A stretch of DNA of 64,000 nucleotides from an uncultured bacterium (GTDB taxonomy: Bacteria > Omnitrophota > Gorgyraeia > Zapsychrales > Aceulaceae): contig CALGLP010000013.1 of the NCBI GenBank assembly GCA_937930175.1, positions 267,764 through 331,763 on the forward strand, read 5' to 3'. The position numbers were made by a program, and so were the translations under genes. How positions within the stretch are numbered: position 1 is the stretch's first letter; each line of letters starts with the position of its first letter. The notes under the pieces are model-generated. The model was not told the DNA's origin. It saw nothing but the letters and a program-made list of their open reading frames with translations, and did not search any database. This document shows, in pieces, positions 1 through 64,000 of the stretch.

Positions 1-348
1 AGGATTATTGATCAAGCCTTGAAGCTTGAAAGTGTTGGATGTTTTAGTCTTGTTCTTGAGTGTATTCCCGACAGGATTGCAGGTTTGATCACCCAAAAGT
101 TAAAGATCCCGACCATTGGCATTGGCGCGGGGCCGTTGTGTGATGGCCAGGTTTTAGTCATGCATGATCTCTTAGGCCTCTTTGATCGCTTTCATCCTAA
201 ATTTGTCAAAACATATGTGGATCTTCGTCCTTTGATCATCAAAGCCGTTGGACGTTATCGTCGTGATGTCACGACCGGAGCTTTTCCAGCAAAAAAGCAA
301 AGTTTTGCCATCCATCCAGATGAATTTAAGAGGATTGATACCCTATGA
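1..348 (+). CDS. panB: 3-methyl-2-oxobutanoate hydroxymethyltransferase (ketopantoate hydroxymethyltransferase), C-terminal part; 5' end lies outside the window
   Basis: Translation (GIGAGPLCDGQVLVMHDLLG...) matches the conserved PanB C-terminal region. The reading frame is open from base 1. Confidence 0.8.
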   Translation, partial: RIIDQALKLESVGCFSLVLECIPDRIAGLITQKLKIPTIGIGAGPLCDGQVLVMHDLLGLFDRFHPKFVKTYVDLRPLIIKAVGRYRRDVTTGAFPAKKQSFAIHPDEFKRIDTL

Positions 349-656
349 GAAAGTGTCCTTTTTGCGCAGAAGAAATTCAAGATGAGGCCTTAAAGTGCCG
401 TTGGTGCGCAGAATTCTTGCAACCTAAGATCGTAACGCCATGGTATTACAAAACAGCGTCGATTGTATCAGGATTTCTTGTGGTTGGGCCTTTGGTCTTG
501 CCGCTTGTGTGGATTCATCCGCAGTATTCGTTAAAGAAAAAAATAGTGATAACGGTGATCATGGTGTTTATTAGTTTCATGCTTTTTAAAGCCTTTAGCA
601 ATTTTCTTGATATGATGAAGGGTTATTATCAGCCTGTCTTTGATGCTTTGTCTTAG
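345..656 (+). CDS. hypothetical membrane protein with N-terminal zinc-ribbon (CPFC...CRWC)
   Basis: ORF overlaps the panB stop by 4 nt. Two CxxC pairs are followed by two hydrophobic segments. Confidence 0.5.
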   Translation: MRKCPFCAEEIQDEALKCRWCAEFLQPKIVTPWYYKTASIVSGFLVVGPLVLPLVWIHPQYSLKKKIVITVIMVFISFMLFKAFSNFLDMMKGYYQPVFDALS

Positions 657-692
657 AGGATGGATTTTTTATAATGTGGATTATGCGGATGG

Positions 693-1115
693 TTGATTGC
701 AAGAAGAGGAAAAAGCTTGAAGCCTTCATTGATGTATAAGCGAAAATTTTATCGTGAAAAAGATTTGGATTCAAAAAATGATATTTCTTTTGGAAGAGAT
801 TTCTTCATTATTGGCGTTGGCCTTGCGCTAACCTTGCTCGGTTTCTTTCTTTTTGGTACGGTGTCGGGTTTAGGGCTTAAGGTTGATCTTCCACGGAAAA
901 TTCGTGTTTTAATCGGTGATGATGGCCGCGTCCTTGATCTCAAAGATACAAAAGTCGCTGCGGAATCTGTCCAAGGATATGTACAGATCGCGATTATTTT
1001 AGGGGTTGCGGCATTTATTATTTTCGTGAGCACGTTTATTATTTTACGCTGGATTAAGAACGAAAACTCTCCCCCAACAAATGAAAAGTCTCCGCCGAGT
1101 CTTTTTAAGAGATAA
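693..1115 (+). CDS. hypothetical membrane protein
   Basis: 140-aa ORF with two predicted TM segments; no recognisable domain. Confidence 0.4.
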   Translation: MIARRGKSLKPSLMYKRKFYREKDLDSKNDISFGRDFFIIGVGLALTLLGFFLFGTVSGLGLKVDLPRKIRVLIGDDGRVLDLKDTKVAAESVQGYVQIAIILGVAAFIIFVSTFIILRWIKNENSPPTNEKSPPSLFKR

Positions 1116-1279
1116 GAAATCTCCTGAAGCGATTCCGCGATTGCACAACAACACCGACCTTTTTCTCTGTGCGTTTTGGTGACGCCCTTATGGTGTCATG
1201 CAAATTCTGGATTTAACTTTAGCGACAAGGAATCTGTGATATACTTAAAATAAGGAGGTGAGAAGACTCGCCCAAGCCT

Positions 1280-1525
1280 ATGGATGTACACGTGTTGCCT
1301 AGGATTTTAGTGTATTTTTTTGGCGTGGGGGGAGTTTTGCTCATTTTGATCCTTTTGTGGACAGCGCAAAAGGCGATCGCTTCTGCTAAAGATCGCTCCA
1401 AATATAAAAGTCAGAAAATTGTTGAAGATTACTATGCCCAGGATGGGAAACCAATTAATTATTCTGTGCTCAGTAGTCAGCTAGTAAAGCGCTGGAAAGA
1501 AAACGCAGAGTCGTGGAACGACTAG
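1280..1525 (+). CDS. small hypothetical membrane protein
   Basis: 81-aa ORF with one TM segment. An AGGAGG-like motif lies about 20 nt upstream, which is far for an RBS. A competing minus-strand ORF exists at 1219..1401. Confidence 0.3.
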   Translation: MDVHVLPRILVYFFGVGGVLLILILLWTAQKAIASAKDRSKYKSQKIVEDYYAQDGKPINYSVLSSQLVKRWKENAESWND

Positions 1526-1588
1526 GTTTTGGTAATTGCCCGACGTGAATGATCTCTTGTCTATAAACATAGTTTATCCTCTCTCAAG

Positions 1589-2059
1589 ATGACCTCTTTA
1601 AGTTCGATGAAAAATCAAACAAACAGGCGAGGTTGTGTTGTCGCTCTTTGCATTTCCAAGCAAAAGCATGTTGCCAAAACTCAAGTTTCCAGCGTTTATT
1701 TAAAGAAAAATTTTGGTTTGGAACACGATGCCCATGCGGGAGCAACGCATCGGCAGGTGAGTTTTTTAAGTGACGAGTCCATTTTAAGAATGAAGAAGGA
1801 TGGCGCCATTGTTTCTTATGGGAGCTTTGGCGAGAATATCGTTGTCAAAGGTTTTGCTTGGGAAGAGCTTAAGGTCGGTGACCATCTCAAAATAGGAGCA
1901 GCTGCTGTTGTGGAAGTTACACAGCTTGGCAAGGAATGTCATGCTCCCTGTGCTATTTCGCAGCAGGCTGGCTACTGTATCATGCCAGTGGAGGGCGTTT
2001 TTGCCCGCGTGATTACATCGGGGGTTGTTAAAACTATGGACCCGATCGCGCGGATTTAG
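1589..2059 (+). CDS. MOSC domain-containing protein (YiiM-like)
   Basis: GENIVVKG...VGDHLKIG...VEVTQLGKECHAPC motif pattern, typical of the MOSC beta-barrel with a conserved Cys. Confidence 0.7.
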   Translation: MTSLSSMKNQTNRRGCVVALCISKQKHVAKTQVSSVYLKKNFGLEHDAHAGATHRQVSFLSDESILRMKKDGAIVSYGSFGENIVVKGFAWEELKVGDHLKIGAAAVVEVTQLGKECHAPCAISQQAGYCIMPVEGVFARVITSGVVKTMDPIARI

Positions 2060-2171
2060 ATCGATCTGAAAAAGCCCCATTTTTTTATATCAAAAAGCTT
2101 GATTTTGTTAAATCTTTCCGATAAAATACAACTTCAAATCGTCTAAGTTGATCTAGTTAAAATGAAATCGG

Positions 2172-2206
2172 CATACCACCGATGGTAATCGGTGGTTTTT
2201 TCTAAC
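2172..2206 (+). terminator. intrinsic terminator-like hairpin (ACCACCGAT-GGTA-ATCGGTGGT followed by TTTTTT), 15 nt upstream of the glyQS start
   Basis: Perfect 9-bp stem with a 4-nt loop and a U-run. It could terminate the MOSC gene or act as an attenuator for glyQS. Confidence 0.55.
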
Positions 2207-2220
2207 AGGAAAAACCCTCA

Positions 2221-3537
2221 ATGTCTCAAGACAATCTCATGGAAAAGATCGTTTCCCTTTGCAAGCGCAGAGGCTTCATTTTTCAGTCTTCCGAAATCTA
2301 TGGCGGGCTGGGAAGTGTTTGGGATTATGGGCCCCTTGGGGTTGAGCTCAAGCGTAATGTGAAGGATGCCTGGTGGAAGGCCATGGTTCATGGGCGCGAT
2401 GACATGGTTGGACTCGACGCGGGCATTTTGATGCACCCTAAGACCTGGAAGGCCTCTGGACACACGGAAAATTTTTCTGATATTTTAGTGGATTGCAAAA
2501 CGTGCAAGAAGCGATTTCGCAAGGATCATGTGGGCGATACCTGTCCTGAATGCGGGGCCAAAGATTTTACTGAAGGCCGCGCTTTTAACTTGATGATGAA
2601 GACGTATTTAGGCGCGGTGGAGGATGAGAATAGCCTTTCTTATCTTCGACCCGAAACGGCCCAGGGCATTTTTGTTAATTTTGCCAATGTCGTGGATACG
2701 ATGCACAAGCGCTTGCCTTTTGGCGTGGCGCAAATCGGCAAATCGTTTCGTAATGAAATCACCCCAGGCAATTTTGTTTTTCGCACCCGTGAATTTGAGC
2801 AGATGGAAATTGAATATTTTACACAGCCTGAGGACGCCGACAAGATGTATGAAGAGTGGATTGCCGAGCGTTATCGCTGGTATTTAGATTTGGGGATCAA
2901 AAAAGAAACGCTTCGCCTGCGTCCCCATGCCCAAGATGAGTTGGCGCATTATGCCAAGGGATGCACGGATATTGAATATTTATTTCCCTTTGGATGGTCC
3001 GAGCTTGAAGGCATTGCCAATCGCACGGATTATGATTTGAAGCAGCATGCCAAGCATTCGGGTAAAAATCTTCAATACAAAGACCCCGTGAGCGGTCAAG
3101 AGTTTTATCCGTTTATTATTGAGCCTTCTGGTGGCGTGGATCGCGCGACGTTGGCGTTTCTAACCGACGCGTATTGCGAAGAACAGGTCAATGACGCTAC
3201 ACGCGTTGTTTTAAAGTTTAGCAAGCATTTGGCTCCAATCAAGGTCGCGGTTCTTCCGCTCTTGAAAAAAAACGCCGAACTTGTTACAATGGCAAGGCGC
3301 CTTAAGGGCGATTTATCAAAAATCTTTACCACGGTCTATGATGATACGGCGTCGATTGGTAAACTCTATCGCCGTCAAGATGAAGTGGGAACGTTTTTTT
3401 GTGTGACTGTGGATGTGGATTCGCTCACCGATCATCAGGTCACGGTACGGCATCGGGATACGATGAAGCAGGACAGGATTTCGATTGAACATGTGAAAGA
3501 GTATTTAGGGCAACAATTCTCAACCAACAATAGCTAG
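2221..3537 (+). CDS. glyQS: glycine--tRNA ligase (dimeric class II type)
   Basis: 438 aa. The N-terminus FIFQSSEIYGGLGSVWDYGPLGVELKRNVKDAWW is a GlyRS class II signature. A zinc-ribbon insertion (CKTCKKRF...CPECG) is present. Confidence 0.9.
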   Translation: MSQDNLMEKIVSLCKRRGFIFQSSEIYGGLGSVWDYGPLGVELKRNVKDAWWKAMVHGRDDMVGLDAGILMHPKTWKASGHTENFSDILVDCKTCKKRFRKDHVGDTCPECGAKDFTEGRAFNLMMKTYLGAVEDENSLSYLRPETAQGIFVNFANVVDTMHKRLPFGVAQIGKSFRNEITPGNFVFRTREFEQMEIEYFTQPEDADKMYEEWIAERYRWYLDLGIKKETLRLRPHAQDELAHYAKGCTDIEYLFPFGWSELEGIANRTDYDLKQHAKHSGKNLQYKDPVSGQEFYPFIIEPSGGVDRATLAFLTDAYCEEQVNDATRVVLKFSKHLAPIKVAVLPLLKKNAELVTMARRLKGDLSKIFTTVYDDTASIGKLYRRQDEVGTFFCVTVDVDSLTDHQVTVRHRDTMKQDRISIEHVKEYLGQQFSTNNS

Positions 3538-3538
3538 T

Positions 3539-3646
3539 CCCGTTAGAGAGTAGTAAAGCATTTACGGGGCAAGCTACGGTAGCTAAAATCATAATTAACT
3601 TTTGTTGAGATGACTGCTTTTCAAGTCTGCAGGCTCTCTAACGGGG
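3539..3646 (+). repeat. copy A of the intergenic inverted-repeat element (arms CCCGTTAGAGAG / CTCTCTAACGGGG, interior of about 83 nt). It lies between glyQS and ppdK.
   Basis: Perfect 12-nt terminal inverted repeat. The arms are nearly identical to those of copies B-E at 13.5-16.0 kb, but the interior is divergent. Confidence 0.6.
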
Positions 3647-3671
3647 TAAAGAAAGGTCAAGGGCAGAAGCA

Positions 3672-6428
3672 ATGGCAAGTAAGGTAAAAAAGTATGTGTA
3701 CGCGTTTGGGGGTGGAAAAGCTGATGGCAATGAATCGATGAAAAATCTTCTTGGCGGTAAAGGGGCTAATCTCGCCGAGATGGCAGGCAATAAAAATTTA
3801 AGACTTCCCGTTCCTCCAGGCTTCACAATCACAACTGATGTGTGTACGTATTATTATGCTAATAAAAAGAAATATCCTTCTGAGCTCAAGGCGCAAGTTA
3901 AGGCCGCAATGCTTACCGTGGAAAGCATTATGGGTAAGAAGTTTGGCGATGTCAAAGATCCACTTTTGATGTCCGTGCGCTCTGGCGCAAGAAAATCGAT
4001 GCCGGGCATGATGGATACGGTCTTAAATGTGGGTTTAAACGATGAGACTGTTCAGGGATTGATTAAGAAGACTAATAATCCACGCTTTGCCTATGATGCC
4101 TATCGTAGACTTGTGATGATGTATGCGGATGTTGTGATGGAAAAAGCTGCCGGTCGAGAACCAGCCCGCGGCAAGGGGATCAGAAAATTGATGGATGAAA
4201 AATTAAGTGAGCTTAAGTATTCCAAGGGTTACAAATTGGATACGGATCTCTCCGCTGAAGATCTCAAGGGTTTGGTCGCCGAGTTTAAAGATATGGTGAA
4301 AAAAGAAATGGGCCAGGCCTTCCCGGAAAAACCTGAAGATCAGCTTTGGGGTGGAATTGGCGCTGTATTTATGTCATGGAATGGTAAGCGTGCTATTGAT
4401 TATCGTCGCATCGAACGCATTCCAGATGAGTGGGGAACCGCGGTTAATGTGCAGGCCATGGTTTTTGGTAATATGGGTGACAACTCAGCGACGGGTGTTG
4501 CCTTTACGCGAAATCCCGGGAATGGTGAAAAGTATTTTTACGGTGAGTATTTGGTCAACGCTCAGGGTGAAGATGTTGTCGCGGGGATTCGTACACCAGC
4601 TCCCATCAACGATCAGAGCAAAAATGCCCAAAGCGCGAATTTGACGACGCTCGAGAAATTCATGCCCGCGATCTATCAAGAGCTTTTCGATATCCAGAAA
4701 AGACTTGAAAATCACTACAAGGACATGCAGGATATTGAGTTTACCATCGAGAACGGAAAACTGTTCATGCTTCAGTGTCGTGTTGGTAAGCGCAATGGTA
4801 CCGCCGCTGTTCGTATTGCGATTGACATGTATAAGGAAAAGTTTATTGATGCCGCGACCGCGGTTCAACGTGTTCCTTCGCATCAGCTCGTTGAGCTTCT
4901 TCTTCCGATGACAGATCCTAAGGCTGAGGCCGCGACGAAGATTATCGCTAAAGGACTTCCAGCCGGGCCTGGTGGCGCGGTGGGACGCGTTGTTTTTTCA
5001 TCTGCCGAGGCTGTCAAATGGGCGGAGCGAGGCGAAAAAGTGATTCTCGTACGCGAAGAAACATCTCCAGAAGATGTCGATGGTATGCATAAATCCGAAG
5101 CCATTTTGACCTCTAAGGGTGGGATGACATCGCATGCGGCGTTGGTTGCCCGCGGCTGGGGCAAATGCTGCATCGTGGGTTGTGAAGGTCTTGAAATTGC
5201 CGACGATGAAAAATCGTTTACAACGAAAAGTGGCGTGGTCGTTAAAGAAGGGGATTGGATTACTTTAAATGGAACCAAGGGAACTGTTTGCGCTGGCAAG
5301 CTCCCATTGGTGGATCCAGACCTGGAACATAACGATGCGTTTAAAGAGTTGATGAAGCTTGTGGATAAGTTTCGAACTATGAAGGTGCGTACTAATGCTG
5401 ACACACCTAAAGACACTAAGAAGGCGATTGAGTTTGGTGCTGAAGGGATCGGTCTTTTCCGTACCGAGCATATGTTCTATGGCGAAGGAAGTGACAAGCC
5501 ATTATTTTTGTTGCGAAAAATGATCATGTCGAAAACGATCGAAGAAAGAAAGGCCGCTTTGGCGGAGCTTTCCGTTTTCGTGAAAAATGATATCAAGGCC
5601 ACCATGGAAGCGTTGAATGGCTTCCCGATTACCATCCGTTTGCTTGATCCGCCGCTTCATGAGTTCGTTCCCCATAGCGAAGATAAGATCGCTGATATGG
5701 CTAAGGAACTTGGCATTAGCGTTGAAGAAGCCAAGAAGCGCGGCGAAGGCTTAAAGGAAAGCAATCCGATGATGGGTCATCGTGGTGTTCGCTTAGGGGT
5801 GACCTATCCTGAAGTGACCGAGATGCAGGTGCGTGCGATTCTGGAAGCCGCTGCTGAGCTTGTCAAAGCTGGCAAAAAGGTTAATCCAGAGATCATGATC
5901 CCTGTTGTCTGCACGGAGAAAGAACTTTTGGATCAGAAGCTGATTGTTGATCGTATCTATAAGGAAGTCTGCGTTAAATATAGTCTTAAGAAGTTTAATT
6001 ATATGTTTGGGACTATGATTGAAATCCCACGCGCGGCCTTGCAGGCTGGTAAGATTGCTGAAATTGCTGAGTTTTTCAGCTTCGGCACCAATGATCTCAC
6101 GCAGATGAGTTTCGGGTTTTCTCGCGACGATATCGGTGGATTTTTGCAAGATTATATTGGCAGGAAGATTCTTCTTGATGATCCGTTTGGAACGATTGAT
6201 CAAGACGGTGTCGGTGAGTTGATGAAGATTGGTATCGAGCGTGGACGTAAGGTCAAAAAAGACCTTAAAATTGGTATCTGCGGTGAGCATGGCGGAGAGT
6301 CAAAATCCGTGGAGTTCTGTCATGCCGTTGGCATGGATTATGTTTCATGTTCACCGTTTCGAGTTCCGATTGCACGTTTGGCTGCTGCCCAAGCGGCGTT
6401 GAAAAGTACGAAAAAAGGAAAAAAATAA
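3672..6428 (+). CDS. ppdK: pyruvate, phosphate dikinase
   Basis: 918 aa. Matches the PPDK N-terminus (YVYAFGGGKADGNESMKNLLGGKGANLAEM) and contains the phosphohistidine and PEP-utilising domains. Confidence 0.95.
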   Translation: MASKVKKYVYAFGGGKADGNESMKNLLGGKGANLAEMAGNKNLRLPVPPGFTITTDVCTYYYANKKKYPSELKAQVKAAMLTVESIMGKKFGDVKDPLLMSVRSGARKSMPGMMDTVLNVGLNDETVQGLIKKTNNPRFAYDAYRRLVMMYADVVMEKAAGREPARGKGIRKLMDEKLSELKYSKGYKLDTDLSAEDLKGLVAEFKDMVKKEMGQAFPEKPEDQLWGGIGAVFMSWNGKRAIDYRRIERIPDEWGTAVNVQAMVFGNMGDNSATGVAFTRNPGNGEKYFYGEYLVNAQGEDVVAGIRTPAPINDQSKNAQSANLTTLEKFMPAIYQELFDIQKRLENHYKDMQDIEFTIENGKLFMLQCRVGKRNGTAAVRIAIDMYKEKFIDAATAVQRVPSHQLVELLLPMTDPKAEAATKIIAKGLPAGPGGAVGRVVFSSAEAVKWAERGEKVILVREETSPEDVDGMHKSEAILTSKGGMTSHAALVARGWGKCCIVGCEGLEIADDEKSFTTKSGVVVKEGDWITLNGTKGTVCAGKLPLVDPDLEHNDAFKELMKLVDKFRTMKVRTNADTPKDTKKAIEFGAEGIGLFRTEHMFYGEGSDKPLFLLRKMIMSKTIEERKAALAELSVFVKNDIKATMEALNGFPITIRLLDPPLHEFVPHSEDKIADMAKELGISVEEAKKRGEGLKESNPMMGHRGVRLGVTYPEVTEMQVRAILEAAAELVKAGKKVNPEIMIPVVCTEKELLDQKLIVDRIYKEVCVKYSLKKFNYMFGTMIEIPRAALQAGKIAEIAEFFSFGTNDLTQMSFGFSRDDIGGFLQDYIGRKILLDDPFGTIDQDGVGELMKIGIERGRKVKKDLKIGICGEHGGESKSVEFCHAVGMDYVSCSPFRVPIARLAAAQAALKSTKKGKK

Positions 6429-6431
6429 AGC

Positions 6432-7283
6432 ATGGATCCAGTTCGCGCGTATTTTAAAGATGTCCGGACCATTCCCTTGTTAACTCCTGAGGAAGAGATT
6501 GATCTTGCCAAAAGGATTAAAAAAGGAGATGAAAAGGCGCGTGAACATATGATCAAGGCGAATTTGCGCTTGGTGATCAGCATTGCTAAGCGTTATATGA
6601 ATCTTGGGATCCCTTTGAGTGATCTGATTGAAGAAGGCAATATCGGTTTGATGCGTGCCGTCGATAAATTTGATCCTTCCAAGGGATTCCGTTTTTCTAC
6701 TTATGGGGCGTGGTGGATTAAACAAAGCGTGTCCCGCGCGATTGTCGATCAGGGCAAGATGATCCGCATTCCTGTGTATATGAATGAAGAGCTTGCCAAA
6801 TATAAAAAGGCTATTGAACAATTAACACACAAACTTAAGCGTAAGCCGCGCATCTCAGAGATCGCTAAAAAAATGCAAGTTGGCGTTGATAAGGTGCGCG
6901 ATTTGTTTCAGTGCGTGACTAAGATGTCAAGCTTAGACGCGCCTATTGGCGAGGACGGGGAAGGCCAGTTTATTGATCTGGTGGAGGATACAAGTATTGA
7001 GGCTCCTCACGAAGAATTGGATAGTTTTCTTAACAAAGAGCGTACCACGGACTTTCTTGCTATGATCACCGATAAAGAGCGAGAGGTTTTGGAAATGCGC
7101 CATGGCATCATCGATGGCGATAAAAAGACCTTGGCTCAGATTGCCAAAGCTATGGGCGTCTCCCGTGAGCGTATCCGTCAGATCGAATTTATCGCTATTC
7201 AAAAATTACGTAAACTTTTTAAACGCCATGAAAAAGGACCAGACGATCATGTTTCTGAAGAAAGTATTGAAACCGAAGATTAA
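6432..7283 (+). CDS. RNA polymerase sigma factor, sigma-70 family (regions 1.2, 2, 3 and 4 present)
   Basis: Region 2 (DLIEEGNIGLMRAVDKFD...GFRFSTYGAWWIKQS) and a region 4 HTH (LAQIAKAMGVSRERIRQIEFIAIQKLRK). Starts 4 nt after the ppdK stop. Confidence 0.85.
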   Translation: MDPVRAYFKDVRTIPLLTPEEEIDLAKRIKKGDEKAREHMIKANLRLVISIAKRYMNLGIPLSDLIEEGNIGLMRAVDKFDPSKGFRFSTYGAWWIKQSVSRAIVDQGKMIRIPVYMNEELAKYKKAIEQLTHKLKRKPRISEIAKKMQVGVDKVRDLFQCVTKMSSLDAPIGEDGEGQFIDLVEDTSIEAPHEELDSFLNKERTTDFLAMITDKEREVLEMRHGIIDGDKKTLAQIAKAMGVSRERIRQIEFIAIQKLRKLFKRHEKGPDDHVSEESIETED

Positions 7284-8127
7284 AACGGCCAAGACCTTTG
7301 CATTGATTATGCCTCGCTTTGAGGACGTGGATCATTCATTTTATGCTGAAGAGATTCTAAAGGGTATTGGCTTGACCGCTAGCCGTCTTAAGGTAGATAT
7401 CTTATTTCATGTGACCGAGCGCTATGATCATCAGGATTGGCTTAATAGTAAGATTTTGGATCCCCAATACATCGACGGTATTATCTTTGCGGATATTGAT
7501 AATGACGTGCAAACTCTTCAGAAGGTGATTGCGACTGGCATTCCTTATGTGGTCTTAAATAATATTTTTCAAGAGCCGATCAACAGCATTGCTGTGGATA
7601 ATTTTAAGGCTGCTTTTGATGTCATTGAGCATTTGATTGCCTTGGGCCATCAGAGGATCGCGATTGTCTCTGGGGATCAGCGCACCCAAGCCGGACGCCT
7701 TCGCTTGGAAGGGTATCAAGAAGCCTTGAAGGCTCATCAGATTGACGCCAAGAAAGAATATATCAAATATGGAGAATTTCTACGTACGCCATCGCGCAAG
7801 GCTGCGCAAGAACTTTTTGCTCTTACCGAGCGTCCAACCGCTGTTTTTGCGTGTTCCGATGTCATGGCCATGGAAGTGATTGCCGAAGCCAAGACGCGGA
7901 CCATCAGTGTTCCTCAAGAGCTTTCGGTTGTGGGTTTTGATGACAACCCAATTAATATTCATAGCTCGGTCAAGCTTGCGACGATTGCCCAGCCTCTTAA
8001 AGAAATGGGACGGCTTGGACTTGAGAAACTTAATCTTATTTGCGAGGGCAAGATCGGCGTGCCTGTCCAGGTCTTGTTGGGAACACGCTTAATTGAGCGT
8101 GATTCCATGACGCGGCTTGCTTGTTAA
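7249..8127 (+). CDS. LacI-family periplasmic-binding-fold (sugar-binding) domain protein with no N-terminal HTH
   Basis: Ligand-binding-domain motifs of the LacI/GalR family (IAIVSGD...RLEGYQEAL, VFACSDVMAMEVI, LSVVGFDD). The ORF overlaps the 3' end of the sigma-factor gene in another frame. No HTH is encoded in any upstream extension. Start codon uncertain (7228 or 7249). Confidence 0.55.
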   Translation: MFLKKVLKPKIKTAKTFALIMPRFEDVDHSFYAEEILKGIGLTASRLKVDILFHVTERYDHQDWLNSKILDPQYIDGIIFADIDNDVQTLQKVIATGIPYVVLNNIFQEPINSIAVDNFKAAFDVIEHLIALGHQRIAIVSGDQRTQAGRLRLEGYQEALKAHQIDAKKEYIKYGEFLRTPSRKAAQELFALTERPTAVFACSDVMAMEVIAEAKTRTISVPQELSVVGFDDNPINIHSSVKLATIAQPLKEMGRLGLEKLNLICEGKIGVPVQVLLGTRLIERDSMTRLAC

Positions 8128-8143
8128 GAGGAGATAAGAACTC

Positions 8144-8665
8144 ATGAACGCAAAACTTTTGAGCGCCTGCATTCGCGACATTCCCGATTTTCCCAAAAAA
8201 GGAATCCTTTTTAAAGACATCACGACCCTTTTGAATAGCCAAGAAGCGTTTAAGGCGTCCATTGATTTATTGGCCGAAAAAGTGAAAGGCCAGAATATCG
8301 ATTATGTGATTTCCGTGGAATCCCGCGGTTTTATTTTTGGTGCAGCCTTAGCCTATAAGCTTGGCGCAGGTTTTGTCCCTGTGCGCAAGAAAGGCAAATT
8401 ACCGTCTCAGACCAAGAGCGTGACCTATGCGCTCGAATACGGCACTGATACTCTGGAAATGCACGAGGATGCCATTCGACAAAAAGCCAAGGTGCTGGTC
8501 GTCGATGATTTGCTCGCAACCGGCGGAACCGTCGAGGCTGTCATGAAACTTCTTGAAACCTTTCAAGCTTCTATTGTGGGTATTGTGTTTTTGATTGAGC
8601 TAACCTTTCTGCATGGCCGCGACAAGTTAAAGAAGTATCCTGTACATTCGATCATTCAGTATTAG
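8144..8665 (+). CDS. apt: adenine phosphoribosyltransferase
   Basis: Carries the PRPP-binding motif VLVVDDLLATGGT and the APRT N-terminus DFPKKGILFKDIT. Confidence 0.9.
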   Translation: MNAKLLSACIRDIPDFPKKGILFKDITTLLNSQEAFKASIDLLAEKVKGQNIDYVISVESRGFIFGAALAYKLGAGFVPVRKKGKLPSQTKSVTYALEYGTDTLEMHEDAIRQKAKVLVVDDLLATGGTVEAVMKLLETFQASIVGIVFLIELTFLHGRDKLKKYPVHSIIQY

Positions 8666-8708
8666 CCCTGGTGTTTTTCAAGCCCGCTTATTGATAAGAG
8701 GAAATATC

Positions 8709-9140
8709 ATGCTTAGGCAATGGTTGCAAAAGTTCTGGCCATCAAAAAAGAATGATGTCTCTTCCGTCAAAATATTAATCATTGAAGACAATCTTGTTGA
8801 TGCACGGATGATCAAAAAGGCTGTTGATCTTTGCGGTTTTAGCGCACTCATCGCTTATGATGGCAAAAACGGCATTGCCATGGCTCAGGCGCATAAGCCG
8901 GATTTGATTATCTTGGATTATCGCCTTCCTGATATGAATGGTGGCGAGGTCTTAGAAGCCTTGCGCTCCACAAAAGAGACCTCCACGGAAACCGTGATGG
9001 TTTTGACCGTGTTTGATACCTCTGAAGTTGTCATTGATTCCTTTATCCATGGCGCGGATCAGTATTTTACCAAACCGATTAGCGTGGCGTCTTTGGCTAA
9101 GCAGATCAAAGCGATGCTTCGTCAGCCGCATGAAGATTAA
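8709..9140 (+). CDS. single-domain response regulator (CheY-like receiver)
   Basis: Receiver-domain acidic pocket and phospho-acceptor Asp context (ILIIEDN...DLIILDYRLPDMNG). AAGAGG lies 7 nt upstream of the ATG at 8709. Confidence 0.75.
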   Translation: MLRQWLQKFWPSKKNDVSSVKILIIEDNLVDARMIKKAVDLCGFSALIAYDGKNGIAMAQAHKPDLIILDYRLPDMNGGEVLEALRSTKETSTETVMVLTVFDTSEVVIDSFIHGADQYFTKPISVASLAKQIKAMLRQPHED

Positions 9141-9281
9141 GGCACGAGGGAAAAAGGCGCGCAAGTTTATCTAGATCTTTGAAAAGTGTTTTCATTTTGC
9201 GCCTGCCCCGATTGCTCTAGAAAGGCATCATGGTCCTCGGGACAAGCGCAAAATTTCCTAGAAATGATAATAATGAATCTT

Positions 9282-9372
9282 GCGCCTTGCTCACAGCCTT
9301 CTTTGAATTTAGATTTCAGAGAAGCTGGAGCAGGTGCATCCTTCCTTGAGAGGACATTAGCGTAGATGCGCC
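9282..9372 (+). repeat. 91-bp direct repeat, copy 1 (upstream of tRNA-Arg)
   Basis: Identical at 90 of 91 positions to 9453..9543. A degenerate third partial copy lies between them at about 9390..9420. Confidence 0.8.
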
Positions 9373-9452
9373 TTGTCCGCAACTGTCCTTGAATTTAAAT
9401 CAGAGGAAGTTGGGGCAGGCTCATTTCTTCTGGAAGTTATATTTAGGAAAAT

Positions 9453-9543
9453 GCGCCTTGCTCACAGCCTTCTTTGAATTTAGATTTCAGAGAAGCTGGA
9501 GCAGGTGCATCCTTCCTTGTGAGGACATTAGCGTAGATGCGCC
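9453..9543 (+). repeat. 91-bp direct repeat, copy 2; its last 5 nt are the first 5 nt of tRNA-Arg
   Basis: Direct comparison with 9282..9372. Confidence 0.8.
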
Positions 9544-9612
9544 TGTAGCTCAGATGGATAGAGCGCGGCTCTCCTAAGGCCGGCGTGGGCGGTTCGAGTC
9601 CGCCCAGGCGCA
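9539..9612 (+). tRNA. tRNA-Arg (anticodon CCT)
   Basis: Manually folded cloverleaf: 7-bp acceptor stem (GCGCCTG/CAGGCGC), D arm GCTC/GAGC, anticodon stem CGGCT/GGCCG with loop CTCCTAA (U33, anticodon CCT, A37), T arm GGCGG-TTCGAGT-CCGCC. CCA is not encoded. Confidence 0.85.
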
Positions 9613-9639
9613 CTTAATTCTTGCGAAGCAAGAATTAAG
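9613..9639 (+). other. perfect 12-bp hairpin (CTTAATTCTTGC-GAA-GCAAGAATTAAG) immediately 3' of the tRNA
   Basis: Seen directly. No U-tract follows. It may be a processing or terminator element for the tRNA transcript. Confidence 0.4.
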
Positions 9640-9718
9640 TAGAGCAATCGAGAATCGAGATTTGAAAATGGATTGTTAAGCGACTCGATTGCGATCAATT
9701 CTCAATTATCAATTTTCA

Positions 9719-10069
9719 ATGTCTATGGCATTTATTTTCGAAAACCTCGATGTTTATCAGAAGGCTGTTGATTTTGCAGATGAGGTTTCTTCTTTAGCGG
9801 AAAAGTTCCCTAGAGGAAGTTACTACTTAGTTGACCAGCTCAATAGGGCCGCACTATCGATAGCCACTAATATCGCAGAAGGAAACGGAAAATATCACAA
9901 AGCCGATAGGATTAATTTTTTTAGGATTGCTCGTGGATCTGCTTTTGAATGTGTTCCTATCCTGGAAATTTGCAAGCGTAAGTCTTTGGTTGAAGAAAGA
10001 ACACATGCCGATTACAAGAAGAAGCTTGAAGATATCTGCAAGATGTTGTCCGGTCTTATGAATTATTAA
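9719..10069 (+). CDS. four-helix-bundle protein (TIGR02436 / 23S rRNA intervening-sequence protein family), copy 1
   Basis: Family signature: LDVYQKAVDFADEV...LVDQLNRAALSIATNIAEGNGKY...RIARGSAFEC. Three paralogs lie at 49031, 50230 and 59884. Confidence 0.8.
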   Translation: MSMAFIFENLDVYQKAVDFADEVSSLAEKFPRGSYYLVDQLNRAALSIATNIAEGNGKYHKADRINFFRIARGSAFECVPILEICKRKSLVEERTHADYKKKLEDICKMLSGLMNY

Positions 10070-10101
10070 ATAGAGCCATCGAGAAAGGTATCCTTCATTT
10101 C

Positions 10102-10443
10102 ATGAAAATCATAACACAAAGTATCACCCTTAATGAAATCAAAGCCATGGCCACAGCCATTTTTGGTGATTTAGTTAAGGCTGTTGTTGACATTGATCGG
10201 GAGCTGATCGCCGTTGACGCTGAGCTTCATTCGGATCTTGAGGCGTTGCTCCTGGAAGATGGTTCAAAGCAAAAAAGCCTTTGGGGGATCAACCTTTACC
10301 CGGATATGCAAGGGGATGATTTTATTGAATTTGATTCGATGATCAATGTGCGTCCCTCCCAGGGCAATCGAAGCCGCAATGTTGAGGATGGCGCCTTGCG
10401 CAAGCAAATCATGGAGATCGTTTCAAAGAGAGTCAGGGTATGA
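10102..10443 (+). CDS. hypothetical protein
   Basis: 113-aa ORF, acidic, no TM segment. Overlaps the next ORF by 4 nt (ATGA). Confidence 0.4.
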   Translation: MKIITQSITLNEIKAMATAIFGDLVKAVVDIDRELIAVDAELHSDLEALLLEDGSKQKSLWGINLYPDMQGDDFIEFDSMINVRPSQGNRSRNVEDGALRKQIMEIVSKRVRV

Positions 10444-10772
10444 TTTATCAGCATAAAAGTCTTGCAGCGGGAGGCTGGGATAAGCTTTCGCTTGTAGAGC
10501 AAATGGCCAATATTGGTAGCGAGGTTGAGCGAGCGCTTAGCTGGCGAAGCAAGAAAAATGAGGATTATGCCCGCAGAGCGCTTGAACGGGCCCTTGAGCT
10601 CATCGATCTCTCCTTGGGGTGCCACAAGAGCTATGCCCGGCTTAAAGAGTTTGCCCGTATGCGAGAGGCCCTTGTTGATGATTTTTTTGGAACAAACCAA
10701 TGGATGACCTCGGAAGCCTCTTGGCGAAAGTACTTTTCCCCCTTTTTCTTTGCCTCGCGTAGGTATTGTTAG
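10440..10772 (+). CDS. hypothetical protein (predicted mostly alpha-helical)
   Basis: 110-aa ORF, translationally coupled to the previous one. Confidence 0.4.
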   Translation: MIYQHKSLAAGGWDKLSLVEQMANIGSEVERALSWRSKKNEDYARRALERALELIDLSLGCHKSYARLKEFARMREALVDDFFGTNQWMTSEASWRKYFSPFFFASRRYC

Positions 10773-10910
10773 CTAAGTTTCCGGAAATCATTGGATTGAT
10801 TGGGTTTGTAGAGGTTATGGGATCCAGTCTAGCAGGTGCAGAGTCTCAATCTAGTGCTAAATAATTCCAAAATCCCTTGCTATTTCCCCTAAAAAAAATT
10901 CTAAAAATTC

Positions 10911-10939
10911 TTGACATGGCTTTGTATCTATGGAAGAAT
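10911..10939 (+). promoter_or_regulatory. candidate sigma-70 promoter (TTGACA-N17-AAGAAT) upstream of the outer-membrane protein gene
   Basis: Perfect -35 hexamer, 17-nt spacer, weak -10. Confidence 0.3.
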
Positions 10940-11117
10940 GTACTCAACTGAACCCAGAGACGATTTAATCTAAACTCGAAAGGAGGGGATGGTAAACCTA
11001 ACGTTTAAGATCGTCGCTCAGCTGGGAATATGATTATTTAATCTAGAATCTCTTTTATAGACTAGTTTCATATATATAAAATACATGGCTGGAAAAATTA
11101 ACAAAAGGAGATTACAA

Positions 11118-12452
11118 ATGAAGAAATTATTAATCGCAGTATTGCTGGTGGCTGTCATGGCTGTCCCAGCTTTTGCTAGCGTACAAAATGTCAAAGTAAG
11201 CGGCGACCTCCAGACCACTTGGGCTGTCCGTGACACCTTTGATTTCACAGACACTGGAGATCAAGTTAATCAGAATCTCAATGACGTGATTTCTTATGCA
11301 CGCGTTCGTATTGATGCTGATTTAACTGACAATGTTTCAACCACAGTTCGCTTGCTCAATGAAAGAGCTTGGGGAGATGATACCTCTGGCAGCGCTAATG
11401 CTGATGTTGAACTTGATTTAGCCTATGTGCAGTTAAGAGAAATGCTATATTCACCTCTTACTGTAACATTAGGTCGTCAAGAATTGTTCTACGGCAATGG
11501 TTTCATCATTGGCGGTAATGGTCCAAATAATAACACATATACAGGCAGTCCTCTTGCTGAGAATGGTTTAAGAGATCTTAGCATGAGAAACAGTCTTGAT
11601 GCTGTTAAGGCGGTTTTAAATTATGACCCTTTAACCATCGATATGTTTGCTGCTGTTGTTGATTCTAATGATACGGTTCTTCAGGCAGAGAAGAATGATG
11701 ATGTTAATCTTTATGGTATCAATGCAAACTATAAGTTTTCTGATAAGTGGAATACTATTGCAGAAGGTTATTTCTTTTCAAAGTATGATCACAAGGCAGA
11801 CGGAGAAAAAAAAGATACCATTTATGTTCCTGGTATGCGTTTAAGCACAAATCCTATCAAGGGTTTGAACTTGCAGGGTGAATTGGCTTGGCAGCGAGGA
11901 AATCAATCTCCATTGGTTGGAACTCGTGGTGAGCGTGAAGCCGTGGCTGGACAGTTTATTGCTGGCTATCTTCTTCCATTTGAGAAGACAGCAAAGTATC
12001 AGCCAGTTGTTTCCTATGCCTTTACCTATGCCTCAGGTGATGATAATTATGCCTCAGGTGAAGTTAAGGGTTGGGATCCTATGTATGAGCATCTTTCAGG
12101 TGGCAAGATCTACAACGCGATCTTGAACTTTACCAATGTATCGTGTCATGAGCTTGCACTTTCTGTAAAACCAGTTGAAGATATTACATTAAAAGGCAGC
12201 TGGTCAATGTTGTACATGAATGAGGATCTCAATACAACGTTAAACATCTCTAGCCCAATGGGTGCCAGCGCGTATCCAGCAAATGGCAAGAAGGATTTAG
12301 GCGATGAAATCGACCTTGATCTAACCTATGCTTATACCGAAGATGTCTCTATCGGCATGAGCGCTGGTTGGTTTTTCCCAGGAGAAGCCTTTGAGAGAAA
12401 TGGTGACAGAACTGCAACACAGTTGTTGACCAGTTTGTCAGTTGCTTTCTAA
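11118..12452 (+). CDS. outer-membrane beta-barrel protein (porin-like), with signal peptide and C-terminal Phe
   Basis: Signal peptide MKKLLIAVLLVAVMAVPAFA. Alternating amphipathic beta-strands. Terminal ...SLSVAF matches the OMP C-terminal signature. AGGAG RBS. Confidence 0.6.
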   Translation: MKKLLIAVLLVAVMAVPAFASVQNVKVSGDLQTTWAVRDTFDFTDTGDQVNQNLNDVISYARVRIDADLTDNVSTTVRLLNERAWGDDTSGSANADVELDLAYVQLREMLYSPLTVTLGRQELFYGNGFIIGGNGPNNNTYTGSPLAENGLRDLSMRNSLDAVKAVLNYDPLTIDMFAAVVDSNDTVLQAEKNDDVNLYGINANYKFSDKWNTIAEGYFFSKYDHKADGEKKDTIYVPGMRLSTNPIKGLNLQGELAWQRGNQSPLVGTRGEREAVAGQFIAGYLLPFEKTAKYQPVVSYAFTYASGDDNYASGEVKGWDPMYEHLSGGKIYNAILNFTNVSCHELALSVKPVEDITLKGSWSMLYMNEDLNTTLNISSPMGASAYPANGKKDLGDEIDLDLTYAYTEDVSIGMSAGWFFPGEAFERNGDRTATQLLTSLSVAF

Positions 12453-12484
12453 AAGTTAGAAAAAGTTAGAAGGTAAGTATTATT

Positions 12485-12545
12485 GAGCCCCGCCTTGAAA
12501 AAGGCGGGGCTCTTAACTTGTCCGCCTGATTTTTGGCGGACAAGT
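12485..12545 (+). terminator. tandem hairpins (AGCCCCGCC-N8-GGCGGGGCT, then CTTAACTTGTCCGCC-N8-GGCGGACAAGTTA) after the outer-membrane protein gene
   Basis: Two consecutive perfect stems of 9 and 13 bp, with a T-run in and after the second. Confidence 0.65.
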
Positions 12546-12824
12546 TATCCCAAGCGAGCGTTAGCGAAGCGGGGGATTTCCTCTTTAAAAGTCCTTCCTC
12601 GCCAAGAGGCGACGTCAAGTCAGCCGCACGAATTTACCCCTTTAAGGCTGCGGCCTAGCAGTCGAAAAGGGGATGGCAGCCATTTCCCTTCAACCACCTT
12701 CTCTCAAAAAGTCCTTTCTCGCCTTGCTCGTCCGTAAACTGTGCGCCTATTTATCCCAAGCAACCGTTAGCGAGAAGCAAGGAATTCCCTCCTAAAAGAC
12801 ATTCAAACAAATTTGTAAATATCC

Positions 12825-12882
12825 TTTGCACCCTATTTTTATCTTGTATAATAAATAGTAGTTATACTTATTTTTATACAAG
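12825..12882 (+). promoter_or_regulatory. candidate promoter TTTGCA-N16-TATAAT overlapped by a palindrome CTTGTATAA-N22-TTATACAAG (operator-like)
   Basis: Seen directly. The motif TTGTATAA occurs a third time at 12887. Confidence 0.45.
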
Positions 12883-12903
12883 ATATTGTATAAAAGTAGA
12901 ATA

Positions 12904-13521
12904 ATGAGAGAGACAACTCAAGCCAGCTATTTTAAGATGACCAAAGAAGAAATCTATGAGCATCTTGCGCAAGTGTACTTGGGCAAGAAGTCACAGGATA
13001 AAAAAGATTTACCTAAAAAGACATTCTTTTCGCGATTTCCCAAAGAAGCTAAAGTCATAGCAACGGTGTTAGCGATTGGCGTTGCGTTTTATACCCTGAC
13101 TGCGTTTCTTTCTCGTCGAGATGAAGCCATGAAGGCCACCATCCTTTTTGCCTTAAACAATTCCCCGATTCGCGTGACCTATGACCTTAATGATCCTTTT
13201 CCGCAAGTCAAAGATTTTTCTATTGCGATTCCTCAGGCGGATATGGCTAAGTATAAGAGCCTGGCCTTTTCCATTCGCGGACTTGAAGAAGGGTATCCGG
13301 GGGTTGTTAAAGTGGTTTTGCGGAATAAGAAAAATGAGTTGGCTTTTGTGTATGTTGAGGATGTCAACATGAAATGGAAACATCATGTGGTCGCGCTTAC
13401 GGATTTTTCAACAATTACAGACTGGACAAGTCTTAGTGAAGTTGCGTTTGTGTTGGAAGGATGGAACGTTAAAAAGAAAAAGGGCAGTATCTTAATCGAT
13501 GACATTTGTTTTTCAAAGTGA
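12904..13521 (+). CDS. hypothetical single-pass membrane protein with an extracytoplasmic domain
   Basis: 205-aa ORF with one TM segment (VIATVLAIGVAFYTLTAFL). No known domain recognised. Confidence 0.45.
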   Translation: MRETTQASYFKMTKEEIYEHLAQVYLGKKSQDKKDLPKKTFFSRFPKEAKVIATVLAIGVAFYTLTAFLSRRDEAMKATILFALNNSPIRVTYDLNDPFPQVKDFSIAIPQADMAKYKSLAFSIRGLEEGYPGVVKVVLRNKKNELAFVYVEDVNMKWKHHVVALTDFSTITDWTSLSEVAFVLEGWNVKKKKGSILIDDICFSK

Positions 13522-13522
13522 C

Positions 13523-13624
13523 CCCGTTAGAGAACTTCATACTAACGGTTTGATTGTCAAGGGTGATACACCGCGAGCGGTGTAGGGCCATAAACGGTAT
13601 TATTGGTAGTTTTCTCTAACGGGG
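13523..13624 (+). repeat. copy B of the intergenic inverted-repeat element (CCCCGTTAGAGAA ... TTCTCTAACGGGG)
   Basis: 13-nt perfect terminal inverted repeat. The interior (TAACGGTTTGATTGTCAAGGGTGATACA ... AACGGTATTATTGG) is shared with copies C, D and E. The element starts 2 nt after the upstream stop codon. Confidence 0.7.
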
Positions 13625-13655
13625 CTAAATTAATCAAAAGCGGAGGATAAGCTTC

Positions 13656-14834
13656 ATGCGAATTATTGCCATTGCGAATCAAAAGGGCGGATGCGGCAAA
13701 ACCACAACGGCGATCAATCTAAGCTCGGCCTTGGCCATCAATGGCCAAAAGGTTTTGCTCGTTGATTTGGACCCGCAGGCGCATGCGTCGCTAGGACTTA
13801 ACATTAATGCGCAGAATACCATTTATAATGTCATCTCTAAGCTTGCTCCGCGCAAGCTTTCCCTAAGTCAGATCATCGTGAAGGTCAAGGATCAGTTTGA
13901 TCTTGTGCCATCCAATGTTTTGGTGGGTACCCTTGAGCAAGAATTGGCTGATGAGATTGGCCGCGAGCTCAAACTTTTTTCCATTTTGAGCGAGCAAAAA
14001 GAGTATGATTATATCATTATTGATTGCCCTCCGAATTTAGGCTTTTTAACGATCAATGCCTTGCGTGCGAGTCAAGAGGTGATTATTCCCGTCGAGGCGA
14101 GCCGTTTTTCCATTCAGGGTGTTGGCCGGTTGATTGATATTATTGAACTCGTCAAGCAACGCCTCAATCATACGATTGACTATCGTGTCTTGGTAACGAT
14201 GTTTGATTCGCGTCTGCGCCATTCGTTTGAGATGCTGGCCAAGATCAAAGAAGATTTTGCGAAAAATTTAGCAGGGACGATCATTCATCTTAATGTCAAA
14301 CTCAAAGAAGCCGCGGCCGCAGGCGAGACAGTATCCTGCTATGACAAATATTCGCGGGGAAGCAAAGATTATTTTAGCTTGGCGAAAGAAATGATCATGG
14401 TTGGACAAAAGGATGGTCCTCGCGAGTCTTCGTTGAGCGCCCAGCCTATGGCTAAGTCTGTATCGCAGCCGATGTCTAAAGTGATGCGGGAGACGATTAA
14501 GGAGAAGGCCAAAGATTTTTCTCTTGCGAGCTTTACCTTGGTTGCCCCCGAAGCCAAGAATGTTTATTTGGCTGGCGATTTTAACAATTGGTATGTTGAT
14601 GAGTCTTGCCGTATGCAAAAGACGGATGGGCGTTGGCAGTCGGAGTTGAAATTAAAGCCGGGGGTGTACCAATACCGTTTTATTGTGGATGGTAAATGGC
14701 AAAATGATCCGGCGAACACGAGGCGTGTTGAAAATGCCTTTGGGGATTCTAATTCAGTTTTGGAGGTTCACCCCGTTAGAGAATTGCACACTAGCGGTCT
14801 GACTTTAAAGGGTGATGCACCGCCAGCACTGTAA
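13656..14834 (+). CDS. ParA/MinD-family ATPase fused to a C-terminal CBM48 (AMPK-beta / isoamylase-N type glycogen-binding) domain
   Basis: N-terminal deviant Walker A motif KGGCGKTT and ParA-type motifs (VLLVDLDPQAHAS, IIIDCPPNLG). The C-terminal 90 aa (LVAPEAKNVYLAGDFNNWY...GVYQYRFIVDGKWQNDPAN) match the CBM48/AMPK1_CBM fold signature. The last codons run into repeat copy C. Confidence 0.8.
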   Translation: MRIIAIANQKGGCGKTTTAINLSSALAINGQKVLLVDLDPQAHASLGLNINAQNTIYNVISKLAPRKLSLSQIIVKVKDQFDLVPSNVLVGTLEQELADEIGRELKLFSILSEQKEYDYIIIDCPPNLGFLTINALRASQEVIIPVEASRFSIQGVGRLIDIIELVKQRLNHTIDYRVLVTMFDSRLRHSFEMLAKIKEDFAKNLAGTIIHLNVKLKEAAAAGETVSCYDKYSRGSKDYFSLAKEMIMVGQKDGPRESSLSAQPMAKSVSQPMSKVMRETIKEKAKDFSLASFTLVAPEAKNVYLAGDFNNWYVDESCRMQKTDGRWQSELKLKPGVYQYRFIVDGKWQNDPANTRRVENAFGDSNSVLEVHPVRELHTSGLTLKGDAPPAL

Positions 14835-14873
14835 GATTGTTAATGGTATTATCGGCAATCTTCTCTAACGGGG
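14771..14873 (+). repeat. copy C of the intergenic inverted-repeat element
   Basis: Arms CCCCGTTAGAGAA / TTCTCTAACGGGG. The interior is similar to B and D. The 5' arm lies inside the last codons of the ParA-CBM48 CDS. Confidence 0.7.
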
Positions 14874-14932
14874 TGAACCCCATAGAGAAATAAAATCTTT
14901 CGCGGTTTCCGTTGAAGGTGAAAAGAGCCTTT

Positions 14933-14983
14933 AGTCTTATAGGGTGATAACGATTAACAAGTTGTTGGTTTTCTCTAATGGGG
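14933..14983 (+). repeat. copy E (3' half only) of the intergenic element, ending TTCTCTAATGGGG 9 nt before the ATG at 14993
   Basis: GGGTGATAACGATTAACAAGTTGTTGG TTTTCTCTAATGGGG matches the 3' halves of B, C and D. No 5' arm is present. Confidence 0.5.
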
Positions 14984-14992
14984 TAAACTATA

Positions 14993-15307
14993 ATGGAAAC
15001 AGTTCAAGGCCAAGAAATCAATGAGGGCAAGATCTACGCTGTGATCGGGTATTTGTGGATTTTTTGTGTGATCCCATTGATTCTAAAAAAAGACAATAAG
15101 TTTGTCTTAAATCACAGCCGTCAGGGGCTTGTCATCTTTATTGGTGTTGTTGGAGTATTTATTTTGAGCATTCTCGTTGATTGGTTCTTGCGTCCAGGTC
15201 TATTTGTCTTTGGGATTTTATCGCTCTGGGGGATTATTGCTGCACTGGCGGGACAAGACTTGCGCATTCCGCTTATTCGTGATTATGCGGATAAAATTAT
15301 TTTGTAA
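14993..15307 (+). CDS. small membrane protein (DUF4870-like topology, two TM segments)
   Basis: 104-aa ORF with two hydrophobic segments. The GGGG of the repeat arm serves as an SD-like element. Confidence 0.5.
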   Translation: METVQGQEINEGKIYAVIGYLWIFCVIPLILKKDNKFVLNHSRQGLVIFIGVVGVFILSILVDWFLRPGLFVFGILSLWGIIAALAGQDLRIPLIRDYADKIIL

Positions 15308-15312
15308 TAATA

Positions 15313-15894
15313 ATGCCTGACTTTCGTAAAATTCTATTTGGCATACGTGACAAGAATTATGTGGATGTTACGACTCTTTCGGCGCCTTCCCAGAGGAAGG
15401 CGCCTTTTTCTTTAAAGAGTGTTAAGATCAAAAAGATCGTTGCTTCTAAGTCGCTGGCCAAGAAGAAGATTCTTAGAGTAGGCAAGCCCAAGGCATTGAA
15501 TTTCTTTAGCAAGACCAAGAAGCCTTCCCAAAAGGTTGCCAAGCCTTCCTTAGCGCCCATCAAACTCGTTAAACCTCCTAAGGCAGTCCTGAAGACTCCT
15601 AAGCCTCTTAAGCCTGCAAAGCCACAGGCTCTCAAGGAAACTTTGGCCGGCGAGATTGTTCATTTTTTTGATAAGATTCAAGTTTGTGTTGTGAAGCTTG
15701 CATGTGACTTAAAGGTCGGGGATCAGCTGCATTTTAAAGGAAAGGGAACAGATTTTGTGCAGGCGCTTGATTCGATGCAAATTAATCATCAACAAGTGAT
15801 GATGGCCAAAAAAGGCCATGAAATCGGCCTTAAGGTCAAAAAAGAAGTGCGTGTTGGAGATAAAGTTTTTTTGAGCTTAAGCCAAAGGGTTTAA
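15313..15894 (+). CDS. Lys/Pro-rich (histone H1-like, disordered) protein with a C-terminal beta-barrel resembling translation-factor domain II
   Basis: N-terminal 110 aa are K/P/A-rich. The C-terminal VGDQLHFKGKG...IGLKVKKEVRVGDKVF has an EF-Tu-domain-2-like pattern. Confidence 0.45.
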   Translation: MPDFRKILFGIRDKNYVDVTTLSAPSQRKAPFSLKSVKIKKIVASKSLAKKKILRVGKPKALNFFSKTKKPSQKVAKPSLAPIKLVKPPKAVLKTPKPLKPAKPQALKETLAGEIVHFFDKIQVCVVKLACDLKVGDQLHFKGKGTDFVQALDSMQINHQQVMMAKKGHEIGLKVKKEVRVGDKVFLSLSQRV

Positions 15895-15947
15895 GAAATC
15901 AAGGCCTTGATTATTTTTTTATTAGAATTGTGGTATACTTAAAGTAG

Positions 15948-16041
15948 AGAACGTTAGGCTAACGGTTTGATCATCAAGAGCGATGCATCTCTAGCAATCT
16001 AGGATGATAAACGATATTATTGGCAGTTTTTTCTAACGGGG
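15948..16041 (+). repeat. copy D of the intergenic element (5' arm eroded; 3' arm TTTTCTAACGGGG ends 5 nt before the ATG at 16047)
   Basis: Interior TAACGGTTTGATCATCAAGAGCGATGCA ... AACGATATTATTGGCAG aligns with copy B. Confidence 0.6.
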
Positions 16042-16046
16042 TGAAT

Positions 16047-17465
16047 ATGAATAAAGGCCAGAGTGCGATTGAATATATTTTATTGGTGACCTGTATCATT
16101 GCGGTCTTGATTGCTTTTCTTGCGCCCAATGGCATTATGTCGCGCACGATTGATTCAGGGATTAACGCGACTGTTGATCAGATTGCTTTGATGACGGCTG
16201 GAACAAATTTCGAGTCTGGGGTTCAGCACGGTCATTGCGGAGACGGTTTATGTGTGCCCCCTGAAACTCTTGTTAATTGTCCACAAGATTGTCTGCCGTC
16301 TACTCCTGTTTGCGGGGATGGTGTTTGCGAGTTTCCTCCGGAAACAATTGCCACGTGTCCTCAGGATTGCAATTCTTCCTCTTTTAACTGTCCGTTTAAA
16401 TATACTCCCGCCGCATGTAATGCGGAATTAGGTTGCCGATGGGTGGTCGACTGTCAAGAATCTTCTGGGATGTGCACGCAATGCAGCTATGGGGTTTGTA
16501 AGCCAAACAGCTGGCAATGTCCATCGGGGTCAACAAGTTCATTTGATCCATGTGCTGATTGTAATCAGACCGCCTGTTGTGGACAGAATTGTTATGCCTG
16601 TCAATATTCAGGGGGATCGTTTTGCGGAAACTATCTCTGCGAATGGCCGCCAGAAAATCCAGATAATTGCCCGGTTGATTGCCAAGCGACACCAGTCTGC
16701 AATAATAATGGAATATGTGAGCCACCCACAGAGACTTGTGCGAATTGCCCGGATGATTGTTGTGTCGATTGCTCAGAAGGAACGCAAGCAAACTGTGGGA
16801 TATCTTCTGGCTTTGAAAATTGCTATAGGTTTATTATGACAGAGTATCAAGGGTTTTGTGTTGATAACTATAAAGGATGTTACGTGGACGGTGCTTCAAC
16901 TGGCTATACGACTTATTGTAGCGGTCAGACATGTCGATGCGTTTTGCAGCCTAGTATGTGCGGGACAGCCTATCCGGATTGTGAAGCATGCAATAATAAT
17001 GGTGTATGTGAATCAGGAGAGACTTGCACGAATTGTCCGGATGATTGCTGTCCTCCCCCACCTGTGTGCAATAATAATGGTGTATGTGAATCAGGAGAGA
17101 CTTGTGCGAATTGCCCGGATGATTGCTGTCCTCCGCCACCTGTGTGCAATAATAATGGTGTATGTGAATCCGGAGAGACTTGCGCGAATTGTCCGGATGA
17201 TTGCTGTCCTCCTGACTGTGCTAGCTACACGAATCCTTCCGCATGTAATGCTTTCAGCAGTTGTCAATGGATCAACCTTCTTTCATGGAATTCAGTGACT
17301 AGCTCTTGCGTTCAGGGTGCAAATTTTTGCAGTTCTTCCAGCAGTTGTCCATCAGGATATCATCCTGGAGGTATTTCGAACCCATGTATTTGTAGCGGGA
17401 TCAACCCAGGCTGTTGCAGCGGAGGTAATTGGACGAATCAATGCCTTGCTTGTACGCAGAATTAA
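16047..17465 (+). CDS. Flp/Tad-type prepilin-like N-terminus (class III signal peptide, G|QSAIEY) fused to a roughly 440-aa cysteine-rich tandem-repeat domain
   Basis: MNKG|QSAIEYILLVTCIIAVLIAF carries the Flp-pilin IEY motif with Glu at +5. The rest is about 20% Cys, with 3-4 tandem units CNNNGVCESGETC(A/T)NCPDDCCPPPPV. Confidence 0.6.
   Translation: MNKGQSAIEYILLVTCIIAVLIAFLAPNGIMSRTIDSGINATVDQIALMTAGTNFESGVQHGHCGDGLCVPPETLVNCPQDCLPSTPVCGDGVCEFPPETIATCPQDCNSSSFNCPFKYTPAACNAELGCRWVVDCQESSGMCTQCSYGVCKPNSWQCPSGSTSSFDPCADCNQTACCGQNCYACQYSGGSFCGNYLCEWPPENPDNCPVDCQATPVCNNNGICEPPTETCANCPDDCCVDCSEGTQANCGISSGFENCYRFIMTEYQGFCVDNYKGCYVDGASTGYTTYCSGQTCRCVLQPSMCGTAYPDCEACNNNGVCESGETCTNCPDDCCPPPPVCNNNGVCESGETCANCPDDCCPPPPVCNNNGVCESGETCANCPDDCCPPDCASYTNPSACNAFSSCQWINLLSWNSVTSSCVQGANFCSSSSSCPSGYHPGGISNPCICSGINPGCCSGGNWTNQCLACTQN
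16990..17222 (+). repeat. 3 x 78-bp in-frame tandem repeat inside the Cys-rich pilin-like gene
   Basis: Units at 16990, 17068 and 17146 are more than 90% identical. An older diverged unit lies near 16693. Confidence 0.8.
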
Positions 17466-17493
17466 TAAAAAAAGGCAAGCTGTGGATGATAAT

Positions 17494-17898
17494 ATGAAAC
17501 TAATAAAACGTTATCTTCTTTGGTGCTATAAAATGACCAGGGAGGAGCTTGAGCGTATTGACCGTAAGTTTACTCAACTGGAAGTTGATGAGTTTGTTTT
17601 GCGCGAGCTTCAGAAGAAGCTTGAGCCTTTAAAGGGTAGCTATCGTGAAGCTTTTGCCAAAAAGGTTGACGACTTTAAAGAGTATATGGCTAAAAAAGAA
17701 CAGAATGCCAAGGCAGAGAAATTCTGCGATGTCGCTGCGAAGCAATTAAATCCACATTATTTTTATTTGACACAGCGTCTTGGCGCGATTGAAAAGGCCA
17801 TTGTTTCTTTTTGTGGGAAGAAAGCGCTTCGCGAGATTCAAAGCTGTTATGATGGGGAAATGACTCGTCGGATTCTTGAGTCAAGAGAGCATACCTAG
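17494..17898 (+). CDS. hypothetical protein
   Basis: 134-aa ORF starting at the ATG after the pilin-like gene stop; no recognisable domain. Confidence 0.4.
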   Translation: MKLIKRYLLWCYKMTREELERIDRKFTQLEVDEFVLRELQKKLEPLKGSYREAFAKKVDDFKEYMAKKEQNAKAEKFCDVAAKQLNPHYFYLTQRLGAIEKAIVSFCGKKALREIQSCYDGEMTRRILESREHT

Positions 17899-17901
17899 AT
17901 T

Positions 17902-18204
17902 TCAGCGCGCGTTATTCATGCGCTGCATATCCTTGATCTGCCGTTTTTGATCTTCCATAAATCTTTTTTGAGCGTCTTGCTGGGATTTGTACGAGGATTG
18001 TTGCGCTTTATAATCGCTGACTTGTTGGCGATAATCGTCCATAGCCTTTTTTCGATCGGCTTCAACTTTTTGGGGCGAGAAGTCGCCGTAATCTACTTTA
18101 ATGGCCATTGCATCACGGCCTCTTTGTTGCAGATAGCTGATGCCCATGCCAAGGCCCCAGATAAAAATAAACGTGCACAGGAAAAAGACAATAAGACCTT
18201 TCAT
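17902..18204 (-). CDS. hypothetical membrane-anchored protein (Gln/Lys-rich C-terminus). The only confident minus-strand gene in the window.
   Basis: 100-aa ORF that exactly fills the gap between + strand genes. N-terminal TM segment. Confidence 0.4.
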   Translation of the reverse strand: MKGLIVFFLCTFIFIWGLGMGISYLQQRGRDAMAIKVDYGDFSPQKVEADRKKAMDDYRQQVSDYKAQQSSYKSQQDAQKRFMEDQKRQIKDMQRMNNAR

Positions 18205-18220
18205 GCTTTAAGTATAAACA

Positions 18221-19210
18221 ATGAAAACGTGGATGGCAATTAAAACTTTATTTGCTGGATCGCTTAAAGCTTGGGGATTGCCTTATTTTTGTTTGACGGA
18301 TAATGGGTTTAACGATAATCTATTGCCTATGGCCAGACAAAAACATCCGCCATTTCTGTTTGAGCTTTTCTGTATTTTGCAAAACGATACTCATGGGCAA
18401 ACCGATATTGCGCGAGAGCTATTGATCAATTCTGGCGTTAAGCCTGAGGACGTCATTGTCGTTGCCAAGGCCGAGACTTTTCGTGTTGTCGTGTATTTTA
18501 ATAATTGCAAAAAGGCTGATCTTGTCCGTGCGCAGGTGAATCAGCATTTAAAAGGCGCCTTTCGCTTTAAAGTCAAAAAAATCAAGAATGAAAACTGGAA
18601 AGTAAAAACAGCAAAGATTTTTTCTGTTTTCGCTCTCACAAACAAGTTTGATATTGTTCCGTCATGGAAACAAAAAAGTTACCGTCGGACTCCGCGCATG
18701 CCGATCATCATTGATTCGATCAATGCGTTTGGAACTGGACTTCATGAAACTACAAGTTTTATGGCCAAGCTCATTGAGCGCAGGGAAGGCCGTTTTCAAA
18801 GTTTTTTAGACATTGGTACGGGAACAGGGCTTTTGGCTATGATTGCTTTGAAGTGTGGCGCACGACATGTGTGGGCCATTGATTTTGATCCAGAGGCGGT
18901 TGTGGCCGCTAAGCAAAATCTGAAGGTTAATGGATACTCGCAGCAGATGGTCCGTCGAGCAGATATCAGATGCTTTCACGCGCCTAAGCGTTTCGATTTT
19001 GTGGCCGCCAATTTGATCACGCGCGATCTCATTAAATATAAACGCCAGATTCTTTCGACGGTAGAGAAAAATGGATTCTTGGCTATTTCGGGGATCATGA
19101 TTGAAAATCTTTCGCTCCTTCGCAAGGCGTTTGGTATTAAGAAATTACGATGTGTCAAGGTGCACAAAGGCGCGCAATGGGTTGCGCTTCTTTATAAGAG
19201 GATTTTATAA
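18221..19210 (+). CDS. prmA: ribosomal protein L11 methyltransferase
   Basis: SAM-binding motif DIGTGTGLLAMIA and GTGLHETT, typical of PrmA. Confidence 0.8.
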   Translation: MKTWMAIKTLFAGSLKAWGLPYFCLTDNGFNDNLLPMARQKHPPFLFELFCILQNDTHGQTDIARELLINSGVKPEDVIVVAKAETFRVVVYFNNCKKADLVRAQVNQHLKGAFRFKVKKIKNENWKVKTAKIFSVFALTNKFDIVPSWKQKSYRRTPRMPIIIDSINAFGTGLHETTSFMAKLIERREGRFQSFLDIGTGTGLLAMIALKCGARHVWAIDFDPEAVVAAKQNLKVNGYSQQMVRRADIRCFHAPKRFDFVAANLITRDLIKYKRQILSTVEKNGFLAISGIMIENLSLLRKAFGIKKLRCVKVHKGAQWVALLYKRIL

Positions 19211-19211
19211 T

Positions 19212-19643
19212 ATGGCTTTCTTTGATGTGACAGCGCATAAAGAACATGAACTTGATGAGCGCATGTTGAAGCTTGGCGTCAAGGAAGGTGATATCGATGA
19301 GACATTTGTGCGTTCTTCGGGTCCAGGAGGCCAGAACGTCAATAAAGTGTCAACGTGTGTTGTCTTGGTTCATCGACCCACGGGGCTCATGGTTAAATGT
19401 CAGCAGTCACGCTTTCAGGGTCTCAACCGTTTTTATGCTAGACGTCTTTTGCTCGATAAGATTGAACAGAGGCAGATAGGCTTTGTGCAGGCCGAGCGCG
19501 ATCGCGTGGAAAAGATCCGACGGCAGAAGCGAAAACGTTCCAAGCGCGCTAAGGAAAAGATGTTGGATAACAAGCACAAGCATTCGGAAAAGAAGAAATT
19601 GCGTGGACGTTTGTCAGAAAAGAGAATGCAGGCGCATTTTTAA
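19212..19643 (+). CDS. arfB: peptidyl-tRNA hydrolase ArfB (class I release-factor-like GGQ protein with a basic C-terminal tail)
   Basis: SSGPGGQNVNKVST GGQ motif; 143 aa; C-terminal tail rich in K and R. Confidence 0.75.
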   Translation: MAFFDVTAHKEHELDERMLKLGVKEGDIDETFVRSSGPGGQNVNKVSTCVVLVHRPTGLMVKCQQSRFQGLNRFYARRLLLDKIEQRQIGFVQAERDRVEKIRRQKRKRSKRAKEKMLDNKHKHSEKKKLRGRLSEKRMQAHF

Positions 19644-19644
19644 T

Positions 19645-20847
19645 ATGATCTCTATTGCGAAAGCCAAAAAACTTATACTTGAAAACACCAGCGTTTTGCC
19701 TGTTGAGTCAAAAGATTTTGAGGCAACCCTTGGCCAGGCTTTAGCCCAAGATGTCGTTGCTGCCACCGATTGGCCACCATTTTCGCGATCGACCATGGAT
19801 GGTTTTGCCCTCAAGATTTCTGATGTTCAATCTTTTAAATCTCAAAAAGCTGTTGCTTTAAATGTAGTCGGCGAATCAAAAGCGGGGCAACCTTTTTTGG
19901 GAAAAATTGGCAAGGGGCAAACCGTTAAAATTAGCACGGGAGCGCTTTTGCCTCAAGGTGCTGATAGTGTTGTTATGAAAGAGTATGTGAAAATCACAGG
20001 AGACAAGGTTGTTGTTCTTGGAAAAGCTTTCAAAGGCGATCATGTTCGCTGGAAGGGTCAAGACGCTAAGAAAAACGAGATACTTATTAGCCAAGGCACG
20101 CAAATCACGCCTGGCATTGTTGCGATTTTGGCGAGTTTTGGCCAACGGAAAATTAGGGTTTTTAAAACACCACGAGTTGGCATTCTGACAACTGGTGATG
20201 AATTGGTGGGCTTGAAGTCAAAACTAAAGCCAGGACAAATCCGTAGCGCCAATGAACATGCTCTTGCGGCTCAGGTTAAGCAGTTGGGTGCCGATCCTTT
20301 TGTTCTTGGCCATGCTAAGGATAATCTTGCTAGTGTTGTAGAAAAAATTCGGCCAGGGCTTGGCTTTGATATTCTTCTTGTTTCTGGAGGCGTATCGGTC
20401 GGGGATCATGACTTTGTGCGCCAAGCTTTAAGAAAGCTTGGCGCCAAAGAGATTTTCTGGAAGGTCGCGGTTAAGCCTGGCAAGCCTTTGGTTTTTGCCA
20501 AAAGAGGGTCTTGTCATGTTTTTGGACTTCCTGGCAATACGGTTGCGAGCACGGTCTCTTTTTTGACCTTTGTGCGCCCGTGCATTCTCAAGATGTCCGG
20601 GCACAAGGCCTATTTACTCAAAACCGCTGAGGCTATCTTGGACCATGATATTTGCGATCAGGATTCACGGGCCAAGATCCTGCGCGGCATTGTTTCTGCA
20701 AAGAAGGGAAGGCGTTGCGTGCGTTTAAGCGCGGATCAAATTTCTGAGAATGTTATGTCCATGGCCCAAGCGAATTGTTTTTGGACCGTGGAGCAGGGTG
20801 TTGATTTTATTCCTAAAGGAAAAAGTATTACGTTTGAATATATTTAA
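19645..20847 (+). CDS. moeA: molybdopterin molybdenumtransferase
   Basis: MoeA N-terminal domain motif PPFSRSTMDGFA and a MoCF-binding domain (GDEL..PGQIRSAN, LLVSGGVSVGDHD). Confidence 0.85.
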   Translation: MISIAKAKKLILENTSVLPVESKDFEATLGQALAQDVVAATDWPPFSRSTMDGFALKISDVQSFKSQKAVALNVVGESKAGQPFLGKIGKGQTVKISTGALLPQGADSVVMKEYVKITGDKVVVLGKAFKGDHVRWKGQDAKKNEILISQGTQITPGIVAILASFGQRKIRVFKTPRVGILTTGDELVGLKSKLKPGQIRSANEHALAAQVKQLGADPFVLGHAKDNLASVVEKIRPGLGFDILLVSGGVSVGDHDFVRQALRKLGAKEIFWKVAVKPGKPLVFAKRGSCHVFGLPGNTVASTVSFLTFVRPCILKMSGHKAYLLKTAEAILDHDICDQDSRAKILRGIVSAKKGRRCVRLSADQISENVMSMAQANCFWTVEQGVDFIPKGKSITFEYI

Positions 20848-20866
20848 ATTGAAAAGGAATGGTGCA

Positions 20867-21316
20867 ATGAGAAAGATTTCGGGGATGGTAGATGTGAGCC
20901 ATAAAAAGGCAACCAAACGTGTTGCGCGAGCAAGATGCCACGTGCTACTGACAAAATCAGTTTTTGTTAAAGTTTTAAAAGAAGGTTCTCCTAAAGGGGA
21001 TATTTTTGAGGCGGCACGAATTGCTGGTATCATGTCTGCTAAAAAGACGCCGGAATTGATTCCGTTGTGCCATCAGATCAAGATTAATAAGGCGCGCATT
21101 GATTTTCAGATCGATCATGAAAATTGTTGTATCATCGTCGAAAGCGAGATCGCGGGTGTTGATCAAACAGGATTTGAAATGGAGGCGCTTGTTGCCGCAG
21201 GCATCGCTGCCTTGACGATTTATGATATGCTCAAATGCTTTGATAAGAAAATCCTTATTTCTCAACTCCATCTTATTTATAAAAGTGGGGGTAAAAGCGG
21301 ATTATTTAAAACATGA
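20867..21316 (+). CDS. moaC: cyclic pyranopterin monophosphate synthase accessory protein
   Basis: MoaC motifs KGD...AARIAGIMSAKKT...IPLCH. Confidence 0.85.
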   Translation: MRKISGMVDVSHKKATKRVARARCHVLLTKSVFVKVLKEGSPKGDIFEAARIAGIMSAKKTPELIPLCHQIKINKARIDFQIDHENCCIIVESEIAGVDQTGFEMEALVAAGIAALTIYDMLKCFDKKILISQLHLIYKSGGKSGLFKT

Positions 21317-22356
21317 GCAACGCATTCTTTAAGATCTCGAGATTTAGAATTTTCTTTATGATTGTCGTGGGCGTTCTTTTTACGTGGAGCTTTTTATATT
21401 CCTTTCTCTCCCATCGTGTCATCAAGTATAGCCAAGCACGCGTTCTTTTGGGGACGCTTGTGCAGATTCATATTTGCGCAGCGCCTCAGGAGAAGCATAC
21501 GGTCTTGCAGGCTTTTGATCAAGCGTGGAAGCGTCTTGAAGAAATCAACACACGGATCAATGTTTATAACGAACAAAGTGATATTGCTGCGATCAACCGT
21601 TCCTATCCTCATCCGATCAAGGTTCATAGGGATGTTTATGAGCTTCTTGCACTGTCCAAAAGATATCACGCCCTGACCCAAGGCGCTTTTGATATTACGA
21701 TTTGGCCGCTTATTGTTTTGTGGAAAGAGGCCCAAACCAAGCAAGCATTACCTTTGCCCGGCGACATCAAGTGGGCTAAGGAGGCTATGGGGGTTGATAA
21801 AATCAAACTTCTTGCGGATCATTATGTCCAGCTCATGCACGCAAGGACAAGAATTGATTTAAGTGCGATTGGCCAAGGTTATGCGGCCGATGAAGCCGCA
21901 GCCATTTTAAGAAAAGAAGGCATGAAGAATTTCTTGATTGATGCTGGCGGGGAAGTCATGGCCCAAGGATTAAATGACAAGGGTCGTCCATGGAGTGTGG
22001 GCGTTAAAGATCCTTTGCAGCCAATGCAGATGATCGATATTATTCCTGTTGCTGATCGTGCTGTTTCAACATCAGGCGATTATGAAAAGTATTATGAAAT
22101 TAACCAGAAAAAATATTCTCACATTATTGACCCGGTTACGGGTTATCCTACCAATAGCGTTGTAAGCGCAACCGTTGTTTGTAGCAATGCGACAGAGGCG
22201 GATGTTTTTTCCACCGTTCTTTGTGTTCTAGGAAAACAGGGTATCAAGCTCCTTGAATCTCTGTCTCCAGGGGTTGCTATGGCTGTGATCGAGCAAAATC
22301 TTGATCAAGCAACGAGTCTCTATCAAAACAACGCCTATCAAGTCATGACTCGCTGA
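21313..22356 (+). CDS. apbE: FAD:protein FMN transferase (ApbE family), with N-terminal TM/signal
   Basis: ApbE signatures AIGQGYAADEAA, IDAGGEV, STSGDYE. Overlaps the moaC stop by 4 nt. Confidence 0.8.
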   Translation: MSNAFFKISRFRIFFMIVVGVLFTWSFLYSFLSHRVIKYSQARVLLGTLVQIHICAAPQEKHTVLQAFDQAWKRLEEINTRINVYNEQSDIAAINRSYPHPIKVHRDVYELLALSKRYHALTQGAFDITIWPLIVLWKEAQTKQALPLPGDIKWAKEAMGVDKIKLLADHYVQLMHARTRIDLSAIGQGYAADEAAAILRKEGMKNFLIDAGGEVMAQGLNDKGRPWSVGVKDPLQPMQMIDIIPVADRAVSTSGDYEKYYEINQKKYSHIIDPVTGYPTNSVVSATVVCSNATEADVFSTVLCVLGKQGIKLLESLSPGVAMAVIEQNLDQATSLYQNNAYQVMTR

Positions 22357-22512
22357 TTCTTAAGGTTTTTAGAAATTTAGGATGATTTTGGGTCGAGATT
22401 TCCTGCTTTGGTCGGCGCGAAAAGACCAATAATCCGTTTGCAAGGGATGGATTTCTGTTATAATAAATTCACCAAAATAATATTTCATTGAACCCAAAAT
22501 TGAGGAGACCCA

Positions 22513-24546
22513 ATGTCTGACCAGAGCCAACAAAAAGAGTTTTCTTTTCATGATTTTGTTGATGGGATTGAGACCTTTGAGGAGAATTACTCTAAGGAAA
22601 TCAATGAAAAAGAATATTTTGGTTTTCCCCTAAAGACGATTTTAGACGCGGAACGCAAGCTGCGTGCCCACAACGTCCCTTCGATCGGTTATTTTTCCAT
22701 GGAGTACGGTATCGCGCCGAGTATTTACAACACGTTCTCGATGAAAAAGCCTTTGTCTGAGAAGAATAAATTTTATAAGCATGAAGTTTTTTCGAATAAT
22801 TGGCTTTGTGATTATATTTTTCGTATTGAAATTAATAAAATGTTAGATATTCCTATCTATAGCGGCGGATTGGGTGTCTTGGCCGGGGATAGCATGAAAA
22901 GCGTGGCCGATCTAGGCATCTCGCTTGCCGCGATCGGTATTTTGTGGAACAAAGGATATTTTAAGCAAAATTTTTGGTATAAACACGGACAAGTCCCTGA
23001 AGAATTGCAATGGGATCCCCATTCTTATCCAGGCTTGATCCCTTTGAAAAATATTGTTACTCTGGGCACTCGGGAAGGGCCTATTTATTTAAGGCTTTGG
23101 AAATATTATGTCTATAGTTTTGATAAAAGCCATGTGGTTCCCCTGATCCTTCTTGATTCCAATCTTCCGCAAAACAAAGAATATTTTCGGCAATTAACAG
23201 GACAGCTCTATCGCAGTGACAATGCTTGGTGGAAAATTATGCAGCGAACGATTCTTGGCATTGGCGGGATGAAGGCGTTAGAGAGCTTAGGATATTCGAC
23301 GAATCGCTATCATTTAAACGAAGGACATGCGGCCTTTGCGATCCTTGAGAAGTATATGAATCTGCAGGATAAGAACAATCTGGATCAGATCCGTAATAAT
23401 TTTATTTTTACCTGTCACACACCGGTGGCTGCGGGGCATGACCGTTTTAGCATCGCGGATGTGAGTAACGTTCTTGAGCCTCATTATGTGCAGGCAGCAG
23501 AGATGTTTGGTAAGGAGAGTCCACAATCGGGAGAGATCAATCTCACCTTTATGGCGCTTAACAATTGCAATAAGGTCAACGCGGTTGCGCAAAAGCATGG
23601 CGAGGTCATGCGTCTTCAGTTCCCAGGCTATGCCGCGAAGATCCAGGCGATCACCAACGGTGTCCACACGTATACGTGGGCGTCAGAAAGCTTCCAGAAG
23701 CTTTTTGAGAAATATAAACCAACTCTTGGGGCTTGGGATGAAGATCCTCAGGCGCTTGAAAATATCCGCAAACTTTCTGGGGACGTTAAGTTTAGAAAAG
23801 AGCTATTTGAAGCGCATCAGGTCAACAAGAGAAATCTTCTAAATATTATTAAGCCTTGGAAGTTTAAAGAAGATGTCTTTACGATTTCGTGGGCACGGCG
23901 TATTGCGAATTATAAACGTCCAGCTCTTATATTGCAGAAGATCGAGCGCTTGATCGAGCTTGCCAGAGAAGTCGGGCCGATTCAGATCATCATGGCCGGC
24001 AAAGCGCATCCCAATGATAATCTCGGAGGAACGCGTCTTGATCAGATCTTTGATCATATTGATAAGCTCAATCATTATAAGGACATTATTAAAGTCCTCG
24101 TCCTTGAGAACTATGATACTTATTTTGGAAAGCTTTTAAGTAATTCTGTGGATGTCTGGTTGAATAATCCCTTGCCGCCCTTTGAGGCTTCTGGAACAAG
24201 TGGCATGAAGGCGATCATCAATGGTGTTTTGCAAATGACGACGCTGGACGGTTGGGTGGTCGAGGCCGAGCAGGATGATATTGGATGGATCTTTGGCTAT
24301 CAGCATCATGGATCTGATATCGGCAGCGAAGCGGATTTGCGCTTGGATGAAGATGCCGATGAACTTTATGATACCCTTGGCACCGCAATGAAGCTATATT
24401 ATGAAACGATCAAGAATGGCCGCATGAATACACAAACAGCTTGGGTTGATAAGATGATCAATTGTGTTGCCCGAAGCGCTTTCTTTAGCACGCAGCGTAT
24501 GGTCGAAGAATACAATACCAAAATGTGGCAGACCACGAGGGCCTAG
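22513..24546 (+). CDS. glgP: alpha-glucan (glycogen) phosphorylase, GT35, short bacterial alpha-glucan phosphorylase type
   Basis: 677 aa, with [15 protein letters not shown] near the N-terminus and [21 protein letters not shown] near the C-terminus. Confidence 0.9.
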
Positions 24547-24560
24547 ATGGAGAGTGGTCG

Positions 24561-25376
24561 ATGAAACAATATCTTGAATTGATCGATGATGTTTTGAAAA
24601 ACGGTGAGCGTAAAAATGACCGTACCGGCACAGGAACCATCGCCATCTTTGGTTGCCAAAAGAAATATGACCTCAGGCAAGGCTTTCCTCTTTTAACTAC
24701 AAAAAAAGTTCTTTTTGACGCTGTTGTCCGCGAGCTTCTCTGGTTTCTTAAGGGATCGACCAATATCAATGATGGGTTAAAGCAATATACACCTATTTGG
24801 AATGCCTGGGCCAACGAGCAAGGCGAGCTTGGCCCTATTTATGGTTATCAATGGCGTAAGTGGGAGAAATTTGTTGTTGATCCCAAAACACAGACTTACA
24901 CCAAGGAGTATGTTGATCAAATTGAGGGCGCGCTGCATTTGATCAAAACAAATCCTGACTCACGACGCATCATTGTGAGCGCGTGGAATGTGGCCGATAT
25001 TGATCGCATGGCCCTTCCTCCATGCCACATGATGTTTCAATTTTATGTTGTGAATGGCCGGCTGGATTGTCAGTTGTATCAACGTTCTGCGGATTTAGCG
25101 CTCGGTGTTCCTTTCAATATCGCGAGCTATGCCTTGCTTATGGCGATGATGGCCCAAGAATGCCGTCTGACGCCGGGTATTTTCACCCATACGATTGGGG
25201 ATGCGCATATTTACCTTAATCACGTTGATGGATTAAAGATGCAGCTTGAACGATCTCCGAAACCTTTGCCTGAGCTTGTTATTGCGCGTAAACCACTCTT
25301 TGATCTAACTTTTGAAGATATTAAGATCATGCATTATCAGCATGATGCATTTATCAAATTTCCTATCGCTGTCTAG
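24561..25376 (+). CDS. thyA: thymidylate synthase
   Basis: DRTGTGT, the catalytic LPPCH and the overall ThyA pattern. Confidence 0.9.
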
Positions 25377-25387
25377 GTAAGAAAATC

Positions 25388-25918
25388 ATGAAAACATTTG
25401 ACCTTATTGTTGCACTGGATGAAAAAAACGGTATCGGTAAGGAAGGTCGGTTGCCTTGGATTTTGTCGGGCGATATGCAACATTTCAAGTCAGTTACGCT
25501 TGCCACAGCCCTCAAGGGGTTTATGAATGCGGTGGTGATGGGTCGGAAAACATGGGAATCGATTCCTGAGAAGTTTCGCCCTCTTGCTAACCGTCTTAAT
25601 GTGGTTTTAACGAGAAATAAAGATTCTATTTTACCGGCGGGTGTCTTAAGGGCTTCAAGCTTTGCCAAGGCTTTGGAGCTTTTAGGGACGCAGGACAAGA
25701 AAATTGACCATATTTTTATTATTGGCGGGGCGAGCGTTTATCAGGAGGCGATTGTTCATCCTTTTTGCCAAAAGATTTATGTGACCAAGGTCCAAGGGGA
25801 TTTTTCCTGTGATACTTTTTTTCCAGAATTTAAATCAACATTTAAAGAAATAGAGTGTTCGTCAAGCTGTTGTGAGTGTGGCAAAACATATTCTTTTTCT
25901 GTTTACGCACGGGCTTAA
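25388..25918 (+). CDS. folA: dihydrofolate reductase
   Basis: DHFR N-terminus (IVALDEKNGIGKEGRLPW) and GRKTWESIP; adjacent to thyA. Confidence 0.85.
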   Translation: MKTFDLIVALDEKNGIGKEGRLPWILSGDMQHFKSVTLATALKGFMNAVVMGRKTWESIPEKFRPLANRLNVVLTRNKDSILPAGVLRASSFAKALELLGTQDKKIDHIFIIGGASVYQEAIVHPFCQKIYVTKVQGDFSCDTFFPEFKSTFKEIECSSSCCECGKTYSFSVYARA

Positions 25919-25990
25919 GATTTTAGTAAAAATTGTATTTTAAGGATTTTCTAATCTCTATTCCAAGATAAGTTTTTTTAGAAAGGATGT

Positions 25991-27139
25991 ATGAACAAAA
26001 AGAAAGTTTTGGTTGTCGATGATGAGAAAAGTATTACCAAGACCCTTGCGCTTCTCTTGGAGACACGCGGGTATGAGGTTGATATTGCCGAAACCGGTAC
26101 GCAAGCCTTAGAAAAGGCTCGTAACAAGCCAGACATTGTTCTTCTTGATTTGCTCCTGCCGGATATCCCCGGATTTGATGTTTGCCGTAAACTCCGGGAG
26201 CAAAAAGACACACGGCATCTACCGATTATTATTCTTTCGGTGCGTTATCTTTATGAAGATAAAATTGAGGGTCTGTATTTGGGGGCCGATGATTATATCA
26301 CCAAGCCTTTTGAATACGAGGAGCTTTTTGCCCGCATGGAGGCTGTGTTGCGTCGGCGTCAAGCCTTTAAGTCGGGTGAAGAGCAGGATCGGGGGGCGAT
26401 CGTTGTTGAGTTGCGGCGGATCATTGATCATAAGCTCATCGTTCCTTTTTTTCAGCCGATTTTCTTTTTAAAACCTTTTCGTCTGTGCGGTTTTGAAGTC
26501 TTAAGCCGTCCACCTACTAAAAGTATTTTAACGAATCCAGAAATACTTTTTGAGGCAGCACTACGGTTTGGATTTTATTATGATCTTGAGATCTTAGGAT
26601 GGACCAAAGCTTTTCAGGCTATTGTGGCGAGCGGTTACAAGGGCCAAATCTTTCTTAATTCCAACCCATATTTGATTGAAAGTGTTGAGTTTTCTCGTAT
26701 TAGGACCTTGATCGAGAATTTTAAGCTTGATAACAGCCATATTGTTTTTGAGATTACTGAACGTTCCGCGATAACTAACTATCAAATGTTTTTTGAGCGC
26801 CTCAAGGAGTATCAGCGGGTGGGTTTTGGGGTTGCCATTGATGATCTTGGTGGAGGATTTGCAAGTCTTGAGTCGATTGTCGAGGTTTCTCCAGGGTATG
26901 TTAAGATCGATATTGGTATTATCCGTAATTTGGATAAAAATCATCTGAAATTGAGTGCTGTTCGATTTATTATTGATTTTTGCAAAGAAAATAATATTGT
27001 TTCTGTGGCGGAAGGTGTTGAGACCAAGGAAGAGCTTGACATTCTTCTCTCTCTTGGGGTGGATGCGGTTCAAGGTTATCTTTTGGCGAGGCCAGCCCCG
27101 GAGATCGACGCAGAAGCGATTAAGCGTATAAGCATTTAG
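25991..27139 (+). CDS. response regulator with an EAL (c-di-GMP phosphodiesterase) output domain
   Basis: REC domain (VLVVDDE...IVLLDLLLPD) followed by an EAL domain (FQPIF...FEVLSR, EITERSAI, DDLGGGF). Confidence 0.8.
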   Translation: MNKKKVLVVDDEKSITKTLALLLETRGYEVDIAETGTQALEKARNKPDIVLLDLLLPDIPGFDVCRKLREQKDTRHLPIIILSVRYLYEDKIEGLYLGADDYITKPFEYEELFARMEAVLRRRQAFKSGEEQDRGAIVVELRRIIDHKLIVPFFQPIFFLKPFRLCGFEVLSRPPTKSILTNPEILFEAALRFGFYYDLEILGWTKAFQAIVASGYKGQIFLNSNPYLIESVEFSRIRTLIENFKLDNSHIVFEITERSAITNYQMFFERLKEYQRVGFGVAIDDLGGGFASLESIVEVSPGYVKIDIGIIRNLDKNHLKLSAVRFIIDFCKENNIVSVAEGVETKEELDILLSLGVDAVQGYLLARPAPEIDAEAIKRISI

Positions 27140-27207
27140 GCCAAAAAGCGTAAGGTTTTTTAATGATCGACACAGAGTACGCAATTGATACGGGGAGTCA
27201 CTAAACG

Positions 27208-28179
27208 ATGTTTTCTTTATTATTTTTATTTGCGAGTGTTTTAACCGCTTCAGCGTTTTGCTCGATGGCAGAGGCGGCTGTGCTGAGTTTGCCATTTGTC
27301 CGCGCAAAAGTTTTGCATGATCAGGGAAAGGCTGGCGCAAAAGATCTTTTATATTTAAAAGACAACATTGATAAAACACTAGCGACGATTGTTATTTTAA
27401 ATAATATTATTAATATTATTGGATCGATCTTTGTTGGCCAGCATGCAGCGGTGTTATTTGGAGAGAAATGGCTTGGCGTTATTTCTGCGCTCATCACATT
27501 TATGGTGATTATTTTTGGTGAGATTATTCCCAAGACTATTGGTGAGCGTTATAAAACAACACTTTCGCTTTTTTTGGCTAAACCCTTGCACTGGCTTGTC
27601 TGGCTCATGCAGCCGATCGTGAATTTTGTGATGGGCGCCACAAAACCTTTTTTAAGAAAACGAAATCTGCCTAGGATCACTGAGGAAGAGATCAAGATGA
27701 TGCTTAAAATGGGCCGTGACGCTGGAACGGTGGAAAGTGATGAAGAGATTTTGTGTAATCATGTGTTTCGCCTCAACGATTTAAAGGCCTATCAGATGAT
27801 GAAGCCGATCGTTCAGATCTTTGCATTGCATTCGAAGAGTAAGCTTTCTGAGATCAAAGAGGCGGTGATCGCGTCACGTTTTAGCCGTATTGCGGTTTAC
27901 GATAAGAATCCTTTGGATTTGGTTGGCGTTGTACAGCAACGTGTCTTGTTGCGGGAAATCGCTAAGGACAATGACACGGCGTGTGTGGGAGATCTGATGA
28001 CGGATCCTATTTTTATCAGCCATATGACGAGCGCGGATATACTTTTAGAAAAGTTTCGCACGTATCATCAGCATCTCTTTATTGTGCAGAATGAAGTGGG
28101 GAAAAATATTGGGCTGATCACCATGGAAGATGTGTTAGAGGAGCTTTTTGGGGAAATTTATGATGAGAAGGACACGTAA
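27208..28179 (+). CDS. DUF21/CNNM-CBS membrane protein (HlyC/CorC-family transporter core lacking the CorC_HlyC C-domain)
   Basis: Four N-terminal TM helices of the DUF21 type followed by a CBS pair. Confidence 0.7.
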   Translation: MFSLLFLFASVLTASAFCSMAEAAVLSLPFVRAKVLHDQGKAGAKDLLYLKDNIDKTLATIVILNNIINIIGSIFVGQHAAVLFGEKWLGVISALITFMVIIFGEIIPKTIGERYKTTLSLFLAKPLHWLVWLMQPIVNFVMGATKPFLRKRNLPRITEEEIKMMLKMGRDAGTVESDEEILCNHVFRLNDLKAYQMMKPIVQIFALHSKSKLSEIKEAVIASRFSRIAVYDKNPLDLVGVVQQRVLLREIAKDNDTACVGDLMTDPIFISHMTSADILLEKFRTYHQHLFIVQNEVGKNIGLITMEDVLEELFGEIYDEKDT

Positions 28180-28210
28180 CGTTTGGGTAGGCTTTTGCTT
28201 GCAGCGGGGA

Positions 28211-28807
28211 ATGGTGCTTAGGCGAGAAAAAGCTCAAGAGAAGGTTTTCCTGGAACCTCGGCGGATTCCATGTCTTGTTTTTTTGATTGTCGCCTTCTTT
28301 TCTATTTCTTGCGCGCGATGGATGCCTAAGGCTAGGCCTCAAGCTTCAAGCGAGATAGTTGATTTTAGCGCCCAGATCGTTGATCCTCATTGTTTGCTAA
28401 AAGGTAATCTTGTGATCGAGCCTTTTAAACCTGGCGAGGGTGTTTTTGCGGATGCTCAAGTTTCGCAGGCCTCCTTAACGATGGTCAAGGGCTTTGTGGA
28501 CACGATGAGTCAAGGCTCTTCTGATCTTAACGTGATCACTGATGATCAGACCGAGAAGGCCCTCTTTTTTATCAAAGGTTATGTGATAAAATTTGAAAAT
28601 CCTTTGGGATTGATGGATCGCGTTAAAAAGGCGCGCAATACTTTTGCTGTGGAAGGGAAGGTCATCAATTTAGAAACAAATCGTGTCCTTGTGCTTTTTT
28701 CTTCGGTGGCCAGATCCTCGCAGGAAAAAAATATCAATGATTGCGCGTATGCGACGGGTAAGCGTTTGGCGGACTACCTTTTGAGCCAAAGCAAGGAGCA
28801 ACCGTGA
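28211..28807 (+). CDS. hypothetical lipoprotein
   Basis: Signal peptide with the lipobox-like FFSISC. The start is uncertain; the longer ORF overlaps the previous gene. Confidence 0.35.
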   Translation: MVLRREKAQEKVFLEPRRIPCLVFLIVAFFSISCARWMPKARPQASSEIVDFSAQIVDPHCLLKGNLVIEPFKPGEGVFADAQVSQASLTMVKGFVDTMSQGSSDLNVITDDQTEKALFFIKGYVIKFENPLGLMDRVKKARNTFAVEGKVINLETNRVLVLFSSVARSSQEKNINDCAYATGKRLADYLLSQSKEQP

Positions 28808-29769
28808 TTATTGTGACTGGGGCCGCAGGTTTTATTGGTAGTTGCATTTTGGCTGCGCTTAATGCCGCAGGCCGATCGGATATTCTGCTTGTTGATCATT
28901 TGGATAACGATTTGAAACCCAAGAATCTTCGCAACAAGAAATTCTTAGAATACGTGGATAAAGCTGATTTCTTAAAATCTGTTAAGGATAATCAGATACC
29001 AGCCGATGTGGAGTGCATCATTCATATGGGTGCGTGCAGTTCAACGATTTTGCAAGATGCCGCCTATTATGAAGAAAATAATTTTCTCTATACAAAAACA
29101 CTGGCCCAGTGGGCGCTTGCGCGTAAGGTGAGATTCATTTACGCGAGTTCCGCGGCGACTTATGGTGATGGCGCCCAAGGGTATAGTGATGATCACGCGC
29201 TTCTTAAGAATTATAGACCGCTTAATTTTTATGGTGATTCAAAGCAAAAATTTGACGTCTGGGCGCTTGAGCAAGGCGTGCTTGACCAGATGGTGGGGTT
29301 GAAGTTTTTTAATGTTTTTGGGCCTAATGAGTATCACAAGGGGCCGATGCGCAGTGTTATTTTAAAGGCTTATAAGAAAGTTAAAGACGAAGGCAAGATG
29401 CTTCTGTATAAATCTTATAAACAGGCTTATGCACATGGGGAACAGAAACGCGATTTTATTTATATTAAAGACGCTGTAGATATGGTGATGTTTTTTTTCA
29501 CTCATCCTGAGGTGCGCGGGATTTTTAATGTTGGGACGGGCAAGGCGCGAACCTGGAATGATGTCGCGCATGCGCTTTTTGCGGCTACGCATCAAAAGCC
29601 TGTGATCGAGTATATCGAGATGCCAGAGCCTATGAGGCCACAGTATCAATATTTTACACAAGCCGATATGACAAAGTTGCGCATGGCTGGCTACGCCAAG
29701 CCCTTGATGGAGCTTGAGGATAGTGTTCTCGATTACGTGCGGTATCTAGAGCGTAAAGATTATATTTAA
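28804..29769 (+). CDS. hldD: ADP-L-glycero-D-manno-heptose 6-epimerase
   Basis: N-terminus MIIVTGAAGFIGSCILAALN...ILLVDHLDN and the SDR-epimerase pattern YASSAATYG; typical length. Confidence 0.85.
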   Translation: MIIVTGAAGFIGSCILAALNAAGRSDILLVDHLDNDLKPKNLRNKKFLEYVDKADFLKSVKDNQIPADVECIIHMGACSSTILQDAAYYEENNFLYTKTLAQWALARKVRFIYASSAATYGDGAQGYSDDHALLKNYRPLNFYGDSKQKFDVWALEQGVLDQMVGLKFFNVFGPNEYHKGPMRSVILKAYKKVKDEGKMLLYKSYKQAYAHGEQKRDFIYIKDAVDMVMFFFTHPEVRGIFNVGTGKARTWNDVAHALFAATHQKPVIEYIEMPEPMRPQYQYFTQADMTKLRMAGYAKPLMELEDSVLDYVRYLERKDYI

Positions 29770-29790
29770 TCTTATTGATAAGGAGTCCTT

Positions 29791-30861
29791 ATGATGATCA
29801 TGATCTTAAGCTTTGTTGCGATAGTGTTGTTGGTGATCGGCGTGTCGATCGTCTGGCGGGCATTTTGTGCTGTGCCCAAAGACGATGAGATCGTTTTGAA
29901 AAAAGTTTATGAAGAGAAACAAAAAGCTTTAGATCTTGCGCTGAAAGCTGAAGAAAAGGCCAAGAAAGATCTACAACTTTTGAAAAATGAGCTTGTGGCC
30001 TCGCGCGAAAGCCTCGAATTGACACGTAAAGAAACAGATAGGATTGCAAGTCAATTGCAAGGTGCGGATGCCAAGGCCAAAGAGATTGAGAGCAAGGCCC
30101 GCATGCAGATCGAGCAACTTGAGCGAGAAATGCTTGAGTTAAAGCAGGAGAGCGAACAATCCAAGACGCAAGCTGTCGAGCCCTTAGAAAAGATAAAAGC
30201 CTTGGAAGAAAAGATTGCGGACATTGTGCTCAAGGCCAATGAACAGGCCAATGGTGCCGTGGAAGTCATTGGCACGTTACAATCTCAGCTTGCGGAATTA
30301 AAGGAAAAAGAAAATTCGTATCAGCAAGAAATTAAAACTCTTGAGGCCAAGGTATCAGATGTCCAGCAAGTTGCGGGAGCGCAGGAGAAGATAAGAGAAG
30401 AAAATGAACAGTTAAAGAAAGAAAATCAGGAGCTTCAGACAAAATATCAGAAAGAGATCGAAGGGCTTCACGTGATCGAACAAGAGCTTTTTAAATTACG
30501 GCAAGACAATGAAGCCTTAGAAGTAAAGGCCCAAAATAAAGATGGTGCCTCGCAAGATTTTGAAAAAGAAACCAAACGGCTCAAGGAAGAATTTCAAGCG
30601 CAGACACAGGAGATCGCCCAGCGTATTAAAGAGCTTGAACAAGAAAAAAGTGTTTTGGAGAAGAAGGCGCAGCAATCAGGTAGTAGTAACGGACAGGAAG
30701 CGGAAGTTTTGAAGAAATCCAATGAGCAGCTTGCCCAGCAGAACAAGCTTGCGCAGATTGAACTTGTGAAGGCCAGGGCGCGCGCTCAAGGGCTTGAACG
30801 TATCTGTGCGGACTACCAAGCGCAGCTTGAAGATATGTTAAAAAAGACGCACAGTAGTTGA
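29791..30861 (+). CDS. membrane-anchored coiled-coil protein (SMC-like heptad repeats, Glu/Lys/Gln-rich)
   Basis: N-terminal TM segment, then about 320 aa of predicted coiled coil. Confidence 0.5.
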   Translation: MMIMILSFVAIVLLVIGVSIVWRAFCAVPKDDEIVLKKVYEEKQKALDLALKAEEKAKKDLQLLKNELVASRESLELTRKETDRIASQLQGADAKAKEIESKARMQIEQLEREMLELKQESEQSKTQAVEPLEKIKALEEKIADIVLKANEQANGAVEVIGTLQSQLAELKEKENSYQQEIKTLEAKVSDVQQVAGAQEKIREENEQLKKENQELQTKYQKEIEGLHVIEQELFKLRQDNEALEVKAQNKDGASQDFEKETKRLKEEFQAQTQEIAQRIKELEQEKSVLEKKAQQSGSSNGQEAEVLKKSNEQLAQQNKLAQIELVKARARAQGLERICADYQAQLEDMLKKTHSS

Positions 30862-30892
30862 GCCGCTTCTTCATCCGCCTACGCAGGATACC

Positions 30893-30918
30893 ACCCCGCA
30901 GAACTTCTGCGGGGTGTA
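30893..30918 (+). other. hairpin ACCCCGCAGA-ACTTC-TGCGGGGT after the coiled-coil protein gene
   Basis: Seen directly; no U-tract follows. Confidence 0.35.
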
Positions 30919-31021
30919 GGAATGCGAAAATGCTGTTACCGATGCTTCGGTGGATGTTCGCCCTTTTCTTAGAAAGGTGGATGACTTTAGTCGTGGGGCT
31001 CCATTTCAAGAGAATTGTCTT

Positions 31022-31438
31022 ATGAGCGTTGATAGCCTTCATCAGTTTTCGCTTGCCCATGGATCTCTCTTAGAAGCCCTTGATCGCATCCAATCTGTTA
31101 CGCGTTCGCATGGGGAAGCCCAGATACGATTACGCGAGCTCGAGAAGCGCTTATTTTTATTCTTTGGAAAAGAAGACAAGGATTTTTTTGATGCGTTGTA
31201 CGCGTTTTATCAAGAGGACCGGCCGTCGACAAGAATGATTGATTTTCTTGTTCATGATTTAAAGGACCTTAAGATTCAATTTCTGACTTTTTTTGAGCAA
31301 CATGCACTGGAGGCGACGGCACTTCATGCGCGTAGTTTCCCTAAAGATTTTGCTGTCTTCGCCGACCAGGTCGTTGGTAGAATTAAAATGGAGCAAGAAT
31401 ATCTTTTTCCGCTTTTACAAAAGATGGCTTCGGGATGA
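31022..31438 (+). CDS. hypothetical protein
   Basis: ORF is 30950..31438; start chosen at the internal ATG. No recognisable domain. Confidence 0.3.
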   Translation: MSVDSLHQFSLAHGSLLEALDRIQSVTRSHGEAQIRLRELEKRLFLFFGKEDKDFFDALYAFYQEDRPSTRMIDFLVHDLKDLKIQFLTFFEQHALEATALHARSFPKDFAVFADQVVGRIKMEQEYLFPLLQKMASG

Positions 31439-31478
31439 GGCAGTTGCAAAGAACTCTTTTTTTGTTATAATAACCCCT

Positions 31479-31904
31479 ATGAAAAAACAAATCTTATTGA
31501 TCGGCGTCCTTTTTCTATTCTGCGGATGTGGGCATCTTCGAGAGGCTGCCAAGGTTGTCTGGGGGTCTTCCACGAAGGCCCTTGAAGACAATCGTGCCAG
31601 CGCAACTGTTAAAACTTATGAATGTTTTGCTGGTGCGTGTTTTGACACCATCGTCACAACAGCTAAGGACAAGAAATATGAGGTCTTTATCAGCGATCGT
31701 GCAAACAACCGTATCGTTGTCATGGGTGTTCCAGGAGGTATCGAAACAACGGAAATAGGGATCTTTATCACGCCATTAAAACTCAAGGAATCAAAAATCG
31801 AAGTTGTTTCGCTAAGCTCGATCGCGCAAGCCACAGTTTCTTCGGTTCTTTTTGACGCGCTTGGAAGAACTTATCTCGAGATCAAAGAAATTCCTTTATT
31901 ATGA
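31479..31904 (+). CDS. hypothetical lipoprotein
   Basis: MKKQILLIGVLFLFCGC signal peptide with a lipobox. Confidence 0.5.
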   Translation: MKKQILLIGVLFLFCGCGHLREAAKVVWGSSTKALEDNRASATVKTYECFAGACFDTIVTTAKDKKYEVFISDRANNRIVVMGVPGGIETTEIGIFITPLKLKESKIEVVSLSSIAQATVSSVLFDALGRTYLEIKEIPLL

Positions 31905-32416
31905 TTGAACATGAACTTCTCTTTTTAGGGCTCCTGATGGAGGGGCCTAAGCATGGCTATGAGATCAAACGCCAGATCGAAGAGGAGCTTGTTCCGTTTT
32001 TGGGCCTCAAGATCAAGTCGATTTATTATCCTTTGCGCAAGATGGAAAAGCTTGGTCTTGTGGTCAAGGATGCAGGTCGTGAAGGCAATTTTCCAGAACG
32101 ATTTACCTACACAATTACAGATAAGGGTAAAAAGATTTTCGACCATCTTTTAACGGAAAACTTCTTTTCCATTGAGCGCCCGTATTTTAACATCGACCTT
32201 TCTCTTTTTTTCTTGCCGTATGTGGATAAAAAGATCGCTCAGCGGCGTTTGCGTGCCCGTGTGATCTTCTTAAGGCGTATCAAGCGTGACTTGGAAGGGA
32301 TTAGCAAGAATCCTAAGGGTATTGCCAAGCACCTGCAGATTATTCTCGAGCATGATTTGGATCTGGTTTCTGCGGAAATCAAGTCCATCGCAAAACTCAT
32401 CCAGACCCTTCAGTAG
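31901..32416 (+). CDS. PadR-family transcriptional regulator
   Basis: Winged-HTH PadR signature (GPKHGYEIKRQIEE...YYPLRKMEKLGLV). Confidence 0.75.
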   Translation: MIEHELLFLGLLMEGPKHGYEIKRQIEEELVPFLGLKIKSIYYPLRKMEKLGLVVKDAGREGNFPERFTYTITDKGKKIFDHLLTENFFSIERPYFNIDLSLFFLPYVDKKIAQRRLRARVIFLRRIKRDLEGISKNPKGIAKHLQIILEHDLDLVSAEIKSIAKLIQTLQ

Positions 32417-32687
32417 GCTTGCCTAGGGCAGCACTCCCTGTTCCATCCAATCAGCGTTTTAATCGCCTTCTTTTTCATGATTTTGGAATTAATTATTTTT
32501 ATTTTTCTCTCATTTTTTATTTCCTCGTCGATGCAAGCGCTTTCCCAAAAAAGGTCAAATCGCCCCCATTTTCGTCTTTTATGTGTCATGCTTAAAGTAG
32601 GAATCATCGAGTTGTTTAAAAAAATCTATAGTTGATACACGCAACTTTTTCTCCGCCAGCCACGGAGATTACACAAGGAGGAAAAAA

Positions 32688-35600
32688 ATGCGTAGCACAA
32701 AGAACTTTTCTTGCAGGTCCAGACTGTCTCGTTGTCTATCCCTTATTGTATTGTTCCATTTTTTTGTGCTAAGCGCGATCCCTCCTGGGTATGCGCAAAG
32801 CGTTAGTCTGCCTGCAGTTGGCGCGCTTGTTCCTCTGAGCCCTGGCTTTCAGCCAGCGGTCTTGCGTGGCGTTCAGGTCGACCCCATCAAGCATCTGGAG
32901 CTTAAATTTATTGTTGATGGCGGGCAAAGCGGCTTAAAAGGGGAAAGCCTTGAAAAAGAGACTAAGGATCTTGTTAATTATTTCCTGGCCTCCTTGGCCA
33001 TTCCTGAAGATGATCTCTGGGTTAACCTCTCGCCTTATGAAAACGATCGCGTTGTGCCAACTAATTTAGGAAATACCGACATGGGCCGGGACCTTCTGGC
33101 CCAGGATTATCTTTTAAAGCAAGTCACGGCCTCCTTATTATATCCCGATGATGAACTCGGCAAAAAGTTTTGGAATACGATTTACAAAAAAGCCTACGCG
33201 CGCTACGGCACGACCAATATCCCCGTTAATACCTTTAATAAGGTCTGGATCCTGCCAGACACCGCGAAAGTGTATGAAGAAAAAGACCGCGCTATTATTA
33301 CCGAAGCCCGGATGAAAGTTATGCTCGAAGAGGATTATTTATCTAAAGAAAAGAATTTGGAAGTCGATAGTGATGGAAAGAATGATAAAACCGCGCAGTT
33401 GTCCTCTGAGATCATGCGCGAGGTCGTGATCCCTGAGATCGAAAAAGAAGTTAACGAAGGAAAGAATTTTGCCAAGGTTCGTCAGATCTATTATTCACTT
33501 GTGTTGGCGCATTGGTTTAAGACCAAGCTCAAAGGTGTTTTGCTTAACAAGATTTTTGCGGACATGTCCAAGGTCAAAGGTTTTGAAGCCAAGGATCCCA
33601 AGGAGATCAATAAGATTTATGATCAGTACGTAGCGTCGTTTAAAAAAGGCGTCTGTAATGTCTTGCGCATTGATTATGACACGAATGAAAAGAAGCATGT
33701 ACCAAGAAAGTATTTTTCAGGGGGTGTTGTTCTGGAGGTCGAAACCACGCCTGATACTGCCGCCAGTGCAATTACGGTATTGAAGAGGGCTGCAACGTTA
33801 ATGGTTGCCGCTTTTCTTTTTACATTTGCCTCCTTAACCACCAAGGCTGAAACCTCAAAATCTCTGGATCAGGGGGACAAGGCCACAACGATTGAGGCCA
33901 TAACGACAACACAATCGCAAGCGGAAGTGTATGACGCGACAGGGGAATTTACTGATTTTGAAGGCCCGCCCATGGATTCTCCGCTTTTGGATACAATCCA
34001 ACAAAATTTTCAACAATACAAACCTTTTCAGGCAGGGGATGTGATCCTGTCAGGCAGAGGTCAGTCTATTCTGGAGGTTGCTCAGGTTTTGCCCACAATG
34101 ATTACAAATAAAGGCCAGAAGATTAATGTCAATGTTTGCTGGGGAAAGTTAACCGAAAATGGAAATGTTCGCGAGGTCTTTTTTGTTCAGCTTCAAAATC
34201 CAAGCGCAAAATTTAATCAGGGACATATGACATATTCACATTCTTTACATGGTCTTATCAATGCGGCAAAGGCTGATCCAAGTTTTCGTCAGACCCTAGA
34301 AACTGCTTCAGGCAAGACGTTGCAGCAGCTAGAGGATGAGCTTACGCGCATCTCCGCCAAAGATGCGGTTTTGCAAGATCATTCTTTTATGAATATTAAG
34401 GGTATTGATAACACAAGAAAGATGGCGATTGGCGCTATTTGTTTTGTGGCTCAAGGGGACACTATTGTGCCGGTCATTATTCCTATCCATGGGCTTGATC
34501 CTATACCTTTTTTAGGTTGGGAGATGGGGATTAAAGCGATCATGACTCAATACAAGAGAGTTGAATCAATCGAAGTTTTAGGTGGCCACACTTTTAATGT
34601 TAAAGTCAATGGAAGCTGGCGTACTGTCTCTACCGCGCAAGGTCCGGATGCCGAAAACTTGAGCGGTGTTGTAAATTTGAGCCGAAATTTTATTCAGGAT
34701 TATTCTGCTGGAAATTTTAGTCCATGGGCTGCTGATGGTCAGAAGCTTCTTTTAGATTTTGCAGGTATTTCTCAGGCTGCAAACACGGCAACGCAAGAAG
34801 CTGATGGCACGATATCCGAGGTTCGGGATTTGGCGTCAGACTTGTCCCAGCGCGATAGCACGATTTTTAATATTTTGAATTTGGTCTTTCCAAATTTTCT
34901 TGAACAGATCAAACAGAAAGCTGATGAGTTTAATGCAAGCGCAAAGACAAATATTACAAGCGCTCAGGGTGACCTTCAAGATGCGTATAATCAAGCTCAA
35001 GCCGATATTAGTCAGGATCAGAAGCAGTTAGCCTATATCGGATTTCTCGCGCGGCTGCTTAACAATCCCTATGTCCAGAAACAAGGTGAGAGTTTTGTAA
35101 ATCAACTGGTCCAAAATAGCTATGCCCAAGCAGGTGGTGGTGTATTTGAGGCGGGAACAAATGCTCAGATTCAGGATGTCGTGAATCAAATTAACAGCAC
35201 TGGGGTAGAGTTTTCCAGAACAAATAGCGCAGGAAAGACAGAAACTTTTTCGTTAAATTTGCGCACTGTTGCATCCTTGCGTTATTTATTTTCGTTGGAC
35301 GCAGGTTTATTAGCCCAAGGCAAGGTGACTTTTGATGAAACAACAGAAAATCTTTTGATGGAGCTTAACGAGGAAGCCAATGGCACTGTTTCTCAAGGGT
35401 TATTGACACTTTTTGAAGATCTTGGAAACCTTGATACTTCAGGTTTGCAGGAAGTTTTTAACAAGATTATGGCTGGCCCATCGCAGGGCAAGGTTGAAGG
35501 TCAGGTTGATATGGGGCTTTTTATTAAAGGCCTTGTGGGTGGATTCCAGACGGCTTGCGGTGAATTTGGCTGGAAGGGCGAGGTTAAGGGTTTACCGATG

Positions 35601-37721
35601 ATCAATGTTAATGTTTTTGGTGGAGCCGGCGGTTATGGTCTTGCAACCGGAACTGTAGACGTCAAGATCCATACCCAGGCAGAGATTGAGGCTCTTTTAG
35701 AGGAAAGTAAGCTATCCGGAAATCTTAGCGCAGCTATTACGATGGAGGGGGGTGCCAAAGCCTATGTCCTCTCTGGGACCAGCACGAATGCGGGCGCGCA
35801 AGTTTTCTTACCAGACCAAGGGATTTCTTTTGTGATCAATTATAACGCTACAGGCGAAACGCAGATATTTAAGTATGCTAATGTTAAGATGGACGGTGGT
35901 TTTTCAGTGAACGAACAAGGAGTTATCGGGATCGACATTAAGGCAAATGTTGAATATGCTGTTGATAAAGATCTTGTCACAAACGATTTTTCCTATAGCT
36001 CGAATTTTGATTTGGGAGGAATTATTAAAAATTTGCCGGGGGATGTTATTAATAAGCTCAATGCTTGGGCCAATCAGCAGCAGATAGGCCTTGATTTCTG
36101 GACATATCTAAAGATTAACTGTGATTTTGCCAGCGCATATAATAACTTTGTGCCGGGTAGTCAGAACTGGAAAGAAGGAATCAAGAATCTTCTTACGGGT
36201 GTTAATACGCAATATGGGTTGCAGGAAGTTTTAGATGTGATCGAGATGGCTTTAAGAGATTCCTATGCCCAAGCTGAGATCGATCAAGTCTTGAAAGAAA
36301 TTTCTGATGAGTGGCAGAAAAAGGTTGATGAGATTAATAGTGAGTGGCAAAAAGGTGTTAAGAAAAGTGATCGCGAGATGACACAGGTAACAAAGACCAC
36401 TTATTTTGCTTTCGAATTTCTAAAGAATTTTGTCTATGGTAAGGGCAAGGGTTTTACCACTGTTAAGATCGGCGTTGGCGGGCCTTCTGCGGGGGTCACG
36501 GTAACAACCGGAGGAACCCTGAATGCTGGGAAAGTTAATCTTTCAGGTTCGATTCAATTGAATGCTGCTACTAGCCGCGCGGTTGATCAAGCTGCTAGCC
36601 AATCATTTATAGATTATAAAACTGTTCTTGCAAGCTGGAATATTGGCCAAAAAGATTGGTTAAAAATTGTATCTGATGTTAATCGCATTACTAACGAAAC
36701 CATCAAGGATGGAACATTTTATGATAACATCGAACGTGTTCGCTTGGCGCTTGATCAGGGGCTTGCGAATGTTGATTCAACGGTTCGCATTTGTGCGATT
36801 GCAGCGTTGATCAACAATCCTCAATGGCGACAATCTTACAATCTTGATGTCCGTCAGCTAGAAGCTAATGCCTTTGGCCTTGTTAAGGTACAGGCAAGAA
36901 CTGAAAATGGAAAATTTGCAGGGTCTCTGAGTGTCGAAAATTATTGGGAGGGAGATCAGGGCTTTGCTCCCTACATTGGCATTGGGGGAAGTTGGAATCT
37001 TGAAAAAAAGAAGATCTTGATGTCTGCGGCAGTTTATTTTGATCCCATGCTTGGATTTACAGGCGCGGGATTGCAGTTAAATTTAGACGGAGGCCAGATC
37101 AATGTAAAATTTGAACAAAAGATAACCAAGGTTGGGGTTCAGCTAAAGATTGAGCCATTTTACAAGATGATCAAGGGCAAGGCAAAAGGTCCCATGACAA
37201 TGCTTTACAACAGAAAAGGAGCAGGCATCTATGATCAAAAAGGAGAGCTCCTGAGTTATGTTCCGCTTACTTCAGATCAGGCCAAAGAAATATTTGGTGG
37301 TACCACGGCTAAGTATGGAAAGATAGAGATCAAAGGATCGCATCAAGCTGAAAGAAAAGCGGCTCGAAATAAGATTGTAAATGATGTTCTTGATCTGATG
37401 ATCGAGCAGGAGATGGATGACGTTGGTGTGACGCCAGCTACCGCAGAGTCTGCTTCCACAAATGATGGGATTGCTGATGCGTCACCGACAGCGCCTAGTT
37501 CAAGCGAAAAGCAAAAAGACTTCACTAAGGGTGGTATTGCCTTTGATTCCCGCAAGATCGACATGCAGATCGAGGGCACAGGATTAGAATTTGATTTTCC
37601 GGATAATCTGATCACCGATGAGATGCGTAATCTGATGGGGCTTGTTCCTCAGATCATTAATTTTCAACCTGTCACAAACCCGTATCAATTGCTTGGGCCA
37701 TTGGCCAAAATGGAGGAATAA
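32688..37721 (+). CDS. giant secreted hypothetical protein (1677 aa)
   Basis: Continuous ORF. The N-terminus has a hydrophobic segment ending ...VLSAIPPGYAQS. No known catalytic domain recognised. Confidence 0.7.
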   Translation: MRSTKNFSCRSRLSRCLSLIVLFHFFVLSAIPPGYAQSVSLPAVGALVPLSPGFQPAVLRGVQVDPIKHLELKFIVDGGQSGLKGESLEKETKDLVNYFLASLAIPEDDLWVNLSPYENDRVVPTNLGNTDMGRDLLAQDYLLKQVTASLLYPDDELGKKFWNTIYKKAYARYGTTNIPVNTFNKVWILPDTAKVYEEKDRAIITEARMKVMLEEDYLSKEKNLEVDSDGKNDKTAQLSSEIMREVVIPEIEKEVNEGKNFAKVRQIYYSLVLAHWFKTKLKGVLLNKIFADMSKVKGFEAKDPKEINKIYDQYVASFKKGVCNVLRIDYDTNEKKHVPRKYFSGGVVLEVETTPDTAASAITVLKRAATLMVAAFLFTFASLTTKAETSKSLDQGDKATTIEAITTTQSQAEVYDATGEFTDFEGPPMDSPLLDTIQQNFQQYKPFQAGDVILSGRGQSILEVAQVLPTMITNKGQKINVNVCWGKLTENGNVREVFFVQLQNPSAKFNQGHMTYSHSLHGLINAAKADPSFRQTLETASGKTLQQLEDELTRISAKDAVLQDHSFMNIKGIDNTRKMAIGAICFVAQGDTIVPVIIPIHGLDPIPFLGWEMGIKAIMTQYKRVESIEVLGGHTFNVKVNGSWRTVSTAQGPDAENLSGVVNLSRNFIQDYSAGNFSPWAADGQKLLLDFAGISQAANTATQEADGTISEVRDLASDLSQRDSTIFNILNLVFPNFLEQIKQKADEFNASAKTNITSAQGDLQDAYNQAQADISQDQKQLAYIGFLARLLNNPYVQKQGESFVNQLVQNSYAQAGGGVFEAGTNAQIQDVVNQINSTGVEFSRTNSAGKTETFSLNLRTVASLRYLFSLDAGLLAQGKVTFDETTENLLMELNEEANGTVSQGLLTLFEDLGNLDTSGLQEVFNKIMAGPSQGKVEGQVDMGLFIKGLVGGFQTACGEFGWKGEVKGLPMINVNVFGGAGGYGLATGTVDVKIHTQAEIEALLEESKLSGNLSAAITMEGGAKAYVLSGTSTNAGAQVFLPDQGISFVINYNATGETQIFKYANVKMDGGFSVNEQGVIGIDIKANVEYAVDKDLVTNDFSYSSNFDLGGIIKNLPGDVINKLNAWANQQQIGLDFWTYLKINCDFASAYNNFVPGSQNWKEGIKNLLTGVNTQYGLQEVLDVIEMALRDSYAQAEIDQVLKEISDEWQKKVDEINSEWQKGVKKSDREMTQVTKTTYFAFEFLKNFVYGKGKGFTTVKIGVGGPSAGVTVTTGGTLNAGKVNLSGSIQLNAATSRAVDQAASQSFIDYKTVLASWNIGQKDWLKIVSDVNRITNETIKDGTFYDNIERVRLALDQGLANVDSTVRICAIAALINNPQWRQSYNLDVRQLEANAFGLVKVQARTENGKFAGSLSVENYWEGDQGFAPYIGIGGSWNLEKKKILMSAAVYFDPMLGFTGAGLQLNLDGGQINVKFEQKITKVGVQLKIEPFYKMIKGKAKGPMTMLYNRKGAGIYDQKGELLSYVPLTSDQAKEIFGGTTAKYGKIEIKGSHQAERKAARNKIVNDVLDLMIEQEMDDVGVTPATAESASTNDGIADASPTAPSSSEKQKDFTKGGIAFDSRKIDMQIEGTGLEFDFPDNLITDEMRNLMGLVPQIINFQPVTNPYQLLGPLAKMEE

Positions 37722-37750
37722 ACTTTTTTAAAAAAAAGGAGTAGAGAAAA

Positions 37751-40700
37751 ATGAACCACGCCACGGTTTTCTCGAAAAATAAGTTTGTTGTCAGAATAGT
37801 TACATTGATCGTTTTCATAAATTTCATGATCCCTCCTCAGGTCATTTCCGCGTCGCAAGCAAATCTTAAGAGTTTTAGCCGTAATGCCGCATCCTCGAAA
37901 GCGCTTGCTGTGGCTGTTAAAGAAACCACACCTAGTCGTATTCCGGAGTCTTTTTTTAGTGATCGCAAGGATGAGTCTCGAGGCAGCACTAAAGGACCAG
38001 GATCACGCGCATGGAATGATGGAGAGAAGATCGTTGCCTTTGATGGCGTGGCTCAAGATTATTTTGGTTACGCGGTGGCGATTTCCGGGGATACGGCTGT
38101 TGTTGGTATGCCTCAGGATGATGACAACGGGATCAATTCCGGATCTGCGTATATTTACACGAAAACTGGCGATCAGTGGCTTTATAGTCAAAAGATCAAA
38201 GAAGGCGTAACGCAAGATTTTTTTGGTCGTGCCGTAGCCATTGACGGCGATACGATTGTCGTGGGGGCTCCTTTAGAGGATGAAAATGGGAGTAAAGCCG
38301 GTGCGGCCTATATTTTTAAAAAGCAGGTAAATGGCTTATGGATTAAGGTTCAGAAAATCACGGCTTCGGACGGGGAGGCTGAAGATGAATTTGGAGTATC
38401 TGTTTCTATTTCTGGAGACAACGTTGTTGTGGGAGCTCATTTTTATAGTGATTCTTATTTACGCTGTGGAGCGGCATATGTTTTTAAGAAAAATGGTGAT
38501 ACATGGGCGCAAGTAGACAAGCTTCTGGCCCCTGATCGGGCGGAAGCTGATTATTTTGGAGAGTCAGTTTCAATCTCGCAAGATACAGTGATCGTAGGCG
38601 CCCACAGAGATGATGATAACGGCTTGGAATCTGGCTCGGCTTATATTTTCGTAAAGAATGCTTCTTCTGGTCTGTGGCCGCTTCAGCAGAAGGTAGTTCC
38701 AGCAGACGGGGCCACGAATGATGCCTTTGGTTCCGCGGTTTCTGTGTATCAAGACACGGCGATCATCGGCGCGCATCTTGATGATGATAAGGGTGAGGAC
38801 TCAGGATCTGCTTATGTTTACAAAAGAAACGGGAACAGTTGGTCATTTTTTAACAAGCTTTTGGCCTTAGATGGCGCCGTAGAAGATTATTTTGGTTCGG
38901 CTGTATCGATGAGCAACGGGTCTGCGATCGTTGGCGCTCGGTATCATAATGACCCTGAATTGGACCGCGGGGCTGCGTATATTTTTGATGAAGGTTTAAA
39001 TTGGACTGAGACTAAGGAGCTTTTGGCCGGTGATGGGGCGAAAGATGATTATTTTGGGTGGTCTGTTGGCATTAGTGATAATGTTACTATCGTTGGGGCT
39101 TGGGGAGATGATGATCTCGGTTCAAAGTCAGGATCGGCGTATATTTTTACCAACACTCCTGCGCCAAATACTTACACCATTACCGTTAAGACCGATGACA
39201 CCGAAAATGCCTTGGTTAGAAATTTATCTAATAACGAGGTAGGAGAAAGTCTTGTTTATCCGGTCGTTGCAGGGCAACCGTTTAACGGCACTTTTCTCGC
39301 TGAGCCGCCTGCGACTCATGTTTTCAAAGATTGGACCAACGCCAGTCCCAGCTTTGCTAATCCGATTGATATATCCATTGATCCGGTTGAGCAGGATGTT
39401 ACGATTACAGCTAATTTTGTTTTGAAGCAAGTGACGGTTTTTGGCACGATCAAAGATCAAAACGGCCAGGCGATTGCCAATGCGCAATTGTTGAGGACTG
39501 TTAACGGGGTCGCTCAGCCTGCGATCAATGTTCCTAACATTAATTATTTTTTTAGTGTATCTCCCGGCGACACAGTTGCGATAACACCTGTTGCCGGCGG
39601 TAAGGTTTTTCCTGCAGGCTTAGCGGATAATCCAAACTGGTCAGGTGTGGTGAACGCCAACGTTAACAAAGATTTTATCGGGATCAATTATGGCTATGTC
39701 AATGTTTCCGGTACGGTCAAGGATCAGGATGGCCAGGCGATCCCTGTGGCCAAGTTAAACGTCACGATCAACGGGATCCTTCAAATTATTAATGTTCCTA
39801 ATATCAATTATTCTTTTGCTGTTCATGCTGGGGATCAGGTTTCGGTAACGCCCGCTGCGGTGAACTATGATTTTCCTGCAGGGCTCGCGGATAATCCTAG
39901 CTGGGCAGGCATGGTCTTGGCTAATGTCACTAAAAATTTTGTAGGCGTTGCCAATACTTTTACCTTGACCTATTTGGCGGGTCCCGGGGGAAGCATCAGC
40001 GGGCCGACGCCCCAAACGGTTGCCTATGGGCAAAACGGACAGCCGGTCGTGGCGGTGCCCAACCCAGGATATCATTTTGTCAAATGGAGCGACAATGTTA
40101 TGACGGCCGCACGCCAGGAGCTCAATGTCACTGCCGATCTGACAGTCACGGCGTATTTTGAAATTGATCAATTCACTGTCTCCGGCCAGGTGCGGCTCAA
40201 TGGTGCTGGCCAGCAGGGAGTGTCTATCGGATATTCAGACAACCAGACCAAGGATTTTATTCTTCTGGACACCACCGATGATAACGGCAATTATTCGTTT
40301 ACCTGCAATTATGGATTCACCGCGGATGTGTACGCGGTGGATGGGGTACATACCTATAGCCCAACCCATTACAGCTATGTCAACCTTAGTCAGAGCTATG
40401 TAAACAGGAATTATATTGCTGTTGATACCTTCACTGTCTCCGGCCAGGTGCGGCTAAACGGCACGGGCCAAGAAGATGTAGTTATTGGATACTCAGATAA
40501 CCAAACCAAGAATTTCATTCCTTTAGACACAACCGATGAGAACGGCAACTACTCGTTTACTCGCAATTATGGTTTTACCGCAGATGTGTACGCGGTGGAT
40601 GGGGTACATACCTATAGCCCAACGCATTATAGTTATGTCAATCTTAGTCAGAGTTATGCTAATAAAGATTATGTTGCTGTTGATACTTTCACTATATCCG

Positions 40701-43042
40701 GCCAGGTACGGTTAAATGGTGCTGGACAGCAGGGAGTGTCTATCGGCTATTCAGATAACCAAACCAAGAATTTCATTGTTCTGGATACTACCGATCAGAA
40801 CGGCAACTACTCGTTTACTCGCAATTATGGTTTTACTGCGGACGTTTACGCGGTGGACGGGGTACATACCTATAGCCCAACGCATTACAGCTATACCAAT
40901 CTCAATCAGAATTATGTAAATAGGGATTATGATGCTTTTGATATGTTTAATATCATCGTCAAGACCGATGGCACAGAAGGCGCTTTAGTTGAGAACATTC
41001 AGACAGGAGAACAGGGAACGTTACTGTCTTATCCTGTGGAGTATAACGATCCATTTTATGGAGAGTTTAACGCTCTTGCGCCAGAAGGCTATGAGCTCGT
41101 GAGATGGGAAAATGACATGAAGGGTGATGGCAATTTGCTCATCATCGATATTGATCATGTGACTAAGAATGTCACCTTTACAGCGATCTTCGCCCTCAAG
41201 AAGTTTACGTTAACGTATTTAGCCGGCCCAGGCGGTACGATCAAGGGCCCAACTCCCCAAACGGTGAATTATGGAGGGGACGGTAAGCCGGTGAGGGCTG
41301 TAGCGGACCGTAGCCATCATTTTGTTAATTGGTCTGATGGCTCAGTCGAGAACCCAAGGCAGGATCTTAATGTCACAGAGGATATTACGGTCACGGCGAA
41401 CTTTGAGCAGAATATTGTTTTATATAATTTAATAGTCAATAGTGGCAGCGGAAGCGGGCAATACGAGGCCACCACGGTTGTCCCGATCGAGGCTGACCCA
41501 GCGCCACAAGGCCAGGAATTTGACCAATGGATAGGGGATATTGCGCACGTCAAGGATCCAATGTCCGCCAGCACGCAAGTCACCATGCCGGCCAATGATG
41601 TGGAGGTGACAGCGACGTATAAGCCAATCATGTACACCGTTATTGTTAAAACTGACGGCACAGAAGGCGCTTTAGTTGAGAATATTGAGACAGGAGAACA
41701 GGGAACGTTATTGTCTTATCCTGTGGAGTATAACGATCCATTTTATGGAGAGTTTAACGCTTTTGCGCCAGAAGGCTATGAGCTCGTGAGATGGGAAAAT
41801 GACATGAAGGGTGATGGCAATTTGCTCATCATCGATATTGATCATGTCACCAAGGATGTCACCTTTACCGCGATTTTTGCTAAAAAGCAATTTACCTTAA
41901 CCTATCTGGTTAATCCTCTAGAAGGAGGAACGGTAAGCTTAGCCAGCGAAGTTGTCACGTATGGTGAGAATGGTTCTCTGGTTTATGCCACAGCCAATCC
42001 AGGGTATCAGTTCACAGGTTGGAGCGGGGATGTTAACACAACAGAAAACCCTTTGCAAATCATCAATGTCACGCAGGATATGACCGCGGTGGCGAACTTC
42101 GCGCCTTTGGCTACCCACACTATTACCATTAAGACCGATGGCCTGGAAGGTGCCTTGATCAGGGATATGGATTCAGCGCTTGAATTGCCAGAGCATATTT
42201 TTACAGTTTATGATGGCTATAGCTTTAATGGGAATTTTGAAGCCTTGCCACCTGAGAGTTATGCCTTTGCCAAGTGGACGGGATATGACATTGTTGATCC
42301 TGAGAACCCTGTCTTGGAGTTAAGCCTTAACAATGTGACAGAAGACATTACGATCACGGCAAACTTCACGTTGAAATCATATAAAGTTTATGGGCATGCT
42401 TATATTACTTCAGTCGCGGGCGATAAAAAAGATGGTAGTGATGGGTCTATCTATATGCCGTTTATTGGCGGAGAAGTTGTGACGGTCGATCCCGATACCT
42501 GGGATATCATTGAACATACAGGCGTGATGACCGATGAACAGGGGTATTTTGAATTGTATAAGTCTGCCGGCTGGAGTGGGAGTATCGCATTATACCGTCC
42601 TGCGACAGGCACGGTTTTGTTTGCGCACATGGCAACCGGGCAGCCTTTGGGCCCTACAGCTATTCCGTCCCTTAGCGGAGATTACTTTGTTTATAATTAT
42701 ACACAATACGAAGAACCTGAAGACCCAAGTCAAATTTGGTTTTTGGGAAGTCCATTTGCGATATACCCTGTCGTGACGGGAAGGGTTGTGGATGAGAATA
42801 ATAATCCTGTGCAAGGAGTTGAGATAGATAATTTAGCGGACCCAGGCCCTGTTTACACCAATGAAAATGGTGAGTATTCTATTGAGCTTATAATGTTTCA
42901 TTATGAGCTTTGGGCAGATATTCAGCCTTCATTTCCGGGGGCTACGTTTACTCCGCAGGTGAGACATCTTCAGCCGCTTGATCGGGATTTTATGAATCAG
43001 GATTTTGTGATGCATTCAGCGGATCAAGGAAAGAAGAAGTAG
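37751..43042 (+). CDS. giant secreted protein (1763 aa): FG-GAP-like repeats, CarboxypepD_reg-like domains, Listeria-Bacteroides (InlB B-type) repeat domains, and a conserved C-terminal module
   Basis: Seven or more units of DYFG.SV.ISGD...VGA..DD..G..SGSAYIF (integrin-alpha FG-GAP pattern). Repeated ...GYHFVKWSD / GYQFTGWSG units of the List_Bact_rpt type. N- and C-termini are homologous to the 43196 protein. Confidence 0.8.
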   Translation: MNHATVFSKNKFVVRIVTLIVFINFMIPPQVISASQANLKSFSRNAASSKALAVAVKETTPSRIPESFFSDRKDESRGSTKGPGSRAWNDGEKIVAFDGVAQDYFGYAVAISGDTAVVGMPQDDDNGINSGSAYIYTKTGDQWLYSQKIKEGVTQDFFGRAVAIDGDTIVVGAPLEDENGSKAGAAYIFKKQVNGLWIKVQKITASDGEAEDEFGVSVSISGDNVVVGAHFYSDSYLRCGAAYVFKKNGDTWAQVDKLLAPDRAEADYFGESVSISQDTVIVGAHRDDDNGLESGSAYIFVKNASSGLWPLQQKVVPADGATNDAFGSAVSVYQDTAIIGAHLDDDKGEDSGSAYVYKRNGNSWSFFNKLLALDGAVEDYFGSAVSMSNGSAIVGARYHNDPELDRGAAYIFDEGLNWTETKELLAGDGAKDDYFGWSVGISDNVTIVGAWGDDDLGSKSGSAYIFTNTPAPNTYTITVKTDDTENALVRNLSNNEVGESLVYPVVAGQPFNGTFLAEPPATHVFKDWTNASPSFANPIDISIDPVEQDVTITANFVLKQVTVFGTIKDQNGQAIANAQLLRTVNGVAQPAINVPNINYFFSVSPGDTVAITPVAGGKVFPAGLADNPNWSGVVNANVNKDFIGINYGYVNVSGTVKDQDGQAIPVAKLNVTINGILQIINVPNINYSFAVHAGDQVSVTPAAVNYDFPAGLADNPSWAGMVLANVTKNFVGVANTFTLTYLAGPGGSISGPTPQTVAYGQNGQPVVAVPNPGYHFVKWSDNVMTAARQELNVTADLTVTAYFEIDQFTVSGQVRLNGAGQQGVSIGYSDNQTKDFILLDTTDDNGNYSFTCNYGFTADVYAVDGVHTYSPTHYSYVNLSQSYVNRNYIAVDTFTVSGQVRLNGTGQEDVVIGYSDNQTKNFIPLDTTDENGNYSFTRNYGFTADVYAVDGVHTYSPTHYSYVNLSQSYANKDYVAVDTFTISGQVRLNGAGQQGVSIGYSDNQTKNFIVLDTTDQNGNYSFTRNYGFTADVYAVDGVHTYSPTHYSYTNLNQNYVNRDYDAFDMFNIIVKTDGTEGALVENIQTGEQGTLLSYPVEYNDPFYGEFNALAPEGYELVRWENDMKGDGNLLIIDIDHVTKNVTFTAIFALKKFTLTYLAGPGGTIKGPTPQTVNYGGDGKPVRAVADRSHHFVNWSDGSVENPRQDLNVTEDITVTANFEQNIVLYNLIVNSGSGSGQYEATTVVPIEADPAPQGQEFDQWIGDIAHVKDPMSASTQVTMPANDVEVTATYKPIMYTVIVKTDGTEGALVENIETGEQGTLLSYPVEYNDPFYGEFNAFAPEGYELVRWENDMKGDGNLLIIDIDHVTKDVTFTAIFAKKQFTLTYLVNPLEGGTVSLASEVVTYGENGSLVYATANPGYQFTGWSGDVNTTENPLQIINVTQDMTAVANFAPLATHTITIKTDGLEGALIRDMDSALELPEHIFTVYDGYSFNGNFEALPPESYAFAKWTGYDIVDPENPVLELSLNNVTEDITITANFTLKSYKVYGHAYITSVAGDKKDGSDGSIYMPFIGGEVVTVDPDTWDIIEHTGVMTDEQGYFELYKSAGWSGSIALYRPATGTVLFAHMATGQPLGPTAIPSLSGDYFVYNYTQYEEPEDPSQIWFLGSPFAIYPVVTGRVVDENNNPVQGVEIDNLADPGPVYTNENGEYSIELIMFHYELWADIQPSFPGATFTPQVRHLQPLDRDFMNQDFVMHSADQGKKK
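40172..40945 (+). repeat. 3 x 258-bp in-frame tandem repeat (86-aa CarboxypepD_reg-like unit) inside the 1763-aa gene
   Basis: Unit starts at 40172, 40430 and 40688 (TTCACTGTCTCCGGCCAGGTGCGGCT...). Confidence 0.8.
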
Positions 43043-43057
43043 GGAGAGGCTATAAAA

Positions 43058-43086
43058 GGGCGGCCCCGCCGTTGGCGGGGCTGCCC
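43058..43086 (+). terminator. GC-rich hairpin GGGCGGCCCCGCC-GTT-GGCGGGGCTGCCC
   Basis: 13-bp stem directly after the stop. No strong U-tract. Confidence 0.5.
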
Positions 43087-43195
43087 AATTCAAGAACAAA
43101 AATGTATGACTCAAAACTTGCATAAAAGAAAGGGATATCACCCTCACCCATAACCCAGGCCTTGAAAGAGGCCTAAACAAAAGGAGCAGAGAGAA

Positions 43196-45160
43196 ATGAA
43201 CTACGCCACGGTTCTCTCGAAGCACAAGGTTGTTGTTCGGTTAGTCACGTTAGTTGTTTTCTTGAATTTTGCCATCCCGCCGCAAGCTATTTCCGCGGCA
43301 CAGTCCCAATCCCAAGCCTTTAAGCGTAATGTTGCCCCGGCGAAAGCGCTTGCCACGTCAGACCAGGAGAAAGCTAATAACCGCATTCCGGAGGAGTTTT
43401 TTGATAGTTCTTCTGGAGATGACGATTTTGGCGATGGTAAATTGACCGAGTTTGTGATCAATGGGAACTTTGAAACACCGACAAGTTTTACTCCGCCGAT
43501 ATATGACCCCTACATGCCTTTTGCTTTCGATGAGGTGTACGCTTGGCAGGATTCCCATGGCACTCCCCAAATTAAGCCATATTTTAAAACCGAGCCTGAT
43601 CATTATGCTCAGCTTGTAACTCTTTGCGATTCTAACCATCATAAAGGTGAAGGTATTTTTGCGAACGTTGCTCTAGTGTCTGGCGAAGAATATGTTTTGC
43701 AATTTAATTATAAGCTTGTGGAGTCAGAGATGACTTCACCGAGGAACGATCTTTTTATTTGTCTGTTCAACGCTGATCCGCCAGGACTTTCTGGGTCCAA
43801 CCAGGAGCCAGTACCAGCCGTAATGACTCCTGAAGGTGGAGCGATCAATATTTATGAAGCATATGCGCTTGCGCCAGACGCCCAGTGGCATACTGCTAAT
43901 GTAACTTTTACAGCGCCGACCGATGTGAACTATATCAAGCTGGGTATCTATGGTAAGTCGGATGGCTCAATCACGTACTCTAAGATAAATATTTTAATTG
44001 ATGATGTCAGTATTACCCCACAGGGGAATGTTATCACCGTCCAAACCGATGGCACGCTAGGTGCTGAGGTTAAAAACATCCTGACTGGTGAGCAGGGAGC
44101 AATATTAACCTACAATGTAGCCGAAGGCGATCCATTTTATGGAGAGTTTGATCCCCTGCCTCCAGCAAGCCATACCTTTAAGGGATGGAAATGGGAGGCG
44201 TCTGATGATCCAACGCTCATAATTGACATCAAGAACGTTACGGAGAATGTCACGGCGACTGCGTTATTTGAGATCAAGAAGCTCACCTTGACCTACACCG
44301 CGGGAGCTGGTGGTCGCATTAAGGGTCCAAGCCCGCAAGTCATTCCTTATGGCAATGACGGCAAGCCGGTGACGGCTGTACCGGATAACCAGCATCAGTT
44401 TGTCAATTGGAGCGATGGGTCCACCATGAACCCGCGCCACGATCTTGATGTCACGGCCAATATTGATGTTGTGGCAAACTTTGAACCTATTGTGCAAAAC
44501 TATAAGGTTTCCGGGTATGCCTATATCAATTTTCTCTGGGATAAGGACGAGGGGCAAAAAGATTATTCGGGATTTATCCCATTTATTGGCGGAGAGATCG
44601 TTGTGATCGATCCCAAGACCCAAGAGATCATTGAGAATTTAGGCATTGTCACCGATGAGCAGGGATATTTCGAGTTTACCAAGCCTGCGCATTGGAGCGG
44701 TTCGATAGCTGTTTATCGTCCGGCTAATGGTCAGATCCTCTTTGATTTCGTCCTCCTTTATCCGTTGAATTATATTGCTGACTTAACGGCTGATACCTTG
44801 ATCTATAACTTTGATACAACCGGGATCGGAGGGCATTTACCTCAGAAAATTTGGCATATCGGTTATTTCAATATGGAGCCGTATATTACAGGCAAGGTTA
44901 CTGATGAGCAGGGTAATCCTGTGGCGGGTGTGAAAATTAATAGCTGGGGAACATCAAGCAGTTATTACACCGATGAACAGGGAGAATATAAGTATCCATT
45001 TATTATGTTTCATCCTGAGCTTTGGGAAGTCGTTACGCCTGAAGATGATGATCCCAACACAGTCTTTGACCCACCGCAGCGAACACTTAAGCCGATGGAC
45101 CGGGATTATTATCATCAGGATTTTGTGATGATTACAGCGGATCAAGGAAAGAAGAAATAG
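43196..45160 (+). CDS. secreted protein (654 aa) with a List_Bact_rpt domain, paralogous at both termini to the 1763-aa protein
   Basis: N-terminus MNYATVLSKHKVVVRLVTLVVFLNFAIPPQAISAAQ versus MNHATVFSKNKFVVRIVTLIVFINFMIPPQVISASQ. The C-terminal 150 aa are homologous, and both end in ADQGKKK. Confidence 0.75.
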   Translation: MNYATVLSKHKVVVRLVTLVVFLNFAIPPQAISAAQSQSQAFKRNVAPAKALATSDQEKANNRIPEEFFDSSSGDDDFGDGKLTEFVINGNFETPTSFTPPIYDPYMPFAFDEVYAWQDSHGTPQIKPYFKTEPDHYAQLVTLCDSNHHKGEGIFANVALVSGEEYVLQFNYKLVESEMTSPRNDLFICLFNADPPGLSGSNQEPVPAVMTPEGGAINIYEAYALAPDAQWHTANVTFTAPTDVNYIKLGIYGKSDGSITYSKINILIDDVSITPQGNVITVQTDGTLGAEVKNILTGEQGAILTYNVAEGDPFYGEFDPLPPASHTFKGWKWEASDDPTLIIDIKNVTENVTATALFEIKKLTLTYTAGAGGRIKGPSPQVIPYGNDGKPVTAVPDNQHQFVNWSDGSTMNPRHDLDVTANIDVVANFEPIVQNYKVSGYAYINFLWDKDEGQKDYSGFIPFIGGEIVVIDPKTQEIIENLGIVTDEQGYFEFTKPAHWSGSIAVYRPANGQILFDFVLLYPLNYIADLTADTLIYNFDTTGIGGHLPQKIWHIGYFNMEPYITGKVTDEQGNPVAGVKINSWGTSSSYYTDEQGEYKYPFIMFHPELWEVVTPEDDDPNTVFDPPQRTLKPMDRDYYHQDFVMITADQGKKK

Positions 45161-45175
45161 GGAAGGTTAATAAGA

Positions 45176-45204
45176 GGGCGGCCCCGCCGCTGGCGGGGCC
45201 GCCC
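45176..45204 (+). terminator. GC-rich hairpin GGGCGGCCCCGCC-GCTG-GCGGGGCCGCCC
   Basis: Near-identical to the hairpin at 43058. Confidence 0.5.
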
Positions 45205-45360
45205 TTCAGAAAAAAGAAAATAAGAATGCATATCAACCACGCGCAAAAGAAATGAAGGGAAAGGAGGTGAGCTGATCTTAGTCTCTTCGTCAAGCGTCGG
45301 ACGCCATATAAAACCAAAAAGAACTTATTTTTAAAAAATACATAATACAAGGAGAAACTT

Positions 45361-47280
45361 ATGTATCGCCACGGAAAAATAAGGATGTTTGTTACTTTAG
45401 CAGTTGTTTTTATGTTTTTGATCATCGTTTGTTCTTTAGCAAGCGCGGAGGAAAAAGGAAATATTGCGATATCAGGCTTTGTCAAAGATGGTAACACTCC
45501 TGTCCAAGGAGTGACCATGACGGCCCTCGCCTGGCAGTTTCCAGCTAACTGGTATCCTATTGCTACAACAACGACTTCTTCAAGCGGTTATTATTCGCTT
45601 TCCATATCAACCACGATAGGGCTTTTTAAAGTTGTGCCGACAAAGCCAGGTTATTATTTTGGGCCGATAGATCGTCAATACCACGGCAGCGTTGGTAACC
45701 AATCTAATCAAAATTATGTGGTTTTGTCCTTGCGTCAAGGTCCAACCATGGAAGGGCTTAGTTTGAGTAGCTCGGATTGGGGGGATTACAATAATGACGG
45801 GCTCTTGGATTTGGCTGTCTGCGGTCAGTTGTCTAATGGACAGAGAGTGTTACGCGTTTATCGTGCTGTTTTGAGCGCAGGGGGCGGTATTAGTTTTGTT
45901 CAAGCTCTTTCTATGTCAGGGCCGACAAGCGGCAAGGTTGCTTGGGTCGATTATAATAACGACGGTGATCTGGATTTGGCTGTTACCGGATATGGCATTG
46001 GCAACTATTATGTAAAGATGTATAGAAATCTTAATGGTTCGTTTAGTTTTAACAGCGCTGCGTCTATCTCTTCACCAAAAGCGATGAATGTTAGTACCTT
46101 TGCGTGGGGTGATTTTGATCATGATGGCGATGTGGATGTGGCTATTGCCTGTGAATTGAGAGATAGCTGGGGACAGTATTTAAAAATCTTTAAAAATAAT
46201 GCTGGATCATTTTTATATTCGCAAGATTTATTAACCTCAACATCAACTGGTGGAATAGGTTTGGCTTTTGCCAGTCTTGCTTGGGGGGATTATGATAGGG
46301 ATGGTGATCTGGATTTAGCTGTATGCGGAAGAACATACAAGTGGACTAATCCTTCATATGGATGGGGTTCACTGACGGCAATCTTTAATTATAATGGTCA
46401 GAATGGATTGTTTTCTAAAGCTAACATAAGCACTTTAATCAATGTTGAAGAAGGCTCGATTGCTTGGGCTGACTTTGATAATGATGGAGATTTGGATCTC
46501 GCGGTTGCAGGCTGGAATCGAGACGCGAATAAGGCGAGATTCTGTGCTTATCGTAATGATCTACAGCCAGGGGGGCCTTATAATGAATTTACCCTTGTCG
46601 CAGATTTTCCAGGTTTTAAACAGTCCACTCTCACGGTTGGCGACGTTAATGCTGATGGTAAGATTGACATTGCTGTTCAGGGAAAACTGCAAGATGGGAC
46701 GCCAACCACCCGTGTTTATAAGAACAGAGGTAATTTTTGGTTTGAAGATGCCCAAACTCAACTACCAGGCGTTTATAATGGGTCTATTGCTTTCGCTGAT
46801 TATGATGATGATGGAAGGCTAGATTTGGTCTCGACCGGTGTTTTGGCTTCAAATGGAAGAATTTGTAACGCTTACAAGAATCTTCGTCTTTTTGAAGCTG
46901 GTAACACCGCGCCTCAGGCTCCTGCACAATTAGTCCAGACTATTAATACTGGAGATAATAGCGTTAAGCTTCAGTGGAGTCAGGGTTCTGATGCACAGAC
47001 TAATTTTCAAGGGTTAAGCTACAATCTTTGCGTGGGAACAAATCCGACCAGCTGTGATATTGTTTCGCCATTATCTCAAGCAGATGGTGAAAGACAAGTA
47101 GCTGCTGTGGGCTCGATCGCGCACAAGACAGAACCTCTTAACTATTGGCACTTAAATGGCCTTCAGGGAGGAGCTGCTTATTATTGGAAAGTGCAGGCGA
47201 TCGATCCTGGATTAACGGGCTCAGCGTTTTCAGCCCAGAAATCGTTTTATTTGCCGAGTAAGGGGAAAATTGGGAAATAG
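45361..47280 (+). CDS. secreted FG-GAP/VCBS-like repeat protein with a C-terminal fibronectin type III domain
   Basis: Signal peptide. Seven or more WGDYNNDG(D/L)LDLAV-type repeats. FN3-like (VKLQWSQGSD...YYWKVQAID). Confidence 0.75.
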   Translation: MYRHGKIRMFVTLAVVFMFLIIVCSLASAEEKGNIAISGFVKDGNTPVQGVTMTALAWQFPANWYPIATTTTSSSGYYSLSISTTIGLFKVVPTKPGYYFGPIDRQYHGSVGNQSNQNYVVLSLRQGPTMEGLSLSSSDWGDYNNDGLLDLAVCGQLSNGQRVLRVYRAVLSAGGGISFVQALSMSGPTSGKVAWVDYNNDGDLDLAVTGYGIGNYYVKMYRNLNGSFSFNSAASISSPKAMNVSTFAWGDFDHDGDVDVAIACELRDSWGQYLKIFKNNAGSFLYSQDLLTSTSTGGIGLAFASLAWGDYDRDGDLDLAVCGRTYKWTNPSYGWGSLTAIFNYNGQNGLFSKANISTLINVEEGSIAWADFDNDGDLDLAVAGWNRDANKARFCAYRNDLQPGGPYNEFTLVADFPGFKQSTLTVGDVNADGKIDIAVQGKLQDGTPTTRVYKNRGNFWFEDAQTQLPGVYNGSIAFADYDDDGRLDLVSTGVLASNGRICNAYKNLRLFEAGNTAPQAPAQLVQTINTGDNSVKLQWSQGSDAQTNFQGLSYNLCVGTNPTSCDIVSPLSQADGERQVAAVGSIAHKTEPLNYWHLNGLQGGAAYYWKVQAIDPGLTGSAFSAQKSFYLPSKGKIGK

Positions 47281-47338
47281 GATAAATCAAGGGAATAATA
47301 AAAGAAGCTTTTAGAAAAGAAAGGGTGATGTGGATTGT

Positions 47339-47375
47339 GGGCTGACCCCGCCAACAGCGGGGTCAGCCCTTCTTA
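47339..47375 (+). terminator. intrinsic terminator GGGCTGACCCCGC-CAACA-GCGGGGTCAGCCC followed by TTCTTATATTT
   Basis: 13-bp stem plus a T-rich tail. Confidence 0.65.
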
Positions 47376-47392
47376 TATTTATATATAATTTC

Positions 47393-47420
47393 TTGACATC
47401 AGGTTTTTTTCTACTAAAAT
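47393..47420 (+). promoter_or_regulatory. candidate sigma-70 promoter TTGACA-N16-TAAAAT for the 47.5-63.9 kb co-directional cluster
   Basis: Consensus -35, 16-nt spacer, good -10. Lies 55 nt upstream of the acyl-CoA ligase ATG. Confidence 0.45.
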
Positions 47421-47475
47421 CAGACTAGTAAAATTTAACTATATCTGACCAATTACTCAGTAGAATTTATAAACT

Positions 47476-48981
47476 ATGGATATTAAACAACTTCTAATCG
47501 ATAAAGCGCGGATTTATTCGCAAAAGCCAGCCATTTTCTTTAAAGATCAGCCGATCAGCTTCAAAACTCTAGGTGAGCAGGTCTTTAAGTTGGCCAACGC
47601 CTTAAAGGTTTTAGGGGTTGCCAAAGGGGATAAGGTTGGGATATATCTGCCGAATTGTCCGGAATATATCTATAGCTATTTGGCTATCTTTTGTCTTGGT
47701 GCTACAGGTGTGCCGCTCGATTTTATGCTCAAGGAAGATGAGATCGCATCTTGCCTTACGCATGCTGAAGCAAAATACTTAATCTACATCCCCAAAGAAA
47801 ATCTATTGCCCCAAGAGCTTAAAGCCGTTGTCCCTAGCTTAAAAGAAATTATTAGTCTTCAGCCCCAGGTGGTTGGCACTCATGGGTACCATGAGCTTGT
47901 TGCGCAAGTCTCTTTAGATCCGATGAGCGTGTCTCTGAGTGAAAAAGATACAGCGCTTATTATGTACACCTCAGGCACGACCGGAAAGCCCAAAGGAGTT
48001 GTCTTGAATTATCGTCATCTCGATGGATCGCCGGCCGCGATGCATCATTTTGTGGATCTCAGTGATAAGGATGTGAAACTCTGTGCGCTTCCGTTAAGCC
48101 ACATCGCAGGGCTGATCTATATTCAAAATTGCCTTTTATTTGGGATCACGCTTGTTTTGATGGAGCGTTTTAATCCGGTGGAATTTTTGCGTCATGTCCA
48201 AGAATACAAGGTCACATGTTTTCATGTTGTGCCGGCGATGTACATGGCATTTTTGACATTGAAAAATATTGATAAATTTGATCTTGCGTCGATTCGCTGG
48301 ATGGTGGTTTTTGGCGCGCCAAACTCGCCGGATATGATGCGGCTGTTCCACAAGAACTGTTCGAATGCCAGGCTTTTGAACGGCTGGGGCATGACCGAGA
48401 CCTGTCCGCCTAATGTTGTGACACCCATGGACAGCGATAAGATCGAAAGCGTGGGCAAGCCGGCTCCGCATTGCGAGATACGGATTTTCGATGAAGAAGA
48501 AAAAGAATTAGCGCCAGGCGAGATCGGCGAAATCGTGATCAAGGGCTGGGTCGTGATGGATGGCTATTACAAAGATCCTGAGACAACAAAAAGCTTGATT
48601 TGGAACGGATGGTTTCATACCGGAGATTTAGGCCGTTTTGATGAGGAAGGATTTCTTTATATCGTTGGCCGCAAGAAAGAAATGATCAAGGTGGCCGGCC
48701 AGATCGTCTATGCCCCAGAGGTGGAAACCGTCTTGCACAAACATGTGGCGGTTGCTGAAGTCGCGGTCATTGGGGTTGCGGACAAACTGCGTGGTGAAGC
48801 GGTCAAGGCCTTTGTGACGCTTAAGCCTTCCGTCCTTGCGACCGCAGAAGAGTTGAGATTTTTTGCTAAAGACCATTTAGCGAATTTTAAAGTGCCTCAG
48901 GAGATTGTGATTTTATCCGAATTGCCGAAGAATAGATTGGGGAAGGTGGATAAGGAAAGATTGAAGATAGAGGGTAGATAA
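47476..48981 (+). CDS. AMP-dependent synthetase/ligase (acyl-CoA synthetase family)
   Basis: AMP-binding motif MYTSGTTGKPKGV, plus the GWGMTE and GDLGRFDEEGFLYIVGRKKEMIKV motifs. Confidence 0.85.
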   Translation: MDIKQLLIDKARIYSQKPAIFFKDQPISFKTLGEQVFKLANALKVLGVAKGDKVGIYLPNCPEYIYSYLAIFCLGATGVPLDFMLKEDEIASCLTHAEAKYLIYIPKENLLPQELKAVVPSLKEIISLQPQVVGTHGYHELVAQVSLDPMSVSLSEKDTALIMYTSGTTGKPKGVVLNYRHLDGSPAAMHHFVDLSDKDVKLCALPLSHIAGLIYIQNCLLFGITLVLMERFNPVEFLRHVQEYKVTCFHVVPAMYMAFLTLKNIDKFDLASIRWMVVFGAPNSPDMMRLFHKNCSNARLLNGWGMTETCPPNVVTPMDSDKIESVGKPAPHCEIRIFDEEEKELAPGEIGEIVIKGWVVMDGYYKDPETTKSLIWNGWFHTGDLGRFDEEGFLYIVGRKKEMIKVAGQIVYAPEVETVLHKHVAVAEVAVIGVADKLRGEAVKAFVTLKPSVLATAEELRFFAKDHLANFKVPQEIVILSELPKNRLGKVDKERLKIEGR

Positions 48982-49016
48982 GGTGAAGATGGAAAATGGA
49001 AGTTAGAAGTTGGAGG
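48982..49016 (+). repeat. left arm of the inverted repeat flanking four-helix-bundle gene copy 2 (GGTGAAGATGGAAAATGGAAGTTAGAAGTTGGAGG)
   Basis: Imperfect reverse complement of 49397..49425 (TCCATCTTCCAACTTCCATCTTCTATTGTC). Confidence 0.6.
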
Positions 49017-49030
49017 ATTGAAAAAGATTT

Positions 49031-49396
49031 ATGGCAATTCAAAAGTGTGAAGACTTAGAGGTTTATGCGTTGGCGTTTGATGCTGCAATGAGAATTTTTC
49101 AGCTAATAAAAGAATATCCAAAAGAAGAGACATACTCTTTAGTGAATCAGATAAGAATGTCGTCGAGGTCGGTCGCTGCCAATATTCGTGAAGGGTATGC
49201 TAAAAGAAAGTATCCAGATGTTTTTGTTAAGCATCTTAATGATGCGCTTGGATCGTCAGAAGAAACAGTAACATGGATCGATTTTAGTTGTCAGTGTGGT
49301 TATTTGCCAGAGAAGCAAGCAGTTGTTCTTAAGAAGACATATGCTTCCATTGGCGCTATGCTTTATCAATTGATGAAAGGGTGGCAAAAGTTTTAA
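49031..49396 (+). CDS. four-helix-bundle protein (TIGR02436 family), copy 2
   Basis: LEVYALAFDAAMRIF...LVNQIRMSSRSVAANIREGYAKR...LGSSEET. Confidence 0.8.
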   Translation: MAIQKCEDLEVYALAFDAAMRIFQLIKEYPKEETYSLVNQIRMSSRSVAANIREGYAKRKYPDVFVKHLNDALGSSEETVTWIDFSCQCGYLPEKQAVVLKKTYASIGAMLYQLMKGWQKF

Positions 49397-49425
49397 TCCA
49401 TCTTCCAACTTCCATCTTCTATTGT
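49397..49425 (+). repeat. right arm of the inverted repeat flanking copy 2
   Basis: See the left arm at 48982..49016. Confidence 0.6.
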
Positions 49426-49452
49426 CTATTTTTTTAAAGAAAGGATCCTTTT

Positions 49453-50205
49453 ATGACAATGCGTAAAGACATTCACTTGACCGGCCAGGATTTGATGCAC
49501 ATGGTGCAGCTGAGGCCGCAAGATATCGGTAAATACGCTCTTGTGCCAGGCCCCAAGGAGCGGCTCGATAGTCTTTTGAAAAAGATCGAGAATCCGGTTA
49601 AGAATTTTTCGTTCATGGAATATTCCATGTTTACCGGCACTTTCGCAGGAGCGAAGGTGACTGCGATCAATGGCGGACGATTTTCAGCGGATACGGCTAT
49701 CACGACGGAGATTCTCTGCAATGCGCAAGCCCAATACATGATCCGCATCGGCAGCTGCGGTGCTTTGCGCGAAGACATCAAGGTCGGGGATTTGATCGTG
49801 GCTGAAACCGCGATGCGCGGCGATGGCGTGACCCCGTATTATGTTAAAAATGATTTTAAGACTCAGGCTGATAGTGAGCTGACAAAGATCTTAAGCGATG
49901 TGGCGCAAGGCTCAGGCCTTAACGTCCATCAAGGCAAGGTGTGGTCCACGGATGCGATTTTGCGCGAGACGCGCGAGCATGTCGGCAAGGCTGTTGATGA
50001 GGGTTGTATCGCCGTGGACATGGTGACATCTGTTTTCTTAACCTTAGCGCAACTTTATAAAGTCAAAGCCGCGGTGATCCTTGCCGTCAGCGATAATATC
50101 ATTACCGGCGAAATGGGCTTTATGGATCCTAATTATTATATGGCTGAAGGATCAACGATTGGGATAGCGCTTAATTTGATAAAGAAGTTAGAGGGGAGAA
50201 GTTAG
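49453..50205 (+). CDS. PNP/UDP family-1 nucleoside phosphorylase (MTA / 5'-deoxyadenosine phosphorylase or nucleosidase-like)
   Basis: PF01048-type pattern (ALVPGPKERL, GGRFSADTAITTEIL, IRIGSCGAL, MRGDGVTPYY). Confidence 0.7.
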   Translation: MTMRKDIHLTGQDLMHMVQLRPQDIGKYALVPGPKERLDSLLKKIENPVKNFSFMEYSMFTGTFAGAKVTAINGGRFSADTAITTEILCNAQAQYMIRIGSCGALREDIKVGDLIVAETAMRGDGVTPYYVKNDFKTQADSELTKILSDVAQGSGLNVHQGKVWSTDAILRETREHVGKAVDEGCIAVDMVTSVFLTLAQLYKVKAAVILAVSDNIITGEMGFMDPNYYMAEGSTIGIALNLIKKLEGRS

Positions 50206-50223
50206 AAGGTAGAAGAAAGATAA
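50181..50223 (+). repeat. left arm of the inverted repeat flanking four-helix-bundle gene copy 3 (AAGAAGTTAGAGGGGAGAAGTTAGAAGGTAGAAGAAAG)
   Basis: Reverse-complementary to 50611..50635 (TTTCTCTCTTCTAACTTCTTTAAGG). Overlaps the last codons of the PNP gene. Confidence 0.6.
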
Positions 50224-50229
50224 GATCGA

Positions 50230-50610
50230 ATGCCGATTAAATGCTGCAAAGACTTGGAAGTGTACAATCGTTCGTTTCAAGTGGCGATGGTCATCTTTGA
50301 GAAAACCAAAATTTTTCCAGCTGAAGAGAAGTATTCTTTAGTTTCTCAGATTTTAAGATCGTCGCGTTCTGTTTCGGCAAACATTCGAGAAGGATATGCA
50401 AAGCGAAAATATCCAGATGTATTTGTAAGACATTTAAATGATGCTCTGGGTTCATCAGAAGAAACACAAACGTGGTTAGACTATTGTGAATCTTGCAGAT
50501 ATCTCGATCAGTTGACTTGTAAAAGATTAATAAAAGAATATGAGGAAATTTCAGCCATGCTTTTTGTTTTAATGAAATCGTGGCAGAAATTTGAGAAATC
50601 TAACGTCTAA
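50230..50610 (+). CDS. four-helix-bundle protein (TIGR02436 family), copy 3
   Basis: About 60% identical to copy 2 (LEVYNRSFQVAMVIF...SSRSVSANIREGYAKRKYPDVFV). Confidence 0.8.
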   Translation: MPIKCCKDLEVYNRSFQVAMVIFEKTKIFPAEEKYSLVSQILRSSRSVSANIREGYAKRKYPDVFVRHLNDALGSSEETQTWLDYCESCRYLDQLTCKRLIKEYEEISAMLFVLMKSWQKFEKSNV

Positions 50611-50635
50611 TTTCTCTCTTCTAACTTCTTTAAGG
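50611..50635 (+). repeat. right arm of the inverted repeat flanking copy 3
   Basis: See 50181..50223. Confidence 0.6.
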
Positions 50636-50640
50636 AACCT

Positions 50641-51609
50641 ATGACCGAATCTCCACTTTTTTGGCCAGCGAAATTTGAAGGCAAGACATTGCTTGTCCTT
50701 GATGAGACGCTGTTACCGGAAAAGATGTGCTATGTCAAAGTTCAGAATGTTGCGCAAGCCGTCAAGGTTATTCGTGAGATGAAGACCCGCGCCTTTGGCC
50801 AGTTTTTAGTTGTGCTAAGCACGTTTTTATTGGTACTTAAGAAAAATAAGACATGGAATGATGAGAAATTGATGGCTGAATTGCAAAAGACAGCCCAAGC
50901 CCTTAATGCTAGCCGTCCAACATTTCCGTTTGCAGAAGTAACTGGTATGATTATTGGTTGGGCTAAGAAAGACATGGAAAGTCATGTGCCTTTGCAGGTC
51001 GTGCTTCCTAAAAAGATCGATGGTTTCCTGCAAGGTATCCGTGGACGTCGTTTGGAGCGTGTACAAAGAATCGCGGATGTCTTGATGCAATATAATAATA
51101 TTTTAACGCATTGTAATGTGAGCGGCGAGCTCGCCATGGCAGCACAGCTTTGCAAGGCCAAGGGCAAGGAAATCAATTTCTTTGCAACGGAAACGCGTCC
51201 CTATTTTCAAGGTGCTAAATTAACGTGTTGGGAGCTCAATCGGGTCAAGGCACATGTCACGCTCGTTGCGGATAACGCTGTTGGAACGCTGTTGCGTGAT
51301 CATATGATTGATGCCGTGGTCATGGGATCCGATCGATCATGCGCCAACGGAGATGTCGCTAATAAAATTGGCAGCTATCAAATTGCTGTTGTGGCTAAAG
51401 AATTTGGCGTTCCAGTGTATGTGTTGACGCAGCCCTCGAATAAGATTCCAGCTGGCGCTGATATTCCCATTGAAGTGCGCCATGAAGACGAGCTTTTAAA
51501 ATTTAAGGGTAAGCGCATTACGCCAAAAGGCGTGAAGGGTTTTTATCCAGGGTTTGATGTTATTCCCAATAATCTAATCACACAAGCGATTGCCATCAAT
51601 GTTAATTGA
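50641..51609 (+). CDS. mtnA: eIF-2B alpha/beta/delta-family isomerase (S-methyl-5-thioribose-1-phosphate / 5-deoxyribose-1-phosphate isomerase, MtnA-like)
   Basis: ATETRPYFQGAKLTCWEL...VADNAVG...VMGSDRSCANGDVANKIGSY matches the MtnA / IF-2B family core. Confidence 0.7.
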   Translation: MTESPLFWPAKFEGKTLLVLDETLLPEKMCYVKVQNVAQAVKVIREMKTRAFGQFLVVLSTFLLVLKKNKTWNDEKLMAELQKTAQALNASRPTFPFAEVTGMIIGWAKKDMESHVPLQVVLPKKIDGFLQGIRGRRLERVQRIADVLMQYNNILTHCNVSGELAMAAQLCKAKGKEINFFATETRPYFQGAKLTCWELNRVKAHVTLVADNAVGTLLRDHMIDAVVMGSDRSCANGDVANKIGSYQIAVVAKEFGVPVYVLTQPSNKIPAGADIPIEVRHEDELLKFKGKRITPKGVKGFYPGFDVIPNNLITQAIAINVN

Positions 51610-52084
51610 AGAGAAAAAATCGATTGTTTTATTAAACGGCGTCTTTGAGGATGCTTTCTTTCATCTTTTAAAAGAACAAAAGATTAAGAAAGTGTATGTC
51701 CTTGAGGGTCGGCCGTATTTGGATGGAGCAAAGGCCTTGTGCTCAAAACTTATTAAGAATAGGATACAACCTGTTTTGATTGCAGATAATATGGCTGGGT
51801 TTCTTTTTTATAAAGATTTGGTGAAGGAGGTCTGGATTTCATACCAGGAGCCAGGTGACCAGAATATTTTAGCTAAGGTTGGGAGCCTTGTTTTAAGCGT
51901 GTTAGCGAAAAAGCATCAGGTGGCTGTTAAGGCCTTTCCGTCGGCCAAGCGTAAGAAATATATTGGTCATCCTAAAGATATTTTTAGCTTTGAGGGCAAG
52001 CGTGTTGCGGCCAAGGGTATTTATGGGTTTGTGCCGCTCTTAGAAGATGTCCCAAAAACATATTTATCGGAGATCTATTTATGA
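51590..52084 (+). CDS. truncated eIF-2B-family paralog (C-terminal Rossmann-like half only)
   Basis: VLEGRPYLDGAKALCSKL...VLIADNMAGFL...AKVGSLVLSVLAKKHQVAV parallels the C-terminal half of the preceding protein. Overlaps it by 20 nt. Confidence 0.5.
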   Translation: MPSMLIEEKKSIVLLNGVFEDAFFHLLKEQKIKKVYVLEGRPYLDGAKALCSKLIKNRIQPVLIADNMAGFLFYKDLVKEVWISYQEPGDQNILAKVGSLVLSVLAKKHQVAVKAFPSAKRKKYIGHPKDIFSFEGKRVAAKGIYGFVPLLEDVPKTYLSEIYL

Positions 52085-53076
52085 TCATCAACCGCGTGAA
52101 AAAAGAAATTATTGCATCTGGAAAACTGCTTTGGGAGAAAGACCTTGCTTCAGGGTTAAACGGCAATATCAGCTCTCGGGTGGACAACAAAAAGTATTTT
52201 ATTACTGGTCGCGGAACATGTTTAGGTCGGTTAAGCACCGCGGATATTGTTTTGACGGATGTAGAGGGAAACGTTTATGGTAAGGGTAAGCCGTCATCGG
52301 AAAAGACGTTGCATACGGCGATTTACAAGAATTTTCCTGAGGTGCAGGCGGTGATCCATACCCATTTAACGTATGCGGGTGGGTTTTTCCACGTGAATGA
52401 TACGCTTACACCCAGCACCTTTGAGTCCAGGCTTTATTTAGGAGAGGTTAAATGTGTCGCGCAGTTTACGCCGACAGTCACTGACATTGCGCCGGTTATC
52501 GAGGCGTTAAAGAAAAATAATATCATGGTTTTGAAAAACCACGGTGTTTTGGCCATGGGCAAAAACCTTTTTGACTGTTTTTTGCTGATCCAATGCCTGG
52601 AAGAGGCCGTGAAGATGGATGTGGTGAGCCAAATATATAGACAAGTTTCAAGTGAAAAGTTTCAGGTTTCAAGTAAAAATAAAGAACAAAAAGAGTCTAA
52701 AAGATTTAAGCTGTTTTCTAAAGAGCAGATCGATGAAATTGTGCGCCTTGTGAATGCGGATGAGCAATTAAAGAAGCTTGGTGAATCGACTAATATGACG
52801 ATGCGCCTGGCCGTCAAACTGGATGAGACAGGCCAGGCGTATTGCTTTGATTTTGAAAAGGGAAAGATCAAAAACGTGAGCAATGATGATAATGCTGAAT
52901 TTGTTGTATCAGCGCCGGAAAAAGTCTGGCGTGCTGTTTTTGCTCGTGAAATTGATCCCTTTGTAGCCACGACGCAAAAGAAAATGATCTTAAAAGGTGA
53001 CTTTGCCAAGATCTCCAAATGGTATGCGCCATGCTCGCGGCTTTTTGAGCTTTGGCAGCAAGCACCAGTGGAATAA
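52081..53076 (+). CDS. class II aldolase/adducin-domain protein fused to a C-terminal SCP2 sterol-carrier domain
   Basis: N-terminal aldolase_II pattern (SGLNGNISSRV...ITGRGTCLG...AVIHTHL) plus a C-terminal SCP2-like segment (YCFDFEKGKIKNV...MILKGDFAKISK). Confidence 0.75.
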   Translation: MIINRVKKEIIASGKLLWEKDLASGLNGNISSRVDNKKYFITGRGTCLGRLSTADIVLTDVEGNVYGKGKPSSEKTLHTAIYKNFPEVQAVIHTHLTYAGGFFHVNDTLTPSTFESRLYLGEVKCVAQFTPTVTDIAPVIEALKKNNIMVLKNHGVLAMGKNLFDCFLLIQCLEEAVKMDVVSQIYRQVSSEKFQVSSKNKEQKESKRFKLFSKEQIDEIVRLVNADEQLKKLGESTNMTMRLAVKLDETGQAYCFDFEKGKIKNVSNDDNAEFVVSAPEKVWRAVFAREIDPFVATTQKKMILKGDFAKISKWYAPCSRLFELWQQAPVE

Positions 53077-53080
53077 GGAA

Positions 53081-54556
53081 ATGAACGAACACAAATTATT
53101 TATCAACAATGAATGGATTGCTCCGCAAGGGAATGAATATCTTTCTTCTCTTAATCCATCGACGGGTGAAGTCATTGCCAAAATTGCCAAGGGAAAGGCT
53201 GTTGACGCCCAAAAAGCGATCGTGGCTGCTAAGCAGGCGTTTATTTCAGGTGTTTGGAGTTCTTTATCCGTTGAGAAACGCGGACAGGCTTTAGAAAAGA
53301 TTGCAGAAGTGATTCGTCAAAATGCTAAGGAGCTCGCGGAAATTGAGAGCCGCGACACCGGAAAGACCATTAAGCAGACAACATTTATTGATGTGCCGAC
53401 ATGTGCGGATACGTTTTCGTATTTTGCCAAGATTCGAAAAGAATTGGAAGCGCGAAAGCTTAACATTGCCGCGCCGGTGGATAGCAAGGTTTGCTATGAG
53501 CCAATCGGTGTTGTCGCCGCTATTGCGGCATGGAATTATCCCTTGATATTTTTTGGTTGGAAGGTGGCACCGGCATTGATAGCTGGCAATAGCGTTGTTT
53601 ATAAGCCTTCCAGCGTGGCAAGCCTTGCGGTTGTTCGTGTTTTTGAAATCATCGCAGGCATTTTACCCAAAGGCGTTTTAAATCTTGTCACAGGCGGTCG
53701 CGAGGTCGGCGAGGAATTGGCAAGATCAGTTGATGTTGATATGCTGACCTTTACCGGCGGTAATCAAGCGGGCCAGGAAGTCATGCGGCTTGCGGCAACA
53801 AATACCAAAAAACTTTGCCTAGAGCTGGGTGGGAAATCACCCAATATTGTTTTTGCGGATTGCGATATGGATGCCGCGATCGGCGGAACCATGTCGTCGA
53901 TCTTTATGAATCAGGGGCAGATGTGCGTGGCGGGTTCGCGCTTACTTTTAGAGGATAAAATTTATGATGAGTTTGTCGCCAAGTTATCTAAAGAAGCGCA
54001 GCGCCTAAAGATCGGCAATGCTTTGGATTATACAACTGAATTTGGCCCGTTGGTCAGCCGCGAGCATCGTGATGGTGTTTTGAAATTTATTGAGCAAGGG
54101 AAAAAGGAGGGCGCGCGGTTGGTCTACGGAGGCAAAATCGGCGCGGGCGCCGATTTTGATAAAGGGGCGTTTTTAGAGCCCACCATTTTTGCCGATGTTC
54201 AGAATTCTATGGCCATTGCGCAGGAAGAAATTTTTGGTCCGGTGTTGTCTGTGATCAAATTCTCTTCCGCCGAAGAGGCGATCACGATTGCCAACGATAC
54301 AAAGTACGGTCTGGCAGCCATGGTGTGGACCAAGGATAAAGAAAAAGCCGATAGCGTTGCGCGCCAGCTTCGCTGCGGAACGGTCTGGATCAATACCTAC
54401 GGCGGATTTTACAACGAAGCACCCTTTGGCGGATACAAGCAAAGTGGGTTTGGCAGGGAATTAGGAGTTGAAGGCTTGCTTGATTGCATGCAAATCAAGC
54501 ATGTCTGTCGCGACACAACACCTGGCGGAAAATCACTTGCGTCGAGTTGGTTTTGA
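53081..54556 (+). CDS. NAD(P)-dependent aldehyde dehydrogenase
   Basis: ALDH motifs: VTGGREVGEELA, the LELGGKSP glutamate box and the catalytic Cys in GQMCVAGSR. Confidence 0.85.
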   Translation: MNEHKLFINNEWIAPQGNEYLSSLNPSTGEVIAKIAKGKAVDAQKAIVAAKQAFISGVWSSLSVEKRGQALEKIAEVIRQNAKELAEIESRDTGKTIKQTTFIDVPTCADTFSYFAKIRKELEARKLNIAAPVDSKVCYEPIGVVAAIAAWNYPLIFFGWKVAPALIAGNSVVYKPSSVASLAVVRVFEIIAGILPKGVLNLVTGGREVGEELARSVDVDMLTFTGGNQAGQEVMRLAATNTKKLCLELGGKSPNIVFADCDMDAAIGGTMSSIFMNQGQMCVAGSRLLLEDKIYDEFVAKLSKEAQRLKIGNALDYTTEFGPLVSREHRDGVLKFIEQGKKEGARLVYGGKIGAGADFDKGAFLEPTIFADVQNSMAIAQEEIFGPVLSVIKFSSAEEAITIANDTKYGLAAMVWTKDKEKADSVARQLRCGTVWINTYGGFYNEAPFGGYKQSGFGRELGVEGLLDCMQIKHVCRDTTPGGKSLASSWF

Positions 54557-54685
54557 CTGCATGACCCGCGGACAGGGCTTATTTTTCTGATGACAAAGAT
54601 GGCGGGGATAGTAAAGAAAGTTATGGGGTTTCATAAAACCCGTATAACTTAAAACTTGCTACTTATAACTCTTGGAGGATTATTT

Positions 54686-56143
54686 ATGAAGCTTTTATTT
54701 CTTACCCCACCGATTCAAGGCTGGGTTACCCATGGGTTACATAAGGCCCCGAATCAATATTACGCGCAGTTAGCGGCTTATATTCGCATGAAAGGCGTGG
54801 CAGAGGTGAGCGTTTTGGATGCCAAGGCCCTCGACCTTACTTATGATCAAATGATGGCACAAGTGAAAGAATCTGCGCCGGATGTGGTCATGATGGGGGA
54901 TATGCTGCACTCAACGGGCGGCTTGGCCATCGTTTGGCATTTTAATGAAAGTGCTCGTTTGATCAAACAAGCTTTGCCATTAACAAAGATTGTGTGCGGC
55001 GGGCTTTGGTATTCGGCCTACTATCAAGAAGAAATGAAACGAAGTCCTCAGATCGATTTTATTTTAAGCGGAGAAGGTGAGTTGACGCTAGAAGAGCTTC
55101 TTAGCAATCTGAAACATAAGACAAAAGAGTTCAAGGATATTGCTGGGCTTGTTTCGCGTGGCGACGATGGTGCGATTTGCGCCGGGCCTCATCGAGGATT
55201 GATTCCTGATTTAAATGTTCTCCCGATGCCAGCGTATGATCTTTTCCCTATGGATCAATATGTGGGGCACACGTATTGGAAACCTTTTGCGGAACTTATG
55301 ACGTCGCGCGGTTGTCCAGGCGGATGTAATTTTTGTTATGAGTGGAGCATGTATGATCCGCGTTTTAGTAAGACGGATTTTGTTTCTTGGAGAGGTTTTT
55401 CCGCGCAAAGAATTTGCAATGAGTTTGATCTTCTGGAAAAAACATACGGCGTCAAGGTCGTGGTGATTCAAGATGACGCCTTTAATGTGAGTAAGGATAA
55501 AGTAAGGCAATTTTGTGAAGAGAAAATAAAAAGGGGCAATCAGATCAAATGGATCTGTTTAGGTCGGGCAGATGATTGGGCCAATCAGCTCGATCTTGTT
55601 CCTTTGATGGCCAAAGCTGGATTTTTTATGGGGCTTGTGGGCATTGAAGTGTCATCGGATGAAGAACTTAAGAAGCTTGGTAAAGGTGTTACGTTGGCTC
55701 AAATTAAAAAGACGGTGGACACTTTTCGAGCCAACAATATTGCTACGGTGGGTACGGTTTTGATCGGGCTTGAGGATGATGATGAAGCGGCGATCAAGAA
55801 ACGCTTACAAGTCGCTGAAGAGATCGATCCTGATATTTTAGCGTTGGATTATGTGATCCCTGTTCCGGGTTCTCAGCCTTGGGGTAAGGCGATCGCTTAC
55901 GGATGGATTGATCCGCAAAAAATTAATTTAAAAGATTGGGATTTTCATCAACCTGTTATTCCGACCAAGCATCTTTCGATTCAAGACGTGGGGCGTTTGG
56001 GAAGCTGGTGCATGCGGGAATTTTATTCGAAGCCTGAGCGTATTCATCGGATCATGGATAGCGATTATGATCTATTAGCCAAATTGTGCGTGAAAGATTT
56101 TATGAGCAATATCGCAAAGTTCGAACAGCGTTCTTCGGCTTAA
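54686..56143 (+). CDS. B12-binding-domain radical SAM protein (class B radical SAM)
   Basis: N-terminal cobalamin-binding Rossmann-like region followed by CPGGCNFC (CxxxCxxC). Confidence 0.8.
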   Translation: MKLLFLTPPIQGWVTHGLHKAPNQYYAQLAAYIRMKGVAEVSVLDAKALDLTYDQMMAQVKESAPDVVMMGDMLHSTGGLAIVWHFNESARLIKQALPLTKIVCGGLWYSAYYQEEMKRSPQIDFILSGEGELTLEELLSNLKHKTKEFKDIAGLVSRGDDGAICAGPHRGLIPDLNVLPMPAYDLFPMDQYVGHTYWKPFAELMTSRGCPGGCNFCYEWSMYDPRFSKTDFVSWRGFSAQRICNEFDLLEKTYGVKVVVIQDDAFNVSKDKVRQFCEEKIKRGNQIKWICLGRADDWANQLDLVPLMAKAGFFMGLVGIEVSSDEELKKLGKGVTLAQIKKTVDTFRANNIATVGTVLIGLEDDDEAAIKKRLQVAEEIDPDILALDYVIPVPGSQPWGKAIAYGWIDPQKINLKDWDFHQPVIPTKHLSIQDVGRLGSWCMREFYSKPERIHRIMDSDYDLLAKLCVKDFMSNIAKFEQRSSA

Positions 56144-56196
56144 GCGATAAGTATTTCAGGAAATATTTATTTAACCATTTAATCACAGGAGGGCGC

Positions 56197-57117
56197 ATGT
56201 CTGGATTTATCTTCTTTTTGATCGTTGTTTTTGTTATATTTTTTATTTCTTCAACGAGCCAGGGGTCAAGGCGTAATCCTAATGTGATCGATATGGATTT
56301 TACGCAAGCTTTTTTTAGGAAAGGGCGCTTGGCGATTGTTCTCGTTGCCCTTGGGCTCATCTGTTTTGTTGTCCTTGTGCGTTGTGTTCGTGTTGTGCCA
56401 GCGGGTACGGTTGGCGTTTATGATATTTTTGGTAAAGTTTCTGCGGATGAACGAAAGCCAGGACTCAATTTTATTAACCCTTTTGCGAATTTAGTTTTGA
56501 TGAATGTGAAGACCGAGGAATTGACCGAAAACATGCCTGTTCCCTCCAAAGAGGGATTGTCCATTGCTTTAGATGTTTCGATTCTTTATCGTCTAGATCC
56601 TTCTAAGGCAAGTGATATTTATCAAAGCGTTGGTACTAACTACCGAGAGATCGTTGTTGTGCCCCAGTTCCGTTCAGCATGCCGAGGCGCGACGGTAGGT
56701 TATGAAGCTAAAGCTCTTTATACGTCTAATCGTGAAGAAATTTCACAAAAAATTCATAGCGAGCTTAAAGAAATGTTAGCTGAGCGTGGGGTTATTTTAG
56801 AAAAAGTTCTTCTTCGTTCTATTAAAATGCCTCCAACCGTGGCTAATGCCATTGAATTAAAGCTGAAATTTGAGCAAGAATCTGAACAAATGAAATTTGT
56901 TCTTCAGAAAGAAAGACAGGAAGCTGAACGTCGCGTGATCGAAGCTGAAGGGATCGCCAAGGCCCAGGAAATCATCAACAAGACTTTGACGCCCGCGTAT
57001 TTGCAATTAGAGGCGATCCAGGCGCAAAAGAAAATGGCGGAAAGCCCAAATCACACAACTGTTTATATTCCTTCGGGTGATAATGGTATCCCGCTGATTC
57101 GTAACATTGACAAATAG
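56197..57117 (+). CDS. SPFH/band-7 (prohibitin/stomatin-like) membrane protein
   Basis: N-terminal TM segment, an SPFH domain (VVPAGTVGVYDIFGK...), and a C-terminal coiled-coil. Confidence 0.8.
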   Translation: MSGFIFFLIVVFVIFFISSTSQGSRRNPNVIDMDFTQAFFRKGRLAIVLVALGLICFVVLVRCVRVVPAGTVGVYDIFGKVSADERKPGLNFINPFANLVLMNVKTEELTENMPVPSKEGLSIALDVSILYRLDPSKASDIYQSVGTNYREIVVVPQFRSACRGATVGYEAKALYTSNREEISQKIHSELKEMLAERGVILEKVLLRSIKMPPTVANAIELKLKFEQESEQMKFVLQKERQEAERRVIEAEGIAKAQEIINKTLTPAYLQLEAIQAQKKMAESPNHTTVYIPSGDNGIPLIRNIDK

Positions 57118-57134
57118 AAAGAGGGTTTTTTGTT

Positions 57135-57389
57135 ATGCAATGGGAAAAAACAACACAGCAGAAGTATGAACTGATGATTTCTAAAATTCCTTTGTTCCAT
57201 CGCGAGATCACCAAACAAGTTGTTCCTCTGAAAGCTGAGGAAAACGCCAAAGCGCGTGGGGCGTTGGCGATTGAAGAAGGCGATGTGGTTCAGGCTTTTT
57301 TAAGCGAAGTCCCTAAGGCTTTCTTCAGCATGATGATTCGCTTGATGGATGACGTGGGGCTTGATTATAAAAAAGAAATTAGAAAATAG
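57135..57389 (+). CDS. small protein with a PCP_red-like pattern (standalone domain related to the C-terminus of protochlorophyllide reductase subunit B), tentative
   Basis: WEKTTQQKYELMISKIPLFHREITKQVV...ARGALAIEEGDVVQAF resembles the PF08369 pattern (W.EEA...L..IP.F.R). Not verifiable here. Confidence 0.3.
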   Translation: MQWEKTTQQKYELMISKIPLFHREITKQVVPLKAEENAKARGALAIEEGDVVQAFLSEVPKAFFSMMIRLMDDVGLDYKKEIRK

Positions 57390-57391
57390 AA

Positions 57392-57485
57392 GGGAGAGGA
57401 TAGAAAGAAAAGGAAAGAAAATGGATTGAAGAATGGTTTTTTAATTCTTAATCGTTCATTTCTAACTTCTATTTTCTATCTTCGC
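57392..57485 (+). repeat. cargo-less inverted-repeat hairpin of the same family as the four-helix-bundle cassette arms (GAAGGGAGAGGATAGAAAGAAAAGG... / ...CATTTCTAACTTCTATTTTCTATCTTCGC)
   Basis: Purine-rich left arm and a CTTCTAACTTCT-containing right arm, with a small inner hairpin AAGAATGGTTTTTTAATTCTT. No ORF between the arms. Confidence 0.55.
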
Positions 57486-57499
57486 TACAAAGGTTCATT

Positions 57500-58498
57500 A
57501 TGAGCATTGCAATTATTGGCGCTGGTGCCATTGGATCTGTCGCAGCAGCTTTTCTTTCCAAAGCTGGCTTGGATGTTGTCTTGATTGGAAAAAAAGAACA
57601 GGTTGATTTTATTAATCAGCATGGGTTGACTGTCCGAGCTGTTCATGGAAGCGAGCATTTTAAAATTAGGGCCTTGCCGCATCTTGACAAGCCTTATGAT
57701 CTTGTTATTTTTACGGTCAAGACGCAGGATCTCGAAGACGCATATCATGCAAATCATGAATATTTAGATCATGGTCTTATTTTGACGAGCCAAAATGGTG
57801 TTCAGGCGGATAATATCTTGAGCTCCCATTTTGAGCGGGAAAAGATGTTTTCAAGTATTGTGATGTTTGGCGCAACGTATATCAATCCTGGTCAGGTGAT
57901 CTTTAATTTTGAAGGAAGCTGGATCATTGGAAAACCTTTCACGAATGTTGACCCTAAGACCCATGAGATCGCGGAGACCTTGGGGAAGGCTTTTCCCGTT
58001 GTTGTTTCAACCAATATCATGGGGATGAAGTGGCTTAAGCTTTTTGTGAATTTTAATAATTGTCTTTGCGCGGTGCTAGGGAAGTCGATGCAGGAAACAT
58101 TTGCGGATATGGATTTTTGTCGTGCGAGCATTATGCTTTTGAAAGAGGGCCTGGGCGTTGTTGAGCGGGCGCATATTGAACTGGTGTCGTTACCTGATTT
58201 TCCCGTTGATAGAATAGATGGGCTTGCGGCCATGCCGCTTGATCAAGCGGCGGCGATCATGCACAAAACATTGACATCGCTTAGCAAGGAACCGGTGTAT
58301 GGTTCAATTTTGCAAAGCGTGATGCGCAAGCGGACAAGTGAAATTGATTTTATCAACGGTGAGATTGTTCGTTTGTCCAGACAAATGCGCCAGGATGTGC
58401 CCCTCAATGAACGCATCGTGGATTTGGTGCATGAGGTTGAGCGGACAGGAAAATTTACAAGTGTTGAAGACGTGAAGAAGATTTTTAAGCTAGGATAA
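57500..58498 (+). CDS. 2-dehydropantoate 2-reductase family (ApbA/PanE-like NADPH oxidoreductase)
   Basis: N-terminal Rossmann motif IAIIGAGAIGS and ketopantoate-reductase family length and pattern. Could serve pantothenate synthesis or act as a ketoreductase in the cluster. Confidence 0.7.
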   Translation: MSIAIIGAGAIGSVAAAFLSKAGLDVVLIGKKEQVDFINQHGLTVRAVHGSEHFKIRALPHLDKPYDLVIFTVKTQDLEDAYHANHEYLDHGLILTSQNGVQADNILSSHFEREKMFSSIVMFGATYINPGQVIFNFEGSWIIGKPFTNVDPKTHEIAETLGKAFPVVVSTNIMGMKWLKLFVNFNNCLCAVLGKSMQETFADMDFCRASIMLLKEGLGVVERAHIELVSLPDFPVDRIDGLAAMPLDQAAAIMHKTLTSLSKEPVYGSILQSVMRKRTSEIDFINGEIVRLSRQMRQDVPLNERIVDLVHEVERTGKFTSVEDVKKIFKLG

Positions 58499-58502
58499 TG
58501 TG

Positions 58503-58580
58503 CATCGTGAAGCGTGAAGCCTGCTGTCGGCAGGCAAGAGTGAAGCGCGCGTTTCACGCAATACGAAATACGTTTCACGT
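58503..58580 (+). repeat. hairpin-forming repeat (CGTGAAGCGTGAAGC ... ATACGTTTCACG), related to 62512..62590
   Basis: Shares the CGTGAAGC(A/G)TGAAG and ATACGTTTCACG blocks with the element after the ACP gene. Confidence 0.55.
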
Positions 58581-59858
58581 ATGAAAGAAAGTTTACCCAT
58601 GAAAAAAAGACGAGTCGTAGTGACAGGAGTTGGGGTTGTGTCACCTAATGGTATTGGCAATGAAGCTTGCTGGAAGGGTATGATCAACGGCGTTTCCGGC
58701 GTCAAGCGCGTTACGGAGTTTGATGTGTCGATGTTCATGACCCAGGTGGCGGCGCAGGTCAGGGATTTTGATCCGCACAAGCTTGGACTAACGCACGATG
58801 AAGCCGTGCGTATGGATCGTTATGTTCAATTTGCTGTTGTTGCGGCGCGCATGGCGCTGGAAGATTCCAAGATGGATTTAAGTAAAGTCAATAAAGAGCG
58901 CATGGGGGTTTCGCTTGCCAATGCGATTTGTGGCACCAAATATATGGAAGAAGAGTTTGCGCTTGTGACCGACAGTGGCAAGGAAGCCATTGATCCGGCC
59001 AAGGTGCGACCGGATCTTTACGACGCGGCGATGTTTAATACGCCTTCGAGTGAGATTTCGGCGAAGTATGGCCTGAAAGGAATCTGCAATACGATTTCAA
59101 CGGGGTGTACGGCGGGGACCGATTCTGTCGGGTTTTCTTTTGAAACGATTCGCGATGGCGATATCGATATCATGATTACTGGTGCTTCCGAGGCACCGAT
59201 CACGCCCATTACATTTGGTGCTTTTGATGTGGTTAATGTTTTGGCTGTGCGCAATGATGAACCTGAAAAAGCCTCGAGGCCTTTTGATAATGAACGCAAT
59301 GGATTTGTTATTTCAGAAGGCTGCGGCATTTTGATCCTCGAAGAGCTTGAGCACGCCAAGGCGCGCGGGGCCAAGATCTATTGCGAGGTCATTGGTTTTG
59401 GAACAACGTGCAATGCCTATCACATGACGGATCTGCCATCTGATGGCGAACCGATGAAGGATTGTATTGTTTTGGCCATGGAAGATGCAGACATTAAGCC
59501 GCAAGATATTGATTATATTAATGCACATGGCTCGTCGACTAGACAAAATGATGTCTTTGAAACCAATGCCTATAAAATGGCGTTAGGGGATTGGGCGTAC
59601 AAGATTCCTATTAGCTCGCTCAAGTCTATGATCGGACACCCTCTAGCTGGCGCTAATGGTGTTGAGCTAGCGGTGGGTGCGTTGATTTTTGAACGTAACA
59701 TGTTGCCGCCAACCATTAATCAGGTGCATCCTGATCCGGCATGCGATTTGGATTATGTGCCCAATGTCGCGCGTCCTAAGGTTGTCAATTGTATGCTTAA
59801 AACTTCGAGTGGTTTTTCTGGAGTGCATTCGTCGATGGTATTAAGGAGGTATAAGTAA
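58581..59858 (+). CDS. beta-ketoacyl synthase (KS; FabF/KS-alpha-like, catalytic Cys-His-His intact)
   Basis: Active-site context ISTGCTAGTDSV and the His motifs INAHGSST and MIGHPLAGANG. Start may be the ATG at 58599. Confidence 0.85.
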   Translation: MKESLPMKKRRVVVTGVGVVSPNGIGNEACWKGMINGVSGVKRVTEFDVSMFMTQVAAQVRDFDPHKLGLTHDEAVRMDRYVQFAVVAARMALEDSKMDLSKVNKERMGVSLANAICGTKYMEEEFALVTDSGKEAIDPAKVRPDLYDAAMFNTPSSEISAKYGLKGICNTISTGCTAGTDSVGFSFETIRDGDIDIMITGASEAPITPITFGAFDVVNVLAVRNDEPEKASRPFDNERNGFVISEGCGILILEELEHAKARGAKIYCEVIGFGTTCNAYHMTDLPSDGEPMKDCIVLAMEDADIKPQDIDYINAHGSSTRQNDVFETNAYKMALGDWAYKIPISSLKSMIGHPLAGANGVELAVGALIFERNMLPPTINQVHPDPACDLDYVPNVARPKVVNCMLKTSSGFSGVHSSMVLRRYK

Positions 59859-59860
59859 AA

Positions 59861-59888
59861 ATGTGTTATGTGAGATGTGATATGTGAG
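59861..59888 (+). repeat. left arm of the inverted repeat flanking four-helix-bundle gene copy 4 (ATGTGTTATGTGAGATGTGATATGTGAG)
   Basis: Reverse-complementary (with a few mismatches) to 60316..60341 (CACCTGACACATATCACATGACACAT). Confidence 0.65.
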
Positions 59889-60285
59889 AGGCAAAGAAAA
59901 GACAGTGAGTGTGAATTATCATCTATATAATTTTGATTTTGAAAAGCTTGATGTGTATCAGGAAGCCTTAGATTTTGCGAATGATGTATTTAAAATTACG
60001 AATGGTTTTCGAAGAGAGATCCAGTATTCTTTGGGAGATCAATTTAGGAGAGCTGCGCTTTCCATCTGCAATAACATCGCTGAGGGAAGTCAGAAAACAA
60101 CCCGGGGGAGAAAACAGTTTTATCATTATGCCCTGGATTCTGCTAGGGAATGTATTCCGATGATCAGTTTGTCCTTAAAGCAAAAAGAGATCTCACCTGA
60201 TGTTGAGATGCAGTTAAGGGGAAGGTGCTTGAAGATTTGTAATATGGTCTATAGACTCATACGATCTGTCGATGACAAGGGTTGA
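59884..60285 (+). CDS. four-helix-bundle protein (TIGR02436 family), copy 4; inserted between the KS and CLF-like genes
   Basis: LDVYQEALDFANDVF...LGDQFRRAALSICNNIAEGSQK...ALDSAREC. Start codon uncertain (GTG at 59884 or 59911). Confidence 0.7.
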   Translation: MRGKEKTVSVNYHLYNFDFEKLDVYQEALDFANDVFKITNGFRREIQYSLGDQFRRAALSICNNIAEGSQKTTRGRKQFYHYALDSARECIPMISLSLKQKEISPDVEMQLRGRCLKICNMVYRLIRSVDDKG

Positions 60286-60315
60286 CATTCCGGGCGTTGA
60301 TTTTTGTTTTACATT

Positions 60316-60341
60316 TCACCTGACACATATCACATGACACA
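60316..60341 (+). repeat. right arm of the inverted repeat flanking copy 4
   Basis: See 59861..59888. Confidence 0.65.
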
Positions 60342-60361
60342 TTTTTAAGAAAGGTTTTTCA

Positions 60362-61612
60362 ATGAAGAAGATTGCTATTACAGGAATGGGCATTGTGTCC
60401 CCCAGCGGGATCGATGAAAGAAAATTTTGGGCCAATATTAGCCATGGCCGCTCAGCGGTTAAGAAAATAGAACGGTTTGATGCGTCAAAATATCCATCGC
60501 GTATCGCCGGACAAGTGCATGAGCTAGATGCTTATAGCAACGTATCGTCGAGACTTCTGAAGAAAATTGATGTTTTTTCGCATATGGCGCTTGTAGCTTC
60601 AGAAATTGCTATTCAAGACGCCAAGCTTGACATGGAAAAGGAAAATTTAAAACGCGCTGGTATTTTTGCCGGTAATGCGATTGGTGGTTGGCTCTACGCT
60701 GAAACAGAGCTACGCGATATGTATATCGAGGGGCGTGAGGGGGTTAGTCCTTTTATGGCCTCGGCATGGTTTCCTGCCGCGCCTCAGGGGCAGATTTCCA
60801 TTCATTATAAAATGAAAGGCTATAGCAAGACGATTGTCTCGGATCGCGCGAGTGCCTTGATGGCGATTGCTTATGGTGCGAAAAATCTTAACGATGGAAA
60901 AAATGATTTTATCTTGGCGGGGGGCATGGAGGCACCGGTGTCGCCGTATGGACTTTTGTGCTGCAATACGTCGGGTGTTCTCAGCAAGCGAAATGATGAC
61001 CCAGAGACTGCCTATCGTCCTTTTGATAAAACACGTGATGGTTTGGCTATTGCCGAAGGCGCCGGTATTCTTATACTAGAAAAGGAAGAACGTGCTAAAA
61101 AGCGTGGTGTGCCTATTAATGGATATATTATTGGCTATGGAACGACCACGGATGGCATTGATCGCATCGAACCGGCTAGTGATGGACTTCAGCTCGCGCG
61201 GGCGATTGAACTCGCCCTTGATGACGCAGAGCTTGAGCCTGGCCAGATTGATTATGTTTGTTTGGACGGTGTCGCGACACCGATTGGCGATATTTCGGAA
61301 ACGCGCGGTATCAAAAAGGCTTTTGGTGCGCATGCGAAAAAGATCCCTATGTCTGCGCCTAAGTCTGTTTTTGGTAATATGTTGGGAGCTTGTGGGGCTG
61401 TGGATGTTGCGGCGACCCTTTTAGCCATGGAGCATGCAACAGTTCCACCGACGATCAATTTGACGCATCCGGATCCTGATTGCGATTTGGATTATTGTCC
61501 TAATAAAGCGCAGAGCAAAGAAATCAAATATGCTCTTGTGATTAATCGCGGACGCGGCGGGATCAATTGTGTTTTAGTTTTAGAAAAGGCCAATGAAAAT
61601 GAATTTCTTTAA
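60362..61612 (+). CDS. ketosynthase-like protein lacking the catalytic triad (chain-length-factor / KS-beta-like)
   Basis: Full thiolase-fold KS length and a GxGxG N-terminus. Aligning with the upstream KS, the active-site Cys position is SDRASA, the first His motif is LDGVATPIG, and the second is GNMLGACGAV (His replaced by Asn). No C/H/H remains. Confidence 0.8.
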   Translation: MKKIAITGMGIVSPSGIDERKFWANISHGRSAVKKIERFDASKYPSRIAGQVHELDAYSNVSSRLLKKIDVFSHMALVASEIAIQDAKLDMEKENLKRAGIFAGNAIGGWLYAETELRDMYIEGREGVSPFMASAWFPAAPQGQISIHYKMKGYSKTIVSDRASALMAIAYGAKNLNDGKNDFILAGGMEAPVSPYGLLCCNTSGVLSKRNDDPETAYRPFDKTRDGLAIAEGAGILILEKEERAKKRGVPINGYIIGYGTTTDGIDRIEPASDGLQLARAIELALDDAELEPGQIDYVCLDGVATPIGDISETRGIKKAFGAHAKKIPMSAPKSVFGNMLGACGAVDVAATLLAMEHATVPPTINLTHPDPDCDLDYCPNKAQSKEIKYALVINRGRGGINCVLVLEKANENEFL

Positions 61613-61919
61613 TTTCAAGCGCAAGCATTGGATCACCGTGATTGTTTTTTTGATTGTGATGATTGGCGTGGTTGCGGGATTTGCTTGTTTTTTAGAAACG
61701 CAAATTCAGAAAACGCGTACAATCATGCGAGGCTATCTTATTCCTGAGCCTTTTAATGTGCCGGAGACCCGGGCAAATGCTCAGGCTCAGGATCCAGACA
61801 GGGAGGGGCGCTTGTCAAGACGAATGGATGTTGCTTCTCCAAAAGGTGCGTGTACGTCGTGCCATTATGGGGATATTGAAGAAATGTCCAAACCTTTGAT
61901 GAATGAAGAGCTGGAATGA
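61593..61919 (+). CDS. small membrane-anchored protein with a CxxCH motif (possible monoheme c-type cytochrome-like)
   Basis: One TM segment and CTSCH near the C-terminus. Overlaps the CLF-like gene by 20 nt. Confidence 0.4.
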   Translation: MKMNFFNFKRKHWITVIVFLIVMIGVVAGFACFLETQIQKTRTIMRGYLIPEPFNVPETRANAQAQDPDREGRLSRRMDVASPKGACTSCHYGDIEEMSKPLMNEELE

Positions 61920-61975
61920 GACCTCTTATTGGTGAGGCCGCCGGGGTCTTGACCCTCAGAAAGGATGAATAGTGT

Positions 61976-62248
61976 ATGAGTTCAAAAGCATTTATTTTTT
62001 TCACAGTTCTCTTTATTGTAGGCCTTGCTATTGTGGGTTGGTATTGTTTGGATAGGTATTATTTCATAGATCCATTTGGCATGCCAAAAGGCTCTGAATA
62101 TCTTTCGGGAGGAAACGTAGTTGTTGCTGAAGATCGTCAAAGTTGTGCAAATGAGAAGATCGCTCGAGACTTTCCGAGTTGGATAAGGGACAAGTCGTTG
62201 CGCATTTATAATTATATTGAAGGTCAAGTTAAAGTATTTTTTAAATAA
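61976..62248 (+). CDS. small membrane-anchored hypothetical protein
   Basis: 90 aa with one TM segment. Confidence 0.35.
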   Translation: MSSKAFIFFTVLFIVGLAIVGWYCLDRYYFIDPFGMPKGSEYLSGGNVVVAEDRQSCANEKIARDFPSWIRDKSLRIYNYIEGQVKVFFK

Positions 62249-62274
62249 TCTTAATAATAATTTGGAGGGTAAGC

Positions 62275-62511
62275 ATGAGCGTAGAAGAAAAAGTTAAAGG
62301 TATTTTTAAAGATGTTTTAGATATTGGGCCAGATGAGATTAAAGAAGATGTGAAGCTTGATGTCGCGCTTGGTATTGACTCAACGGAAATGGTGGAGATC
62401 ACGGTGGCTCTTAAAAAAGCGTTCAATTTGACGATCCCTAATAATCAATTTAAGAAAACGCAGACGTTTAATGAGCTTGTTGCGTTTATCAAGGCTCAAG
62501 GAGCGCAGTAG
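62275..62511 (+). CDS. acyl carrier protein
   Basis: 78 aa with the phosphopantetheine-attachment motif LGIDSTEMVE; GGAGGG RBS. Confidence 0.85.
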   Translation: MSVEEKVKGIFKDVLDIGPDEIKEDVKLDVALGIDSTEMVEITVALKKAFNLTIPNNQFKKTQTFNELVAFIKAQGAQ

Positions 62512-62590
62512 CGTATTTCGTCGATCGTGAAGCATGAAGTGATAAAAGTTTTTTAAAATACGTTTCACGCATAACGATTCACGAGTAAAA
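62512..62590 (+). repeat. hairpin-forming repeat related to 58503..58580
   Basis: CGTGAAGCATGAAG ... ATACGTTTCACGCATAACGATTCACG. Confidence 0.5.
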
Positions 62591-62603
62591 AAAGGATTTT
62601 ATT

Positions 62604-63407
62604 ATGAAAATTATTGATTTAAGTTTGCCGATTGACGATACCCTTGTCGAGACGCATGCGGCCAAGATTGAGCGCATCAGCCATGCCTATGGCGTGGAAC
62701 ATTTTAATGAAATCATGATGAGTAAAAAACCTAACGGCAAAGAACGCTTTGCCAAGGGCGAGCGCGTCGCGACCGCAGAGGAAATTCCCGATGGGGAATT
62801 GCTTTCTTTGGAGATTGTGAATTCTTCGGTGCATATGGGCACGCATGTGGATGCGCCATTTCACTATGGAAGTAAGTGCGCAGGCAAGCCCGCGAAGATG
62901 ATCGAGGATGTGCCCCTGGAGTGGTGCATCGGCCCTGGCGTTGTTCTTAATTTTACACATATGAAATTTCCGGATGTTATTAAAAAAGAAGACATTGTTG
63001 CCGCGCTTAAAAAAATTCATTACAAAATCAAACCGATGGACATTGTTTTGATTTACACTGGTGGTGATAAACTTCTTGGCAGCGATGACTACGTGAATAA
63101 GTATGTTGGCATGATGCCCGATGCCGTGGAGTATCTTTTGGATCAGGGCGTCAAGATGATGGGGGTTGATACCATTGGTTTGGACCGTCCGTGTTTTGGG
63201 ATGTTTAAAGAATTCTTGGATACTAAAGATAAGAATAAGATTTGGCCATCACATTTTCTTGGTCGTCGTCGGGAATTTTGCCACATGGAACGTATGGGCA
63301 ATCTGGGCGCGATCCCCAAACCGTTTGGGTTTATGGTGTCGTGCTTGCCTATTAAAGTTCGCCACGCAGGTGCTGGTTGGTGTAGAGCAATCGCGATGGT
63401 TGATTAA
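62604..63407 (+). CDS. putative cyclase family protein (kynurenine formamidase-like fold, PF04199)
   Basis: SVHMGTHVDAPFHY motif (the HxGTHxDxPxH metal site of the cyclase family). Confidence 0.75.
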   Translation: MKIIDLSLPIDDTLVETHAAKIERISHAYGVEHFNEIMMSKKPNGKERFAKGERVATAEEIPDGELLSLEIVNSSVHMGTHVDAPFHYGSKCAGKPAKMIEDVPLEWCIGPGVVLNFTHMKFPDVIKKEDIVAALKKIHYKIKPMDIVLIYTGGDKLLGSDDYVNKYVGMMPDAVEYLLDQGVKMMGVDTIGLDRPCFGMFKEFLDTKDKNKIWPSHFLGRRREFCHMERMGNLGAIPKPFGFMVSCLPIKVRHAGAGWCRAIAMVD

Positions 63408-63437
63408 CAATTTAAAATAATTTCTGGAGGTACTGAT

Positions 63438-63881
63438 ATGGGACACACCGTCAATAGCATTATTATTAACGCACCGTACGAAAAAGTTTTTGACACCTCG
63501 AATCATATTGAGCGATGGACAGAACTTTTTGGCGGGGAATACGTCAAAGCCGATGTTTTAAGCCGTGTTGGCAATCGCATTGAGTTTCGCTTGACCAATA
63601 ACGAAGGCCAATCCTGGACATCGTTTCGTCTTTTATTCAAGGAGCACAAATTTGCGTATGCGCAAAAGAATGAGCCAACGTTTCCGTTTAGGTACATGAA
63701 AATTGTCTGGCTTTACACCGAAGTTGAAGGCGGGATCTTGATGACCTGGATCCAGGATTTTGAAGTCGACCCGAAAGCCAAGTTTACCGACGAGCAAGTG
63801 ATCAACGGTGTCAATGAGCACTCCCAACATAATTTAAAGATATTTAAGGCTGTTATTGAACAAGAGGCTCAAAATCGATAA
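63438..63881 (+). CDS. SRPBCC-superfamily protein (polyketide cyclase/dehydrase-like, Bet v1 fold)
   Basis: Size of about 147 aa and a pattern (IIINAPYEKVFD...W..F) typical of the Polyketide_cyc2 / aromatase-cyclase small proteins. Confidence 0.65.
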   Translation: MGHTVNSIIINAPYEKVFDTSNHIERWTELFGGEYVKADVLSRVGNRIEFRLTNNEGQSWTSFRLLFKEHKFAYAQKNEPTFPFRYMKIVWLYTEVEGGILMTWIQDFEVDPKAKFTDEQVINGVNEHSQHNLKIFKAVIEQEAQNR

Positions 63882-64000
63882 TCGCAAGTTCGTCCGCCTC
63901 AGCCAGAATGGCGCGGACAACTCAGCGCCTCGATCTTTCCTTAATTTTAAATTAGCGGAAACCGAGATCTCCCGATCCCTTCTAGAATTCATACTAAAGA

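Follow-up and report, generated by a model that had tools for sequence, protein, structure and literature searches.

A conserved operon of uncultured Omnitrophota joins aromatic polyketide synthase genes with a nucleoside-splitting module

The genes at 49453-56143 belong to one conserved operon of uncultured Omnitrophota, in which the genes of an aromatic polyketide synthase are combined with a nucleoside-splitting module. The operon is wider than this span, extending from an acyl ligase gene (47476) to past the end of the window (the whole 64,000-nucleotide stretch of DNA that was analysed). Our preferred interpretation, to which we assign a probability of roughly 0.4, is that the phosphorylase, the isomerase together with a half-length companion, an aldolase-SCP2 fusion, the aldehyde dehydrogenase and the ligase constitute a DHAP-shunt variant dedicated to the adjoining type II polyketide pathway.

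A sequence-only reading of this DNA had described six consecutive genes at 49453-56143, namely a nucleoside phosphorylase of the PNP family, an MtnA-like sugar-1-phosphate isomerase, a half-length IF-2B-family protein, a class II aldolase-SCP2 fusion, an aldehyde dehydrogenase and a B12-radical SAM enzyme. Profile matches confirm all six at the same positions, on the plus strand, within the following set of features.

47339-47369, plus strand: strong terminator-like hairpin (consensus scan only)
47393-47420, plus strand: promoter-like site, the best of the region, TTGACA-16-TAAAAT, 3' of the hairpin (consensus scan only)
47476-48981, plus strand: FadD/MenE-like acyl-AMP/CoA (or ACP) ligase (AMP-binding, E 2.6e-87)
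49031-49396, plus strand: four-helix-bundle protein (23S IVS protein family), just upstream of the phosphorylase, absent from 40 of 40 relatives' loci
49453-50205, plus strand: DeoD-like purine nucleoside phosphorylase of a distinct subfamily (PNP_UDP_1, E 6.8e-35)
50230-50610, plus strand: second four-helix-bundle insertion cassette, between phosphorylase and isomerase, lacking in relatives
50641-51609, plus strand: MtnA-like sugar-1-phosphate isomerase paralog (IF-2B, E 5.4e-48)
51590-52084, plus strand: half-length IF-2B protein, 164 residues (IF-2B, E 3e-10, profile positions 124-211 of 280 only)
52081-53076, plus strand: class II FucA/DrdA-type aldolase (Aldolase_II, E 7e-39, residues 9-179) fused to SCP2 (E 2.9e-07, residues 226-313)
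53081-54556, plus strand: NAD(P)-dependent aldehyde dehydrogenase of the hydrolytic type (Aldedh, E 2.1e-169; reading frame open from a GTG at 52997)
54656-56143, plus strand: B12-binding and Radical_SAM enzyme, distantly BchE/HpnJ-like, with a CX3CX2C motif
56086-57117, plus strand: Band 7/SPFH membrane protein, a lineage-specific insertion present in 1 of 40 relatives
57135-57389, plus strand: DUF2621-like small protein, conserved operon member
57500-58498, plus strand: ApbA/PanE-type reductase, conserved operon member
58581-59858, plus strand: type II polyketide ketosynthase (KS)
60362-61612, plus strand: inactive chain-length-factor-like partner (CLF)
62275-62511, plus strand: ACP
62604-63407, plus strand: PF04199 cyclase
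63438-63881, plus strand: SRPBCC polyketide cyclase

Neighbouring genes of the operon overlap or abut, and the hairpin and the promoter-like site upstream of the ligase (47339-47420) likely mark its start; past the window end, genes for an MFS transporter, an SDR and an Amidohydro_2 protein extend the cluster. The order from ligase to cyclase is unchanged in all 40 long loci of relatives, and because it recurs there the arrangement of the module is not due to chance. In a distant family (f18) the same approximately 15 gene families are co-located in permuted order, with the radical SAM gene between CLF and ACP, and in some other relatives this gene lies between the isomerase and its half-length companion. 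Such linkage is evidence of a common pathway, not of the direction of flow through it. The four-helix-bundle genes at 49031-49396, which is lineage-specific, and 50230-50610 are insertions outside the pathway, and a third insertion of this kind sits between the KS and CLF genes (in the region 58581-61612).

The phosphorylase had been taken for an MtnP-like enzyme, an assignment that has to be replaced. It scores 17 bits against the MTAP model TIGR01694 (cut-off 275), the type to which FlB of the fluoroacetate pathway belongs, and 100.7 bits against the DeoD-type model, which makes it DeoD/Udp-like. Arg24, Arg87, Ser90 and Asp204 are retained and an RGDGVTPYYV motif is conserved, with Val at the position of Glu181 and Glu at that of Arg43. 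In E. coli DeoD, Glu181 and Arg43 make the contacts to the hydroxyls of the ribose and to the phosphate, and with both gone the sugar may therefore differ from plain 5-deoxyribose. Specificity residues of a purine or uridine phosphorylase, which the sequence-only reading counted against a shunt, are thus found in part, as the DeoD purine-type Asp204; the phosphorylase step of the shunt may still be carried out by this non-MtnP subfamily.

We considered whether the module might instead serve ordinary purine nucleoside catabolism, converting ribose-1-phosphate to ribulose-1-phosphate, then to DHAP and glycolaldehyde, and finally to glycolate, in a route similar to the final part of the non-carboxylating pentose bisphosphate pathway. 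The DeoD-like phosphorylase with its purine Asp204 is consistent with this idea, as is the aldolase's weak score of 65.9 bits (cut-off 300) on the model for haloarchaeal ribulose-1-phosphate aldolase. We regard it as improbable nonetheless, given the replacement of the sugar-site Glu181, a linkage to synthase, radical SAM enzyme, ligase and SCP2 that it leaves unexplained, and the fact that, to our knowledge, MtnA relatives are not established as direct ribose-1-phosphate isomerases.

The isomerase scores 218 bits against the MtnA model TIGR00512, under the equivalog cut-off of 279, and has both the catalytic Cys (THCN) and Asp (GSDR), which are conserved in 18 orthologs. The truncated paralog that follows it, noted earlier from the letters alone, is real and conserved, being present in 40 of 40 long loci; its translation probably begins at the ATG at 51599. 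It consists of the C-terminal Rossmann-like domain alone, without the full two-domain IF-2B/MtnA architecture, and has lost both catalytic positions, the Cys site reading LLNG and the Asp site SYQE. In a model of the complex it associates with the full-length isomerase, of which we predict it to be a non-catalytic partner. It is absent from family f18, and is therefore dispensable for the chemistry.

The aldolase-SCP2 fusion likewise proved to be genuine, with the SCP2 domain above threshold (31.2 bits for PF02036, against a cut-off of 21.3). The aldolase occupies residues 1-190, a disordered linker residues 190-204 and the SCP2 domain about residues 205-331, the last modelled as an alpha/beta SCP2 fold with a pLDDT of about 90. 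Of the 91 Omnitrophota genomes in which the fusion protein has a match, about 79 match it over its entire length; the fusion is kept in 27/27 aligned sequences, and Atlas clusters bear the joint Aldolase_II and SCP2 annotation. When the aldolase residues were compared with those of MtnB and of Ald2/FucA, the zinc and phosphate motifs were found to be of the FucA type (G28-N29-S31, E74, H93, H95 and H154 are invariant across the 27 sequences); the scores are closer to FucA and DrdA than to MtnB, and the fold matches FucA and the 5-deoxyribulose-1-phosphate aldolase DrdA (6btd/6btg). An MtnB dehydratase identity was ruled out, the match to TIGR03328 reaching 63.7 bits against a cut-off of 137 and covering the N-terminal half of the protein only. 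SCPx, MFE-2, the UbiJ/UbiT carriers and the C-terminal domain of alkylsulfatase are examples of lipid-handling SCP2 domains, and they resemble the present protein in that a C-terminal SCP2 fold is joined to, or works with, an enzyme for a hydrophobic substrate. The class II aldolase partner is a feature of the Omnitrophota fusion, whose ligand binding is putative, and we found no description in the literature of SCP2 fused to such an aldolase.

Both the catalytic Glu (ELGGKS) and Cys (GQMC) of the aldehyde dehydrogenase are present. The ligase adjoins the module in every one of the 40 long loci. It is similar to FadD and MenE, not to Acs: it scores 462 bits against the long-chain ligase model PRK06187 and 263-342 bits against MenE models, and its closest solved structures are FadD5 and MenE. 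All five enzymes of the proposed line keep their catalytic residues and have an assigned family, and judged by their motifs the phosphorylase, isomerase, aldolase and dehydrogenase are predicted to be catalytically intact.

In the pathway that we propose, the radical SAM enzyme (54656-56143) would probably supply the nucleoside substrate, freeing a nucleoside of the 5'-deoxyadenosine type or, most simply, 5'-deoxyadenosine itself. The DeoD-like phosphorylase would take off adenine to leave a 5-deoxypentose-1-phosphate, the isomerase, probably as a heterodimer with its inactive companion, would give the ketose-1-phosphate, and the zinc aldolase would split this into DHAP and an aldehyde. The dehydrogenase would then oxidise the aldehyde to an acid and the ligase could join the acid to CoA or ACP as a thioester, providing a primer for a synthase whose CLF cannot prime classically. 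The SCP2 domain could hold a hydrophobic substrate tail, or hand the aldehyde to the dehydrogenase. The data show the gene content, the intact catalytic motifs and the conserved linkage; the order of these reactions, the identity of the nucleoside and the passage of the acid to the synthase are what we infer.

The same reaction logic, ending in DHAP and an aldehyde, is known from the DHAP shunt (PMC10986504; PMC6079011), in which MtnP, or MtnN plus MtnK, is followed by MtnA and Ald2/DrdA. The isomerase (IF-2B/MtnA) and aldolase (class II, FucA-like) superfamilies are common to both systems. Whereas the shunt cleaves the nucleoside with MtnP or MtnN/MtnK, the Omnitrophota cluster has a DeoD-like, hexameric-type phosphorylase; its isomerase, which scores under the MtnA cut-off, is accompanied by a truncated, inactive partner, and the cluster adds SCP2 on the aldolase, a dehydrogenase and an acyl ligase, all within a polyketide operon in a genome with canonical MtnP (C13:142639-143532, 317 bits) and MtnA (435 bits) elsewhere.

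These canonical genes bear on the proposal of the sequence-only reading that the module is a DHAP shunt for housekeeping salvage or detoxification of 5'-methylthioadenosine and 5'-deoxyadenosine that merely adjoins a radical SAM gene. The three shunt activities and the dehydrogenase are indeed encoded, neither ARD (mtnD) nor a RuBisCO-like protein was found in the 96% complete genome, and the cluster's aldolase is the only class II aldolase that a profile search of the genome returned; on this view it might also take substrate from the canonical MtnP and MtnA. In addition, 5'-deoxyadenosine inhibits radical SAM enzymes (PMC8102628). However, the phosphorylase and isomerase of the module repeat functions that are encoded elsewhere, and canonical MtnA was found in 257 of 301 sampled Omnitrophota, module present or not, including two families in which no module was found (15 of 15 genomes in f7, 16 of 17 in f8; module in 0/15 and 0/17). 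Among the sampled genomes, those that carry the module encode two IF-2B-type genes and the rest one. Because canonical MtnA is widespread regardless of the module, the latter is an extra paralog set and not a general salvage route. The housekeeping proposal, made without regard to the type II polyketide operon and its acyl ligase, also leaves the ligase, the SCP2 domain and the half-length protein unexplained, and is doubtful in our view; the chemistry and enzyme set stand, their assignment to general salvage does not. As the organism's route for SAM by-products the module was rejected, since canonical MtnA and MtnP lie elsewhere and it is always found with the polyketide genes, even after rearrangement. 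Classical methionine salvage (MtnB/C/D) was rejected on the MtnB score and the failure to find ARD or a RuBisCO-like protein.

A biosynthetic use of the same four steps, phosphorylase, MtnA-like isomerase, fuculose-type aldolase and aldehyde dehydrogenase, is provided by the fluoroacetate/4-fluorothreonine pathway of Streptomyces cattleya and Nocardia brasiliensis, which converts a 5'-modified 5'-deoxyadenosine to a C2 acid (PMC3999930). That pathway needs a SAM_HAT halogenase to make a 5'-halo-5'-deoxyadenosine, whereas the Omnitrophota genome has no match to the fluorinase/chlorinase-type family (SAM_HAT/DUF62, PF01887); conversely, the fluoroacetate pathway is without the SCP2 domain, ligase and polyketide synthase that the Omnitrophota operon has.

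On the synthase side, the KS/CLF pair, the ACP, the aromatic cyclases and the stand-alone acyl ligase all lie in one operon, and the ligase would presumably load the ACP. In the CLF the active-site Cys is replaced by Asp-Arg and both His are lost; the Gln usual in type II synthases is lacking. A ligase-primed type II polyketide is exemplified by benzoate priming in enterocin, and we know of no described type II cluster with a nucleoside phosphorylase, isomerase and aldolase set. Ligase-primed and early-branching non-actinomycete type II synthases (den, PMC7693217) share with the operon KS, CLF, ACP, TcmN-like and OxyN-type cyclases, and a stand-alone acyl ligase as possible primer loader; the den paper mentions no such nucleoside-processing set. 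The chemistry encoded by the module is that of the known DHAP shunt, here in extra specialised copies.

Against the dedicated shunt, five enzymes look a costly way to acetate-level units while acetyl-CoA is abundant, and the SCP2 fusion and FadD/MenE-like ligase point to a substrate more hydrophobic than acetaldehyde or acetate. A different arrangement, which we consider unlikely, would have the radical SAM enzyme place the 5'-deoxyadenosyl radical on a hydrophobic polyketide or lipid intermediate, with the module trimming the adduct. A route of this kind, to which we give the same low weight, would remove adenine, isomerise the sugar and cut DHAP away to leave -CH2-CHO and then -CH2-COOH for activation by the ligase, while SCP2 binds the tail. 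The conserved fusion, the resemblance of the ligase to long-chain, aryl-acid and MenE ligases, the dedicated and diverged phosphorylase and isomerase paralogs with an altered sugar-site residue, the occurrence of the module solely alongside the synthase, and weak matches of the phosphorylase to HpnG and futalosine hydrolase are all consistent with this. HpnH and MqnE do add the 5'-deoxyadenosyl radical to their substrates, but no enzyme of either type was found in the genome, nor any other radical SAM gene conserved in the cluster; SCP2 could have other roles, and we know of no B12-domain radical SAM enzyme that adenosylates a substrate. If the adenosyl group is nevertheless the two-carbon donor, SAM would act as a carboxymethyl donor, in an oxygen-independent C-C extension undescribed for polyketides.

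The DHAP-shunt-like genes form part of a closely packed run on the plus strand (47.4-64 kb), which continues past the window end with genes for an MFS transporter, an SDR, a small PC4-like protein and an Amidohydro_2 protein. Gene calls and profile matches bear out the six-gene content that the sequence-only reading gave to 49453-56143, with the corrections described below. The features of the run are as follows.

Features of the operon (ISO, full-length MtnA-like isomerase paralog; ISOh, half-length IF-2B protein; KS, ketosynthase; CLF, chain length factor; ACP, acyl carrier protein)
47476-48981, +: AMP-binding acyl ligase
49031-49396, 50230-50610 and 59884-60285: three paralogous four-helix-bundle genes (23S IVS protein family), in intergenic gaps of the operon
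49453-50205, +: PNP_UDP_1 phosphorylase
50641-51609, +: ISO, full-length IF-2B/MtnA-like
51590-52084, +: ISOh, 164-aa IF-2B fragment
52081-53076, +: class II aldolase fused to SCP2
53081-54556, +: aldehyde dehydrogenase
54656-56143, +: B12-binding-domain radical SAM enzyme
56086-57117, +: Band 7/SPFH gene, between the radical SAM and DUF2621 genes
57135-57389, +: DUF2621-like small protein, followed by an ApbA-type reductase
3' part of the run, +: KS, CLF-like protein, ACP, PF04199 cyclase and SRPBCC cyclase

Directly 5' of the ligase gene, the sequence contains a strong terminator-like hairpin and the region's best promoter-like site. The ISO and ISOh genes overlap by 20 nt and the ISOh and aldolase genes by 4 nt, and only 5 nt separate the aldolase stop codon from the dehydrogenase ATG. 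The four-helix-bundle genes are missing from all 40 of the longer relatives' loci that we compared for gene order ("long loci"), and the Band 7 gene occurs in one of them; we therefore regard both as local insertions. The four-helix-bundle genes are recent arrivals, by which the operon seems not to be broken. From its listed start, the Band 7 gene overlaps the end of the radical SAM gene by 58 nt.

The order ligase, phosphorylase, ISO, ISOh, aldolase-SCP2, dehydrogenase, radical SAM, DUF2621, reductase, KS and CLF, and then ACP and cyclase, is common to the long loci (40/40, from species-level genomes), with the radical SAM gene at that place in 36. Family f18 of the Omnitrophota, where the aldolase is about 40-45% identical, has a different arrangement: DUF2621, reductase, KS, CLF, radical SAM, ACP, cyclase, SRPBCC, in some cases MFS, SDR and Amidohydro_2, and after these phosphorylase, ISO, aldolase-SCP2, dehydrogenase and ligase. 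Two other genomes have ISO and ISOh on either side of the radical SAM gene. A linkage that outlasts rearrangement in this way is good evidence that the module and the polyketide genes act in one shared pathway. Plain housekeeping salvage fits these linkage data poorly and we consider it improbable; the same data fit ordinary nucleoside catabolism no better, and we rate that reading lower still. One f18 locus (L027:3065-4222, genome G119) carries an extra, non-B12 radical SAM gene of 385 aa, overlapping the phosphorylase gene at the latter's start; no counterpart was found in the four further f18 loci examined.

Among 301 sampled Omnitrophota genomes, 91 encode the aldolase-SCP2 protein (about 79 over the full query length), and its distribution tracks clades, with 37/41 genomes in f18, 7/7 in f24, 0/15 in f7 and 0/17 in f8. 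Canonical MtnA scores above cut-off in 257 of the same genomes, including 15/15 in f7 and 16/17 in f8, and module-bearing genomes have two IF-2B-type genes where others have one. Together, these counts imply that the module is an add-on and not the MTA route of the phylum. A scan of the genome collection returned 367 relatives, and the 80 loci listed all come from Omnitrophota or from MAGs generically labelled uncultured Planctomycetales.

The source assembly itself (Omnitrophota, 1.99 Mb, 96% complete) encodes, elsewhere, a canonical MtnA adjoining metG (435 bits), a canonical MtnP (317 bits) and a canonical SAH hydrolase. Our search of the genome found neither ARD nor a RuBisCO-like protein, and classical methionine salvage is thus incomplete, which favors shunt-type chemistry. 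The sequence-only reading had looked to such a gap as support for the shunt, and to that extent it stands, but the phosphorylase and isomerase of the module duplicate functions that the canonical MtnP and MtnA already provide. The aldolase-SCP2 protein is the only class II aldolase of the genome. On another contig, an ORF reported as 26,689 aa contains a weak crotonase-like match (G000:C23 ~55694-56347, locus L119); such an ORF would belong with the giant genes reportedly described for Omnitrophota in a preprint (bioRxiv 10.1101/2023.11.21.568195). No RNA data were found for the stretch; the runs that contain it are DNA only, from sludge and wastewater.

The phosphorylase is DeoD/Udp-like: it scores 100.7 bits for DeoD and 99 for Udp, against no more than 17 for MTAP. 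An alignment with DeoD-type structures from Bacillus shows that it retains Arg24, Arg87, Ser90 and the purine-specific Asp204, a position anchored by the D204N mutant entry of the same structure table. The earlier description of this enzyme as MtnP-like must therefore be abandoned. The nearly universal Glu181 is replaced by Val and Arg43 by Glu, residues whose roles we take to be those of their counterparts in E. coli DeoD; both changes, and an RGDGVTPYYV motif, are common to 16 orthologs.

ISO retains the MtnA catalytic Cys (THCN) and Asp (GSDR) in 18/18 aligned orthologs and scores 218 bits on the MtnA equivalog, below its cut-off of 279. ISOh comprises the C-terminal Rossmann-like domain only, with both catalytic residues gone. 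It is no decaying fragment, for a protein of about 160 aa recurs in the long loci of the order (40/40) as well as in several lineages further away. Family f18 has no ISOh, and there the ISO and aldolase genes abut. A model of the ISO-ISOh complex gives an ipSAE of 0.92 versus 0.49 for the best control, with at least 94% of contacts common to three runs and partner pLDDT of at least 90; 58 of 80 solved complexes attain the ipSAE mark used, as do 2 of 110 mismatched pairs. The modeled interface joins equivalent C-domain surfaces and reproduces the contact seen in homodimers of solved MtnA/eIF2B relatives, so that the pass may stem from likeness to those structures. The model thus supports, without demonstrating, an ISO-ISOh heterodimer.

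Whether the aldolase domain is of the MtnB or the FucA kind had been posed as a check, and the answer is FucA: the phosphate pocket and zinc ligands of that type are retained, the top scores are on FucA models, and the MtnB model matches over the N-terminal half only. All 27 sequences compared have the residues G28, N29, S31, E74, H93, H95 and H154. In a predicted structure (mean pLDDT 89.8, pTM 0.84), the domain superposes on FucA and on the 5-deoxyribulose-1-phosphate aldolase of Bacillus thuringiensis, and a disordered linker (residues 190-204) connects it to a well-conserved SCP2 domain. Our literature search found no description of such a fusion. The Atlas includes two similar Aldolase_II-SCP2 clusters, most commonly labeled Binatota, and three distant fusions (27-32% identity) occur without phosphorylase and isomerase, one of them paired with an AMP-binding ligase. 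On two metagenome contigs (L115:10001-12177 and L116:5356-7532), a distant homolog with Aldolase_II as its sole annotation (31% identity, aligned to query residues 6-329) overlaps an AMP-binding ligase gene and adjoins cobalamin uptake/synthesis genes; phosphorylase and isomerase are absent from both loci. The aldolase-ligase pairing thus recurs outside the operon of the module.

The Glu and Cys residues of hydrolytic ALDHs are present in the dehydrogenase, which is nearest to betaine-aldehyde and ALDH1/2-type enzymes, and the ligase is nearest to long-chain, aryl-acid and MenE ligases, not to acetyl-CoA synthetase. The radical SAM enzyme carries a CX3CX2C motif and bears only a distant likeness to BchE, HpnJ, AprD4, TokK and OxsB. 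In the CLF-like protein (60362-61612), Asp-Arg occupies the Gly-Cys position of the KS, both catalytic His are lost, and the Gln that chain length factors typically have is missing. In most arrangements (40/40 long loci) the DUF2621-like gene comes after the radical SAM gene, and in f18 it comes before the reductase gene; its product may be a partner of one or the other enzyme.

With fair confidence, the enzymology of five module proteins can be read from sequence. A purine nucleoside would undergo phosphorolysis, the resulting aldose-1-phosphate would be isomerized to a ketose-1-phosphate, and aldol cleavage would yield DHAP and an aldehyde, which would be oxidized to an acid that is then adenylated and thioesterified. 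The first three steps are those of the DHAP shunt (PMC10986504; PMC6079011). An extension beyond the shunt has a parallel in the fluoroacetate pathway (PMC3999930), to which the operon here adds one further step. For the entry and destination of the route, we infer, with a probability of about 0.4, that the operon's own radical SAM enzyme makes the nucleoside and that the acid then primes the synthase. A CLF with neither the Cys nor the usual Gln would fit such a primer, as would the place of the ligase as first gene of the operon. The SCP2 domain, the type of ligase and the altered phosphorylase would be best accounted for if the radical SAM enzyme instead adenosylated a hydrophobic intermediate, on which the module would leave behind a carboxymethyl group; we know of no precedent for adenosylation by a B12-domain radical SAM enzyme, and think this route rather unlikely.

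Other routes were considered and rejected. Adenosylhopane processing (HpnH/HpnG logic) and a futalosine-like route are excluded because their partner genes are missing: no squalene-hopene cyclase was found and HpnH was not above cut-off, and MqnA/MqnD are absent from this genome and from 61 genomes of the order. SAH phosphorolysis is not needed given the SAH hydrolase, and the genome has no SAM_HAT gene (SAM halogenase) for a halogenated nucleoside route.

A MenA prenyltransferase gene (G000:C18:74439-75332; L031:1411-2304) in a genome with no MenB or MenD above cut-off suggested the cluster as supplier of a quinone head group. As a general replacement for menaquinone head-group synthesis this was rejected, since in many relatives the cluster co-occurs with a canonical MenB beside MenA, and across families the presence of MenA-like genes does not follow that of the module (f13: MenA 5/5, module 0/5; f19: MenA 0/5, module 5/5). 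The other genomes of the family (7/7) likewise have MenA, and MenB, MenD and MqnA/D were not found in them; in most other families of the order MenB lies directly beside MenA. This pattern suggests that the family lost head-group synthesis and possibly scavenges a naphthoate.

DHAP-shunt chemistry is known as a salvage route or carbon source, and our literature search found no type II polyketide cluster described with a nucleoside phosphorylase, isomerase and aldolase set. The chemistry is familiar; its recruitment, the fusions and the pseudo-enzyme partner are not. A diverged second copy of the shunt, with a new aldolase-SCP2 fusion, a pseudo-enzyme subunit and an acyl ligase, has been fixed within a conserved aromatic-polyketide operon, and annotation of its genes as housekeeping mtnA, mtnB or deoD would be misleading. 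The module is a concrete, testable set of enzymes. Hundreds of species of uncultured Omnitrophota with tiny genomes retain the operon. Taken together, this points to a SAM-derived nucleoside being used in biosynthesis, either to supply a primer or as C2 donor.

Follow-up and report, generated by a model that had tools for sequence, protein, structure and literature searches.

Type II polyketide synthases (PKSs) are known from diderm bacteria, among them Photorhabdus, myxobacteria and Negativicutes, as well as from actinomycetes such as Streptomyces coelicolor, in which the actinorhodin minimal PKS (ActI-ORF1/ORF2/ORF3) consists of a ketosynthase (KS-alpha) with a Cys-His-His triad, an adjacent dead paralogue and a discrete acyl carrier protein (ACP). 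For non-actinomycetes, an 'ancestral' architecture of KS, chain-length factor (CLF), ACP, TcmN and OxyN has been described, and the bacteria that carry the clostrubin and dendrubin clusters live as strict anaerobes (PMC7693217). Clostrubin (ClrA/ClrB, Clostridium beijerinckii/puniceum), dendrubin (den) and the Photorhabdus anthraquinone (ant) are the closest known systems to the locus described here, with which they share a non-actinomycete KS-alpha/CLF/ACP set and also an aromatase of the TcmN type and a cyclase resembling OxyN.

We analysed a 64,000-nucleotide stretch of DNA (hereafter the window) from a member of Candidatus Omnitrophota, and conclude with a probability of roughly 0.85 that it carries the core of a genuine type II (iterative, aromatic) PKS of the deep-branching, non-actinomycete kind. 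Its KS-CLF-ACP-cyclase-TcmN series has the gene content of the ancestral architecture (PMC7693217), with the cyclase gene preceding the TcmN-like one. The cluster starts at position 47476 and continues beyond the window end, and its synteny is kept in at least 30 Omnitrophota species. The core comprises five genes:

58581..59858, + strand: KS1, KS-alpha, catalytic ketosynthase (Cys176, His316, Lys348, His353)
60362..61612, + strand: KS2, catalytically dead chain-length factor (KS-beta; Arg162, Asp302, Lys334, Asn339)
62275..62511, + strand: discrete ACP (Pfam PP-binding, 1.6e-12)
62604..63407, + strand: PF04199 metal-dependent cyclase-family protein in an OxyN-like place in the cluster (Pfam, 2.5e-31)
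63438..63881, + strand: monodomain TcmN/WhiE/ZhuI-type aromatase/cyclase of the SRPBCC family (PDB 2rez/3tvq/3tl1/3tvr, E 1e-24)

The ketosynthase pair

The original prediction had marked these five open reading frames as a type II PKS-like module; all were found where it placed them, and Pfam profiles match each, including both ketoacyl-synt domains of KS1 (N 3e-46, C 1e-28) and KS2 (N 8e-44, C 5e-27). In most genomes the KS1 and KS2 genes either overlap or are separated by 1-19 nt. KS1, whose translation might instead begin at Met7, has the intact catalytic triad claimed for it, and the C/H/K/H set is kept in 29/29 orthologues. Its top PDB matches are AntD of the ant cluster (6smo_B, 7.6e-114) and the actinorhodin KS-alpha (1tqy_A, 1e-113), with FabF behind at 1e-108, and its closest plasmid-borne relatives are located in type II PKS clusters. 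KS1 identity among orthologues is 73-94% (65% in the divergent locus L033), which is unusually high for a dispensable secondary-metabolite cluster in small genomes and is a point against such a reading.

KS2 is 36% identical to KS1. When aligned to FabF structures, its Cys position is Arg162 (S-D-R-A-S-A), its first His position Asp302 (LDGVAT) and its second His position Asn339 (FGNMLG), while the catalytic Lys is kept. The earlier reading that all three catalytic residues are lost therefore stands, with the correction that the Cys position, given as 'Asp/Arg', is Arg and not Asp. Across the 34 orthologues these positions are R (33) or K (1), D (34) and N (34), and the Lys is present in all 34. 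The closest named relatives are proteins from Ktedonobacter, Archangium and Clostridium beijerinckii/puniceum, of which the C. beijerinckii protein P0127 (44% identity to KS2) is taken, from the match in species and family, to be ClrB, the CLF of the clostrubin cluster. Many non-actinomycete CLFs, ClrB included, have Arg in place of the Cys, and this residue is no oddity of the locus; the Clostridium CLF retains its second His, whereas KS2 has lost both. The actinorhodin CLF shares the Asp at the first His position, but differs at the Cys position (Gln; Arg in KS2) and at the second His (Arg; Asn in KS2). AntE carries Asp at the Cys position (PMC6638757).

Because FabF structures outscore the actinorhodin CLF as matches of KS2 (302 versus only 233 bits), its placement as a CLF rests on phylogeny and on its non-actinomycete relatives. 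In a neighbour-joining (not maximum-likelihood) tree with bootstrap of 43 sequences, which did not include aryl-polyene and ladderane KSs, KS1 falls within the KS-alpha clade (100%) and KS2 within the clade containing every CLF of the tree (100%), beside clostrubin, Ktedonobacter, Archangium, Azospirillum and Bacillus CLFs; this clade also includes two Cys-retaining KS-like metagenome proteins (P0184, P0167). Both KS1 and KS2 lie outside the FabF group, membership of which would have spoken against the predicted KS-alpha/CLF relationship.

Carrier protein and predicted ring-forming proteins

The ACP gene follows KS2 by 11-125 nt in most genomes. Its product keeps the DS serine for phosphopantetheine (GIDSTEMVEI), and the motif core DSTE[ML]VE[IL] is readable in 30/32 orthologues, the motif search having chosen another DS in the remaining two. 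All 31 PF04199 orthologues contain the metal motif HxG[TS]HxDx[PS]xH. The window protein shares 49% identity with the cyclase from a type II PKS cluster on a Bacillus plasmid. Its identity to many 'cyclase family' proteins encoded elsewhere than in PKS clusters is 38-40%, so that its cyclase role is assigned mainly from context. Kynurenine formamidase was considered and rejected, since the arylformamidase model gives 49.8 bits against a 223-bit cut-off and no kynurenine pathway lies nearby, in keeping with the cyclase-family assignment made at the outset. The SRPBCC protein (Pfam Polyketide_cyc2, 6e-8), earlier called a cyclase/aromatase component, can now be placed specifically as TcmN-type: residues corresponding to the TcmN pocket (W28, F32, E34, Y35, W65, S67, R69, M91, W95, W108, Q110) are kept in 29/29 orthologues. 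An SRPBCC aromatase likewise accompanies the actinorhodin PKS. The window protein has a single domain, where den and ant have a TcmN-TcmN pair.

Genes flanking the core

Synteny conserved across Omnitrophota agrees with the original prediction that genes upstream of the KS pair belong with the PKS:

47476..48981, + strand: AMP-forming acyl-CoA/acyl-ACP ligase (NCBIfam), first gene of the conserved cluster
49453..50205, + strand: PNP_UDP_1 nucleoside phosphorylase/nucleosidase, divergent DeoD/uridine phosphorylase-like (100 bits)
50641..51609, + strand: MtnA-like aldose-1-phosphate/ketose-1-phosphate isomerase, IF-2B family (NCBIfam MtnA 229 bits, cut-off 271)
51590..52084, + strand: short IF-2B/MtnA paralogue (164 aa), overlapping the isomerase gene end
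52081..53076, + strand: FucA-like class II aldolase with an SCP2 lipid-binding domain fused at its C-terminus (FucA_Meth 2.5e-34)
53081..54556, + strand: NAD(P)-dependent aldehyde dehydrogenase (BADH-like, 559 bits; program-made ORF starts at 52997)
54656..56143, + strand: B12-binding radical SAM enzyme (NCBIfam best BchE 183 and HpnJ 137 bits, both far under cut-off)
57135..57389, + strand: small DUF2621-like protein (PF11084, 1.5e-4)
57500..58498, + strand: ApbA/PanE-family NAD(P)H oxidoreductase directly upstream of KS1 (Pfam ApbA 1.4e-30, ApbA_C 6e-18)

The ligase scores 462 bits on a long-chain-fatty-acid-CoA ligase subfamily model, 342 on a MenE-like and only 267 on an acetate-CoA ligase model (NCBIfam), and its gene opens the cluster in every locus or contig long enough on the upstream side to include it, as fragments in L001 and L003 and complete in L025 and L033. 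The PNP_UDP_1 protein also matches HpnG and MTA/SAH nucleosidase models; its gene is syntenic in Omnitrophota and present in a rearranged version of the cluster in a Deltaproteobacteria metagenome-assembled genome (MAG; L046). The isomerase (PDB 1t9k, 1e-40) keeps both the Cys of the THCN motif and the Asp of GxDR, and the short paralogue, which matches the MtnA profile only from about position 146 to 283 (E 1e-11), is conserved beside the long copy in Omnitrophota and L046. The aldolase aligns with PDB 4c24 at its Zn ligands (HxH + H) and catalytic SSE Glu, and the 100%-identical protein P0304 has PF00596 and PF02036. The aldehyde dehydrogenase also matches lactaldehyde and acetaldehyde dehydrogenase models; tungsten-type aldehyde:ferredoxin oxidoreductase (AFOR) genes stand in for it in L046 and L050. 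The radical SAM gene is found in most orthologous clusters and was not detected in the recovered parts of L003, L005 and L006. DUF2621-like orthologues occur at 50-77% in nearly all loci, and the ApbA gene keeps its place ahead of KS in Omnitrophota as well as in L046 and L049/L050.

Beyond the window end lie genes for an MFS exporter, an SDR ketoreductase and an Amidohydro_2 protein, then an rRNA operon; a downstream search for ketoreductase and export genes had been suggested originally. The ApbA/PanE gene proposed as candidate ketoreductase is a conserved neighbour of the KS; the gene just past the window end probably encodes the ketoreductase of the classical (SDR) kind. Neither a malonyl-CoA:ACP transacylase nor a phosphopantetheinyl transferase was found in the cluster.

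Other genes are insertions or are specific to the window's sub-clade:

61593-61919 and 61976-62248, + strand: two small single-pass membrane proteins between CLF and ACP, a lineage-specific insertion
49031..49396, + strand: inserted four-helix-bundle gene (23S rRNA IVP family) with inverted repeats at both sides, not a pathway part
50230-50610 and 59884-60285: further IVP-family copies (PF05635 3e-24 for the third copy)
56197..57117, + strand: sub-clade-specific Band 7/SPFH membrane protein (program-made ORF starts at 56086)

The small membrane protein pair, a CxxCH protein and its neighbour originally counted as operon parts, occurs only in the window's own sub-clade (L003, L005, partly L007), and in the 61593-61919 protein the CxxCH His is not conserved; this CxxCH protein is no conserved component of the cluster. 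PF01145 (Band 7/SPFH) was found in L003 and L051 and is absent from most other clusters. Each IVP-family copy is flanked by inverted repeats, and these genes are missing from most orthologous operons.

Proposed pathway and alternative readings

From gene identity, catalytic residues, tree placement and synteny we infer the following order of steps. KS1 and KS2 would form a heterodimer in which KS1 performs repeated decarboxylative Claisen condensations with malonyl-ACP on the discrete ACP, while KS2 would do no chemistry and instead shape the chain-length-determining tunnel. The TcmN-type protein would fold and aromatise the poly-beta-keto chain, and the PF04199 cyclase would close further rings of the predicted product. 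The SDR ketoreductase, the Amidohydro_2 protein (probably a decarboxylase) and the MFS efflux pump would complete the pathway, with the ApbA reductase and B12-radical SAM enzyme probably acting as oxygen-independent tailoring enzymes. Lacking Gln and both His, KS2 probably cannot prime by malonyl decarboxylation, and the ligase is probably involved in priming or ACP loading.

That the KS pair belongs instead to a fatty-acid-type or highly reducing system (a FabF duplicate, or an aryl-polyene, polyene, ladderane-like or cispentacin-like synthase) we consider very improbable. FabF is the top NCBIfam match of KS1 (466 bits) and KS2 (401 bits) and heads the PDB matches of KS2, but both scores are under the FabF equivalog cut-off of 493.75, the tree places both proteins elsewhere, and the polyene-type KS 6kxd, which we take to be Iga11, reaches 223 bits against KS1 where KS-alpha reaches 384. 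AmcF gives 140 and 157 bits (cut-off 325), the radical SAM enzyme 76 against 360 bits on the ladderane-type model TIGR04072, and the cluster contains a TcmN-type aromatase and no hotdog dehydratase or enoyl reductase. On the side of that reading, antiSMASH surveys assign 'ladderane' and aryl-polyene clusters to Omnitrophota (PMC9902471, PMC13635244), which may or may not include this locus.

Within the aromatic PKS reading, the upstream nucleoside-to-acid cassette admits two interpretations. Purine nucleoside phosphorylase, MtnA-type isomerase and class II aldolase are the trio of the DHAP shunt (5'-deoxyadenosine/MTA salvage), which together with aldehyde dehydrogenase also recur in the fluoroacetate pathway of Streptomyces cattleya. 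The cassette has these families in the same reaction order, with all models under cut-offs, an aldolase-SCP2 fusion, a second, truncated isomerase paralogue, a FadD/MenE-like ligase following, a position within a PKS cluster and no fluorinase or chlorinase. We tentatively suggest that it salvages by-products: the radical SAM enzyme, present in almost all cluster versions, would release 5'-deoxyadenosine and S-adenosylhomocysteine, the phosphorylase would clear these inhibitors, and isomerase, aldolase and dehydrogenase would turn 5-deoxyribose into DHAP and acetate. The ligase would then load the ACP, as proposed for the Photorhabdus CoA ligase AntG, which raises product 13-fold (PMC6638757). 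However, L003, L005 and L006 retain the cassette with no radical SAM gene detected in their recovered parts, and neither the SCP2 domain nor the short IF-2B paralogue has a role in simple salvage. The replacement of the dehydrogenase by AFOR further suggests selection on the aldehyde-to-acid step itself, and would suit a dedicated supply line, which we nevertheless regard as unlikely: following the logic of both known pathways, a 5'-substituted 5'-deoxyadenosine (possibly 5'-deoxyadenosine, methylthioadenosine or an adenosylated lipid) would pass through phosphorylase, isomerase, aldolase-SCP2, dehydrogenase (or AFOR) and ligase via X-CH2-CHO and X-CH2-COOH to a thioester priming KS1. Its enzyme series is complete with intact active-site residues and keeps synteny with the PKS across 25 or more Omnitrophota species; in the Deltaproteobacteria MAG it lies on the opposite side of the PKS and shows the non-orthologous AFOR replacement. 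A CLF devoid of residues needed for decarboxylative priming, a ligase that is not acetate-specific and the lipid-binding domain on the aldolase are also consistent with it. Against this, the cluster of the divergent L033 has ligase and phosphorylase but no isomerase, aldolase or dehydrogenase, enzymes to make an unusual 5'-substituted adenosine, a priming KSIII and an acyltransferase are absent, and the basis is gene neighbourhood.

Comparison with known clusters

The ant cluster, like the window, includes a CoA ligase (PMC6638757). Tailoring genes differ from those of actinorhodin, the window cluster being free of oxygen-dependent monooxygenases, and the ApbA reductase, B12-radical SAM, Amidohydro_2 and nucleoside-to-acid cassette were not seen in comparator type II PKS loci L043-L045 or in the den gene list (PMC7693217). 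The original prediction considered such a complement unusual for a diderm; type II PKSs were, however, already known from the diderms named above, and KS-CLF pairs of Omnitrophica had been listed by a 2023 catalogue (PMC10132072). Less ordinary is the conservation: whereas clr/den/ant-type clusters are sporadic, this cluster is kept lineage-wide, nearly unchanged across dozens of Omnitrophota nanobacteria, all uncultured, and with nucleoside-cleaving genes linked to it in every case. What sets it apart is this phylum-wide conservation together with the cassette linked to it (nucleoside phosphorylase, MtnA-like isomerase, aldolase-SCP2, aldehyde dehydrogenase, CoA ligase), alongside B12-radical SAM and ApbA genes that are unusual PKS partners and probably act in tailoring.

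Core genes of the cluster

From sequence comparison, and with a probability that we put at roughly 85%, the five genes listed below would form the core of a type II aromatic polyketide synthase (PKS) in this member of the Omnitrophota. All five open reading frames claimed in the original prediction were found in place on the forward strand, each with the expected Pfam domains:

58581–59858, + strand, ketosynthase KS1, the candidate KS-alpha (Pfam ketoacyl-synt N and C domains)
60362–61612, + strand, ketosynthase paralogue KS2, the candidate chain-length factor, CLF (Pfam ketoacyl-synt N and C domains)
62275–62511, + strand, acyl carrier protein, ACP (Pfam PP-binding, 1.6e-12)
62604–63407, + strand, putative cyclase (Pfam PF04199)
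63438–63881, + strand, SRPBCC protein, putative aromatase (Pfam Polyketide_cyc2 / Polyketide_cyc)

KS1 and KS2 are 36% identical, and their genes overlap or lie 1–19 nt apart in most genomes. KS1 has an intact catalytic set (Cys176, His316, Lys348 and His353), and all 29 orthologues examined share its C176/H316/H353 triad. Residue-by-residue alignment of KS2 to FabF structures places Arg162 at the catalytic Cys position (motif SDRASA), Asp302 at the first His (LDGVAT) and Asn339 at the second (FGNMLG), with the active-site Lys retained; across 34 orthologues these positions hold Arg in 33 (Lys in 1), Asp in 34 and Asn in 34. Alignment and orthologues alike thus bear out the earlier claim that an intact ketosynthase is accompanied by one that has lost all three catalytic residues. 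The ACP carries its phosphopantetheine serine in the motif GIDSTEMVEI, the core of which (DSTE[ML]VE[IL]) recurs in 30 of 32 orthologues. Residues F109/T112/F116 of the Act CLF read as W/A/L in KS2 in an alignment of uncertain correspondence, and a chain-length prediction from these gate residues was dropped because that correspondence is too uncertain.

Placement of KS1 and KS2

Among solved structures, KS1 is best matched by AntD (7.6e-114), from the Photorhabdus anthraquinone PKS, and by the actinorhodin KS-alpha (1e-113), with FabF next at 1e-108. Its best plasmid-borne relatives belong to type II PKS clusters found in Azospirillum, Bacillus and many Streptomyces. The top matches of KS2 are hundreds of Candidatus Omnitrophota MAG proteins at 74–87% identity. 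Few close relatives emerged when the 50%-identity representatives were searched exhaustively; they include a protein from a Deltaproteobacteria MAG (58% identical, likewise with Arg, Asp and Asn at the three positions), a Clostridium beijerinckii/puniceum protein (44% identical) that is presumably the clostrubin CLF ClrB and, as the other named relatives among the representatives, Ktedonobacter and Archangium proteins.

A neighbour-joining tree of 43 sequences (200 bootstraps; aryl-polyene KS sequences left out) puts KS1, along with its orthologues, within the KS-alpha clade (100% bootstrap). KS2 and its orthologues share a second clade, again supported at 100%, with all of the CLFs sampled (actinorhodin, Streptomyces, Clostridium, Ktedonobacter, Archangium, Azospirillum and Bacillus), and the FabF sequences lie outside both clades. 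The tree and the catalytic residues together sustain the KS-alpha/CLF interpretation. The CLF clade also includes two Cys-retaining KS-like metagenome proteins, P0184 and P0167. In the second of these, a metagenome representative, the Cys is kept and the two His are replaced by Phe and Gln, an inactivation pattern that is the reverse of that in KS2.

Gln at the Cys position of CLFs is a hallmark of actinomycetes, where it serves decarboxylative priming. This Gln is absent from KS2 and from all 34 of its orthologues, and the same alignment has Arg at this position in the Clostridium, Ktedonobacter, Bacillus, Azospirillum and Archangium CLFs; AntE has Asp (PMC6638757). Gln is not a defining residue for CLFs outside actinomycetes and, since Arg is usual among these and AntE carries Asp, the actinomycete Gln is the derived or special case. 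The CLFs of Omnitrophota and Deltaproteobacteria stand out by having lost both His. A CLF that carries Arg at the Cys position mostly has an acidic residue, Asp or Glu, in place of the first His, a pairing that could reflect a salt bridge occupying the inactive pocket.

Predicted ring-forming enzymes and alternative identities

Among solved structures, the SRPBCC protein matches only the TcmN, WhiE and ZhuI aromatase/cyclases (E 1e-24), and 11 TcmN pocket residues (W28, F32, E34, Y35, W65, S67, R69, M91, W95, W108 and Q110) show no variation across 29 orthologues, both in agreement with its predicted role as an aromatase-type ring-forming component. The PF04199 protein keeps the metal motif HxG[TS]HxDx[PS]xH in 31 of 31 orthologues and is 49% identical to the cyclase of a type II PKS cluster on a Bacillus plasmid. 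Because many family members outside PKS clusters are also 38–40% identical to it, its designation as a putative OxyN-like cyclase derives mostly from its fixed place between ACP and aromatase and from the published ancestral architecture KS-CLF-ACP-TcmN-OxyN (PMC7693217).

Other identities for the core were rejected. A housekeeping FabF/FabB role for the two ketosynthases, which the original prediction had named as a counter-reading, disagrees with their place outside the FabF group in the tree and with TIGR03150 scores that fall short of the 493.75 cut-off (466 for KS1, 401.5 for KS2). Another counter-reading, a kynurenine formamidase (KynB) in kyn context, would have the PF04199 protein resemble that enzyme; it matches PDB KynB structures at 7e-7 to 1e-3, scores 49.8 against 223 bits for TIGR03035 and has no kyn genes in its cluster. 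A cispentacin-type AmcF/AmcG pair was likewise rejected (139.6 and 157 bits against the AmcF equivalog cut-off of 325), as were an aryl-polyene or highly reducing PKS, given a TcmN-type aromatase and no dehydratase by Pfam among the cluster genes, and a ladderane-type lipid cluster, the B12-radical SAM protein reaching 75.9 bits against the TIGR04072 cut-off of 360.

Conservation and extent

The KS2 gene is present in 31 Omnitrophota species in a scan with one genome per species, the closest orthologues being those of a MAG (90%) and of Candidatus Aceula lacicola (84%). Gene order is nearly invariant across the Omnitrophota loci: acyl-CoA ligase, PNP-family phosphorylase, MtnA-like isomerase, short isomerase paralogue, class II aldolase-SCP2, aldehyde dehydrogenase, B12-radical SAM, DUF2621, ApbA reductase, KS1, KS2, ACP, cyclase and aromatase. 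A CxxCH membrane protein that had been counted in the cluster was rejected as a conserved redox partner, being lineage-specific and having a His that is not conserved. The ketoreductase and export genes that the original prediction proposed to look for downstream do occur just past the window end, where L051, a public locus containing the window and DNA beyond it, has genes for an MFS efflux pump, an SDR ketoreductase, a PC4-like protein and an Amidohydro_2 enzyme. Of these, MFS, SDR and Amidohydro_2 are also conserved downstream in other genomes. On this basis the cluster measures about 20 kb, beginning at 47476 and extending some 3.4 kb beyond the window. About 3.5 kb beyond the window end lies a complete rRNA operon (16S-tRNA-tRNA-23S-5S, L051 13995–19432). 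It adjoins the last cluster gene directly and in the same orientation.

Three four-helix-bundle genes of the 23S rRNA intervening-sequence (IVS) protein family sit in gaps of the PKS operon (48986–49432, 50180–50632 and 59856–60347), each flanked by 34–51 nt imperfect inverted repeats built of short tandem units; for the third copy, the predicted RNA fold pairs both flanks around the entire ORF (z = -2.6). These genes are absent from most orthologous operons and therefore look like IVS-style cassettes inserted into the mRNA.

Elsewhere in the window, an AlgE-type (Alginate_exp) outer-membrane beta-barrel at 11085–12452 (E 8e-28) is consistent with the diderm cell that had been assumed. A ParA/MinD-type ATPase fused to a glycogen-binding AMPK1_CBM/CBM48 domain and, nearby, a glycogen phosphorylase-like protein are encoded at 13656–14834 and 22513–24546. 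Two adjacent giant ORFs (32688–37721 and 37751–43042; 1677 and 1763 aa), the first without a Pfam match, are followed by surface-protein-like proteins with InlB B-repeat and FG-GAP repeats.

The upstream enzyme cassette

The enzyme series upstream of the synthase is complete, with intact active sites. It comprises a PNP-family phosphorylase, an MtnA-like isomerase (catalytic Cys and Asp present), a FucA-like class II aldolase fused to SCP2 (Zn ligands and catalytic Glu present), an aldehyde dehydrogenase and a FadD/MenE-like ligase; the phosphorylase, isomerase and aldolase possess their catalytic residues and all score below curated cut-offs. The matches listed in a homologue search with the aldolase-SCP2 protein were saturated with Omnitrophota. 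We take the cassette reactions to be those of the DHAP shunt and the fluoroacetate pathway, in which a 5'-substituted deoxyadenosine yields DHAP and a two-carbon aldehyde that is converted to the acid. The DHAP shunt (MtnP/MtnA/Ald2) uses the same three families, its substrates being 5-deoxy or 5-methylthio pentoses. Overlapping the end of the full-length isomerase gene is a fragment-like MtnA paralogue (51590–52084, 164 aa) that covers the C-terminal half of the fold only and is conserved in Omnitrophota and the Deltaproteobacteria locus.

This locus, in MAG GCA_964580455.1, holds the PKS and the same accessory families in rearranged order, with two aldehyde:ferredoxin oxidoreductases (AFOR) in place of the aldehyde dehydrogenase. 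That the same families surround the PKS in another order, and with AFOR for the dehydrogenase, argues for functional coupling. A third lineage retains AFOR-ApbA-KS-CLF-ACP-cyclase-aromatase-Amidohydro_2. In one divergent Omnitrophota locus the cassette is reduced to the ligase and phosphorylase, which counts against a strict requirement for it. The Deltaproteobacteria locus further encodes an MMPL transporter, a DUF1329 protein and a phytoene-desaturase-like flavoprotein.

Against this background, the cassette may salvage a by-product of the radical SAM enzyme encoded within the conserved gene order, with the ligase loading the ACP like AntG, an explanation that we consider plausible at somewhat below even odds. 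The cassette might instead be devoted to supplying a primer to a PKS with a CLF unable to self-prime. This would suit a coupled cassette around a Gln-free CLF and sits awkwardly with the divergent locus; we regard it as rather unlikely. More speculative again, and in our judgement improbable, is a joint reading in which PKS and cassette would constitute one ancient anaerobic pathway of Omnitrophota and some Desulfobacterota. Here a radical-SAM-derived (or other 5'-substituted) deoxyadenosine would give a two-carbon-extended acid priming a non-self-priming type II PKS, and the product would be an aromatic compound associated with the membrane and shared by nearly all of these nanobacteria, such as a quinone-like redox carrier or protective pigment, rather than a sporadic antibiotic.

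Significance

Actinomycetes are the best-known source of aromatic type II polyketides; the few type II PKSs outside them are regarded as relics of ancestral machinery, and some are prized for expression in E. coli. A number of diderm and anaerobic bacteria are known to carry type II PKSs (PMC7693217, PMC6638757), and Candidatus Omnitrophica is one of the 14 phyla for which a 2023 catalogue records KS-CLF pairs, with no further analysis (PMC10132072). Our literature search on Omnitrophota type II PKSs returned this mention only, with the cluster, its conservation and its accessory genes not described, and a search on PKSs linked to MtnA or a nucleoside phosphorylase found no description. Overall, the original observation is confirmed and its interpretation supported. 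The core is already a known kind, and it is the fixed accessory set and lineage-wide conservation that set this cluster apart.

The enzymes leading from deoxyadenosine to a two-carbon acid, linked here to a PKS, could, if functional, constitute a new feeding or priming route, and the oxygen-independent tailoring candidates (B12-radical SAM, ApbA and AFOR) hint at O2-free finishing of aromatic polyketides. The Omnitrophota orthologues also offer a large natural pool of soluble-host candidates for KS/CLF engineering. For the organisms themselves, a lineage of bacteria that are uncultured, ultra-small and possibly host-dependent, the strong purifying selection seen on this type II PKS throughout suggests that its product has a core role in their physiology.

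Follow-up and report, generated by a model that had tools for sequence, protein, structure and literature searches.

A PF05635 gene enclosed by heptad-repeat arms between KS and CLF-like genes of an Omnitrophota bacterium resembles rRNA intervening sequences

The window analysed here, a 64,000-nt stretch of DNA from an uncultured Omnitrophota bacterium, contains a KS gene and a CLF-like gene with a small four-helix-bundle gene between them. This gene, the fourth PF05635 copy of the window (copy 4), is enclosed by two mutually complementary arms made of tandem 7-nt repeats. At a probability of roughly 0.7, we interpret 59856-60347, gene and arms together, as a mobile unit of the intervening-sequence (IVS) type that is co-transcribed with the operon and whose stem is probably an RNase III substrate.

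Anatomy of the copy 4 cassette

The upstream host gene is a KS (ketosynthase alpha-like) gene (58599..59858, + strand; Pfam ketoacyl-synt and Ketoacyl-synt_C), for which ATG 58599 is the likely start because orthologue alignments open at residue 7-10 of the 58581 ORF. The downstream gene is its CLF-like (KS-beta) paralogue (60362..61612, + strand; Pfam KS domains; 36% identity). When the two were aligned, the KS was found to retain the catalytic Cys/His/His; the CLF-like protein lacks these residues and carries Arg in place of the Cys and Asp and Asn in place of the two His. The cassette splits this KS/CLF pair, as the earlier note on this DNA had proposed. The TAA stop codon of the KS gene (59856-59858) forms the first three bases of the left arm. 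On the other side, a stretch of host spacer has been retained (60348..60361, + strand); it holds the ribosome-binding site of CLF (AAGAAAGG) and, by sequence comparison, is homologous to the spacer GAAAGGTAG found at the empty sites of loci L003-L005.

The left (5′) arm (59856..59900, + strand), located by inverted-repeat search, is G/T-rich, and its core (59861-59888) contains no C and reads as four heptads, ATGTGTT ATGTGAG ATGTGAT ATGTGAG. The right (3′) arm (60303..60347, + strand) is C/A-rich and complementary to the left one, with the core CACCTGACACATATCACATGACACAT at 60316-60341. About four tandem 7-nt repeats (ATGTGTT/ATGTGAG/ATGTGAT) make up each arm. The near reverse-complement arms quoted in the earlier note are present and extend further, to 45 nt at 78% complementarity in the repeat search. 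Local alignment gave a 34-pair stem in which 31 of 34 positions are paired (28 Watson-Crick, 3 G.U and 0 A.C), and the arm-pair score of 44 compares with a maximum of 23 in 30 shuffles (z = 11.6). In the RNA minimum-free-energy fold of 59840-60365 the arms pair together and the S23p-family gene sits in the loop of the stem. When all inverted repeats of the whole window with an arm distance of at most 700 nt were ranked, the three longest surrounded PF05635 copies 2, 4 and 3. Just four heptad tracts occur in the window, one adjoining each of its four PF05635 genes, compared with 0.05 expected in shuffles; at periods of 5, 6 or 8 there were none. The earlier note did not mention the tandem 7-nt make-up of the arms, the rRNA-IVS anatomy or the recurrent occupation of the site.

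The copy 4 ORF (59884..60285, + strand), which opens at GTG 59884, matches PF05635 (23S-rRNA-intervening-sequence protein, S23p, Avd-like) with a score of 85.7 bits (E = 3e-24; cut-off 33.8). The same threshold is passed by each of the four copies of the window (9689..10069, 49031..49396, 50230..50610 and 59884..60285). Homologues indicate that the real start is probably the in-frame GTG at 59905 or 59911, giving a protein of ~124 aa. The 220 homologues at 57-73% identity leave 30 alignment columns invariant, and the protein thus appears to be under purifying selection. The family motif G..R...S...N..E is present as GDQFRRAALSICNNIAEGS; R55, S60, N63/N64 and G68 are invariant, and G51 and E67 nearly so. 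An AF2 model (pLDDT 94.7) shows four long helices and a short N-terminal turn, and Foldseek ranked 2gsc (XCC0516; TM 0.82/0.92, rmsd 1.4) and 2rld (BT_0352; TM 0.73/0.85) ahead of Avd (4dwl) and the DGR RNP (8ub7). A profile of the copy 4 family also matches 2gsc (E = 1.6e-10). The protein is accordingly predicted, from the model, to have the S23p/Avd fold. Each of the 2gsc and 2rld structures contains 5 chains; copy 4 was modelled as a monomer.

No promoter-like or terminator-like signal above chance was detected for the cassette in a scan of 58400-60500. Since the cassette has no such signal of its own and lies on the operon strand, it is most simply read through in the KS-CLF transcript. 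At gathering thresholds Rfam reported a tRNA and nothing else in the window, so the hairpins described here match no curated RNA family. Comparison of filled and empty sites revealed no convincing target-site duplication around copy 4 (at most TAA on both sides), and no recombinase was found for the element; we therefore infer mobility from distribution alone. Neither the cassette, whose sole ORF is the four-helix bundle, nor the window yielded a transposase, and tblastn with a Y1_Tnp fragment as query gave no Y1/RAYT match in the window; a transposase encoded elsewhere in the genome is possible.

Copies 2 and 3 have the same layout. The copy 2 cassette (48986..49432, + strand; arms 48986-49036 and 49382-49432; ORF 49031..49396) is formed by the longest inverted repeat of the window, with the heptads GAAGATG GAAAATG GAAGTTA GAAGTTG, and lies between genes for an AMP-binding enzyme and a PNP_UDP_1 phosphorylase. 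The left arm of copy 3 (50180..50632, + strand; arms 50180-50213 and 50599-50632; ORF 50230..50610; heptads GAAGTTA GAGGGGA GAAGTTA GAAGGTA) extends over the final codons and the stop of the phosphorylase gene upstream. The purine-rich arms of these two copies (GAAGTTA/GAAGGTA) differ from those of copy 4, in agreement with the earlier note. Copy 1 (9645..10090, + strand) is atypical and lacks the enclosing-arm layout: a complete heptad hairpin (9645-9720; right arm TCAATTC TCAATTA TCAATTT TCAAT) abuts its start codon (ATG 9719/9725), the ORF ends at 10069, and 3′ of it there is a left-arm-like fragment, TAGAGCCATCGAGAA, and no more. By phmmer, copy 1 is closer to copy 4 than to copies 2 and 3; its placement was left out of account in the protein-clade tree.

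Three cargo-less hairpins, all considered on the + strand, lie near copy 4. The one at 57393..57486, between DUF2621-like and PanE/ApbA genes, has arms of 23-25 nt (72-83%), falls below the heptad-tract threshold and folds at -25.7 kcal/mol, versus -18.0 on the - strand (z = -2.0). The earlier note had read this spacer (57392..57485) as a solo version of the copy-2/3 arms; it does form a purine-arm/pyrimidine-arm hairpin ending in TCTAACTTCT, although a weak one, and it may plausibly belong to that arm family. The hairpin at 58506..58579, between PanE/ApbA and KS (arms CGTGAAG CGTGAAG and CGTTTCACG), folds at -32.8 kcal/mol, versus -25.8 on the - strand (z = -2.7). A weak hairpin of the same GTGAAG type at 62518..62584, between the ACP and cyclase genes, is not significant on energy alone (z = -0.8).

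The KS-CLF junction in orthologous clusters

Of 28 orthologous Omnitrophota clusters, the three closest (CLF identity 84-90%) show an empty KS-CLF junction, in which the KS stop is followed by 13-18 nt and then the CLF-like start; this is the arrangement that the earlier note had named as a sign of insertion. In 11 of the 28 clusters the KS-CLF spacing is -1 to 18 nt. A PF05635 gene occupies the junction in the window, L040, L041/L042/L043 and L048, with arms in every case. Of the 28 clusters on the tree, 25 have no such gene there. A universally present, arm-less gene, which the earlier note had set out as the sign of a functional cluster member, is thus not what we observed. Three distant Omnitrophota clusters carry a related cassette with arms at this junction, and the cassette-bearing clusters are scattered on the KS+CLF tree, each beside a sister that has none. 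The site is repeatedly occupied in separate lineages. These same-site cassettes (L040 and others) came from a protein-homologue search. The 31 orthologous loci taken from genomes yielded no PF05635 gene when the four window proteins were used as queries in tblastn and in an iterated HMM.

Cargo-less heptad hairpins are present at the junction in L007, L008, L014, L020, L026 and L027. Those of L008, L027 and L020 are of the same heptad type, so that empty arm pairs, which the earlier note had suspected, do exist. In related loci, polarity is reversed in about a quarter of the cargo-less heptad hairpins. Of 219 other gaps between co-oriented genes of these genomes, 30 hold inverted repeats with a score of 28 or more, and about half of those are heptad-periodic. 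Where the junction holds other cargo (L009, L012, L016, L010, L024 and L029) no heptad arms surround it, and the idea of heptad arms as a generic cassette holder was dropped for this reason.

Related cassettes and known systems

Flanking inverted repeats that outscore every shuffle (z > 5), with heptad-repeat arms, occur in 50 of 61 non-redundant copy-4-like cassettes collected from metagenomes; the remaining 11 show no significant inverted repeat, and some cassettes have direct instead of inverted heptads. The arms have a median length of 34 nt, or about four heptads, with the left arm ending a median of 4 nt before the start codon and the right one beginning 9 nt past the stop. At lags 7 and 14 the same base recurs within arms at frequencies of 0.637 and 0.60, versus 0.18-0.34 at other lags. 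Each left arm tends to match its own partner: the right arm of the same cassette is the best partner in 19 of 50 cassettes and ranks third or better in 35 of 50, and median arm-pair scores are 44 for matched and 21 for mismatched pairs. Many heptads contain TAA, TGA or TAG. Three-frame stop codons were rejected as a general reason for the heptads, as several types, such as GTGTCAA and CCGTGCA, have none.

As the earlier note had suspected, the arms fall into discrete types, and these follow the protein subfamily: copy-4-like proteins go with GTGTNAN and copy-2/3-like proteins with GAARNTN or CAGARGN. Across unrelated genomes and sites, heptad type tracks the protein clade and not the insertion site. 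Proteins at the same site resemble one another no more (67%) than those at different sites do (67%, up to 76%), and the PF05635 proteins of the KS|CLF site do not form a clade. The cassettes occupy at least 25 contexts, including KS|CLF, X|FabD, T2SSE|T2SSF, grpE|dnaK and Wzy|GT. Their orientation follows that of the host genes (upstream neighbour co-oriented in 54/54 cases, downstream neighbour in 48/53), at median gaps of 48 and 46 nt. The left arm has more G than C in 48 of 50 cassettes, and G.U outnumber A.C pairs in the stems (92 versus 52, p = 0.001), an excess that is modest, at 64% compared with ~53% predicted from arm composition alone. Folding of the hairpins is more favourable for the + strand than for the - strand.

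23S rRNA IVSs that carry an ORF are known from Coxiella burnetii (with S23p) and Leptospira. We found a homologous ORF (33% identity) in the 23S rRNA gene of Azospirillum lipoferum (AZO_p2), within an IVS that has GAGGACG/GATGACA heptad arms (fold z = -7.3). The IVS of C. burnetii has a 28-bp terminal stem and GACAGAT heptamers, and its cleavage by RNase III has been demonstrated (PMC4990558). Copy 4 has the same design as these true rRNA IVSs: a length of ~430-500 nt, an S23p/PF05635 ORF in the loop, a terminal stem of at least about 28 bp, a 5′ arm of tandem heptamers (GACAGAT in Coxiella, GAGGACG/GATGACA in Azospirillum) and ORF-less hairpin versions at the same kind of site. The rRNA elements interrupt rRNA helices, where excision is needed for a working ribosome, whereas copy 4 lies in an operon spacer. 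RNase III cleavage, demonstrated in Coxiella, is a prediction for copy 4. Copy 4 may thus work like an IVS, but it is no rRNA IVS because it is located between the KS and CLF-like coding genes.

Cyanobacterial STRR sequences, tandem repeats of a 7-bp unit, fold into hairpins in the spacers of co-transcribed gene pairs such as hupS-hupL (PMC2670836), and an STRR insert in RNase P RNA has been cited (Vioque 1997, via PMC2858038). As tandem 7-bp hairpins between co-transcribed genes or in stable RNAs, they match the cargo-less hairpins found here; they are described as cargo-less and cyanobacterial (from heterocyst-forming species), whereas the copy 4 hairpin carries a gene and comes from Candidatus Omnitrophota. 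A PF05635 gene on a Nostoc punctiforme plasmid has GGGTGTG/ACACCCT heptad arms. In the open-access papers searched we found none besides the Coxiella one that links STRR or heptad repeats to PF05635, and none that ties STRR to rRNA IVSs.

In the DGR ribonucleoprotein, all five Avd protomers contact an RNA stem-loop just downstream of avd and reuse the same residues to do so (bioRxiv 10.1101/2023.10.23.563531). Avd (4dwl, 8ub7), a pentameric barrel, has its fold in common with copy 4 (TM 0.73/0.89), but the sequence similarity of copy 4 to bAvd is below threshold and heptad arms are not a DGR feature. Neither a reverse transcriptase nor a template/variable repeat was found beside the PF05635 copies in a scan of the called genes of L001 and of a set of window proteins. 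PF05635 genes also occur within cas operons, for example between cmr3 and cmr2, where they have been read as a functional association with CRISPR-Cas and flanking repeats were unreported (Zhang and Ye 2013, PMC3936711). They have a GxxRxxxSxxxNxxE-type motif in common with copy 4 (PMC3936711) and are likewise wedged between operon genes; the pattern seen here suggests generic intergenic insertion of such genes. REP, BIME, REPIN and MITE sequences are also short intergenic palindromes in operon spacers, polymorphic between relatives. REPINs and MITEs, however, occur as near-identical copies in any one genome and need a RAYT or a transposase, whereas in the copy 4 family arms differ between copies, form heptad arrays and accompany a conserved non-enzymatic gene.

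Alternative explanations and proposed mechanism

A host origin of the hairpin, as an STRR-like mRNA structure that stabilises or couples operon messages and into whose loop a PF05635 gene landed, would account for the cargo-less hairpins at six KS-CLF junctions (L007, L008, L014, L020, L026 and L027), for the 30 of 219 co-oriented gaps with inverted repeats scoring at least 28, about half heptad-periodic, and for the STRR hairpins between co-transcribed cyanobacterial genes (PMC2670836). We consider it improbable, since heptad type tracks the PF05635 clade across unrelated genomes and sites, left arms pair best with their own right arms, and the heptad tracts of the window adjoin PF05635 genes only. 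Moreover, the closest relatives have no hairpin at the junction, and heptad arms are missing around other junction cargo (L009, L012, L016). The terminal inverted repeats, the polymorphism in presence and absence, the many contexts and MITE-like cargo-less derivatives could also describe a non-autonomous DNA transposable element served by a transposase elsewhere, with a functionless RNA stem; in L131-L133, a weak match to a Y1 transposase is present at a distance of two genes. Several observations speak against such an element: no target-site duplication is evident, the cassette and window yielded no transposase, cassette orientation always follows host transcription, G.U exceeds A.C on the coding strand, an identical design occurs in rRNA that is processed at the RNA level, and arm sequences vary between copies in one genome, unlike MITE/REPIN families. 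We give it a small chance of being correct.

That the protein is an accessory subunit or regulator of the KS/CLF polyketide pathway, with incidental repeats, is largely refuted and very unlikely. The protein is well conserved, at least four Omnitrophota clusters (window, L040, L041/L042/L043, L048) have it at this junction, and a related copy adjoins FabD in a second fatty-acid/polyketide-like locus, but 25 of the 28 orthologous clusters in the tree, the three nearest among them, lack the gene, the same subfamily is found at T2SSE|T2SSF and in more than 20 other contexts, and the KS|CLF-site proteins are not a clade. The compositional simplicity of the arms (G/T-rich and C/A-rich) might suggest a chance match of low-complexity sequence; this is refuted by the z of 11.6 against shuffles, by the rank of the repeat among the three longest of the window and by its recurrence in 50 of 61 homologous cassettes.

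Under the preferred reading, that of a mobile IVS-type unit, the PF05635 gene and its two arms of about four heptads each would be one evolutionary unit, inserted after the stop codon of KS and ahead of the ribosome-binding site of CLF. In the KS-CLF RNA, the arms would pair as a stem of 34-45 bp whose loop holds the gene, and by analogy with the 23S rRNA architecture this stem would most likely be cut by RNase III. The cut would free the mRNA of the small gene and part the KS from the CLF message. The host operon would tolerate the insert because CLF keeps its own ribosome-binding site. The unit presumably spreads, or is exchanged, between intergenic sites of operons by a mechanism acting at the DNA level, and would decay to cargo-less heptad hairpins. 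Alternatively, recurrence at the same three or four junctions in separate lineages could be the trace of old insertions, with many later losses and gene conversion within genomes. Protein conservation together with recurrent sites could also mean that the host benefits, beyond mere tolerance.

The protein may bind its own heptads. A more speculative extension, possible but rather unlikely, is that a PF05635 pentamer grips its arms in an Avd-like manner with one protomer per heptad (4-5 heptads per arm, five protomers), and that this pairing defines and propagates the element. rRNA IVSs, STRR hairpins and operon cassettes would then be one unrecognised mobile RNA-structured class built on an Avd-like protein and not on a transposase.

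To our knowledge, IVS elements have for more than 30 years been viewed as oddities of rRNA genes, and the S23p proteins have had no known function. The gene-plus-heptad-arm unit is now seen in ordinary operons, at polyketide, fatty-acid, secretion, chaperone and polysaccharide loci, and the rRNA IVS is reframed as one landing place of a general element. This suggests an origin for heptad-repeat (STRR-like) hairpins and offers specific binding to the protein's own heptads as a functional hypothesis for PF05635. The unit also accounts for 'four helix bundle' genes found in the middle of biosynthetic and cas operons, which should not be taken for pathway components. Gene pairs such as KS/CLF are normally translationally coupled, and insertion of the unit is predicted to uncouple them post-transcriptionally.

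Copy 4 and its heptad arms

The four PF05635 (S23p, Avd-like four-helix-bundle) genes of the window lie at 9689..10069 (copy 1), 49031..49396 (copy 2), 50230..50610 (copy 3) and 59884..60285 (copy 4). Upstream of copy 4 is a ketosynthase (KS) gene whose product keeps Cys/His/His; downstream is a KS paralogue, 36% identical, that we call CLF-like because Arg/Asp/Asn replace these residues. Alignment with homologues puts the true copy 4 start at an in-frame GTG, 59905 or 59911. The copy 4 arms quoted in the earlier note were found at the positions it gave, and an inverted-repeat search extended them to 45 nt (59856–59900/60303–60347, 78% complementary). Local alignment yielded 34 pairs, including 28 Watson–Crick, three G·U and no A·C, with a score of 44, while 30 shuffles gave no more than 23 (z = 11.6), and the arms are paired in the minimum-free-energy RNA fold of 59840–60365. 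When the whole window was scanned for arms up to 700 nt apart, copies 2, 4 and 3 were the sites of the three longest inverted repeats. The left arm begins with the KS stop codon, and a sequence scan of the cassette (gene plus arms) found neither a promoter-like nor a terminator-like signal in it.

The left arm is a run of tandem 7-nt repeats (ATGTGTT, ATGTGAG, ATGTGAT, ATGTGAG), a feature absent from the earlier note. We detected exactly four period-7 tracts in the 64 kb, one adjoining each PF05635 gene, versus a mean of 0.05 in shuffled sequence; the same census returned no period-5, -6 or -8 tracts. The arms of copy 2 (GAAGATG, GAAAATG, GAAGTTA) and copy 3 (GAAGTTA, GAGGGGA, GAAGTTA, GAAGGTA) are of a GAAR type, and the ATGTG- heptads of copy 4 are indeed unlike them, as first proposed. 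Copy 1 (9645–10090) is not enclosed: a full heptad hairpin lies upstream, with its right arm directly against the start codon, and the stop is followed only by an arm fragment, TAGAGCCATCGAGAA, a direct repeat of the left-arm beginning TAGAGCAATCGAGAA at 9640. Such a layout looks rearranged or tandem.

Copies 2 and 3 flank a PNP_UDP_1 phosphorylase gene, one cassette on each side (47476–53076), in an operon that appears to be of methionine-salvage type (AMP-binding enzyme, phosphorylase, two IF-2B-family genes, class II aldolase). The copy 3 left-arm heptads (50180–50205) overlap the 3′ end of the phosphorylase gene, as do those upstream of related cassettes on other contigs with Wzy_C (L134, ~1440–1482) and grpE (L137, ~1405–1449); the repeat therefore encodes the last residues and stop codon of the host protein.

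The window holds other repeats. Intergenic spacers (3538–3646, 13522–13624, 14771–14873, also 14972–14981) contain another inverted-repeat family, whose termini CCCCGTTAGAGA...TCTCTAACGGGG lie about 90–105 nt apart. Its 10-mer has 11 matches versus 2.07 expected; the family has no relation to the heptad arms and may be a small MITE or a structured RNA. GC-rich hairpins that are nearly identical, GGGCGGCCCCGCC-GYTG-GCGGGGCYGCCC, lie 3′ of large FG-GAP/InlB-repeat surface-protein genes (~43058–43090, ~45174–45206, ~47340–47372) and look like a repeated terminator. An 86-nt unit (9281–9544, 3.1 copies, 70% matches) lies directly upstream of a tRNA gene (9539–9612) and runs into it.

Empty and filled KS–CLF junctions

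The window locus, which belongs to a Candidatus Omnitrophota genome, is present in two public assemblies. We retrieved 31 orthologous clusters with a CLF-like protein of 60–90% identity and compared junctions in the 28 clusters in which the KS and the CLF gene are both present (25 genome-derived, the window, and the contig loci L040 and L041). The KS–CLF spacer measured −1 to 18 nt in 11 of the 28, among them the three nearest relatives (L003, 14 nt; L004, 13 nt; L005, 18 nt). The empty-site spacers (..TGA AAGGTAGA.. / ..TAA ACGAAAGGTAG..) correspond to the window sequence 3′ of the right arm (..CACATTTTTAA GAAAGGTTTTTCA ATG), so the insertion point falls precisely after the KS stop and ahead of the CLF ribosome-binding site. 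The 13–18 nt junctions support the insertion between the two genes that had been read from the sequence alone.

If the small gene were a functional cluster member, it might be expected at every junction and without arms. A protein-homologue search found copy 4 homologues (66–72% identity) at the KS–CLF junctions of L040 and of L041/L042/L043 (Omnitrophica WOR_2 GWA2_47_8) too; all have heptad arms, and the three clusters carrying the gene are scattered on the neighbour-joining KS+CLF tree, each next to a gene-free sister. The gene is therefore neither universal at this site nor free of arms. Cargo-less heptad-armed hairpins fill KS–CLF spacers of 72–158 nt in six loci (L007, L008, L014, L020, L026, L027), those of L008 and L027 sharing the GTGTTAT/ATAACAC type with the window arms. 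Unrelated small cargo at the KS–CLF junction of other Omnitrophota had no heptad arms (L009, 4987–5594; L012, 5206–6000; L016, 4504–5028; the spacers of L010/L024/L029). It includes a two-gene module (~67 aa plus ~130–147 aa, by eye possibly toxin–antitoxin-like), a gene that by eye resembles HicB, and small membrane ORFs. L007, L008 and L009 have near-identical KS/CLF and three different kinds of junction content, which makes this junction a hotspot; the PanE–KS junction is similarly variable. The copy 4 cassette is no part of the polyketide pathway; its gene and arms form a unit that was inserted into an operon spacer and lies on the strand of the operon.

Arms and gene as one unit

A metagenome scan with an alignment of copy 4-like proteins gave 80 loci and 61 non-redundant full-length cassettes. 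In 50 of the 61 the gene is flanked by an inverted repeat that scores higher than every shuffle (z > 5; the shuffle controls take no account of relatedness); the other 11 lacked a significant one, some having direct heptad arrays on both sides. Same-base frequency was 0.637 at lag 7 and 0.60 at lag 14, compared with 0.18–0.34 at other lags. Arms had a median length of 34 nt, typically about four heptads, and they pair in RNA close to both ends of the small ORF (median 4 nt from left-arm end to start codon, 9 nt from stop to right arm). Their composition is strand-specific: C makes up 6% of the left arm and G 8% of the right, and G exceeds C in the left arm in 48/50 cassettes. Stems contained 92 G·U versus 52 A·C pairs (P = 0.001), a modest excess since arm composition alone predicts about 53% G·U.

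Neighbours were on the cassette's strand in 54/54 cases upstream and 48/53 downstream, at median gaps of 48 and 46 nt. Based on metagenome assemblies and our own ORF calls, there were at least 25 distinct genomic contexts, of which X|FabD (seven cassettes), T2SSE|T2SSF (five) and KS|CLF (four) recurred. Copy 3-like genes, with purine-rich heptads (GAAAATC, GAAGATA, CAGAAGT), lay at ParA-like|epimerase, Wzy|glycosyltransferase and grpE|dnaK. Contexts are interleaved on the protein tree, whereas heptad type tracks clade: GTTTAAT, GTGTAAG, GCGTAAT/C, GTGTAAT, CAGTTTA and GTGTCAA/GTGTTAT among copy 4 relatives, GAAR-type among those of copies 2 and 3 (neighbour-joining on short proteins; copy 1 entered the clade tree mistranslated, voiding its placement). 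A left arm's own right arm was the best of 50 partners in 19/50 cassettes and in the top three in 35/50, with median scores of 44 matched and 21 mismatched. Arms and gene are one unit. KS|CLF-site proteins are 65–69% identical among themselves and 57–76% to X|FabD-site proteins; simple vertical orthology therefore does not describe them. Either the unit travels among a restricted number of junctions, or the copies in one genome homogenise one another.

Several further arrangements were seen. The PF05635 genes of L117, L118 and L120 have direct arrays of CCGTGCA/CCGTTTG/CCGTGGA heptads, up to about 12 copies, on both sides. Co-oriented intergenic gaps on Omnitrophota contigs often contain cargo-less heptad hairpins (L007 3499–3605, L008 7225–7315, L021 9850–9958, L052 846–943 and others), with heptads such as GTTCAGT x4, CATCAGA-type, CAGCTAT-type and GTCGTAA x4; a minority have reversed polarity (C/A-rich arm first). 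Two genes downstream of a copy 3-like cassette, L131–L133 have a weak Y1_Tnp (IS200/RAYT-like) match (~2923–3366), with no counterpart in the window.

Relation to rRNA intervening sequences

The copy 4 protein model (AF2 with the family alignment, pLDDT 94.7) has four long helices. Its best structural matches were the S23p-family structures 2gsc and 2rld, followed by two Avd structures, 4dwl and, within the DGR ribonucleoprotein, 8ub7. The alignment has 30 invariant columns, and the published G..R...S...N..E motif is among them. In the DGR ribonucleoprotein, each of the five Avd protomers touches an RNA stem-loop encoded directly 3′ of avd, reusing the same residues. By analogy with these repeated contacts, we speculate that a PF05635 pentamer might recognise its own four to five heptads.

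A tblastn plasmid search returned eight records. In Azospirillum lipoferum AZO_p2, a 23S rRNA gene (Rfam LSU_rRNA_bacteria, 2540 bits across the locus) contains a homologous ORF (33% identity), whose arms (GAGGACG, GATGACA, GAGGACG, GAGGACA / CCGTCCT, CTGTCTT, CTGTCAT, CCGTCTT) are paired in the fold (z = −7.3). Nostoc punctiforme pNPUN01 has an annotated "four helix bundle protein" between tyrosine recombinase and hypothetical genes, whose GGGTGTG/ACACCCT arms form a 28-bp stem (z = −6.0). The Coxiella intervening sequence (IVS) contains an S23p ORF, tandem GACAGAT heptamers and terminal repeats that form a 28-bp stem, inside which RNase III is reported to cut (PMC4990558). These three share the anatomy of the window cassette, which in structure therefore matches an ORF-bearing IVS throughout and differs in location alone.

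By analogy with rRNA, the stem probably forms within the KS–PF05635–CLF transcript and is probably cut by RNase III. This would free the small mRNA and part the KS from the CLF message, and CLF would be translated via its own retained ribosome-binding site.

Already known are rRNA IVSs that carry an ORF, the Coxiella heptamers, the 7-bp STRR hairpins that cyanobacteria have in RNase P RNA and between co-transcribed genes, and PF05635 genes within cas operons. Among the open-access papers searched, a collection that lacks most subscription journals, we found no report that links IVSs, STRRs and operon PF05635 genes or describes heptad-armed operon cassettes.
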